Shown here: positions 1 to 64,000 of the stretch, one piece after another
Layout: each line of letters begins with the position of its first letter
Numbering within the stretch: the stretch's first letter is position 1
From: Rickettsiaceae bacterium
GTDB taxonomy: Bacteria; Pseudomonadota; Alphaproteobacteria; Rickettsiales; Rickettsiaceae
Length of the DNA: 64,000 bases
Assembly (NCBI GenBank): GCA_963676335.1
Contig: OY781057.1
Coordinates: 783,047 to 847,046, forward strand
Reading direction: 5' to 3'
The notes under the pieces: generated by a model
The model's input: the letters and a program-made list of their open reading frames with translations, nothing else
What the model was told of the DNA's origin: nothing
Database searches by the model: none
Program-made: the position numbers and the translations under genes

Positions 1-10319: not shown

Positions 10320-10740
10320 TATAATGAACCAATAAAGGTTAGACCAAAAAACAATAGGAGATTCGACAAAATGTTAATAAGAAACATAAAAAAAGATATA
10401 AAAAATGAGCAAACAGCAATTGCAGTAGAATCAATAAAATATTTACCAGTTTTTCACCGAATGTGATTATAATTAGTTAAGGAGTTTATTGCTAAATCTA
10501 AGATAGAATTGGTATTTTTACTTCCATATAGCCTCAATTTGAATCCAATTGAACGATTATGGAAGTTAATGCACAGAATTTTCATCCGCAATTGATAAAT
10601 TTTTCAATAATATTTATCTATAATGCGGTCTTTGATTAATGACAATTTTCAAACCCTTACTTTTGATCATTTTATCAATTCTTTAGGTTAAGTGAGTATA
10701 CCCGTCTACCAATTTTTGAAGTGTGGCGAGTACATCACAA
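10320..10740 (+). pseudogene. IS630/Tc1-mariner-family transposase remnant with terminal repeat (copy B at 10702-10737)
   Basis: The plus strand reads KEFIAKSKIELVFLLPYSLNLNPIERLWKLMH, which is the DDE region motif PPYSP.LNPIE..W. It is broken by stops and frameshifts on both sides. Confidence 0.75.
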
Positions 10741-10790
10741 CCTAACCTACTGATACCCTACTGATACATTTGGTATATCACAAAGCAAAA

Positions 10791-11402
10791 TTATATCTTT
10801 TCACGTAATTTTGATAAAAGGTTAAAAAATCCTTGTGTATCAATGATGCTTGTAAATTCACTTTGTTGAGATCTAATTAAACTAATTCCCTCTGTAATTA
10901 CATCAAAAATTTTAAAAACTTCAGTTTTATTGCCTATAGTATGCACTAAATAATCTATAGTAATTTTACTATAATTATTATTATTTTGAATAATCTCAGT
11001 TTTTACTACAAATGCATTTTTTTCTAATCTTGATACTTGTTTTACATTAACTTTTTGCCCATAATACTTTTTTACAACTGAACTATAACTTTTTACTAAA
11101 TAATCACTATATAGTATAATAAATTTATTAAGTTGATCATCTGATAATTCAAATATTTTTCGTCCTAATGTTAGTTTAGCCATATAAGGAAGATCTAGAT
11201 TTTCCGATAATAGTTGACGAGAATTTGCAATTTTTTGCTCAGTAGTTAGCATCTGATTATTTAATGTGTCAAAAGTTTCGTTCATTAATTTTGTTATATA
11301 ATTTTCTACTTCTAATAATGAAGTTTCTGCATAACTAAAATTTGATTGAACAATAAAAATTATCCACAACAAAACCTTACATAAAAATTTATACTTTGAC
11401 AT
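10791..11402 (-). CDS. mlaC: Phospholipid-binding protein MlaC (Ttg2D family)
   Basis: Signal peptide, YMAKLTLGRKIFELSDDQ..F...Y pattern, and adjacency to mlaA. Confidence 0.75.
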   Translation of the reverse strand: MSKYKFLCKVLLWIIFIVQSNFSYAETSLLEVENYITKLMNETFDTLNNQMLTTEQKIANSRQLLSENLDLPYMAKLTLGRKIFELSDDQLNKFIILYSDYLVKSYSSVVKKYYGQKVNVKQVSRLEKNAFVVKTEIIQNNNNYSKITIDYLVHTIGNKTEVFKIFDVITEGISLIRSQQSEFTSIIDTQGFFNLLSKLREKI

Positions 11403-11410
11403 GATTTTTT

Positions 11411-12166
11411 TTATTTAATATAACAAATTGATTTATATGGATATAATACATGATTTTGACGATTTTTCCATATATATTCACGAATAACTATATAAGGATC
11501 TAAAGCAGTATTTGTAACATAATCAGTAAATTCTAATATTTTTTCTCTTGTAGAAATTACACGTACTACACTTATAGTACGTCTAGTTCTTTTATCAATG
11601 TTTAATTTTAATGGATTTAAATAAGTATTAAATGATATAACGTCTAACATATCTCTTGCATTTGTTGACCCTAAAATTGGCAATACAAGATAAGGTCCAG
11701 GAGGTACTCCATAATATGCTAATGTATCTCCAAAAGTTTGAAGCTTATAGTTAATACCAAATTTACTAGCAACATCATATATTCCTCCAATTCCTAAAGT
11801 CGCATTAATTATAAAATGCCAAAAACTATTTAAAGCCTCTCTCCCATTAAATTGAAAAACATTATTTACTACTGTTACTGGAGATTCTACGTTATTTACA
11901 AAGTTCCAAACTCTATCTTTTAAGTAATCATTTAATAAAAATTTATATACTTTTGCAGCAGGACGTAATGTTATAGTGTCTAAAAACCCATTAAATACAA
12001 ATATTTTTCTATTAATACCCTCTAACGGATCATATGGATCGTCACATATGTTTTTATTTTGATAAGGATACTCATCTCCTAGATCATAAGCTTTTATCTC
12101 ACAATTAAAAAATAATAAACAAATAAAACCACTTATTATTTTATTTCTTATTGATGAATATACCAT
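11411..12166 (-). CDS. mlaA: Lipoprotein MlaA/VacJ
   Basis: DPLEGINRKIFVFNGFLDTITLRPAAKVY is the VacJ signature. A lipobox-like LFFNC is present. Confidence 0.85.
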   Translation of the reverse strand: MVYSSIRNKIISGFICLLFFNCEIKAYDLGDEYPYQNKNICDDPYDPLEGINRKIFVFNGFLDTITLRPAAKVYKFLLNDYLKDRVWNFVNNVESPVTVVNNVFQFNGREALNSFWHFIINATLGIGGIYDVASKFGINYKLQTFGDTLAYYGVPPGPYLVLPILGSTNARDMLDVISFNTYLNPLKLNIDKRTRRTISVVRVISTREKILEFTDYVTNTALDPYIVIREYIWKNRQNHVLYPYKSICYIK

Positions 12167-13130
12167 ACATTATTCCTTTAATTTCAATACAAGTATATTT
12201 GGCTAAAGAAAAACCGCAACTTTTTAATTGTTGTTTTATTTCAGTCGCTTTATAAAAGAAATACATTTTATTATTACTAATATCCAAATTTTCATGAATA
12301 GGTAATACAACTGCGAAAATTCCATCAGAATATAATAAAGAAAATATTTTTGCAAAAGAATCAAGTAAATTTTTTTTGTAATATAAGGTATTGAAGCTTA
12401 TTATTAGATTATAGCATTCATTATCTTGTTCTAAATACTCTTCGATACTAACATTTAGTATGTTATCGTATAGGTTAGTATTTTTTAAAGTATGTAAATA
12501 ATTAATAATTTCTGAATTTTCTTCGATACCACATAAAAAATAACGTTTAAATATATGATTCTGCAGCTCTTCTCCTAAAAAACCCTCTTTACATCCTAAA
12601 TCAAGAATACGATAGTTGTTATCAATTGGAATTTCCTTAATTTCTTCTAAAATTAACTTTATAAATTGATATGGTAGAGAAATCTTACTTCGAAAAAAGT
12701 TATTTATATAATATGAGGCAATCAATGAAGTATATTGTTGTCGAATCTCCTTAGGAATAAATTGATAAACACGATAATTATTTAAATATTGAACTAATTC
12801 TTTAGAAGAATTAGTTAAATTGAAATAATTTACTGACTTGTTGTATTTATCATAAATCAAGTAGCACCATCCTAACCAATAATAACATTCTAATCTTATC
12901 GAAGGAAAAATTTTTGCTGTAATGTAAAACCGAATAATTGCATCAAAAATATTACCTTTCTTTAAATGAAAAATTCCTAATTCTAAATTAGTATGTTCTA
13001 AATTTTTAATTTTCAATTTTATACTTTTAAAAAAGTTAATAAAAGCAATGAATTTAACCATTACAACATTAGGAAAATCAACTATCTCCTTTATTACTTT
13101 TTTACTATTTGATACTAAAGTAGAAAACAT
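12141..13130 (-). CDS. Class I SAM-dependent methyltransferase with a TPR-like N-terminal region
   Basis: ILDLGCKEGFLG is motif I. The N-terminal helical repeats are YYWLGWCYLIYDKYNKSVNYF. Confidence 0.65.
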   Translation of the reverse strand: MFSTLVSNSKKVIKEIVDFPNVVMVKFIAFINFFKSIKLKIKNLEHTNLELGIFHLKKGNIFDAIIRFYITAKIFPSIRLECYYWLGWCYLIYDKYNKSVNYFNLTNSSKELVQYLNNYRVYQFIPKEIRQQYTSLIASYYINNFFRSKISLPYQFIKLILEEIKEIPIDNNYRILDLGCKEGFLGEELQNHIFKRYFLCGIEENSEIINYLHTLKNTNLYDNILNVSIEEYLEQDNECYNLIISFNTLYYKKNLLDSFAKIFSLLYSDGIFAVVLPIHENLDISNNKMYFFYKATEIKQQLKSCGFSLAKYTCIEIKGIMYGIFINKK

Positions 13131-13207
13131 AATTATTTAATTTGTATAAAAAATATAATAGATTATATACAAAATTCAAAAAGATGCCAAGTTGTAAGAA
13201 TTAATAT

Positions 13208-13638
13208 TTATCTGTATGTTGGTATTTTTAATTTTTCAGTAACACTAGGTGTATATGTAAAAATTTTTATGTCTCCATTAGGCTTTTTTATTTTTATAGC
13301 TACTTGATCCTCTATATCGTAAGAAAAAATTTGTTGTCCATTACGCAATCCAGCTTTATATGCAGTAGAATTAGGGACTACACCAATAATTTCTCCATCA
13401 ATCATTGTATTTTTTAAGTCAAAACCATAGTTGAACTTTTTTTCAAAAATATGTTTTGTATTTGCTCTCCAGCGTTTGTTCCCCAAATTTCATTAGGAAT
13501 CTCTAATAAACCTTGCGTATTAGGAAATTGCCCTCTAATTTTAAGCTTATCATTTTCATGTATTACCGTGTAACTAATCTCGGAAAAACAAACACTATTA
13601 GTAAGTAGTAATATTACAAATATAAATGCTTTAATCAC
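13208..13638 (-). pseudogene. Secreted PDZ-like small protein split by an apparent 1-nt frameshift. It is the third gene of the radical-SAM operon.
   Basis: ORF 13414-13638 has a signal peptide (M)IKAFIFVILLLTNSVCFSE. The overlapping ORF 13208-13486 has the PDZ-like GEIIGVVPNSTAYKAGLRNGQQI. The GTG start overlaps the radical-SAM TGA stop (GTGA). An A7 tract at about 13434-13440 lies in the overlap of the two frames. Confidence 0.6.
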
Positions 13639-14783
13639 GAAAAAAGCGCTGACTCAATTTTAGACAAAGAAACTCCGGAATTTAATAAGTAACTAGTAAG
13701 ATGAGAAAAAAGATCCTTTAGTCCCTCACAATAAACAGAAGGGTTATTAAATCTGTTTTCTTTGCTAAAACGATTTACTAATCCACCTCCACCACAAACT
13801 TTTCCCCAACAACATTTTTGACATTCTAAAGGTAAAACAGTCTGTGCTAATCTAAGTTCTTCAAAAATAGGATGTTTTAAAAAATCTTTTAGTGAAGTAT
13901 TGAAAATATTACAATTAGTTTTAGTTACCGTTTCTGGATCTGTTGACATTAACTCATCAGTAGGTTCTAAATCACCATTACTACGAATAGTAATTATTGG
14001 GAACAAACTTTCTTCATTCTCTTGATTTACTGCTCCAATTCCATAAATGAGCCTTTCTTCTCCAATTAATTGTCCTAAAAACGACCTTAATGTTCTAATG
14101 TTTATTTTAAGATCATCATCTTTAATCAATTCATAAAATACATCTACCAAAACTTTTGTATAATTTAATAAACTATTATTAGGCTTACGATCATGAGTAT
14201 AATCAGACAACAAAAGATCAAAATTATAAATTTTTAAATCATCAACAAAATGTCTATAAATCTTTTTTCCATCTGAACTAGAATTAATTACAGATAATGT
14301 ACCAAGTCTAGGTATATTATTTTCCTGTAAAAGATATATTTTTTTTACTAAATTATCATATGTACCTTTCCCATTTGGATATATGCGATTTTGATTATGT
14401 ATTTCTTTTGGACCATCGATACTTACACCAATATTAACGTTATACTTAATAAATAAATCTATCCATTCTTTATCTATCAATAAGCCATTAGTTTGCAAAT
14501 GAAATTGCAGAACAATATCATTAAAACCTTCTATAAGTGTGTCACATAGATAAGAAAAATTTTCTTTTCCAACAAGAAGTGTTTCCCCACCATGCAAAGA
14601 AACAACTAACTTCTTAATATTTAACTCATCTATCCCTTGCTTTAAAAAAGCATAAATTTTATTAATAGTAGATTTAGAAACATAAGGAGGATGGTCCTTA
14701 TGAGAAACATCCAATCCTTTAAAAAAATAACAATATCTACAACCTAAGATGCATCTTTCAGCAACTTTGATAATTACTTCCAT
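13635..14783 (-). CDS. Radical SAM / SPASM-domain peptide-modifying enzyme (AslB/anSME-like superfamily; no N-terminal RRE visible)
   Basis: CILGCRYCYF is a CxxxCxxC motif at residues 11-18. Other motifs are SLHGGETLL and VSIDGPKEIHNQNRIYPNGKGTYDNL. The C-terminal auxiliary-cluster Cys motif is CQKCCWGKVCGGGG...VYCEG. Confidence 0.85.
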   Translation of the reverse strand: MEVIIKVAERCILGCRYCYFFKGLDVSHKDHPPYVSKSTINKIYAFLKQGIDELNIKKLVVSLHGGETLLVGKENFSYLCDTLIEGFNDIVLQFHLQTNGLLIDKEWIDLFIKYNVNIGVSIDGPKEIHNQNRIYPNGKGTYDNLVKKIYLLQENNIPRLGTLSVINSSSDGKKIYRHFVDDLKIYNFDLLLSDYTHDRKPNNSLLNYTKVLVDVFYELIKDDDLKINIRTLRSFLGQLIGEERLIYGIGAVNQENEESLFPIITIRSNGDLEPTDELMSTDPETVTKTNCNIFNTSLKDFLKHPIFEELRLAQTVLPLECQKCCWGKVCGGGGLVNRFSKENRFNNPSVYCEGLKDLFSHLTSYLLNSGVSLSKIESALFS

Positions 14784-14792
14784 AAAACATCA

Positions 14793-15002
14793 TTAACTAC
14801 ATCTACTCCAACTAACTCTAGCATGACTACATTGAGGATAATAAGATTTTACTTCATCACCCTTTTTATGTGTCTCAACAATAACGTCTTGAGCAATTGC
14901 TTTATTTACCTTTTCTTCTTTAGGGTTTTTATCTAATTTTTTTATATCTATACCTTTAGTAAGCATTTGTGCGCGAAACTGATCAATTTTTGAAACATTC
15001 AT
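14793..15002 (-). CDS. Candidate RiPP precursor peptide (69 aa)
   Basis: It sits 9 nt upstream of the radical-SAM gene on the same strand. A Lys/Glu-rich leader-like N-terminus is followed by the C-terminal core SYYPQCSHARVSWSRCS, ending at the stop codon. Confidence 0.6.
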   Translation of the reverse strand: MNVSKIDQFRAQMLTKGIDIKKLDKNPKEEKVNKAIAQDVIVETHKKGDEVKSYYPQCSHARVSWSRCS

Positions 15003-15015
15003 AAAATACCTTTTT

Positions 15016-15062
15016 TTATGTTACATAATCAGATTATGTAACATAAAATTTCTATCTGTCAA
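15016..15062 (-). promoter_or_regulatory. Putative sigma70-type promoter with an overlapping perfect palindromic operator
   Basis: On the minus strand, TTGACA (15062-15057) is followed by a 16-18 nt spacer and then TACATAAT. The palindrome ttatgttacataat-cag-attatgtaacataa (15016-15046) has 14-bp perfect arms and lies 14 nt upstream of the peptide ATG. Confidence 0.5.
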
Positions 15063-15092
15063 TAATTTCAATTAATAAGAAAATAAAATTTT

Positions 15093-16493
15093 TTACCACC
15101 ATCCTAAATAATGCCACCAAAAAGCTCCTATTGTAGACCAAATTAGAATATTTACAAAACTTACGATAGCTCCGATTTTCCACCATTCTTGAATTGATAA
15201 GTATCCAGATTCGTAAAAAACGGGAGCAGAGCCTATACTAAAGTGAGTTAATCCACCAGATAATATAGAGAAATAAGCTAAACACATAGCTACTAGTATT
15301 TTTGGCACTCCTAATTTTATTAATAAAATAGCAAATGCTACATATAACACAGTTGCATGTGCAGTTGCGCTAGCAAATATGTAATGTATATAAAAGTAAA
15401 AAAGTGCTAATATTATTGCAGATAATAAAATATAATCTACCATTATAAAATTTTGAATTTTAGTTATTATCCATTGAATAATGCCGAATTTTATTAATTT
15501 TTCAGACATCATTACTAAAATTGAGAACCATATAAAACAATCCCAAGCACTTGTTTCCTGTAATGCATCTTTCCATGACAAGCCTCCGGTTAAAATAAGT
15601 ATAGACACACCTAATAAAGCTGTAGTTGTAGCATCTATTCCTATAGATTTACCTAAAGACCAAAAAACAATTAATACGATAAATACTCCTATCATTATTA
15701 TTTCTTGAAAAGAAATTTTCTCAAATTGTTTTGTTATTTGATTTGTAGCTGCATCATATATTTTTTCTACATGCGGAGGATAAAAAAAATAAACAACGAA
15801 TGGTAATACAATTAAACTAATTAATCCAGGAACTATAGCTCCAATTGCCCAAGTTCCCCATGCAATTTCTACTCCAATTTGTTTAGCAAGACTTGCCACT
15901 AAGGGATTAGTTGCTATTGCAGTTAAAAACATAGCACTGGTTATAACATTTGATTGAAAACAAACTTGAATTAAAAATCCTCCAATCCTATTTTTTAAAT
16001 TATTCTTTTCATATTCTTCTGATAATGATTTTGCTATAGGAAAAATAATTCCCCCTCCTCGCGCTGTAGCACTAGGCATCGCAGGAGCTAATAATAATTC
16101 TGTAAATATCAAACTATATGATAATCCAAATATATTACTTCCTATTTTAGATATGAGATAATAAGCACATCTTTTTCCTAACCCTGTTTTTATAAAACCT
16201 CTCGAAATAAAAAATGCAAAAACAACCAACCAAGAAATAGACGAACTAAAAGACGCCATAACTTGTTCAAGAGGTAATGTTTGGGTAATAATGCATATAA
16301 GAGCACTCAATAATGCAATAGCTCCCATAGGATATGGATTTACTATTATAGTTGCAATCATCATAATAAAAATTATAAAAAAATGCCAAGCTACAGGAGT
16401 TAATTCTTCAGGATGAGGAATAACCCATAATATAGAACCTATGAAAAATAAGAATATAAAGATTAAAAAATTTTTACTTTTTAAAAGACTCAT
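15093..16493 (-). CDS. DASS-family anion/dicarboxylate transporter (2-oxoglutarate/malate translocator-like)
   Basis: 466 aa and polytopic. The N-terminus PHPEELTPVAWHFFIIFIMMIATIIVNPYPMGAIALL is typical of SodiT/DASS anion permeases. Confidence 0.7.
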   Translation of the reverse strand: MSLLKSKNFLIFIFLFFIGSILWVIPHPEELTPVAWHFFIIFIMMIATIIVNPYPMGAIALLSALICIITQTLPLEQVMASFSSSISWLVVFAFFISRGFIKTGLGKRCAYYLISKIGSNIFGLSYSLIFTELLLAPAMPSATARGGGIIFPIAKSLSEEYEKNNLKNRIGGFLIQVCFQSNVITSAMFLTAIATNPLVASLAKQIGVEIAWGTWAIGAIVPGLISLIVLPFVVYFFYPPHVEKIYDAATNQITKQFEKISFQEIIMIGVFIVLIVFWSLGKSIGIDATTTALLGVSILILTGGLSWKDALQETSAWDCFIWFSILVMMSEKLIKFGIIQWIITKIQNFIMVDYILLSAIILALFYFYIHYIFASATAHATVLYVAFAILLIKLGVPKILVAMCLAYFSILSGGLTHFSIGSAPVFYESGYLSIQEWWKIGAIVSFVNILIWSTIGAFWWHYLGWW

Positions 16494-16541
16494 AATTTCT
16501 TTACTTTTATTTTTAAGTTAAAATAACTCCAACTTTATTTA

Positions 16542-19202
16542 TTGTATATGGATATTAAAATCATGTTGCAAGAAAATTATTTTAAAGAAAAATATAAGTT
16601 TAATGGACTAACTCCAGTAATGCAGCAATATCTTAATGTAAAAATGCATTATCAAGATTGCTTAGTTTTATTTCGTATGGGGGATTTTTATGAATTATTC
16701 TATGAAGATGCTACAATTGTTAGTAGCGCTTTAGGATTAACATTAACAAGTCGTAATAAGAATGATGAAGATTTTATTCCTATGTGCGGAATTCCTCATC
16801 ATGCACTTGATTTATATTTAACTAGACTGATTGACTTAAATTATAAAATAGCAATTTGTGATCAAGTAGAATCAATAGAAGATGCAAAGAAAAGAGGATA
16901 TAAGGCAATAGTTAATAGAGAAGTAACTCAAGTTATTACTCCTAGCACAATTATTGATGAAAATTTAATTAATACCAAAGTTCCAAATTATTTAAGTTCT
17001 ATTGTAAACCATGATAATAATTTATTTACTATTTGCTATGTAGACCTATCTACTGGGGAATTTTGTATTATTGATGTAAACCATGCTCAATTGTATAGTT
17101 ATCTTAATAACTTATCTCCGAAAGAAATATTAATAAGTGAGCAATTAAATCAAATATCAGCACTTAAAGAATTGTTTCAGACATACAAAAAACAATTAAT
17201 TATTCAGGCAAATAGTTACTTTAGTGCAACAAAGTGTAAAAAAATTATAGAAAATTTTTATAAAATTAATACTGTTAATGCTATAGGAGAAATCAATAAT
17301 TGTCATATATCTGCTATTGGAGCTGTTTTAGAATATATAAATATAACACAAAAAAATAATCCTCCTAAATTACCTATACCTAAAATTATTGATATCTCTG
17401 GTTTTATGTTAATTGATAGCGTAACGAAACGTAATTTAGAAATAGTTCGTTCAATCGATGGTAGCTATCAAGGAAGCTTATTATCCATAATAGATTATAC
17501 ATTAACTAAGCAAGGAAGTAGATTACTTTATAAATATATCTCTAATCCTTTAGTAGATATTAATAAAATTAATAACAGATTAGAGATAATAGAATTATTA
17601 TGTAAAAATACCTCATTGAATAATAAGATTAGACCGTTATTAAAATTAAGTGGAGACATAGAACGTTCATTGGCTAAGATATCTATGCGTAGAGCTAGTC
17701 CCCAAGATTTACTCATAATCCAAAATACCATAAAATTCTCAATTCAAATAAAAGAAATAATATACAATAATTTAGGATTTAATTTACCAATTTTATTTGA
17801 AGAAATAATTCAAAATTTACCAAATGATTTAACTATATATACCATTTTAAAAGAATCTATTAAAGAAGAACCAAATAATAATGTAAATAATGGTGGTTTT
17901 ATTAAAGAAACATACCATCCAAGAGTTCAAGAACTTTCTCAATTAATAGAAAATAGCACTAATATTATTAATCAGTTGCGTATTAAATACCAAGAACAAA
18001 CTGGAATAGATAATTTAAAAATTTGTCAAAATAATATTTGGGGCTTATTTATTGAAGTATCTAATAAACAAGCATATAAAATCACTTCTGAGATTTTTTT
18101 ACATAAGCAAACAACAACTAATTCTGTTAGGTTTACTACTGAAGAACTAAAAAAATTAGATATAGACATATTAAATGCAAAAAATTTAGTTATTAATTTA
18201 GAAAAAGAATTATTTTATAAACTTTGCGATACTGTACTTCAATATAGTAGTATGATTTATAATTGTAGTAATAGTATTGCGCTACTTGATGTTTTTTGTA
18301 GCTTGTCTTATGTAGCTATGGAATATAAATACGTTAAGCCAATCATAAAGAACGATTTATCTTTTGTCATTGAAGGAGGAAAACATCCAGTAGTAGAGCA
18401 AAGCTTACTCAAAAATCAAGAACATTTCATATCTAATAACATTACTTTACTTAGAGAAAACTATGTTTTGTTACTTACAGGTCCAAATATGGCAGGGAAA
18501 AGTACATTCTTAAGACAAAATGCATTAATTGCTATACTTGCACAAATGGGTTCATTTGTACCAGCTACATACGCAGAAATTGGTATAGTTGATAAACTAT
18601 TTACTCGCATCGGAGCTAATGATGACTTAAACAAAGGACAATCAACTTTTATGGTAGAAATGGTAGAGACTTCAGCAATACTTTCTCAAGCTACAAAAAG
18701 ATCTTTAATTATTTTAGATGAAGTAGGACGGGGAACAGCAACCTACGATGGATTAGCTATTGCATGGTCAAGTTTAGAATATATTCATAATGATTTACAA
18801 TGTCGCTGCTTATTTGCTACTCATTATCATGAATTAACTGATTTATCAAAAACATTATCATTTTTAAAAAATTATACAATATTAGTTAAAGAACTTGAAG
18901 ATAAAATTATCTTTTTGCATAAAATTATCGAAGGTATCGCAGATAAATCCTATGGTATTCATGTTGCACAACTTGCTGGAATTCCTAATATAGTTTTAAA
19001 AAGAGCAAATCTTATATTATCTTTATTAGAAAAACAAAATAACAAAATTTCCAATCTCGAAGATTTCGAAAAAAATATTTCTAATCCTGGTAATCAAAAA
19101 TACAATACAGTTGTAGAATCTATTAAATATGTTAATTTAGATACTTTAACTCCAAAACAAGCTTTAGATTTTTTATATAAACTAAAAGATGAGTGTAAAT
19201 AA
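16542..19202 (+). CDS. mutS: DNA mismatch repair protein MutS (the likely start is ATG 16548 or a slightly later Met)
   Basis: TPVMQQYLNVK, FRMGDFYELF, Walker A GPNMAGKST, STFMVEM and DEVGRGT motifs. Confidence 0.95.
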   Translation: MYMDIKIMLQENYFKEKYKFNGLTPVMQQYLNVKMHYQDCLVLFRMGDFYELFYEDATIVSSALGLTLTSRNKNDEDFIPMCGIPHHALDLYLTRLIDLNYKIAICDQVESIEDAKKRGYKAIVNREVTQVITPSTIIDENLINTKVPNYLSSIVNHDNNLFTICYVDLSTGEFCIIDVNHAQLYSYLNNLSPKEILISEQLNQISALKELFQTYKKQLIIQANSYFSATKCKKIIENFYKINTVNAIGEINNCHISAIGAVLEYINITQKNNPPKLPIPKIIDISGFMLIDSVTKRNLEIVRSIDGSYQGSLLSIIDYTLTKQGSRLLYKYISNPLVDINKINNRLEIIELLCKNTSLNNKIRPLLKLSGDIERSLAKISMRRASPQDLLIIQNTIKFSIQIKEIIYNNLGFNLPILFEEIIQNLPNDLTIYTILKESIKEEPNNNVNNGGFIKETYHPRVQELSQLIENSTNIINQLRIKYQEQTGIDNLKICQNNIWGLFIEVSNKQAYKITSEIFLHKQTTTNSVRFTTEELKKLDIDILNAKNLVINLEKELFYKLCDTVLQYSSMIYNCSNSIALLDVFCSLSYVAMEYKYVKPIIKNDLSFVIEGGKHPVVEQSLLKNQEHFISNNITLLRENYVLLLTGPNMAGKSTFLRQNALIAILAQMGSFVPATYAEIGIVDKLFTRIGANDDLNKGQSTFMVEMVETSAILSQATKRSLIILDEVGRGTATYDGLAIAWSSLEYIHNDLQCRCLFATHYHELTDLSKTLSFLKNYTILVKELEDKIIFLHKIIEGIADKSYGIHVAQLAGIPNIVLKRANLILSLLEKQNNKISNLEDFEKNISNPGNQKYNTVVESIKYVNLDTLTPKQALDFLYKLKDECK

Positions 19203-19260
19203 GTATTGATAAAGTATATCATATGTCATAAAACTATAATTAAATAATTATATAAAAATT

Positions 19261-27374: not shown

Positions 27375-28787
27375 CTAACGGATTCTCGATATCATCATAG
27401 GTTTCTGTTCGGAAGATTCCTGTTTATTTCCCCCATTAACACCAGCTATTTTAGCTTTACCTTTCATATTTGTAGCAATTTTTTTAGCCTCTTTTAAGAC
27501 ATTCTCTACGTCTCTAGAGTGAGAAGAAAAAATACTTTTTAAAAATTCTTTAAATCTATCCCAATTAGGTTTCTTTTCAGTATTATTACTTTTTATTATT
27601 ACATTTTCAATCTCTGTTTGCAAAAACCTCTTATTCATATCTTTACCTATAAAATTTTCTATCTTATTCGCAGCCTTTTCAGCAATTTCTTTTACCTTAT
27701 CTAAAGATACAATATTATCTCCAAGATTCTTTACTTCTTTCTCTATGTGTTTTATTAAAACATCAGGAAACATTTCATTTTTTACTACATCATTTTTTTT
27801 AAACATATTTAATATACTATTTTCCTCGCTATTCAAATTTTCATTATTAGATAAAAATTTATTAAGTAAAATTGCTACATTAACACTATTATCAAAGTCT
27901 TTAAATTCATCCATAATCTCTTTTTCTTTTTTTACTGTAGCGTTGCTTTTAAAAGCAATATCAAAATTTGTTACTATATCTATATCCGCTTTTATGCTTT
28001 TTACATTATCTCCCGCTTTACCTAAATCAATAAACGAAGTTTCATATATTTTATTATATCCATCAAATTTCTTATCAAATATAGCTACTCTTCCAATTTC
28101 AGTTTGTTCGTTTTTAATTGCTTGACATCTATTTGGATCAGAGTTAATCATATTCTCTGGAACTATTATCGCAGCTCCTATGTTTTTACATTTTACATTA
28201 TCTTTGTCAATTACTATTTTTGTGGTTATTTGATTTGAGGATATTAGTCCCTCTTGACTTGGTACAATAAAAGAACCCAAAACGTTAAATCCGCTTGCAA
28301 GCCCCTGTTGAGCATGACATGCTTTAATAACATCCACTTGGGAGTCTGATAATTGATAAGTATCCTTTAATTCTTTATTTATATCCTCAACAGTTATCGG
28401 ATATTTAAGGTTATTATCCTTTAGGAATTTTGTTATTATATCATTTATTTTAGTTGGATCATTTTTTACTTTCTCCAAATTGGTTTGTAATTCCTTTTTT
28501 AGATCGCCCTCTAAACCAATGTTTTTTATAAAATTTTCTATATCTCTATTAGAATCATCCACAAAATTTTTTATTTTTTTACTTGCTATAGATTTATTTA
28601 AATTTATTACATTTCCATCTTTTTCTACAAATATTTCGCTTCTATTTAAATCTATTCCAAATTGCTCCCCTTTTTTACTCGAATGAAAATCGTAATGTAA
28701 ATTATTATTAATCTTTTCTTCTATCGTATTAGGCTTATCCACCTTTTTTATATTAGTAATATCGACGGAATATTTATATGATGGCAT
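27375..28787 (-). CDS. Lys/Asn-rich hypothetical protein, paralog of 9037-10314 (effector-like)
   Basis: See the 9037-10314 entry. The 3' ~300 bp is near-identical at the DNA level, for example a 37-nt identical run ctgatgttttaataaaacacatagagaaagaagtaaa. Confidence 0.75.
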   Translation of the reverse strand: MPSYKYSVDITNIKKVDKPNTIEEKINNNLHYDFHSSKKGEQFGIDLNRSEIFVEKDGNVINLNKSIASKKIKNFVDDSNRDIENFIKNIGLEGDLKKELQTNLEKVKNDPTKINDIITKFLKDNNLKYPITVEDINKELKDTYQLSDSQVDVIKACHAQQGLASGFNVLGSFIVPSQEGLISSNQITTKIVIDKDNVKCKNIGAAIIVPENMINSDPNRCQAIKNEQTEIGRVAIFDKKFDGYNKIYETSFIDLGKAGDNVKSIKADIDIVTNFDIAFKSNATVKKEKEIMDEFKDFDNSVNVAILLNKFLSNNENLNSEENSILNMFKKNDVVKNEMFPDVLIKHIEKEVKNLGDNIVSLDKVKEIAEKAANKIENFIGKDMNKRFLQTEIENVIIKSNNTEKKPNWDRFKEFLKSIFSSHSRDVENVLKEAKKIATNMKGKAKIAGVNGGNKQESSEQKPMMISRIR

Positions 28788-29201
28788 AAAATTAATTATT
28801 TTTTTACAAGTTATATTCTAATATTATAACATAATTTATCTCAAAAAAACTAAAGATTAAATTACTTTCAATTTGCGAATTTTACAGAAATTCCATTTTA
28901 CCATGGAACTTATTTAAGCAGGACAGAACTTTCGCTATTTCAAAACTGGAAGTAGGAACATAGATATAAAAAGCCCCTGCTACAACAGAAGTAATAATTT
29001 CACTCCATATAAAATGATAATACATTTTTATTCTTGACTATTTAACCTATATTAATTACCTTATAGAGGTCAGGAGAATGATTTATATTACTTCTATAGA
29101 AAATTTCTGAATAGATAAATCAGAAAAGTCGCAAAAACTAAAGTTACTTTTGATAAAGAAGAACGTTATTAATTTTTTGCACAACTTTATATACGCATAT
29201 C

Positions 29202-30197
29202 ATGCTAATTTATCAATCCTACATTTTTAATAAAATAGCAAAATTATTTTTAATTACAATAATTACTGTTACAGTAGTGCTATGGTTCGGACAAATCATT
29301 AAGTTAAGTTATTGTTTAAAACAAGGATCTGGGCTTTTACTATTTATAAAAGTAGCACTAGCATTATTTCCAATTATCATATGGCCCATTTTACCCCCTA
29401 TAACTTTAATTAGCACTATCTATTGTTACTATAAATTACACACATATAATGAATTGTTAATTCTTTCAGATTGTGGAGTAAATAAACGACAATTAATGCT
29501 CCCAGCGATAAATTTTTCGTTAATTATCATGTGTATTAGTTATTTCCTAGGAATATATTTGTTACCTAAATCCAATTTATTTTTAAAACATACTTCTTAT
29601 GAGATAAAGCATAGATATGTAAATACATACTTGCTTATGTCCCAAAATTTAACAAATTTAGCCGAAGGGTTATGTATATATATGGATGAAACGCAAAAAA
29701 TTGTTATTATAGATTTGCGACAAAAAAGCAAAGTAAATGTTATCAAAGCTAAAGAGTTTATTAAAACTAATCAAATGTTAAGTTTATATAAAGGCATAGA
29801 ATATATAATAGATAGTAATAACGAAGTAGTGAGTTATTTTGATCATATAATTATTAATTTGAATAAATTATTAAGTAAATTTACTGCGCCTTACAAAAAA
29901 AGCATACAAGAATATTATTTTTGGGAACTAGATAAAACTATACATTACATAGAAATATATCAAAGGTTAATATGGCCCTTATATTGTATAATTTTAACAG
30001 TAATAGGATTATCCATATTTTTAAAGTTTCAATACATAACTACATATTCTTGTTTAATAAGTTTTATAATAAGTTTATTTAGTTGCTATATACATTTTTA
30101 CATATATTCGTATTTTCACAAACATGAACATGTTAATACCTTTATATATCTTATTCCTATATTTTGGCTACTAATAGGATATATTTTATCAATTTGA
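29202..30197 (+). CDS. LptF/LptG-family LPS export permease (YjgP/YjgQ)
   Basis: The N-terminal IYQSYIFNKIAKLFLITIITVTVVLWFGQIIKL pattern, the TM-periplasmic loop-TM layout and the size all fit. Confidence 0.7.
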   Translation: MLIYQSYIFNKIAKLFLITIITVTVVLWFGQIIKLSYCLKQGSGLLLFIKVALALFPIIIWPILPPITLISTIYCYYKLHTYNELLILSDCGVNKRQLMLPAINFSLIIMCISYFLGIYLLPKSNLFLKHTSYEIKHRYVNTYLLMSQNLTNLAEGLCIYMDETQKIVIIDLRQKSKVNVIKAKEFIKTNQMLSLYKGIEYIIDSNNEVVSYFDHIIINLNKLLSKFTAPYKKSIQEYYFWELDKTIHYIEIYQRLIWPLYCIILTVIGLSIFLKFQYITTYSCLISFIISLFSCYIHFYIYSYFHKHEHVNTFIYLIPIFWLLIGYILSI

Positions 30198-30214
30198 AAT
30201 TAAATAATAATTAA

Positions 30215-30955
30215 TCAATTTACTATTTTTAAAATAAAAACCATTTTTTTTAAAATACTATCTATCGTAATAAACAATATACTGAAAATAATTAAAATTT
30301 GTGCTGGAGTAATTACAAAGAACACTTGAAAATTTGGTATTAATCTTGATAACAATCCTGATCCCGTTAATATTGCAAGACTTACTACAATAAAAGGGGA
30401 AGACATTTTAAATGCTAAAATAAAGCTATCATTTACAATATGACTAATAAAATTAGCACTATCCCCCATATTAGGAATTTGGTTAATTGGGAAACTATTA
30501 TAACTACTGATAATAGCTTTAATAAAAGTATGATGAGTACCAGTAGAAAAAATCATAGATACTACTGCTATAATAAAAAAATTAGAAAATACACTAGATT
30601 GATTTTGTTTTTCATTAGGAGAAAAGAAAACCGCAGAACTTAGACCAGATTGCATAGAAATAATTGCACCCAATGTATGCAAAGCTAAAAAATTTATCTT
30701 TACCATTAATCCAAACATAATTCCTATGAATATTTCAATTACTAAACAATTTAATAGAAATCCAAAATTGTTTGAATACTGAGGCAACTCTAACAGAGGA
30801 TACGCAATAAAGCATATTAGTATTGCTATTAATAATCTGCCCCGAGTAGGAACATAACTTTCAGAAAATCCTGGTAATAAAGAAAATATGGCACCTATTC
30901 TAGCAAATAGAATCATGAATTTGAAAATAAAATTTGTGCTAAATATAGCATCCAT
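30215..30955 (-). CDS. fliR: Flagellar/T3SS export apparatus protein FliR (SctT family)
   Basis: FARIGAIFSLLPGFSESYVPTRGR, SMQSGLSSAVFFSP and LLSRLIPNFQVFFVITP parallel E. coli FliR (GLQMGLSFATFVDP, LLNRMAPQLSVFVIGFP). Confidence 0.7.
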   Translation of the reverse strand: MDAIFSTNFIFKFMILFARIGAIFSLLPGFSESYVPTRGRLLIAILICFIAYPLLELPQYSNNFGFLLNCLVIEIFIGIMFGLMVKINFLALHTLGAIISMQSGLSSAVFFSPNEKQNQSSVFSNFFIIAVVSMIFSTGTHHTFIKAIISSYNSFPINQIPNMGDSANFISHIVNDSFILAFKMSSPFIVVSLAILTGSGLLSRLIPNFQVFFVITPAQILIIFSILFITIDSILKKMVFILKIVN

Positions 30956-30962
30956 ACATTAA

Positions 30963-31292
30963 CTAATTCCATAATTGTTCTAATTGATAATACTGTCTTG
31001 TTTCTGGGTTAAATATATGGACAATAATATCACCAATATCTAGCACAATCCATTGTGCATTATTAAACCCATCTATTTTTATTTTTAAACCTAAATGTTT
31101 TTTTAGTTCTAAACTAATAAAATCTGCAATAGCCATAATGTTTTTATTAGAACGCCCATCAGATAAGATCATATATGTAGTTAATGTTGTTTTATCTGAA
31201 ACATCAATTACTGATATATTTTCTGCTTTTTTCTCAATTAATAGTTTTACAACTAACTCTTTTAATTCTTCCACTGAAGTAAAATTGATCAT
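30963..31292 (-). CDS. rsfS: Ribosome silencing factor RsfS (iojap)
   Basis: AENISVIDVSDKTTLTTYMILSDGRSN and WIVLDIGDIIVHIF motifs. Confidence 0.9.
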   Translation of the reverse strand: MINFTSVEELKELVVKLLIEKKAENISVIDVSDKTTLTTYMILSDGRSNKNIMAIADFISLELKKHLGLKIKIDGFNNAQWIVLDIGDIIVHIFNPETRQYYQLEQLWN

Positions 31293-31391
31293 ATCTTAAT
31301 TTATTTGGTATTTTATTAGAGTATATCCTGGACGTTCAAAGATAGCAATATTGATTAGTTTCTGCGCACTTTATCTACTTTTTTTTGTACA

Positions 31392-32324
31392 TTATTTATA
31401 TGCGGCTCTATTTAAACGATCATTAATTGCTAGTCCAATCCCTTTATTAGAAATAGTGGCGACAGCTATCCCTGTATAATCATTATTCTTTTTTCCATAG
31501 ATATCTAAAAGATAAAGCATCCTATATAAGTTATATGCAGCCTCTGCTAAATTAGCGTTTTTACTTAAATTTAAACTATACTCTCCTTGCAAATTACTAT
31601 CTCCGAAATTTAATCCTAATTCATCAGACAGTAAAAACTCTGCATTAAGACGTAATTTTAGCTTAGGAGAATAATGTTTAGATAACATTCCTGGAGCTTT
31701 GGGGTGTAAAGATGATTCAAAACAAACTTTTTTATTTAAAATAGATTCAATTAAACTTGGAGCGATGAACCCATAACGTAATATTTTAAGTTCTCTTCCT
31801 GAAAAATCTAAAATCGTTGACTCAATTCCATATGTAGTGTCTCCATTATCAATAACATAAATTTTATTTTGTGCAAATTCTTTAGCCTGTACACTAGTAG
31901 TACTACTAATATATCCTGATACATTAGCACTAGGAGCTGCAATAGGAACCCCAGCAAATTTAATCAAATTTTGCGCAACATCATGAATTGGATATCTTAA
32001 TGCGATAGTATTTAATCCAGCTGTAACATTTGATGCTATAGGATAATTATTAGCATACGGAACGACTATAGTTAAAGGACCAGGCCACAACTTCTCAACA
32101 ATTATTTTAGCTTCTGAATTTAAAATTCCAATAGTATTTGCATGCTCAATGCTATTTACATGAACAATTAATGGATTAATCAAAGGCCTTTCTTTAAATA
32201 GATAAATTTTTTGACAAGCAGAGTAATTAGTTGCATCAGCACCTATACCATATACAGTTTCTGTTGGAAAAATTACCAAATTTCCATTTTTTATTAATTT
32301 TGCTGCATATACCAAATCCTTCAT
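31392..32324 (-). CDS. tsaC: L-threonylcarbamoyladenylate synthase (Sua5/YwlC-type TsaC with a C-terminal Sua5 domain)
   Basis: VIFPTETVYGIGADATN, PLIVHV and APSANVSG motifs; 310 aa. Confidence 0.88.
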   Translation of the reverse strand: MKDLVYAAKLIKNGNLVIFPTETVYGIGADATNYSACQKIYLFKERPLINPLIVHVNSIEHANTIGILNSEAKIIVEKLWPGPLTIVVPYANNYPIASNVTAGLNTIALRYPIHDVAQNLIKFAGVPIAAPSANVSGYISSTTSVQAKEFAQNKIYVIDNGDTTYGIESTILDFSGRELKILRYGFIAPSLIESILNKKVCFESSLHPKAPGMLSKHYSPKLKLRLNAEFLLSDELGLNFGDSNLQGEYSLNLSKNANLAEAAYNLYRMLYLLDIYGKKNNDYTGIAVATISNKGIGLAINDRLNRAAYK

Positions 32325-32335
32325 TATATAATTTA

Positions 32336-32734
32336 TTATATACCCATTAATTGCTGATTATTTTTTTTCAAATCTTGTTGTCTTCGAACTATTTCAGGAG
32401 TTAAAGTATAATCCATAACATGGTTATATCCCATACCATATTTAATTAATATGCTACCTATCTCTTCAAGCTCTTTTTTATCTTCTTTCGTAAATTTTTT
32501 TAATATCGTATCAGTAATCTCATATAAAAATTTCCAAGACAACTCCATTTTTTCTTGCAAAGATAAATTCATCTCAGGAGGAAATTTCTTTTTCTCATAT
32601 TCTTTTTGTGCAGAAGAATCATCTCTTTTTTCATATTTTACATCAACGTTTTTTTCTTCTTTTTTACGTAAAAATAAAAAGAAAAATATTGTAATAGTAA
32701 TAATAATAATTCCTGTAAATATGAAATATTTCAT
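32336..32734 (-). CDS. Hypothetical membrane-anchored charged protein
   Basis: An N-terminal TM segment is followed by a Lys/Glu-rich region. I recognise no family. Confidence 0.45.
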   Translation of the reverse strand: MKYFIFTGIIIITITIFFFLFLRKKEEKNVDVKYEKRDDSSAQKEYEKKKFPPEMNLSLQEKMELSWKFLYEITDTILKKFTKEDKKELEEIGSILIKYGMGYNHVMDYTLTPEIVRRQQDLKKNNQQLMGI

Positions 32735-32866
32735 ACACCATTATTTTATTTTGATGATACTTCTTATAATTTAACTCATAATATTTACACAGTCAATTAT
32801 TAACCAAAGACCAATCCCCCTCCTCTCCTAATTGTTTTTTAAAACAAACTATTATACCATAGATAT

Positions 32867-35131
32867 ATGGAGGAAAACATTATGAAACAATCACATTTAT
32901 TAAATATTTTGAAAAATAAAGATATTTCTACATTAATTCAAAATAAAAATTCAATTCCATCTAAAATGGTAAACATTATTTACCAACAAGCAGCGCAGTA
33001 TTTCAATATTTCAGAATTTGGAGAATTAACAGACTCATTTGATTTTAAATATAAAAATGATTTTTTACTTAAAGCTTTTGAATATGATAATATTCAATTA
33101 GCTGATTATATAAGAACAAAATATTGTGCTCTTATTCCCAATATTACTGTATTAAAAATAGCTATATCATCAAATAATATAAATGCAGTCAATCATGTTC
33201 TTAGTACGTATTCAATACAGAATGCGCTACAAAACGATACTGATGCTGCGCATATCTTATCAGAAGCAATAAAAACTGGTGTCTTAGATATTTATACACT
33301 CATAAGCAGTAATATTCCTGATGTAAACATTTTAATAAACAAAACTTCCGTTAAAGACGCTATTAAATACGCGGTACAGAATGGCGATATTCCTATAATT
33401 TCCAAACTAATAGAATATGAAAACGCTAAACAAAATATGAATTTAGTAGATGCTCTACATAATGAAAAATCAGAAATGGCAGAGTTTTTAATAGAAAAAA
33501 TAGATACTTTAGATTATACAATTACAGATCATAGAGGGTACTCTTTACTTCATTTAGCTTTAGAAAAAATTCAAAATTTATCTGATCGATACTATATTAT
33601 TAATCTCTTATTAAATGGAAACGCAAATGTTAATGCTATAGGTCCTAATGAGGATCCCGTAATTTACACTGCCGCTTTAATTGGAGATTATAATTGTTTT
33701 TCATTATTAAAAACCAAAGGAGCGTATTTTGATGTTAATAATGTCTTAACATCACCGATTCTTTACGCTGCAACTATAGGTCACAATCAACAAATTTTTT
33801 CAGAAGTAATAGCTACAGCAGATTTTTTAGACTATAAAACATTAAAAAATTTATTCAAAACTTTAAATACACAAAGAGATATTGAGTTTTTATCATCCCA
33901 AATACCTATAGTTCAAAACTATAATCTTAATAATATATTACCACTAACAAAATCAGAAATATATCAACCTGAAAAAAATATAAATCAAAAAAAACTTGTT
34001 CAACCTTCATTAAGCAGTTCCGATAATATAAGTGAAGAAAAAAATAATATTATAGACAATGTAAGTATAATGAAATCAGAAATATATCAACCTGACGAAA
34101 TTAACAATTGGAACGCTCTAATGATCCCTCAAAATATATCAAAAATATCATTTGTTAAAAAAAATAATGTTAAAAGTATTGTTACTTTAAAATCCTTCTC
34201 AGAGTTTAGTGAAGCCCCTATTCAAAGTTGGCTTGAAATAAAAAAACAGAATGAATCAGAAGAAGCTAAAAATGAAAATTCTTATATACTAAATCCTTTA
34301 AGTATTTCTTTAACTGAAAAAATAACCATTCCTCTTAATTTTAAGAAAACAAATATCTCAGAGATTAAAAATATAGAAAAAGATAATGATAGCTGGAATA
34401 TTTATACAGAAGAAGAAAAACAGAATGAATCAGAAGAAGCTAAAAATGAAAATTCTTATATACTAAATCCTTCAAGTATTTCTTCAACTGAAAAAATAAC
34501 CACTCCTCTTAAATTAAAAAAAATAAATAGCTTTGAAATTAAAAATATAGAACAAAATATTAAAACAGCTACTTTTTTAAAAATAGAAGACGGTATCCAA
34601 AATAATCAATCTAATGACTTAGATATTTTGGAAGATAATAAACAAAATATTAAAATGTTTACTTTGAATGCTATTCCTTCATTTTCTAGTCTATTTGAAA
34701 AATCAAAAAATGATAACCAAAGCAGCCTAGATAATAATGAAAACAATATAAAACAAAGCAATGCAGAGGAAGAAAAACAAAATGAACTAGAAAATTTTAG
34801 TATTGCTCAAATTAATAAAGCTTCTAACTCCTCAGAAATTCTCATAAAAAATAAAGAAATAGCAAATAATGAACAAAATATAGCCATTTTGAATAATGAT
34901 AATATAGAAAATGAAAAAGATATAAGTAATCAAGACAGTAGTTGGAATATTTTAAATAATAACACTAAACAAAATATTAAAACGTCTGCTTTAGTCCTTT
35001 CTTCATTTTCTAGTTTATTTCAAAACCCCAAAAATGATAACCAAGATATTGGTCAAAATAATTTAGATGATAATAGCTGGAATCTTTTAGAGAGTAGTAG
35101 CGTATCTATAATTGGAAATGTTGAACAATAG
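32867..35131 (+). CDS. Ankyrin-repeat protein with a repetitive Asn/Ser/Glu-rich C-terminal half (effector-like)
   Basis: ANK-like units include GYSLLHLALEK...LLLNGNANVNA and PVIYTAALIGDYNCFSLLKTKGAYFDV. The C-terminal half contains internal repeats (see the repeat feature). Confidence 0.8.
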   Translation: MEENIMKQSHLLNILKNKDISTLIQNKNSIPSKMVNIIYQQAAQYFNISEFGELTDSFDFKYKNDFLLKAFEYDNIQLADYIRTKYCALIPNITVLKIAISSNNINAVNHVLSTYSIQNALQNDTDAAHILSEAIKTGVLDIYTLISSNIPDVNILINKTSVKDAIKYAVQNGDIPIISKLIEYENAKQNMNLVDALHNEKSEMAEFLIEKIDTLDYTITDHRGYSLLHLALEKIQNLSDRYYIINLLLNGNANVNAIGPNEDPVIYTAALIGDYNCFSLLKTKGAYFDVNNVLTSPILYAATIGHNQQIFSEVIATADFLDYKTLKNLFKTLNTQRDIEFLSSQIPIVQNYNLNNILPLTKSEIYQPEKNINQKKLVQPSLSSSDNISEEKNNIIDNVSIMKSEIYQPDEINNWNALMIPQNISKISFVKKNNVKSIVTLKSFSEFSEAPIQSWLEIKKQNESEEAKNENSYILNPLSISLTEKITIPLNFKKTNISEIKNIEKDNDSWNIYTEEEKQNESEEAKNENSYILNPSSISSTEKITTPLKLKKINSFEIKNIEQNIKTATFLKIEDGIQNNQSNDLDILEDNKQNIKMFTLNAIPSFSSLFEKSKNDNQSSLDNNENNIKQSNAEEEKQNELENFSIAQINKASNSSEILIKNKEIANNEQNIAILNNDNIENEKDISNQDSSWNILNNNTKQNIKTSALVLSSFSSLFQNPKNDNQDIGQNNLDDNSWNLLESSSVSIIGNVEQ
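34244..34591 (+). repeat. Tandem 174-bp (58-aa) duplication inside the ankyrin gene
   Basis: KQNESEEAKNENSYILNPLSISLTEKITIPLNFKKTNISEIKNIEKD is followed by KQNESEEAKNENSYILNPSSISSTEKITTPLKLKKINSFEIKNIEQN. The first ~90 nt of each unit are nearly identical. Confidence 0.85.
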
Positions 35132-35212
35132 CATTGCTTTGATATTTATCAAGCATCTTAAAATACCAAAACCATATTCGTATAAACTAAGAGTTAGAGC
35201 AATAAAAATATG

Positions 35213-35807
35213 AGAGCCGAAAGAGTATAGAAAGACAAAGAATGATTTGTTTAGAGATATGTTACAAGTCGCAAAAGAAAGAGGAGTAACTCCAGAAGTA
35301 GTAATAGCCGACTGTTGATACGGCAGCTTAGATAATGCAAAATGTGTGCGAGAGTTAGGATGGAAGCGGCTTGTTGGATTAAAAAAGAATAGAGTGATCA
35401 ATCGCAACGAAAAATTAGAAGATTTGAATATTCCCGAAACGGGATTGAAGGTCCATTTACATGGTTATGGATAGATATATGTGTTTCGGTTAGTAGAAAA
35501 GAACGGCTACACGAGATATTTTGGGACAAATTTGGAAGATCGTACATTAGCGCAAGTAATAAAGTACGTAAAGATGCGTTGGAATATTGAAGCGTTTTAT
35601 AGAAAACTGAAGCAGTGCTGTGGTTTAGAGAAGCGTCAGGCGCATTTGGGCCGATCTCAGAGAAATCATATAGTTCCTTCTGTCTTAGCTTGGATGAATC
35701 AGCGAAAATTACGTGCCCTATACGGCTCTTCTATCTATAAACTCAAGTGGAATATTATCAAATTAGTGATTAAAAATCAATTGTCGATTAGGTTGAATAT
35801 GTGCTAG
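35213..35807 (+). pseudogene. IS4/IS701-like DDE transposase, C-terminal fragment with in-frame TGA and TAG
   Basis: A single frame reads ...GVTPEVVIADC*YGSLDN...HLHGYG*IYVFRLVEKNGYTRYFGTN...YVKMRWNIEAFYRKLKQCCGLEKRQ...QRNH. These match the DSWY and RW.IE..F...KQ..GL motifs. Confidence 0.7.
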
Positions 35808-35935
35808 TGGAATTTCTTGCGAAAGCTCTGCTATATTAACCTTTGAAAATACAAAAATCATGAGCACGTAAAGGAATAAGCGAACAAAACGTATAATAAA
35901 CTTCTGTGGGCTACCTTAGACTTAGACTTATATTC

Positions 35936-35975
35936 AGGCAAAAGAACTCTCCTCCTTATTTCTAACGGAGGAGAG
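35936..35975 (-). terminator. Rho-independent terminator of the autotransporter gene
   Basis: The 9-bp GC-rich stem ctctcctcc/ggaggagag (35947-35955 / 35967-35975) has an 11-nt loop. It is followed on the minus strand by TTCTTTTG and lies 14 nt after the stop. Confidence 0.7.
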
Positions 35976-35988
35976 ACGACTTAAGAAA

Positions 35989-38900
35989 CTATTTTAAATT
36001 TACTCTAACACTTAGAGCCCCTTGATATCCTACAAACTTTTGTCTTAGGACAACATCTACTTTAGCACCAATATTATACATACCATCATTAACTACTGTA
36101 TTTATACCACCACCAACATTAAAAGAAGCTTTGGATGGTTTAATAGCAGTTTTAGCGACATCAATATTATACGCACTAACTTTAGCTGTAATTTTACTAC
36201 CTTTAGCAGTAAAATCATAGTTTAAGTAAGCATGTGCTTCTGGATTAAATTGAGTATCCCCACTATTGATTGTTCCAACTACACTTGTTCCCAAGATACC
36301 AACTACTGAATTTAAAGCTTTATCAGTAATAGTACCAGCTTGACCTTTAATTGAATTATCTGTAGCAGTTTCAGTATAGCCACCTTTAGTAAATCTAGAA
36401 TAAGAAATACCACCTTTAGGAATAATAGATACAGAGTCATTAATAGCATATCTATATTCTAATAACCCTTGTACCCCATACATTGAAGTATCGTATTTAC
36501 CAGTTAAAGTACTGGATGAGAATTGGGTTCCAAGTAAACTGACTACATTACGCTTAGCAGTTACTTTACTATTACCAAAACCTAATACACCTTGAATAGA
36601 AAGATCATTTCCTAAATCATAGCTACCATATGCAGAGAACATATAAGTTTTTGCATCTGTTTTATTTCCAATTGCGGAATCTCTATGTTTAATTTTGGTA
36701 CTTGCATATGTGACAGCACCACCAATTACAGTAGAATCATTAACCTGCGCATCCGCACCGATTGTAAATCCGACAAGGTTGTTTTTATACCCTGAAAAGT
36801 TTTTACGCATTTTTTGCTTACTTGCTCCACCAAACGCAGTTCCCCAAACACCAAATGGAACATTTTCCCCTTCACCAGAAGACACACCTATTGGCATAGG
36901 TGCAACAGCATTAAGCCTACTGCCAAGCGTAGAAAATATATTACTCGTTAAATCCTGAGCAGCATTATCAACGGCTCTAGCTTCCGTAACTGGATCTGCA
37001 CTTGATTTTTCTATAATATTTTCTAGCAGGTCAACTCTACCTGATTCAACCATTTTTGTTATCAAATTTCTTTCTTCTACTGAAATACATTCGTTATATC
37101 CCTGTACTATATCATTAATACCATTTACAAATTTTTTAACATCTTGTTTATTAAGAGAATCACCAGCATTATCTGCTAACTTCATTATTTCATTTGTTAT
37201 TTTTAATTCTTCAGCATCAGGTATTGTTGCACCTGGAACTGTACCTGGTGTTGCGCTTATAGTTATTTTAGCAGTCAACTTACCATTTTCATCTAATGTA
37301 TATGAAAGAAGTTTACCACCTATTTCATCAGGATAAGCATCTTCAGCAGATCTAACAGCTTTAGAGAAATCAATACCTTTACCAGAAACTACTGTAAAGG
37401 ATTGTCCATTTACAGGCATTTTTCCTTCGTTTCTTTCAACTAAGACTGAAACATCTGTTACACCTGAAACATCACCATCCGTTATAACAACATTACCCAT
37501 ATTGTCACCATCGTAACTAGTATAAATCTCTAATTCACCAGTTAAAGTACCTTTACTTATTGTTAATGTTTTTGTAGACAGACCCAATTGAACATCTGCA
37601 CCGGTGGTAGTACCAGCTAAGGTAACATTATTCGATAACAAAAAGCTATTCCCTTTTCCTAAATCGATTACATTAGAATAAATTTCTTCACCAAGAATAT
37701 AATTCTTATTAGTATTAAGTTTTAAAGAATTCATTGGAGCAGCTGAAGTACCTAATTTACCAATATAAAAATCTTTTTCAACTGTAATATCTCCTTTGCC
37801 ACTAGCGCTTAATAAAGCTCCTACATCTTTAAAAACCACTTTTCCAGTATCTGCAACATTTAATTCTTTAACAAAGGTCAACCCACTAAAAGTTGTAGTT
37901 TCGCTACCTGTAAGATTTATTTTTTTTGCAATAGCATAACCAACTTCATTATTTTTTCCTTTTAATATAGCTTCACCTACGGAATAACAATCTGCTAAAA
38001 GACCAGCGCTATCAAAGGTCTGTTGATCTGGATAATATTGGAAGCTTTCTATTGATTCCAACATTTCTTTCATATAATCTACTTCTACCACAGAACTATC
38101 TCCTAAACCAACAATTGCATTATCTCCAATTCTATCATTATCTCCTTCAAAAGTAACTTTTGTATTGATACCAGTTAAGCCAGCGTATACGTTTATTCCA
38201 TCATTAACTTCAATATTAGCATTTTTTCCACTAAATTTAAAATATCCTAATGGCTTATCTTTAGATCCAAAATTACTAGTAAAGGCATACTTAACATCAT
38301 CTTGAGTAATCTCTACACCACCTATTCCAGCAGTTTCTGTTGTAAATGTAAATAATGCTTTAGATCCAATTACGTCATCTACTGAATTAAGTTTTATGCT
38401 ACCACTCTCTGTTCCTTTAAAATTAATACCTTTTACATTCTTAGCATTGACTAATACAAGATTAGCTCCAGCAATATTTACTATCCCATCATGAACTATT
38501 TCCTCAACTTTAACATCTGCATTATTATCTCCTTTTACAAAATTAACTATAGAATCTTTATTAACAGTAATTTTTTTAAATACACCTCCTCCAAAAGCAC
38601 CTATAGATTTTGCTTCTATAGTAATTGGAGCTATCGCTCCCCCAATTATTGTTGAGGTTTTTCCGTCTCCTTTTAAACGTATATTACTCCATGCAAAACT
38701 AGATTTGATACCACCAACAATTTTACTATTTTCCATATTTAAAGTGTTATTTGCAGCATTAGAATCAATACCCTCTGTTGTATATATACTACTTCCATCC
38801 ATATTTAAGGTTGTAGAGTTTTTGCTTAAAATAACTTTTTTAATAGGAGTACCATCTGCACCAATACTAGTTCCAGATAAGGTAACGATACCACCGCCAT

Positions 38901-41900
38901 CTATTGACACAGCACCTTTTCCTTTAGAGTTTTTTGTGGTGAATTTATAGCTACCTTTAGTTTTAGCTAAACTTAAACTTAGATCATTATCCCCAAAATC
39001 AATAAGATTTACATATACATTCCCACTAAAGGTTAATGTATTTGCTTTATCCATCAAAATTTGTTTTAACATTTTAGTTTCTTCTCCAACAGTATCCATA
39101 AATTTAACCGCTTCAGAAGAAGTAAATTTTAATGATCCTGTCTTATCTGTAACAACCTCAACCTTTCTTATAATAGGGTTTGCATCACTTACTGCTAAGA
39201 TACCATCTTGCATGAAGGATATTTTATTTGCTCCAATTTGTGTAGCAGCAAATGTATCTGTAGTATCAATTTTTATCTGACTTAATCTATTATCATTAGC
39301 ATTGTCGCCATCTACACCAAGTTTTTGAGATACCCCTCCAGCAGAAATTTTTACTATACCTTTTCCTTTACTACCTAAAATATCTGTATTCAAAGCTGGA
39401 ACTTTACCATCTTTTCCTTTAGCTAAATTTAAACTTAGCTCTGTATCTTTACCACCACTTCCAATAACTATATTTTCACTAATATAAACATTATTAGTTA
39501 GCGTTGCACTATCTCCGGTAAATTTAAGTTGTTTAAATCTTGCATTCTCTGTACCAACATTAGCAATTGAAGCATTTCCAACTTGAAGCGTACCTACTCC
39601 ATTATTTGTAGTTGTATATTTTACATCTGAATTAGTCATTCCATCTCCAATGATAAGAGTTGTGTCGGTTGCGTTATCTAAATTAATTTCTTTAACATAA
39701 ACTTTCCCATTAACGCCCCCCCCATTAGTAAAGACAATTTTATTTACCCTTACTGTATCATTATTACCAATTACGGTGGTAATTTTCGCATCTTGTTTTG
39801 TAAATTTCAAAATACCATCTCCATCATTATCAACTGAAACATTTGTTTTTAATTCTCCCCCAATTGTTAACTCACCTCCATTCCCTAATTTGACAGCATT
39901 TATATTAGTTCCTGCATTTCCTATATCACCAGTAACGATCCATTTACTACCTACTTTCAATGTACCATTATTACCACCAGTACTAATAATTTGACCATTA
40001 ACTGTATGAGAATTTTCTGTATCATTTAATTCGATAGTTGCAGCGTTATTATTAAAATCGATATCTCCAAAAATATCACGCCCTAAGGTATAAGTTCCAG
40101 TGCTTCCAGCTTTAACATTAACAAGACTACCTGCTGCGCCGATTGTAGATAATATAGATGCAGTGTCGCCAGCGTTAGCGCCTAAAGTTAAGGTGCCACC
40201 ATTTCCAGTTATAGGCACACCAGTAATTGTACTTCCATTCGCTACTGTAACGTTGTTTGCAGCAATTTCAATTCCTTGTAAATTTGCAATAGCTCCACCA
40301 ATGTTTCCTGCTGCATTAAAAATCACTTTACCATAAGCACCATCGCTTGTTACTGCCGCAACATCAAATTTTCCGACAGTTATTGTTGTGCCAACAGCAT
40401 TTGCCTTAATTTTAAATTCTTTAGCATGTAATTCCCCAACAGTGATAGTTGCTGCATTATCATTTGAAACAACGAATTCATTAGTATGTACTTTAGCGAA
40501 TTTATGATCCCCAGCAGCAGCAGATAATTTTTTAACTTCCACTTTTTTAACATTTGCTCCTACAACTCCGATATCATTTACAAAAGTAACGTTTTTGCCA
40601 TTAGTTATAGATTCTACAGTTCCGAACCCAGGATTGTTATTCGTGATTGCTCCAATAAATGTTATAGCAGCAGCAGTAGCATTTACTTGCAATGTTGCAT
40701 CGTTAGCAAATACAAGCCCGCCAGCAAGAGTAGTATCTCCACTTATAACAGCAGTAGCGGTGTCGTTAATTGTAAACGCAGCACCACCATTATTAGAATC
40801 AGCTTTTATTTTTTGAAAATTTACTATACCATCTCCACTAACTAAGATGTTGTTAATACTATTCGTATTTCCAATTTCTGCATTGATATTGACACCATTG
40901 CCATCAGCAGTTTTGATAGATAGAATTCCTTGCTTAGCAGCAACACTACCATCTATTTTAGCAGCTGTGAAATTAATCGCTCCATTAGTTGCGTCGAGGG
41001 TCAATGTTTTAGTGTCAAGGATTGCTACACTACCAGCACCAGCATCGAACGTATATCCACCAATTATTGTGGTATTAGCATTAACATTAAATGCTTTTGT
41101 ATATATGTTTCCAGTTAAGGTAACGTTTTTAGCGCCTTGTGTTGTTAATTCTGCAAGACGAGCAGCATTAGTAGCTCCCAACAAACCTGTGTAATTAATA
41201 TCGCCATTTGCTGCATTAAATATAGCAATACCCTTATCACCACCGGCAGCAACAAGCCCAGTGTTTGCCGCTCCATCACCAGCGGTAATTGTTGTTCCAG
41301 CAGCAACAGCATTAAACGTTATTTTAGAACCAGCGTTTGTTAAATTTGCTTTTGTTATATTAACAGTTTGAGCAGTAATCTGTAATTCGTGTGCAACAGC
41401 ATTGCTAAATTCTACTGTTGTAACATCTACCAATCCAGTAATGTTTAATTTAGCAACATTATTATTTGCATCACTTAAGAAAACTTTACTTGCATAGACG
41501 TCTCCTGTAATTGTATGTTGGTTATTACCAGCAGAATCTACTTCAATGGTACCGAATCTTTTATTTACGCCGTTATCACCGATATTTCCTTTAAAAGTAA
41601 CATTATTAGCATTATTCCCTGCAAAATAAAGGAGACCTGTGTTATCAGTTGTTGTCGTTATATTTGCAGCAACCGTTTTCGCACCACCATTAGCATCAAT
41701 CGTCAATTTATGATTTTGTCTACCAAATTCAATAGTATTCACGTTAACGTTACCTACTTTAACCTGTGCTACATTAGTGTCCTTTGTTAATTGTATTTTA
41801 TCAATCCGATTCGCACTACCAATATCCCCATCTATTATAATATCTTGCGCACCAGCGGCAGTTCCTTTAAATACTAAAATGCCATTACCAGCAACACTAC

Positions 41901-42699
41901 CATCAATCGCTCCAGTATACGTACCATTAGCACCACCAGCAACCAATGTTAACTTCGCCCCGGCGCCTAACGTAGCATTAGCTTTTGTTGCTGCATTAAT
42001 CAATGTTCTTGTTGTATCTGAATTATCTTCTAAGGTTAATTTTATTGCATTATTTGCACCAATCGCACCAGCGCCTAGACCCAATTTACCGTTTACAATT
42101 ACCTCTACAGCATTAACAGCATTAGCAACATCAATAGTACCTGCAAAGTCACCTAGATCAGTGCCTGCTGCGCCCCCTAGATATAACTTTTGCCCTGCAT
42201 TTCTACCATCAAATATAATAGCCCCCAAATGCGAAACACCAGCATCACCACCATTAATTCCGTGGCCAGCAGTACCTAATAATTTGAAAACGTTATTATC
42301 TTGATTCTCGAAAGTTAAGCTTATTACCTCTGCAGCGACTGCTTTAATATACGTATGAGAAACAGTAACCCCTCCAGCATTTCCTAAAGCAATTATTTTA
42401 GCACCGTTGTTATCTAAGTCTAGGTATCCTAAATCAACAGTTAGGTCATACGTTAAATTCATCCCATTGGAAAGTTTAATCGTATCATCTTTCTGGACTA
42501 CCCCTGCTGCTGCTCCTCCTATTATTTGAAGATTTGCTCCATCACTTAATTTTCCCGCTCCCCCATTTGTTACTTCTAAATTACGCCCCCAAGCTGTTCC
42601 GCTATTAGCTATCATACCTATAGCTGAAGCTGCGCTTAGCAAGCCAATTATAAATTTTTTATTTCGTATTTTTGGTTTTTCGTTCATAGAATTCTCCAT
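35989..42699 (-). CDS. Giant autotransporter (type Va) surface protein, Sca/rOmp-like
   Basis: 2236 aa with an extended signal peptide ...IGLLSAASAIGMIANSGTAWG. The long Gly/Asn/Thr/Ala/Ile-rich passenger is followed by a C-terminal ~280-aa beta-barrel (FGVWGTAFGGASKQK...GYQGALSVRVNLK). Confidence 0.9.
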   Translation of the reverse strand: MENSMNEKPKIRNKKFIIGLLSAASAIGMIANSGTAWGRNLEVTNGGAGKLSDGANLQIIGGAAAGVVQKDDTIKLSNGMNLTYDLTVDLGYLDLDNNGAKIIALGNAGGVTVSHTYIKAVAAEVISLTFENQDNNVFKLLGTAGHGINGGDAGVSHLGAIIFDGRNAGQKLYLGGAAGTDLGDFAGTIDVANAVNAVEVIVNGKLGLGAGAIGANNAIKLTLEDNSDTTRTLINAATKANATLGAGAKLTLVAGGANGTYTGAIDGSVAGNGILVFKGTAAGAQDIIIDGDIGSANRIDKIQLTKDTNVAQVKVGNVNVNTIEFGRQNHKLTIDANGGAKTVAANITTTTDNTGLLYFAGNNANNVTFKGNIGDNGVNKRFGTIEVDSAGNNQHTITGDVYASKVFLSDANNNVAKLNITGLVDVTTVEFSNAVAHELQITAQTVNITKANLTNAGSKITFNAVAAGTTITAGDGAANTGLVAAGGDKGIAIFNAANGDINYTGLLGATNAARLAELTTQGAKNVTLTGNIYTKAFNVNANTTIIGGYTFDAGAGSVAILDTKTLTLDATNGAINFTAAKIDGSVAAKQGILSIKTADGNGVNINAEIGNTNSINNILVSGDGIVNFQKIKADSNNGGAAFTINDTATAVISGDTTLAGGLVFANDATLQVNATAAAITFIGAITNNNPGFGTVESITNGKNVTFVNDIGVVGANVKKVEVKKLSAAAGDHKFAKVHTNEFVVSNDNAATITVGELHAKEFKIKANAVGTTITVGKFDVAAVTSDGAYGKVIFNAAGNIGGAIANLQGIEIAANNVTVANGSTITGVPITGNGGTLTLGANAGDTASILSTIGAAGSLVNVKAGSTGTYTLGRDIFGDIDFNNNAATIELNDTENSHTVNGQIISTGGNNGTLKVGSKWIVTGDIGNAGTNINAVKLGNGGELTIGGELKTNVSVDNDGDGILKFTKQDAKITTVIGNNDTVRVNKIVFTNGGGVNGKVYVKEINLDNATDTTLIIGDGMTNSDVKYTTTNNGVGTLQVGNASIANVGTENARFKQLKFTGDSATLTNNVYISENIVIGSGGKDTELSLNLAKGKDGKVPALNTDILGSKGKGIVKISAGGVSQKLGVDGDNANDNRLSQIKIDTTDTFAATQIGANKISFMQDGILAVSDANPIIRKVEVVTDKTGSLKFTSSEAVKFMDTVGEETKMLKQILMDKANTLTFSGNVYVNLIDFGDNDLSLSLAKTKGSYKFTTKNSKGKGAVSIDGGGIVTLSGTSIGADGTPIKKVILSKNSTTLNMDGSSIYTTEGIDSNAANNTLNMENSKIVGGIKSSFAWSNIRLKGDGKTSTIIGGAIAPITIEAKSIGAFGGGVFKKITVNKDSIVNFVKGDNNADVKVEEIVHDGIVNIAGANLVLVNAKNVKGINFKGTESGSIKLNSVDDVIGSKALFTFTTETAGIGGVEITQDDVKYAFTSNFGSKDKPLGYFKFSGKNANIEVNDGINVYAGLTGINTKVTFEGDNDRIGDNAIVGLGDSSVVEVDYMKEMLESIESFQYYPDQQTFDSAGLLADCYSVGEAILKGKNNEVGYAIAKKINLTGSETTTFSGLTFVKELNVADTGKVVFKDVGALLSASGKGDITVEKDFYIGKLGTSAAPMNSLKLNTNKNYILGEEIYSNVIDLGKGNSFLLSNNVTLAGTTTGADVQLGLSTKTLTISKGTLTGELEIYTSYDGDNMGNVVITDGDVSGVTDVSVLVERNEGKMPVNGQSFTVVSGKGIDFSKAVRSAEDAYPDEIGGKLLSYTLDENGKLTAKITISATPGTVPGATIPDAEELKITNEIMKLADNAGDSLNKQDVKKFVNGINDIVQGYNECISVEERNLITKMVESGRVDLLENIIEKSSADPVTEARAVDNAAQDLTSNIFSTLGSRLNAVAPMPIGVSSGEGENVPFGVWGTAFGGASKQKMRKNFSGYKNNLVGFTIGADAQVNDSTVIGGAVTYASTKIKHRDSAIGNKTDAKTYMFSAYGSYDLGNDLSIQGVLGFGNSKVTAKRNVVSLLGTQFSSSTLTGKYDTSMYGVQGLLEYRYAINDSVSIIPKGGISYSRFTKGGYTETATDNSIKGQAGTITDKALNSVVGILGTSVVGTINSGDTQFNPEAHAYLNYDFTAKGSKITAKVSAYNIDVAKTAIKPSKASFNVGGGINTVVNDGMYNIGAKVDVVLRQKFVGYQGALSVRVNLK

Positions 42700-42857
42700 T
42701 TATTAATTAAGAATTTAAAATAAATATCTTATTTGAGTTTTAGTATACAAAAACGTTGTAAGTATATACAAGTTAATGTTAAATATCCAGTAACTATTTA
42801 CTGATAGATCGCTCTAATTTGTTGTAAAAATACAATAATTGAGTATATTCAATTAAC

Positions 42858-44960
42858 TTGGATAATATAAGTATGATAATACCAAAATTTAAAATTTCTA
42901 AAATATTTTTTTCTGCAATATATTTATTTACCGCAGCATATTTAACATTAGCATTATTTTCATATAATAAATACGATCCATCTTACAATGTCGCTATTTC
43001 TAGTGAAGTAGATAATATACTAGGAGAGAGGGGGGCAGTAATTTCTGATTTATTGATACAGATGTTTGGGTATGGAAGTGGGTTATTTATAATAATCCTG
43101 CTATCTTGGAGTGTATTATTATTTCTACAAAGATATCTTACTCATCTTTTAACCCGATTTTTTTTTAGTTTAGTAACAACTCTTTCTTTATCGTTTATAC
43201 TAGCTAAATTTAAATTTAGCACACTAATTTCAGGACCTGGTGGGGCAATGGGAAAGATTATAGCAAATTTGTTACCTACTATACATTATATATATTTAGC
43301 TATGGCGTTAATTATTTTATTATTACCATTATCATTCGGTTACCCCTTAAGACTTTATGCCATATTATTCAAAAAGCTAAGGTTAATGTCTTACTTAAAA
43401 GTTAAAGAGTATAGGAAAGCTTCTAAACGCAGTAAAAACAAAATAAAGGACATAAAGCAAAGAGATATATCGCAAGAAAAAGGCTTTATACTTCCAAATT
43501 CTAATTTATTAACCTGGAGTAGTAATTTAAAAATTCCTAAAGACACAGCGGAGCAACTCAATCAATCCGCATCTCAATTAGTCAATGTGCTCAAGGATTT
43601 TGGAGTTAATGGTAACATTGTAAATATTAATCAAGGGCCAGTAGTGACTTTATATGAACTGGAGCCAGCGGCTGGAACAAAATCATCAAGAGTTATAGGA
43701 TTGTCAGACGATATTGCAAGATCGTTATGCGCATTATCTACACGTATAGCAACCATCCCAGGGCGTAATGTTTTAGGTATTGAATTGCCAAATAAACAAA
43801 GAATGTTTTTCGGATTAAAAGAATTATTAGAAAGTAAAGAATATAACGATAAGGATATTATCCTTCCTATAATTTTAGGAAAAGATATCAGTGGAGATGC
43901 ATATGTAGTTGATTTAGCTCGAATGCCTCATTTATTGGTTGCTGGAACAACGGGATCCGGTAAATCTGTAGCTATTAACGTAATGATTCTATCTTTATTG
44001 TATAGATATACCCCCGAAGAATGTAAGTTTGTCATGATCGATCCTAAAATGCTAGAACTGTCTGTATATGCCGATATACCTCATTTACTAACACCAGTTG
44101 TTACTGAGCCAGCAAAAGCCGTTACAGCTTTAAAATGGGCAGTAAAAGAAATGGAAAATAGGTACAGGTTAATGTCTAATTTGAATGTACGAAATATTAC
44201 AGGATTTAATCAACGCATTAATCGCGCTAGAGAACAAAATGAGGTTTTGCAAAAAAAAGCACATGTCGGATTTAATCCAGTAGATGGAAAGCCAATTTAT
44301 GAAAGTATTCCATTGAGTAGTGAGCCTCTTCCTTTTATTGTTGTAATAGTTGATGAAATGGCTGATTTAATGCTAGTTGCAGGAAAAGAAATAGAGGCTT
44401 CTATACAAAGATTAGCTCAAATGGCTAGAGCAGCTGGAATACATATAATTATGGCCACTCAAAGACCTTCTGTAGACGTAGTTACAGGCGTTATTAAAGC
44501 TAATTTTCCTAGCAGAATTAGCTTTAGAGTCACTTCTAAAATTGATAGCAGAACAATATTAAGCGAAATGGGAGCAGAACAATTACTTGGTATGGGCGAT
44601 ATGTTATACATGAGTACTAAAGTCAATAGAGTCCACTGCCCGTTCGTCTCCGATCAAGAAGTTGAATCCATTGTGCAATTCTTGAAATCTCAAGGAAGTC
44701 CAAAATATGTTACAGAGGTATTGCTAGAGGAAGAAAAATTAGATAGTATAGAAAACGTTATTAATAGTGAAGATAATGATTTATATCAACAAGCATTACA
44801 AATAGTAAAAAAAGATAAGAAAGTTTCCATTAGTTATGTGCAAAGAAGTCTAAGAATAGGATATAATCGCGCTGCCACTATCATAGAACGTATGGAAAAA
44901 GAAGGGATAATCTCTCCTCCTAACCATAGCGGAAAAAGAGAAATTTTAACAAAGGAATAA
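42858..44960 (+). CDS. ftsK: DNA translocase FtsK
   Basis: N-terminal TM segments, Walker A GTTGSGKSV, VVIVDEMADL, ATQRPSVDV and the C-terminal gamma-domain YVQRSLRIGYNRAATIIERME. Confidence 0.95.
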   Translation: MDNISMIIPKFKISKIFFSAIYLFTAAYLTLALFSYNKYDPSYNVAISSEVDNILGERGAVISDLLIQMFGYGSGLFIIILLSWSVLLFLQRYLTHLLTRFFFSLVTTLSLSFILAKFKFSTLISGPGGAMGKIIANLLPTIHYIYLAMALIILLLPLSFGYPLRLYAILFKKLRLMSYLKVKEYRKASKRSKNKIKDIKQRDISQEKGFILPNSNLLTWSSNLKIPKDTAEQLNQSASQLVNVLKDFGVNGNIVNINQGPVVTLYELEPAAGTKSSRVIGLSDDIARSLCALSTRIATIPGRNVLGIELPNKQRMFFGLKELLESKEYNDKDIILPIILGKDISGDAYVVDLARMPHLLVAGTTGSGKSVAINVMILSLLYRYTPEECKFVMIDPKMLELSVYADIPHLLTPVVTEPAKAVTALKWAVKEMENRYRLMSNLNVRNITGFNQRINRAREQNEVLQKKAHVGFNPVDGKPIYESIPLSSEPLPFIVVIVDEMADLMLVAGKEIEASIQRLAQMARAAGIHIIMATQRPSVDVVTGVIKANFPSRISFRVTSKIDSRTILSEMGAEQLLGMGDMLYMSTKVNRVHCPFVSDQEVESIVQFLKSQGSPKYVTEVLLEEEKLDSIENVINSEDNDLYQQALQIVKKDKKVSISYVQRSLRIGYNRAATIIERMEKEGIISPPNHSGKREILTKE

Positions 44961-45028
44961 TAGATGAGAAAGAAAATAGGAACCTTTTTAAACAAAGGAA
45001 TCAAGATGAGAAAGAAAATAGGAACCTT
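44948..45028 (+). repeat. Imperfect 42/43-bp tandem duplication spanning the ftsK stop and the start of the next gene
   Basis: aacaaaggaa-taatag-ATGAGAAAGAAAATAGGAACCTT (44948-44986) is repeated as aacaaaggaa-tcaag-ATGAGAAAGAAAATAGGAACCTT (44991-45028). Confidence 0.9.
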
Positions 45029-45266
45029 ATATATGGGGTTAATTGGCATAATTGGTCAGCTTTTTTATTTTCTCCAAGCCTATAAAATATTTTATACTAA
45101 ATCCGCAGAAGACTTATCTTTACCAGGGTTTGGTATCTTTTGTGTAGCAGCTATAAGTTGGCTTGCATATGGTATAATATTAAAAAATATCCCCCTGATT
45201 GCAGCTAACTTCCTAGCTTTAATAGGAATTGTATTAGTTATAACTGGAATATTACTTTACGGATAA
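45006..45266 (+). CDS. SemiSWEET (PQ-loop/MtN3-like) small transporter. An alternative duplicated start at 44964 would add 14 aa.
   Basis: LQAYKIFYTKSAEDLSL...WLAYGIILKNIPLIAANFLAL parallels the Bradyrhizobium SemiSWEET (PQFIKVLKTRSARDISL...WLIYGLLSGDAPLIASN, recalled from memory). It has 3 TM segments and is 86 aa from the 45006 start. Confidence 0.7.
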   Translation: MRKKIGTLYMGLIGIIGQLFYFLQAYKIFYTKSAEDLSLPGFGIFCVAAISWLAYGIILKNIPLIAANFLALIGIVLVITGILLYG

Positions 45267-45274
45267 AACCTAAT

Positions 45275-47038
45275 ATGTCTTCTCATATTTTTTCTATCGA
45301 AAATGGAGTCCTACATTTTGCAGATAAATTGATAATTCAAAATTTAGAAATATATTTGTATTTAAATAACAGAATTTGCTTAATTGGACGTAACGGCTCT
45401 GGTAAATCCAGTCTGCTAAAATTAATATATGGTATATATACACTAGATGCTGGTAAAATATATCAAAGCCCTGAAGTAAAAATCGCATACCTAAATCAAG
45501 AAAATCAATTACCTAAAGATAAGACTGTGTCAGAAATTATATACAGTCATGCGAAAGAACCATATTATGGGGATATGTTTATAGATCATTTGCAACTTGA
45601 TAAAAATCAATATTGCGGAGAAATATCAGGCGGACAACAGCGTAGAGTTGCTTTAGCCGCTATATTATCTACTCAAGCAGATATATTGCTTCTAGACGAA
45701 CCTACAAATCATTTAGACGTTGGTTCTATAGAATGGCTAGAACAATATCTAAAATCTTATAAGGGATCCGTCATATGCGTCAGCCATGATCGCAGTTTCC
45801 TAAACAATATAACTAATAAAGTTTGGTGGCTCTACAATACTATCTTACGTAAGTCAGACAAGGGCTTTGAAAGCTTTGAAACGTGGCAAGAAGAAGTATT
45901 ATCAGCCGAAGAAAGACAATTGGTAAAATTAAATAAACAATTATCTACCGAGGAATCTTGGTTACATGGAGGAGTCACAGCTCGGAGAAAACGTAATCAA
46001 AAACGATTATCTAATCTAAGATTCTTAAAAGAGGATCTACGTAGTAAACAAAAAACTACTTATCAGGCTAAAGTAAAAAGTCTTGAGCTCTCTCTTAAAT
46101 TAGTAAAGAAAAGTCACTTTATTATAGAAGCAGAAAATATTAGCTTTGGGTATGAAAAAAAAATATTAATAAAAGATTTCTCATTACGAGTTATTAAAGG
46201 AGAAAAAATAGGTATCATTGGCCCGAACGGTTGCGGTAAATCCACATTAATAAAAGTTTTGCTACAATTAATTCCTCCTTTCGAAGGAAGGGTAAAACAA
46301 AACGAAAATTTAAATATTAGCTACTTCGATCAAAATGCACCACTAAATCTTGAATCTACTGTAGCTAAATTATTATGCCCCGGAGAAGGAGAGTTTATAA
46401 CTCTCACTAAAAGATCTTTACATGCCGCATCTTATATAAAACAATTTATGTTCGATCCTAGAGTCTTATACGATAAAGTAGGAACGTTATCCGGAGGTCA
46501 GCGCTGTAGATTGTCACTTGCTAAAATTTTAATCAATCCAGGTAATTTACTAATTTTAGATGAACCCACCAACGATCTAGATATGGAAAGCTTAGATATG
46601 CTACTAGACATATTGCATGAATACACCGGAACACTCTTAATAGTAAGTCATGATAGAGATTTTTTAGATCGATTAGTTACAAGAAGCTTAGTCTTGACAA
46701 AAGAAGGAAAAATACTTGATATAATTGGCGGATATACCGATTACTTAAATTACTATTCAGAAACACCAAAAACCAAGGATAAGAAAAAATTTATTAAAGA
46801 AGAAAAAATATCTAAAAAATTAAAAATTTCATATAAAGATCAAAGAAATTTAGAAATACTCCCAACTCAAATTAATGAATTAGAACTTCTAATTAAACAA
46901 ATAGAAGAACAATTAAGTAATCAAAATTTATATCAAGAAAATAAAAATAAATATCTAGCTCTATCTAAATCCCTTGAGGACAACAAAATTCTTTTAGAAA
47001 AATTACTTCAACAATGGATTCAAATAGAAGAAAAATAG
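45275..47038 (+). CDS. uup: ABC-F family ATPase (Uup-like), two ABC domains plus a C-terminal coiled coil
   Basis: GRNGSGKSS and GPNGCGKST Walker A motifs, two LSGGQ signatures, and no TM domain. Confidence 0.8.
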   Translation: MSSHIFSIENGVLHFADKLIIQNLEIYLYLNNRICLIGRNGSGKSSLLKLIYGIYTLDAGKIYQSPEVKIAYLNQENQLPKDKTVSEIIYSHAKEPYYGDMFIDHLQLDKNQYCGEISGGQQRRVALAAILSTQADILLLDEPTNHLDVGSIEWLEQYLKSYKGSVICVSHDRSFLNNITNKVWWLYNTILRKSDKGFESFETWQEEVLSAEERQLVKLNKQLSTEESWLHGGVTARRKRNQKRLSNLRFLKEDLRSKQKTTYQAKVKSLELSLKLVKKSHFIIEAENISFGYEKKILIKDFSLRVIKGEKIGIIGPNGCGKSTLIKVLLQLIPPFEGRVKQNENLNISYFDQNAPLNLESTVAKLLCPGEGEFITLTKRSLHAASYIKQFMFDPRVLYDKVGTLSGGQRCRLSLAKILINPGNLLILDEPTNDLDMESLDMLLDILHEYTGTLLIVSHDRDFLDRLVTRSLVLTKEGKILDIIGGYTDYLNYYSETPKTKDKKKFIKEEKISKKLKISYKDQRNLEILPTQINELELLIKQIEEQLSNQNLYQENKNKYLALSKSLEDNKILLEKLLQQWIQIEEK

Positions 47039-47043
47039 TATAT

Positions 47044-48390
47044 TTATTTTGACGAATTATTCATAGCTTCAAAGAAATCTGCATTCGATTTTGTGTCTTT
47101 TAATTTACTTAATAAGAATTCTATCGCTTCAAGTGTCCCCATAGGAGAAATAATACGACGTAAAATCCACATTTTAGATAGCGCATTTTTATCAATCAAC
47201 AAATCCTCTTTTCGAGTTCCAGATTTAGTAATATCCATAGCAGGATATATTCTTCGATCCGCTATCCTACGATCTAAAATAATTTCAGAATTTCCAGTTC
47301 CCTTAAACTCTTCAAAAATAACTTCATCCATCCTAGAACCAGTATCAACTAAAGCAGTAGCTATAATAGTTAATGACCCTCCCTGCTCAATATTTCTTGC
47401 TGCTCCAAAAAATCTTTTAGGCCGTTGAAGAGCATTTGCGTCTACTCCTCCAGTTAAAACTTTCCCAGAAGAAGGTATAACTGTATTATATGCCCGTGCA
47501 AGCCTAGTTATCGAATCCAATAAAATAACTACATCTTTTTTATTTTCTACTAACCTCTTAGCTTTCTCTATAACTATTTCCGCTAATTGGACATGCCTAG
47601 TAGCCGGCTCATCAAAAGTAGAACTCACTACCTCCCCTTTGACTGAACGAATCATATCCGTTACTTCCTCAGGACGCTCATCTATCAAGAGAACAATTAA
47701 AAATACTTCTGGATGATTTATACTAATAGCATGTGCGATATTTTGCATTAAAATTGTCTTTCCCGTTCGAGGAGGAGCAACTATCAAAGCCCTTTGCCCC
47801 TTTCCTAAAGGAGACATTAATTCTATTACTCTAGTACTCAAATCTTTGCTATTATTACTTATATCTTCTATCTCTAAATTTAATTTATTTTGTGGGTATA
47901 AAGGAGTAAGATTATCAAAATGTTGCCGATAAAGAAATTGAGACGATTCTTGAAAATTAATTTTTGTTATCTTTAATAAAGCAAAATAACGCTCCCCTTG
48001 CTTTGGAGCTCTAATCTGCCCTTCTACCGTATCTCCTGTACGTAAAACAAATTTTCTAATTTGACTAGGGGATACATAAACATCATCAGGCCCAGAAAGA
48101 TAATTAGTTTCAGGGAATCTTAAAAAACCAAACCCATCTTGCAATATCTCCAAAACTCCTTCCCCGATTATCACCCCCCCCTGCTCTACAGTTTTCTTTA
48201 AAATTGCAAAAATTAATTCTTGTTTAAGTAGATTATTTGCATTATCTATGTTGAGCTTATTTGCTAAAACTTGAAGATCTTGTGGAAATTTTTGTTTCAA
48301 TTCTCGAAAATTAATTATCTGCCTAGAATCAATATTATTATTGTTAATTTCATTTAAATTTTGTTCTTTATCATAATCATTTTTAGCCAT
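47044..48390 (-). CDS. rho: Transcription termination factor Rho
   Basis: GFGFLR, the RNA-binding region [16 protein letters not shown], Walker A PPRTGKT and [21 protein letters not shown]. Confidence 0.95.
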
Positions 48391-48575
48391 GAAAGAAAAC
48401 CCTATACTTATTATTAAAAAAATTATTAAAAAATTTGGAATTATTTAGATCAGAAATAATATTTAATTATTAATTTTGTATTCATTATCTGTCAAACAAA
48501 ACGTTATTAAAGTTAAATATATTGAGACTGAGTATTGCAGATAATTCCACTTATTAACTCTATGATCATTAATTA

Positions 48576-49145
48576 TTAATCACTCTTAGAGACTTTAGCG
48601 TACATGATTGAATTACAATATACACCATGTAAATATTCATATTTAGCTAATACACCTTCTTTGATAAAACCACAGCGTTCTAATAATGCTGCAGATTTAT
48701 AATTATCAACTACTGTTGTTGCTTGTAGCCTAACTAATTTTAAAACTGAATACGAAAATTCCAAAACCTTTTCGAGACTCCTAGACATTATCCCTTGCCC
48801 CCAATGATCAAAAGAAAGATCATAACTTATTTCCGCTCGCATATGAGTGAAAATTAACATATTATACCCTATAGTACCTATCAATTTATTATCTTTTTTT
48901 AACTCTATCCCCCAGTAATATCCTCTCTTTAATTTAAATAAACTAGACCAATATTGCAATTCCATTGCAGCATGCTGGACGGAGCTAGGCAAGTTTGTAG
49001 TAGCAATATATTTAGCAACTTCTTTATGAGTCATATATGAAAAATATTCCCTTGCGTCTCTAGTAGACAATTCCCTTAAAACGAAATCTCCTAAATCAAA
49101 AACTGGAAAAGGTAACTCAAAAACTTCTTTAAAAAAATTTGACAT
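48576..49145 (-). CDS. GNAT-family N-acetyltransferase (RimJ/RimL-like)
   Basis: WGQGIMSRSLEKVLEFSY and N..S..LLERCGF motifs. Confidence 0.75.
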   Translation of the reverse strand: MSNFFKEVFELPFPVFDLGDFVLRELSTRDAREYFSYMTHKEVAKYIATTNLPSSVQHAAMELQYWSSLFKLKRGYYWGIELKKDNKLIGTIGYNMLIFTHMRAEISYDLSFDHWGQGIMSRSLEKVLEFSYSVLKLVRLQATTVVDNYKSAALLERCGFIKEGVLAKYEYLHGVYCNSIMYAKVSKSD

Positions 49146-49157
49146 ATTACAAACAAC

Positions 49158-51389
49158 TCAACTATGACACATAGCAACAAAAGTATTTATAGGAATAATA
49201 TAATCTATTACATCTTTAGTATAATAAAGTAATTTATGACGATTTTTTGTCAATTTATCACTACTGCTATTTATCTTAACGTTATTAAGTAATGCATTAA
49301 TTTTTACATGTAAATCTGTCAGATACACAAGTTCTTCTTTATAAGGAACAGTACGCTCTCCTAACCTTTCTACAATATTATTTATAAAATCATATAATCC
49401 TTTTTCTTCATCATACTCAAATAAGTCTATATTTACAATAGATCTAACAATATTATGCATTGTTTTACGAACATTTGGCTCAAAGTTTTTTTCCCTTTTC
49501 TCTTTATCGCCCACTTTTAATAGATTATTTCTAATTTCTTCAAACTTAGGAGAGAGTTCTTTAGATATACTCTCACTACTACCTCCTACTAAAAAAAACA
49601 ATCTAGTATATGCATCAAGTAAATCTTGCCAGTTAGAACTTTTAATAAATTCATCTAATATTTTGATATTATCAAATATTTCTAATATATTGTTATATTC
49701 TCCTAATAAACTATTTTTAATACTATTATGGCTAGAAATTATAGTAATGTTAAAATGAATTATGTCTAAAGTATAGCCTTTATTTTTTAATACATGATTA
49801 GCTCTTTCTATGATAAAATTATCTATTAAATAAAATACTTTTTCACTATCTAAATCAGTAAAATCATGCAGATTAATAATATACTTTATACAAGAAGATA
49901 AGTTTATGTTTAATTTAGCATCTACAATTATGTTTATAATTCCTATTGCTAACCTTCTAAGACCATGCGGGTCTTTATTTCCATCAGCTCTTTCTCCAGC
50001 TATAAACAATCCTACTAAACTATCTAATCTGTCTATTAATGCTACTAAATAAGCCAATACTTCTATAGAATCTCTATAAAAAATATACATAGTTCCAATT
50101 TTGTTTTTAATCTCATCTGAAGAACAATAATGTAGCCCAATTGCATTAGCTATACGCTCATCAAGGTTAGCATTTAAAGCATAATATTTTCCCATAATTC
50201 CTTGCAATTCTGGAAATTCCATTACAACTTGACTTACCAAATCACATTTACAATACTTTACAGCTATTAAAAACTCATCCTTAATGTTTAAATTTTCAAT
50301 ATCTATAACGTTTTCAGATATTATCCAACGAGCAATCGACTCTAAGCGATTGGTTTTATCTAACAGCGTTCCTAACTTATTATGAAATACTACTCCATCT
50401 AAACGTTTGTAAAATTCATCAATACCAACTTTAAGATCTTGTTCATACAAATATTTTGCATCAGCTAATCTAGCTAATAATACTTTTTCATTTCCTGCAA
50501 TTATGGTATTATTTTCCGCATTAGGGTTGTTGCTAACAAACACAAAAGCATTTGTTAATTTTCCTTCTGTATCTTTAGTAGGAAAATAACGTTGATGTTT
50601 ACGCATAACTGTAACTAATACCTCCTCTGGAAGGCTTAAAAAATCTGCAGAAAAATTTCCAGATAATACCACCGGAAATTCTACTAATCCTACAACTTCT
50701 TCTAAAAGCTTTTCATAATCAAATACACCTAAACTTTGAAGTTTATCTTGTATTTTACGTTTGCGATTACTTCTACTCAATATGACAAAATTATTCTCTA
50801 ATGTAGATTTATAAGAATCTATATGATTAATTGGTATTTCACCAAATTTTATAAACTTATGACCATACGTAATATTATTGGCTTCTAAATGCCCATATTT
50901 AATAGGTAATACTTTATTATCCAATAAGCATAGAATGTTTCTTAACGGTCTAACCCAACTAATTTTAGACTCTCCCCAATACATCGATTTAGGCCATACA
51001 TATTTTTTGATAGCATCTGGAACTACTTCCTTTAATATAAAATCTAAACTTTTTTGATATTTCTCTTTTTTTTCAATAAAAAAGTAATATCCATATTCTT
51101 TTACCAAATTTTGTTCTTCAACATTATGTTTTTTGCAAAATCCATTAATAGCCTCCTGAGGACTATCTATTTTAGGACCTCTAATTATATTTGAAGAATC
51201 CACTTTATAAGATAAATTCTCTATTAGAACAGAAATTCTACAAGGTCCACTATCTGGATATACTGCACCAAATTGCAAACCGTTTTTTTCTAAGACGTCA
51301 CAAAAAATATTTTTATAACCAATTTCTGCATCATCTTGCATGTCAGCTGGCATTTCTTCTGAATATAATTCTAATAAAAACTTAGACAT
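49158..51389 (-). CDS. glyS: Glycyl-tRNA synthetase beta subunit
   Basis: [16 protein letters not shown]-terminus, HQRYFP, and an overlap with glyQ. Confidence 0.9.
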
Positions 51390-52272
51390 CTATTTTTTCC
51401 GTTTTTTGCATTTCAAGCCATTTAACACAACAGCTTTTAGTTAAATTTCTTATCTTTTTTATTATAGCGACACGCTCCGCTACACTAATTACACCTCTAG
51501 CATCAAGCACATTAAATATATGACTTGTCTTTATGCAAAAATCATACGCAGGTAAAGGTAGATTATTTTCTATTAATCTAAGACACTCTTTTTCATAATC
51601 GCTAAAGTGGTTTAACAACATTTGAGTATCTACGCATTGAACATTAAATTTTGAAAATTGTATTTCCACTCCAAACTCTATATCGCCGTACGTTATTTTT
51701 TCATTATCTTTAGTCTTATTCCATACTATATCATTTATAGATTTAACATTTTGTAAATATAAAGCTATTCGTTCTAACCCGTATGTAATTTCTCCTGGAA
51801 CAGGTCTTATATCTATACCACCAATTTGTTGCATATAAGTAAATTGAGAAATTTCCATACCATCACACCAAACTTCCCATCCCAATCCAGCCGCTCCTAA
51901 TGTAGGAGACTTCCAATCATCTTCTACAAAACGAATATCATGATCATTAGATCCTATACCTAACTGCTTCAAACTATCTAAATATAATTGTTGCATATTA
52001 TCAGGAGAAGGCTTTAAAATCACTTGAAATTGATAATAATGCTGCACTCTATTAGGATGTCGACCAAATCTACTATCCGTAGGGCGTCTTGAAGGTTGTA
52101 CAAATGCAACATTCCATGGATTTTTACTTAAAGTACGTAATACGGTTGCAGGATGAAAAGTTCCAGCACCCATTTCAACATCATACGGTTGTAAAATAGA
52201 GCATCCGTATTCTGCCCAAAAATTTTGCAATTTAATGATTATGTCCTGAAAAGATATAAATTTTTTCATCAT
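51382..52272 (-). CDS. glyQ: Glycyl-tRNA synthetase alpha subunit
   Basis: [36 protein letters not shown] and [12 protein letters not shown] motifs. Confidence 0.95.
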
Positions 52273-52496
52273 ATATCCAATATACTTCTATATAACTCTA
52301 ATATAGCATCTTGTTGCTCACGTTTATCTTTATCTATTTTTCTTAATTTAATAATTTGACGTAATGTTTTTACATCAAATCCACTACTTTTAGCCTCTTG
52401 ATAAGCTTCCTTAATATATTCTAAAATTTCAGATTTTTCTTTTTCTAAGGTCTCTATTTTATTAATAAACTGCTCTAAAAATTCTTTTTTTACCAT
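52269..52496 (-). CDS. DUF2312/UPF0335 (GapR-like) small DNA-binding protein
   Basis: [52 protein letters not shown] matches the family pattern ERIERLEEEK...VYAEAK..GFD.K..R.I...RK as recalled. Confidence 0.7.
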
Positions 52497-52584
52497 AAAT
52501 TTAATTATTTTATACTAAAATGTTAATTTACTCATTTTCATATATTTAATATAGAAAAAATTACATAATTTTAAATATTCTCTA

Positions 52585-54204
52585 TTGAATAATATTATGT
52601 ACTATAAAACAATTAGAATAAAAAAATCATATAAAATGATAATACCATCTGATTTAGCATTAAAAAGCAAAACTTGGCCTTGGCAAGAAGCTTTCAAATT
52701 AAAAGAAAAATTTGATAAGAACCCTCCACCTAAAGGATACGTGCTTTTTGAAACAGGGTATGGCCCTTCAGGATTACCACATATTGGAACCTTTGGAGAA
52801 GTAGCTCGTACCACTTTTATAAGAAATGCATTTAGCAAAATATCTAATATTCCGACAAAGCTAATATGTTTTTCAGATGATATGGATGGATTAAGAAAAG
52901 TACCTATTAATATACCTAATCAAGAGTTAATAGCTAAATATTTGAATTATCCATTAACGGCTATACCAGATCCATTTGGTGAAGAAAAAAGTTATGGACA
53001 TTATATGAATAAAAAATTATGTTCATTCCTAGATAGATTTGAATTTAATTATGAGTTTTATAGCGCAGCTGAATGCTATAAATCAGGAATGTTCGATAAA
53101 TTTTTGCTTAAAGTATTAGATGAATATGATGCTATTATGCAAATAATGTTACCTACCCTTAGAAGCGCAAGACAAGCTACTTACTCTCCATTTTTACCAA
53201 TCTGTTCTAAAACAGGACGTGTGCTCCAAGTTCCAATTGTTGAAATAAAAAAAGAATCCGGAACAATAATATATGAGGAAGATAATAAATTAATTGAAGT
53301 ATTAGTTACTGGCGGTAACTGTAAACTTCAATGGAAACCTGATTTTGCAATGCGTTGGGCTGCTCTTGAAGTTGACTATGAAATGTATGGAAAAGAACAC
53401 AGACCTAGTAGCGATATTTATAATAAAATTTGTACAACATTAGGAGGAACTCCTCCAGTACAATTTTTTTATGAGCTGTTTCTAACCGAAGAAGGTAGCA
53501 AAATTTCAAAATCCAAAGGTAATAGTATTACTGTTGATGAATGGCTAAAATATGCCGGTCAAGAAAGTTTAGCGCTATTTATGTATCATTCTCCTAGTAA
53601 GGCAAAACGCTTGCATTTTGATGTTATAGTCAAAACTGTTGATGAATATTTAAAGCTGAATAAACAATATCATGATGAAACTGAGGTTATTAATAAAATC
53701 GATAACCCATTATTCCATATTCACAATGGGAATGTCCCAATACACAATACTGAACTATTAACATTTAATTTATTATTAAATTTAGTTATTATTTGTCATG
53801 CTGAAAATAAAAATATAGTTTGGGAATTTATTAATAAATACTACCCTAATTTACAACAAGATCAGGTACCATATCTAAATCAATTAATAGAATATACAAT
53901 AGAGTATTATAGAGATCTTGTTAAAGATACTTGTAGCTATTTAGCTCCCAACGATCTACAAAAATCTATATTACAACAAATTATTAGCTTGTTAGAGCAA
54001 GAAGAAATTTTAAAAGAAGATATAATACAAAATGGAATTTATACTATTGGGGCCAATGCAGGATATTCTAATCTAAGAAATTATTTTAAAGAATTGTATC
54101 AGATCTTATTAGGAAGAGAAGATGGCCCAAGGCTTGGATCTTTGCTTACTATTCTAGGAAAAGAAAAAGCCATATCTCTAATAAAAACCAAAATAAACAC
54201 ATAA
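52585..54204 (+). CDS. lysS: Lysyl-tRNA synthetase, class I (the likely start is ATG 52636)
   Basis: The HIGH-like PSGLPHIGTFGEV and the KMSKS-like KISKSKGN are present, in the class I architecture typical of Rickettsiales and other alphaproteobacteria. Confidence 0.9.
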   Translation: MNNIMYYKTIRIKKSYKMIIPSDLALKSKTWPWQEAFKLKEKFDKNPPPKGYVLFETGYGPSGLPHIGTFGEVARTTFIRNAFSKISNIPTKLICFSDDMDGLRKVPINIPNQELIAKYLNYPLTAIPDPFGEEKSYGHYMNKKLCSFLDRFEFNYEFYSAAECYKSGMFDKFLLKVLDEYDAIMQIMLPTLRSARQATYSPFLPICSKTGRVLQVPIVEIKKESGTIIYEEDNKLIEVLVTGGNCKLQWKPDFAMRWAALEVDYEMYGKEHRPSSDIYNKICTTLGGTPPVQFFYELFLTEEGSKISKSKGNSITVDEWLKYAGQESLALFMYHSPSKAKRLHFDVIVKTVDEYLKLNKQYHDETEVINKIDNPLFHIHNGNVPIHNTELLTFNLLLNLVIICHAENKNIVWEFINKYYPNLQQDQVPYLNQLIEYTIEYYRDLVKDTCSYLAPNDLQKSILQQIISLLEQEEILKEDIIQNGIYTIGANAGYSNLRNYFKELYQILLGREDGPRLGSLLTILGKEKAISLIKTKINT

Positions 54205-54206
54205 TA

Positions 54207-55562
54207 ATGACAGCGACACTATTAGTTGTAGATGATATAGACTTAAACATAAAACTATTATCTGATAAATTAACTAATAAATATTATAATGTTATTCAAG
54301 CACATAATGGTTCTATAGCACTATCAATATTACATGAGAAAAAAATCGATGTAGCTCTGATTGATTATATGATGCCAGAAATGGATGGGCTGCAAGTATG
54401 TAGAAATATAAAAAATAATCCGATCACGACTTATATTCCAGTTATAATGATTACAGCACACTCAGATTTTGAAAGAAAATTATTATGTCTAGAAGCTGGA
54501 GCAGATGACTTTTTAACAAAACCTATTAATGATATAGCTCTATTTACTAGATTAAAGTCTTTAACGCGAGTTAAGAGATTAATAGATGAATTGTCATTAA
54601 GGAATCAAACTAATCTAGAGTTAGGAGCATTGCAAATTCAAATTAGCGATACTACCAATTCTAAAATTTTAATTCTAGATGATGATGAAGTACAAGCTAA
54701 AAATATAACCACTATTATAAGTGGAATTACGAACTTTATAAAATATATTGATGTATCTACACCAAATTATTTCAATGAAATAAAAATTTCACCAGATATA
54801 ATATTGATTAACTCTTCTATAAATGAAGATCCACTAAAATTATTTTCTATTCTAAAAAATTTTGAATTAACAAAATCTGCAATATTTATCCTAATTTCCG
54901 AAGAAGAAGATAACAAGATTATTTCTACTGGTATAGACTTAGGTGTAGATGACTATATTATATATCCAGCAGATACCAATGAATTAATAGCAAGAATTAA
55001 AACTCATTTGCGACGAAAAAGTTATTATGATTCATTAAAAAATGAAATAACGGCAACAATTAACTTATCCATTAAAGATTATTTAACAGGTTTATTCAAT
55101 AAACGCTATTTTGAATCTCATTTAATTAAAATACTAAATTCTGAAAACATATCTACTTACGTAGCATTAATAGATATAGATTTTTTTAAAACTATTAATG
55201 ACACTTATGGTCATATTGTTGGAGATTCTATAATAGTTCAAGTAGCTAATACTATACTTCAATCAGTAAAAATTACAGATTTAGCAGCAAGATACGGAGG
55301 AGACGAATTTATTGTAATCCTGCAAAATATTTCTATGTCAGAAGCCCATAGTGTATGTGATAGAATGTTAAATAATATAAAAAGTATACATCTAAAATCT
55401 GAAAATTATGATATCCACGTTACAATATCTCTTGGTATAGCTGAATATAAAAAATCTACAAAATTATGGGATTTTATTAATCAAGCCGATAAAGCATTAT
55501 ATAGAGCAAAAAAATCTGGTAAAAATCAATTTTGTATATATAATACTAATATTGACTTTTAA
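54207..55562 (+). CDS. pleD: Response regulator / diguanylate cyclase PleD (REC-REC-GGDEF)
   Basis: N-terminal receiver LLVVDD...DYMMPEMDG, a second degenerate receiver, and RYGGDEFIV. Confidence 0.88.
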   Translation: MTATLLVVDDIDLNIKLLSDKLTNKYYNVIQAHNGSIALSILHEKKIDVALIDYMMPEMDGLQVCRNIKNNPITTYIPVIMITAHSDFERKLLCLEAGADDFLTKPINDIALFTRLKSLTRVKRLIDELSLRNQTNLELGALQIQISDTTNSKILILDDDEVQAKNITTIISGITNFIKYIDVSTPNYFNEIKISPDIILINSSINEDPLKLFSILKNFELTKSAIFILISEEEDNKIISTGIDLGVDDYIIYPADTNELIARIKTHLRRKSYYDSLKNEITATINLSIKDYLTGLFNKRYFESHLIKILNSENISTYVALIDIDFFKTINDTYGHIVGDSIIVQVANTILQSVKITDLAARYGGDEFIVILQNISMSEAHSVCDRMLNNIKSIHLKSENYDIHVTISLGIAEYKKSTKLWDFINQADKALYRAKKSGKNQFCIYNTNIDF

Positions 55563-55610
55563 TAATATAAAATTATACAATAGTTCTGTTTAAGTAATTA
55601 AAAAAAATAA

Positions 55611-55780
55611 TGGCTAAAAAACAAAAGACAACGTTAGTGAAATTAGCTAGTACTGCAAATACTGGATATTTTTTAGTAAAAAAACGTAATCCTAAAACGA
55701 AGACAGAAAAACTTTCTTTTAGAAAATACGATCCAAAAATTAGAAAACACGTTCTATTTAAAGAAGAAAAAATAAAATAA
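55611..55780 (+). CDS. rpmG: 50S ribosomal protein L33, with the ATG out of frame by 1 nt relative to the body (see finding)
   Basis: Frame 55622-55780 encodes [63 protein letters not shown] at 55611 would give MAKK only if one more A were present. Confidence 0.7.
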
Positions 55781-55790
55781 ATATAGAAAT

Positions 55791-56138
55791 ATGACAGTAA
55801 AAATACGCTTAGCTCGCTATGGATGCAAAGGCAAACCTTGTTACAGGGTTGTTATAGCCTATGTTAAAAGTCCAAGAGATGGAAAATTTATTGAAAATGT
55901 TGGAATTTATAATCCGCTTTTACAAAAAGACAATCCTAAGTATTTAATTTTAAAACAAGAAAGGATTGAGTATTGGTTATCTAAAGGAGCGCAACCTACT
56001 GATCGCGTTATGAAATTTATTATGGGAATGAATTTTAATGTTTCAGAAAAATTAAAAGCTACTTTCAATAAAAAGGTTCAAAATTATAAAATTACTCCGT
56101 CAAAAAAAGAACTTAAAAAACTAAATGAACAAAAATAA
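55791..56138 (+). CDS. rpsP: 30S ribosomal protein S16
   Basis: [23 protein letters not shown]...[13 protein letters not shown]. Confidence 0.95.
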
Positions 56139-56142
56139 CTCT

Positions 56143-56186
56143 AGAGTATACTGTTCTTACTTGAAAAATTGGTAGACGGTATATCA
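56143..56186 (+). repeat. Copy C of the IS630-like terminal repeat (solo, in the rpsP/glnQ convergent spacer)
   Basis: gagtatactgttcttacttgaaaaattggtagacggtata aligns with the reverse complement of 10697-10737 (tgtactcgccacacttcaaaaattggtagacgggtata). Confidence 0.7.
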
Positions 56187-56197
56187 GAGACTAATGT

Positions 56198-56935
56198 TTA
56201 TAAAAATAATTCTACATTTTTAAGGAATAATTTTGCACGTTGTCCTTTAGTTTTAGAGAAGAAATGATCTTTAATTTGGTTTGTTAGAATATATCCTTTA
56301 TCCATAAAGATAATACGGTCTGCAACCAGTTGAGCTAGCTTTATATCATGCGTAACTATAATCATAGTCATTTCTAATTTAAGAGCATTGATTATTGCAA
56401 TATAATCTTGAATTATTTCTTGATCTAATGCAGAAGTAGGCTCATCAAATAACATAATTTTGGGCTTCATCATCAAAGCACGACAAATAGCTACCTTTTG
56501 CTTTTGTCCACCAGATAAATTTTTAGGTTTATCCAATACTTTATTAGAAATGTTAAATTCTTCTAAAAGCTTAGTAGCTTGAGTTACAGCAGATTCTTTA
56601 TCAAAATTTAATATGGTCATTGGAGCATATGTTAAATTTTTTAACACCGTCCAGTGATCAAATAAATTAAACTGTTGAAATACCATTCCCACAGTTGTCG
56701 CTATTTTAGCTGTATTTTTTCCTCCAGTTTTACTATTTACTAACTCTTGGTCAATATGTACAGTCCCTCTGTCTGGTTTTATTAAACAATTTATACATCT
56801 TAATAACGTGGATTTACCGCTACCAGAAGGACCAATAACACAAACTGTTTCTTTATGACTAATTTCAAGATTGATATCCTTTAAAACATAATTATTATTA
56901 TAAATTTTGCTTAAATCCTTTATCTCAATAATCAT
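56198..56935 (-). CDS. glnQ: Polar amino acid ABC transporter ATP-binding protein
   Basis: GPSGSGKST, LSGGQKQKVAICRAL and MLFDEPTSALD motifs. Confidence 0.85.
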   Translation of the reverse strand: MIIEIKDLSKIYNNNYVLKDINLEISHKETVCVIGPSGSGKSTLLRCINCLIKPDRGTVHIDQELVNSKTGGKNTAKIATTVGMVFQQFNLFDHWTVLKNLTYAPMTILNFDKESAVTQATKLLEEFNISNKVLDKPKNLSGGQKQKVAICRALMMKPKIMLFDEPTSALDQEIIQDYIAIINALKLEMTMIIVTHDIKLAQLVADRIIFMDKGYILTNQIKDHFFSKTKGQRAKLFLKNVELFL

Positions 56936-57612
56936 TATTTTATCTTTTTTGCAATAATTTTTTCACAATAAGTAGCAGTTAATACTATAACATAGTAACA
57001 TATTGCTGCAGATATCATTGGAGCAAAGTAAGTATATTTCTCTAAAGCTATACTCTGGGCACACCTCATAATATCCATTTCTCCTAACGTAAATATTATA
57101 GAGGATTCTTTTACCATATTCGCAAATTCATTAACCAATGTCGGTGAGATACAACGTATAGCTTGAGGAAGAACAATATCTTTCATCATATTATAATATG
57201 AAACTCCTAATGCTTTAGCAGCTTCAAACTGCCCTATATCAATAGATCGAATCCCAGATTTAATTATTTCAGAAATATATGCTGCTGAATTTAGAGAAAA
57301 TGATATTATCCCAGCAACAAACACGCTTAATTTTATATTAAAAGCCACAGGTATAACAAAATACACGATGCTTAATTGTACTAACATAGGAGTACCACGA
57401 AAAATTGATGTATAAAAATCAGCGAATAAAACTAATCCTCTATACTTACTAATTTTTGCTACTGCTATTAAGCCTCCTAAAATAAAACCTAGTAAGACAG
57501 AAGTAATGCTATACTCTAGTGTTACAGGAATACCTTTCGCTACATTGAGTAATATTACTATATTTTCAAAAAAAATAGAGTATACTATGTCAGTATTTAA
57601 TTGAATATTCAT
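56935..57612 (-). CDS. glnP: Polar amino acid ABC transporter permease
   Basis: HisM/GlnP-type permease with the EAA-like loop FEAAKALGVSYYNMMKDIVLPQA. Confidence 0.85.
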   Translation of the reverse strand: MNIQLNTDIVYSIFFENIVILLNVAKGIPVTLEYSITSVLLGFILGGLIAVAKISKYRGLVLFADFYTSIFRGTPMLVQLSIVYFVIPVAFNIKLSVFVAGIISFSLNSAAYISEIIKSGIRSIDIGQFEAAKALGVSYYNMMKDIVLPQAIRCISPTLVNEFANMVKESSIIFTLGEMDIMRCAQSIALEKYTYFAPMISAAICYYVIVLTATYCEKIIAKKIK

Positions 57613-57613
57613 A

Positions 57614-59479
57614 ATGCTTATAAGAACTAGCTTAATCTTTATTTTCCATCTCGTATTATCGTTAAATATTCATGCAGAAGTCAACTCAAACACTAATGTA
57701 GTGGATAAAATAATAACTTTAAAGCAATTTTTAAACAATACGGATACTAGCTTTGATAATATAACCCATTTCATAAAAGAAAACCCTTATTTGCCTCAAA
57801 TGAATCTTTTATTAAAGAAAGCAGGAGAGTTTATCAAAGAAACAGATTCTCAACAAAAAATTTTACAATGGTTTACTGCCCATCCCCCCATTACTGGGAA
57901 AGGATATAATCGTTATATTTCCTCTGCTATAGCATTAAACTCTCCAAACATAATTAAAATAGTTAAAACTGGATGGATTAAAGGAAATTTTAACAATGAA
58001 GAACAAGAACAATTTTTGATGAGATATAAACAATATTTAGATACACAGGACCATATAAAAAAAATTGATCATTTATTATGGAAACAAAATACTCAGGCCG
58101 TTAAACCGCTATTGCATTTAGTAGATAATAAACATCAAATAATATTTAAAACTAGAATAGCGTTTATAAATAAAAACTCAAAAGCTATAGAAATGTTTAA
58201 TAATTTACCTACTGAGTATAAAAACGATTTAGGCTTATCATATAACTATCTACTTTCCTACAAAAAAGAAGGTCCTAATAATTCTGCTTTTAAAAGCATG
58301 GAAAGAATTCCTAAAGTAAGTCAACATACTCAAGAATGGGCAGCTCTTAGAATTTTGTACGCAAGAGAATTATTAAAACCAATGCAATTTAATCCAACTT
58401 TAGCGTATAAAATAATTCAAAACCATACAGCAGTAGATCCTAAAGATCTTGTAGAAGCAGAATGGTTATGTGGATGGATAGCATTAAGATTTTTAGATAA
58501 GCCTAAACTAGCTATTCAACATTTTTCGATTGTTTATAACAATAGCACTATTGCAAGAAGCATCAGCAAAGCATCTTATTGGTTAGGACGTTGTCATCAA
58601 GCATTAAAACAAGATCAACAAGCTAAACATTCTTTTGAAAAAGCAGCAAATTTTAGCTGGACTTTTTATGGACAACTATCTTTGTTAGAAATGAAATATA
58701 AAAATATTCCAACATTCTCGATGCTTAATTTTATAAAGACAAATGAAGAAATTCCTGAAAGATACAGTAATGAGCTAATAGAAATAACAAAATTACTTCT
58801 CAACAACAAAGATACTCCAGATATGATTCGTATATATTGCGAATATGCTATTAAATATAGTCAAAATAAACAAAAAATATTAGATTTGTTTAAAATTATA
58901 AAAACATCAGATTCTGTTTATTATTCTGTTATGGCGTCCAAATCAATTCAAAATAAAGGAATATTTTTATCAGAAGGATATCCAAGACCATATAATTTAA
59001 AGAAAATTCCTATAGAAATACCCTTAGCATATGCTATAATAAGACAAGAATCTAGTTTTAATTCAATAGCTTATGATTCAACTCATGATGATAGTGGTTT
59101 AATGCAGTTAATTCCAGATACTGCAAAAAAAATTGCTAAAAAATTAAATCTTGAATTTAATCAAAAAAAATTAATATTCGATCCTTATTACAATATAACT
59201 TTAGGAACTGAATATTTAAGAGAACTATTAAAGTATTATAACGGGAAATATATTCTAGCAATACCTGCATATAACGCTGGTACTCATAGAGTAAACAAAT
59301 GGTTAAATGTTTATGGAGATCCAAGAAAGTATAAACAATTGCATAAAGTTATTGATTGGTTAGAGTTAATCCCTTTTCCAACTACTAGAATCTACGTACA
59401 AAGAGTATTAGAAAATTTACAAATTTATAGAATGTTAATAAATAAAAACACTATTTTAAAATTAAGATCAGAGATATAA
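57614..59479 (+). CDS. slt: Soluble lytic murein transglycosylase (Slt70-like)
   Basis: Signal peptide, superhelical N-terminal region, and the SLT catalytic motif [13 protein letters not shown]...[10 protein letters not shown]...YNAG. Confidence 0.88.
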
Positions 59480-59481
59480 AA

Positions 59482-64000: not shown

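What the first reader, a model, noticed from the sequence alone, without database searches (positions are those of the whole stretch)
13208..15062. Candidate RiPP operon: 69-aa peptide ending in three [Tyr/His/Trp]-x-[Gln/Arg]-x-Ser pentads, a radical SAM/SPASM enzyme and a secreted PDZ-like protein
Seen in the sequence. Three minus-strand genes are translationally coupled. The peptide stop lies 9 nt before the radical-SAM ATG, and the radical-SAM TGA overlaps the next GTG (GTGA). The enzyme has CxxxCxxC at residues 11-18 and a C-terminal Cys-rich SPASM-like block (CQKCCWGKVCGGGG...YCEG). It has no recognisable N-terminal RRE/PqqD-like extension. The small ORF has a charged leader-like N-terminus. 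Its last 15 residues are a striking threefold pentad, YPQCS / HARVS / WSRCS, running straight to the stop codon.
Established knowledge, recalled from memory. rSAM/SPASM three-residue cyclophane-forming enzymes (XyeB, GrrM, FxsB; the triceptide class) crosslink an aromatic or His residue to the beta-carbon of the residue at +2 in repeated Omega1-X2-X3 motifs. The darobactin core also contains W-S-K/R.
Inference. YPQ, HAR and WSR could be three such Omega-x-X sites. Alternatively the two Cys could form sactionine or ranthionine-type thioethers. A RiPP pathway in a reduced intracellular Rickettsiales-like genome would be unusual. Neither the peptide nor this pentad pattern corresponds to a family I can name.
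Basis: partly seen in the sequence, partly recalled or inferred. Interest (0 to 1): 0.85.

Follow-up and report, generated by a model that had tools for sequence, protein, structure and literature searches.

The report
Cyclophane peptide operon in a Rickettsiales genome
A small-genome Rickettsia-like bacterium carries an intact precursor peptide gene and an intact radical SAM enzyme gene of the kind that staples aromatic side chains into three-residue rings, as in the xenorceptide antibiotics, but the third gene is only the wreck of a protease.

Summary
The third "PDZ-like protein" is not one gene.

**Enzyme.** The 382-aa enzyme scores best against curated cyclophane synthases: XyeB 280 bits, YhhB 256, FxsB 214. 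It is below every curated cut-off. Its AlphaFold model matches the cyclophane synthase ChlB (TM 0.9) better than the sulfatase maturase anSME.

**Peptide.** The 69-aa peptide belongs to an unannotated precursor family of about 36 representative clusters. Members share a conserved leader and a variable C-terminal core. The core is packed with [F/Y/W/H]-x-[K/R/N/Q] triads: 111 in 27 independent members against 31 expected. Cores also carry a conserved Cys pair. YPQ, HAR and WSR fit this pattern, and YP[K/Q]C recurs in other members.

**Third gene.** Relatives carry precursor, rSAM and a roughly 540-aa secreted M61-type zinc peptidase with a PDZ domain. Here only its first ~70 and last ~75 residues survive, in different frames, joined at an A7 run. 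The catalytic HExxH domain is deleted.

**Distribution.** Relatives occur in Wolbachia, Rickettsiaceae, Coxiellaceae, Francisellaceae, Berkiella and Rhabdochlamydia, often on plasmid-like contigs.

**Verdict.** This is a new variant of the known triceptide RiPP class, and the chemistry is untested.

The parts
15033..15062 (-). Sigma-70-like promoter TTGACA-18 nt-CATAAT in front of the precursor gene
   Evidence: This is one of the two best promoter-like sites in 12900-15300, with 11 of 12 consensus positions, tied with the 13162-13190 site. The total number of such sites in the region is not above the shuffle expectation, so this is a consensus match only.
15014..15048 (.). Perfect 17+17 nt palindrome (TTTTATGTTACATAATC A GATTATGTAACATAAAA) overlapping the -10 hexamer and the likely transcription start; a candidate operator
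   Evidence: The arms are 100% complementary. The site is unique in the window, with 0 expected by chance. It is absent upstream of the closest homologue L001. The transcribed part does not fold better than shuffles.
14793..15002 (-). Precursor peptide gene, 69 aa. The leader is about residues 1-53 (14844-15002), with a QF..ML.KGID motif and an NK.I..D.I motif.
   Evidence: ORF. It is 45% identical over 67 residues to the peptide upstream of the closest rSAM homologue (E 8e-9). It aligns with 9 other upstream peptides. It has no hit to XyeA or any curated family.
14796..14843 (-). Predicted core, Y54-S69. Triads: Y55-P56-Q57 (14832-14840), H60-A61-R62 (14817-14825), W65-S66-R67 (14802-14810). 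Cys58 (14829-14831) and Cys68 (14799-14801) are a probable disulfide pair.
   Evidence: Triad enrichment is shown. YP[K/Q]C recurs in 4 of 27 independent family members, and 25 of 27 have exactly two core Cys. The crosslinks and the disulfide are inferred, not shown.
13635..14783 (-). Radical SAM cyclophane-synthase-like enzyme, 382 aa. CxxxCxxC lies at residues 11-18 (14730-14753). The auxiliary-cluster Cys set C321/C324/C330/C352 lies at 13728-13823. Asp194 sits in the LLxxD motif.
   Evidence: NCBIfam scores are XyeB 279.6, YhhB 256.1, FxsB 213.7 and anSME 160.3 bits, all below cut-off. All 25 invariant columns of a 44-sequence alignment are kept. The AF2 model has pLDDT 95. The best fold match is ChlB with TM 0.89-0.91. 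Asp194 co-varies with basic or amide X3 residues.
13414..13638 (-). Relic of the M61-type peptidase gene, N-terminal piece: signal peptide plus the start of the M61 N-domain; 74-aa ORF, GTG start overlapping the rSAM stop
   Evidence: It matches residues 20-74 of the L166 peptidase (tblastn E 3e-5) and residues 23-72 of the L004 peptidase. See also alignment A3.
13437..13443 (-). A7 run at the deletion junction. The downstream homologous piece is in the -1 frame, and one extra A in the mRNA would fuse the two pieces.
   Evidence: Read directly from the sequence. The homology end points are 13441 and 13435. Rescue by slippage is inference only.
13208..13435 (-). Relic of the M61-type peptidase gene, C-terminal PDZ piece (the formal ORF is 13208..13486, in the -1 frame)
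   Evidence: It matches residues 472-545 of the L004 peptidase (E 5e-6) and has a weak PDZ_6 hit. In alignment A3 the remnant covers columns 1-82 and 499-584 only, and the HExxH...E region is absent.

Best explanation
This is a two-gene core of a triceptide-type RiPP pathway, related to the xenorceptide (XyeA/XyeB) system but belonging to a distinct, uncharacterised subfamily.

**Proposed pathway**
1. The 69-aa precursor is bound through its conserved leader (QF..ML.KGID ... NK.I..D.I) by the rSAM enzyme. Like ChlB and XyeB, the enzyme has no RRE domain.
2. The enzyme reductively cleaves SAM. The 5'-deoxyadenosyl radical abstracts a C-beta hydrogen from the third residue of each triad (Gln57, Arg62, Arg67).
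3. The carbon radical attacks the ring of the first residue (Tyr55, His60, Trp65). This gives three 3-residue cyclophanes, at -2 Da each and -6 Da in total.
4. Cys58 and Cys68 probably close a disulfide around the HAR and WSR rings.

**Leader removal.** In the ancestral module a secreted M61-type zinc peptidase with a PDZ domain, encoded directly downstream, presumably removes the leader. In this genome that gene has lost its whole catalytic domain. If a product is still made, the leader is removed by another protease or not at all.

**Shown versus inferred.** Shown: gene anatomy, homology, fold, conserved gene order, triad enrichment and peptidase decay. Inferred: the crosslink chemistry and sites, the disulfide, the peptidase's role, expression and biological function.
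For: **Enzyme**
- Curated HMM ranking puts XyeB, YhhB and FxsB above anSME, DynA and GrrM.
- It is 35% identical to named Yersinia and Photorhabdus XyeB proteins.
- The AF2 model has pLDDT 95.2. Its best structural match is ChlB in complex with its leader (TM 0.89-0.91, rmsd 1.9 A), against anSME at 0.81 and the sactisynthase CteB at 0.71.
- All invariant residues of the 44-member alignment are retained.

**Precursor**
- A small ORF lies immediately upstream of the rSAM in all loci read: L001, L004, L165 (twice), L166, L167, L169, L170, L171 and L172.
- The leaders align and the cores vary.
- Aromatic-x-K/R/N/Q triads number 34 against 11.6 expected in 10 cores. In 27 further family members found with a profile they number 111 against 31.3, compared with 0.70 per 28 aa in leaders.
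- YP[K/Q]C recurs in other members.

**Specificity residue.** The Asp at window position 194 is present whenever X3 is K/R/N/Q. It is replaced by Tyr where X3 is Asp and by Leu where X3 is Leu. This echoes the published HtkB D214 / HaaB H204 specificity residue (PMC11499958).

**Known precedents for each ring**
- WSK and FAR in xenorceptide A2 (bioRxiv 10.1101/2024.12.16.628070).
- HNR (YhhB), HTK (HtkB) and YDR (ChlB) (PMC11499958).

**Peptidase**
- M1/M61 hits pass Pfam cut-offs in the full-length homologues.
- The profile hits PDB 7xyo 'Aminopeptidase M61' at 5e-18.
- The relic is mapped.
Against: - No experiment supports the chemistry.
- The enzyme is below the curated cut-off of every named cyclophane-synthase family, and the peptide matches no curated precursor family.
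- The partner peptidase is destroyed here and absent in the closest relative L001. A Wolbachia wPaga homologue of the rSAM is itself truncated. The locus could therefore be on its way to loss.
- No exporter is encoded next to it.
- Pro at X2 (YPQ) has no characterised precedent that I could find. It is family-typical, however (YPK/YPQ).
- The mapping of Asp194 onto HtkB D214 could not be verified, because the HtkB sequence is not held.
- The NJ tree that separates this clade from true XyeB has no support values.
Confidence: 0.75

Rival explanations
1. Decaying relic. The module was acquired horizontally and is being lost. The peptide and rSAM ORFs are still open, but no mature product is made in this organism.
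For: - The peptidase gene has lost about 400 codons and is frameshifted.
- The closest relative lacks the peptidase altogether and sits among integrase, MobA and Tn3 genes.
- The Wolbachia wPaga copy of the rSAM is truncated.
- The genome is reduced: an 860-kb contig with window GC 0.29.
- No exporter is adjacent.
Against: - Both remaining ORFs are full length.
- The rSAM keeps every invariant residue of its family.
- A near-consensus promoter with a perfect palindrome precedes the peptide.
- The leader is about 55% conserved with L001 while the core has diverged (my estimate by eye from the alignments). This is the pattern of a working RiPP precursor.
- Wolbachia wFol keeps two precursors plus an rSAM without any peptidase, at the same sequence in at least 24 contigs. 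The peptidase is therefore dispensable in some lineages.
Confidence: 0.2
2. The enzyme makes thioether (sactionine or ranthionine) bridges from Cys58 and Cys68 rather than cyclophanes, or in addition to them.
For: - Two Cys are conserved in 25 of 27 family cores.
- There are weak HMM similarities to the PapB ranthipeptide maturase (93.6 bits) and the SCIFF maturase (62 bits).
Against: - Those scores are far below the XyeB, YhhB and FxsB scores and far below their own cut-offs.
- There is no RRE domain.
- The fold match to the sactisynthase CteB (TM 0.71) is much weaker than to ChlB (TM 0.9).
- The L166 core has no Cys yet keeps the aromatic-x-K/R triads.
- An even Cys count (2 or 4) fits disulfides.
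Confidence: 0.05
3. Darobactin- or dynobactin-type maturase forming larger ether or C-C rings on the W-S-R end of the core.
For: - The core ends S-W-S-R-C-S, which resembles the W-S-K-S-F end of darobactin.
- The DynA HMM scores 123.5 bits and DarE 76 bits.
Against: - Both scores are far below their cut-offs (450 and 650) and well below XyeB.
- There is no second Trp two residues upstream, as the darobactin ether ring needs.
- The family pattern is strictly i to i+2.
Confidence: 0.04
4. Anaerobic sulfatase-maturating enzyme with a sulfatase partner elsewhere; the small ORF is fortuitous.
For: - The anSME HMM scores 160 bits.
- anSME is the second-best structural match.
Against: - The score is below the cut-off of 349 and below three cyclophane-synthase models.
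- The anSME auxiliary-cluster-I cysteines are missing.
- The small ORF is conserved upstream of orthologues and carries a conserved leader.
- No sulfatase lies beside any homologue.
Confidence: 0.01

Closest known systems
Xenorceptide / XYE system (XyeA precursor TIGR04495, XyeB rSAM TIGR04496; Xenorhabdus, Yersinia, Erwinia)
   Same: - XyeB is the best curated HMM hit, and the two enzymes are about 35% identical.
- Both enzymes lack an RRE.
- The precursor gene lies directly upstream of the enzyme gene.
- Both cores have three aromatic-x-X triads close to the C-terminus. The core ends W-S-(K/R)+2 residues: xenorceptide A2 is WVN-A-FAR-WSK-SF and this peptide is YPQ-CS-HAR-VS-WSR-CS.
   Different: - The score of 279.6 is below the cut-off of 450.
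- The peptide does not match the XyeA model, whereas a true XyeA scores 89.9 bits.
- There is no Gly-Gly leader end.
- There is no aspartic protease C, no HlyD D and no C39-ABC exporter E. The ancestral partner is instead an M61-type peptidase.
- The cores carry a conserved Cys pair and use Tyr, His and Phe far more than Trp.
- The enzymes fall in a separate NJ clade.
His- and Tyr-type triceptide synthases: YhhB (HNR), HtkB (HTK), HaaB (HAA), ChlB (YDR)
   Same: - YhhB is the second-best HMM hit at 256 bits.
- ChlB is the best solved-structure match.
- HAR resembles HNR and HTK, with a His-C2 to Arg/Lys C-beta link.
- An Asp at the putative X3-specificity position accompanies basic X3 residues, as published for HtkB D214.
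   Different: - The scores are below cut-off.
- It is only 24% identical to ChlB, and there is no fused alpha-KG HExxH domain.
- The precursor family and the gene neighbourhood are different.
M1/M61 leader peptidases of other RiPP classes (AplP-type M1 in class III lanthipeptides; the M61 endopeptidase MfuP)
   Same: In relatives the downstream gene is a secreted gluzincin with an M61 N-domain, an HExxH domain and a PDZ domain. Its profile hits PDB 7xyo 'Aminopeptidase M61'. M1/M61 peptidases are known to process RiPPs (PMC10885120).
   Different: I found no report of an M61 peptidase paired with a cyclophane synthase. In this window the catalytic domain is deleted.
Anaerobic sulfatase-maturating enzyme (anSME)
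   Same: Same overall fold and rSAM core, and the same CX2CX5CX21C auxiliary-cluster-II motif.
   Different: It lacks the auxiliary-cluster-I cysteines, scores lower, has a dedicated peptide partner and has no sulfatase nearby.

Membership tests
Triceptide synthase / 3-residue cyclophane-forming rSAM enzymes (class level) | Radical SAM CxxxCxxC motif with a C-terminal auxiliary Fe-S (SPASM-type) Cys motif and no RRE domain | tested here: met
   C11/C15/C18 are present. C321-x2-C324-x5-C330-x21-C352 is invariant in 44 homologues. The motif starts at residue 11, so no N-terminal domain is possible. Pfam's SPASM model itself does not hit.
Triceptide synthase / 3-residue cyclophane-forming rSAM enzymes (class level) | Closest sequence and fold relatives are characterised cyclophane synthases | tested here: met
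   The top three NCBIfam hits are XyeB, YhhB and FxsB. The top PDB hit by sequence and by fold is ChlB.
Triceptide synthase / 3-residue cyclophane-forming rSAM enzymes (class level) | Adjacent precursor with repeated aromatic(1)-X2-X3 motifs in the core | tested here: met
   The window has 3 triads in its last 15 residues (p about 0.002). Family counts are 34 against 11.6 expected and 111 against 31.3 expected.
Triceptide synthase / 3-residue cyclophane-forming rSAM enzymes (class level) | Aromatic-carbon to C-beta crosslink actually formed (-2 Da per motif, confirmed by NMR) | not testable with these tools
   Needs co-expression with LC-MS/MS and NMR.
XyeB equivalog (TIGR04496) / XYE system | Score at or above the curated cut-off of 450 bits | tested here: not met
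   279.6 bits.
XyeB equivalog (TIGR04496) / XYE system | Precursor is a XyeA family member (TIGR04495) with a Gly-Gly leader end | tested here: not met
   The window peptide has no XyeA hit at E<=1, whereas Xenorhabdus XyeA scores 89.9 bits. There is no GG before the core.
XyeB equivalog (TIGR04496) / XYE system | Gene cluster A-B-C(aspartic protease)-D(HlyD)-E(C39-ABC) | tested here: not met
   Downstream lies an M61-peptidase relic, followed by a methyltransferase gene that has its own promoter-like site (11 of 12) and overlaps the following mlaA ORF. The XYE architecture is described and seen in L015.
YhhB (NF041707), FxsB (TIGR04269), GrrM/OscB (TIGR04261) | Score at or above the curated cut-off | tested here: not met
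   256.1 against 445, 213.7 against 370 and 117.9 against 310.
Anaerobic sulfatase maturase (TIGR03942) | Score at or above the cut-off, both auxiliary-cluster Cys sets, and a sulfatase partner | tested here: not met
   160.3 against 349.45. The auxiliary-cluster-I cysteines are absent in the alignment to 4k36. No sulfatase lies next to this gene or any homologue. The rest of the genome was not searched.
Darobactin / dynobactin maturases (DarE NF038005, DynA NF041298) | Score at or above the cut-off | tested here: not met
   76.1 against 650 and 123.5 against 450.
M61 peptidase (third gene) | HExxH...E zinc site within the M61 catalytic domain | tested here: not met
   The site is present in the homologues (AHExLHxWF...WFxEGFTDYY). 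It is absent from the window: tblastn finds only N- and C-terminal remnants and nothing else in the 64 kb.

The most novel reading that the evidence does not exclude
This may be a mobile family of disulfide-bracketed, multi-cyclophane peptides that obligate and facultative intracellular bacteria carry on plasmids and exchange. The carriers seen are Rickettsiales, Legionellales-like lineages, Francisellaceae and Chlamydiae.

Like the related xenorceptides, darobactins and dynobactins, the peptides might act as rigid beta-strand mimics against Omp85/BamA-type insertases. The targets could be rival bacteria sharing the same host cell, or conceivably the host organelle homologue Sam50.

Some Rhabdochlamydia and Wolbachia relatives even encode cores ending WSKAF or WGKSF. 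These nearly match the BamA-binding end of xenorceptide A2 and darobactin.
Probability: 0.1. Interest if true: 0.85.

Novelty: new variant of a known kind. Interest (0 to 1): 0.55.

Why it matters
Triceptides and their relatives, the xenorceptides, darobactins and dynobactins, are of current interest as Gram-negative-selective antibiotics that target BamA. They have been mined mainly in free-living or entomopathogenic bacteria.

This locus points to an uncharacterised branch of that enzyme family. It has its own precursor family (about 36 representative clusters, all unannotated), four to five predicted rings plus a conserved Cys pair, and a new partner protease of M61 type with a PDZ domain. 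The branch is concentrated in intracellular symbionts and pathogens, often on plasmid-like contigs.

Specialised peptide chemistry is not expected in 0.9-Mb genomes. Its retention here, while the protease decays, gives a testable handle on what such peptides do inside a host cell. It also offers new scaffolds for cyclophane-peptide engineering.

On the other hand, the chemistry predicted is the known triceptide chemistry. In that sense this is an extension rather than a new principle.

Tried and rejected
- **Public record of the window.** Looking up the window's own peptide to identify the record returned nothing. The cluster look-up showed only that the proteins sit on an 860,423-bp contig, without names.
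- **JGI metagenome scan.** With two exceptions that are partial-length matches (L091 48%, L100 39%), it returned only relatives at or below about 35% identity. The close relatives had to come from single-protein look-ups.
- **HtkB D214 / HaaB H204 mapping.** This failed because no supplement or sequence is held. The ChlB structure paper is not held either.
- **Transcript hairpin.** I tested whether the palindrome is a hairpin in the transcript. The fold is no better than shuffles (z = 0.33), so a DNA-level operator is the more likely reading.
- **Rfam.** No RNA element was found in the 64 kb.
- **Composition.** There is no compositional island at the operon.
- **Literature.** Searches for cyclophane or rSAM RiPPs in Rickettsiales or Wolbachia, or paired with M61 peptidases, found nothing relevant.
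- **Second copies.** Searches of the window for a second precursor copy or an intact M61 domain found none.
- **Downstream methyltransferase (12141-13130).** I rejected it as a cluster member. It has its own promoter-like site, overlaps mlaA, and no homologous locus carries one.
Full report
**1. What is in the sequence**

Three elements lie on the minus strand.
- A 69-aa ORF (14793..15002) ends YYPQCSHARVSWSRCS*.
- Nine nucleotides later a 382-aa ORF begins (13635..14783). It has C11-x3-C15-x2-C18 and a C-terminal Cys block.
- Its TGA overlaps a GTG.

The third 'gene' does not. It is a 74-aa ORF (13414..13638) with a signal-peptide-like start, followed by a 92-aa ORF in the -1 frame (13208..13486) that carries a weak PDZ_6 hit.

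**2. The enzyme**

- *Curated families.* The best NCBIfam hits are the cyclophane synthases XyeB (279.6 bits), YhhB (256.1) and FxsB (213.7). These are followed by the sulfatase maturase (160.3), DynA (123.5) and GrrM (117.9). All are below their curated cut-offs. Pfam sees only Radical_SAM.
- *Relatives.* The nearest relative in 5.8 billion proteins is 64% identical. About 80 unnamed metagenomic proteins are 40-50% identical, among them a Rickettsiaceae MAG protein (43%). A Wolbachia (Folsomia candida symbiont) protein is 39% identical. Named Yersinia and Photorhabdus XyeB proteins are about 35% identical.
- *Conservation.* All 25 invariant columns of a 44-sequence alignment are kept, including C321, C324, C330 and C352. 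Their spacing equals that of the anSME auxiliary-cluster-II ligands. The anSME cluster-I cysteines have no counterpart here or in ChlB.
- *Structure.* An AlphaFold2 model (pLDDT 95.2) matches ChlB bound to its leader best (TM 0.89-0.91, rmsd 1.9 A). anSME follows at TM 0.81 and the sactisynthase CteB at 0.71.
- *Tree.* In a neighbour-joining tree without support values, the window enzyme and its 64% relative sit inside a large clade. That clade contains the Rickettsiaceae, Wolbachia, Coxiellaceae, Francisellaceae, Berkiella and Rhabdochlamydia sequences and is separate from the true XyeB clade.

**3. The peptide**

A small ORF lies directly upstream of the rSAM gene in every related locus whose DNA I could read.
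- *Closest pair.* The peptide of the closest relative is 45% identical over 67 residues (E 8e-9). The identity is concentrated in the leader: MNVSKIDQFRAQMLTKGID here against MDSKINQFHTQMLTKGID there. The cores differ.
- *Shared layout.* Ten such peptides align with a shared leader (QF/MF helix, then an NK-I-x-x-(D/E)-I-L motif) and a variable C-terminal core.
- *Triad enrichment, first set.* The cores are packed with [F/Y/W/H]-x-[K/R/N/Q] triads. There are 34 in the last 25 residues of the ten peptides against 11.6 expected from shuffling each core (maximum 22 in 5000 shuffles). The window's last 15 residues have 3 against 0.55 expected, p about 0.002.
- *Triad enrichment, independent set.* A profile search of 1.84 billion representative proteins found 36 family members, all unnamed. 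In 27 members not used to frame the hypothesis the count is 111 against 31.3 expected (maximum 47 in 2000 shuffles). That is 4.1 per core against 0.70 per 28 residues in leaders.
- *Cysteines.* Twenty-five of those 27 have exactly two core Cys. One follows the first triad and one follows the last.
- *Consensus.* The family core reads roughly Y-x-(K/R/Q)-(x)-C-(H/F)-x-(K/R/N)-x-(H/F)-x-(K/R)-x-G-G-x-G-(F/W/Y)-x-(K/R/N)-S-(Y/H)-x-K-x-C.
- *The window's core.* It is a shortened version, YPQ-C-S-HAR-V-S-WSR-C-S. YP(K/Q)C recurs in four other members, so even the proline-containing first triad is family-typical.
- *Curated models.* The peptide matches no curated precursor model. A genuine Xenorhabdus XyeA scores 89.9 bits on TIGR04495.

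**4. The third gene is a wreck**

- *Ancestral gene.* In relatives the gene overlapping or abutting the rSAM stop encodes a 520-550-aa protein. This holds for L004, L165 (twice), L166, L167, L169 and L171. The protein has a signal peptide, an M61 N-domain, an HExxH...E gluzincin domain (Peptidase_M1 and M61 above Pfam cut-offs) and a C-terminal PDZ domain. Its profile hits PDB 7xyo 'Aminopeptidase M61' at 5e-18.
- *What survives here.* The window's two ORFs align only to alignment columns 1-82 and 499-584 of this protein. tblastn places the N-terminal remnant at 13596-13441 and the C-terminal remnant at 13435-13211. No catalytic domain is found anywhere else in the 64 kb.
- *The junction.* It lies in an A7 run (13437-13443), and the downstream piece is in the -1 frame. 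One extra A in the mRNA would yield a 143-aa fusion of signal peptide, stub and PDZ. I offer this only as an inference. Either way the protease activity is gone.
- *Other lineages.* The closest relative has no peptidase at all. Wolbachia wFol also lacks one.

**5. Setting**

- *Neighbours.* The flanking genes are housekeeping: mlaA and mlaC, a DASS transporter, mutS and clpP. There is no compositional island.
- *Organism.* MnmA from the window is 51-54% identical to Rickettsiaceae, Orientia, Rickettsia and Trichorickettsia proteins. The window's proteins sit on an 860,423-bp contig. The window also encodes a 2236-aa autotransporter, an ankyrin protein and a PleD-like regulator. A divergent Rickettsiales with a reduced genome is therefore a fair description.
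- *Promoter.* A near-consensus promoter (TTGACA-18-CATAAT, 15062 to 15033) precedes the peptide gene. It is overlapped by a perfect 17+17-nt palindrome at 15014-15048. The palindrome is unique in the window, absent from the closest relative and not a stable RNA hairpin. It is a candidate operator.
- *Exporter.* None is adjacent.

**6. Distribution**

Among one-genome-per-species representatives, the most similar enzymes come from Francisellaceae, Coxiellaceae, Rhabdochlamydia (three loci) and Berkiella, with a truncated copy in Wolbachia further down the list. Free-living taxa such as Nitrospirillum follow the first group. Several modules sit on plasmid-like or mobile contigs.
- L165 has Rep3, PemK and two complete modules.
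- L170 has RepA.
- L001 has an integrase, MobA and Tn3.

**7. Most likely mechanism**

This part is inferred from the established chemistry of triceptide synthases (PMC11499958; bioRxiv 10.1101/2024.12.16.628070).
1. The enzyme binds the leader and cleaves SAM.
2. It abstracts the C-beta hydrogen of Gln57, Arg62 and Arg67.
3. It couples each carbon radical to the ring of Tyr55, His60 (C2) and Trp65, giving three rings and -6 Da.

Each ring has a characterised precedent: WSK and FAR in xenorceptide A2, HNR for YhhB, HTK for HtkB and YDR for ChlB.

Across 22 enzyme-precursor pairs, the Asp at window position 194 (LLxxD) is present in nearly all those whose X3 residues are K/R/N/Q. It is Tyr where X3 is Asp (L170) and Leu where X3 is Leu (L010). 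This fits the published X3-specificity residue (HtkB D214 / HaaB H204). I could not verify the positional equivalence.

Cys58 and Cys68 probably form a disulfide. In the ancestral module the M61-PDZ peptidase presumably trims the leader. How the peptide would reach a secreted peptidase without a dedicated exporter is unexplained.

**8. Rivals**

- *Decaying, silent relic (about 0.2).* The destroyed peptidase and the truncated Wolbachia wPaga enzyme support it. The intact ORFs, the retained invariant residues, the strong promoter and the conserved-leader, variable-core pattern argue against it.
- *Thioether chemistry on the Cys (about 0.05).* Arguments against: low PapB and SCIFF scores, no RRE, a weaker CteB fold match and a Cys-free family member.
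- *Darobactin-type rings (about 0.04) and sulfatase maturation (about 0.01).* Both fail on scores, motifs and context.

**9. Comparison and novelty**

The locus works like a triceptide system and is closest to the xenorceptide XYE system. It fails the membership tests for XyeB, YhhB, FxsB and XyeA, and it lacks the XYE C, D and E genes. It represents an uncharacterised subfamily with three distinguishing traits:
- its own precursor family;
- a Cys pair in the core;
- an M61-PDZ partner.

I found no literature on such systems in Rickettsiales or Wolbachia, or paired with M61 peptidases. Published similarity networks of roughly 3,900-5,400 cyclophane synthases may already contain some of these enzymes as unstudied nodes.

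I rate it a new variant of a known kind, with moderate interest.

Noticed in passing
window 15014-15048: A perfect 35-bp palindrome (17-nt arms with 1 nt between) overlaps the -10 element of the near-consensus promoter in front of the precursor gene. It is unique in the 64 kb and absent upstream of the closest homologue. It is a candidate operator for an unknown dimeric regulator.
   Followed up: partly
window 13437-13443: An A7 run lies exactly at the junction between the two peptidase remnants. The second remnant is in the -1 frame, so transcriptional or ribosomal slippage could fuse them into a 143-aa protein of signal peptide plus PDZ with no catalytic domain.
   Followed up: partly
L007 803-1012, L018 71-196, L029 3761-3967: Rhabdochlamydia MAGs and Wolbachia wPaga encode XyeA-like precursors ending ...VDWGKSF, ...DAWSAFAQAVWSKAF and ...ITWSKAF. 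These cores closely resemble xenorceptide A2 (WVNAFARWSKSF) and the end of darobactin (WSKSF). The Rhabdochlamydia loci have a tandem retropepsin-like protease downstream, as in the XYE system. BamA-inhibitor-like peptides in Chlamydiae and Wolbachia do not seem to have been reported.
   Followed up: partly
L029 4001-5400: The Wolbachia wPaga rSAM homologue stops after about residue 283, followed by multiple stop codons. It has lost the C-terminal Fe-S domain and is probably a pseudogene.
   Followed up: yes
L172 4344-6158: Wolbachia of Folsomia candida carries two tandem precursors with the same QF..LLKGID leader, followed by the rSAM. Their cores (HTN/HCS/HSR/HVN) are followed by a 30-aa C-terminal extension. 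The genes lie between nusA-infB and gltX, with no peptidase. The identical enzyme was seen on at least 24 contigs.
   Followed up: partly
L165 (whole locus), L170, L001: Complete modules sit on plasmid-like or mobile contigs. L165 has a Rep3 replicase, two PemK toxin pairs and two full modules of precursor, rSAM and M61 peptidase. L170 has RepA and three HU genes, and its precursor uses His-x-Asp triads. L001 has an integrase, MobA and Tn3 transposase.
   Followed up: partly
window 13635-14783 (residue 194) and 21 homologous loci: The residue at the LLxxD position of the enzyme tracks the chemistry of the third residue of the triads in the cognate precursor. It is Asp with K/R/N/Q, Tyr with Asp, Leu with Leu, and His or Phe with mixed His-rich cores.
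   Followed up: partly
window 22729-23979, 32867-35131, 35989-42699, 54207-55562: Other features typical of Rickettsiales-like symbionts are present: an IS605 TnpB-like gene, an ankyrin-repeat protein, a 2236-aa autotransporter and a PleD-like response regulator with a GGDEF domain. No Rfam family reaches threshold anywhere in the 64 kb.
   Followed up: no
window 12141-13130: A 329-aa SAM-dependent methyltransferase-like gene lies just downstream of the operon. It has its own near-consensus promoter (13190 to 13162) and overlaps mlaA. No homologous locus has one, so I judged it not to be part of the cluster.
   Followed up: partly
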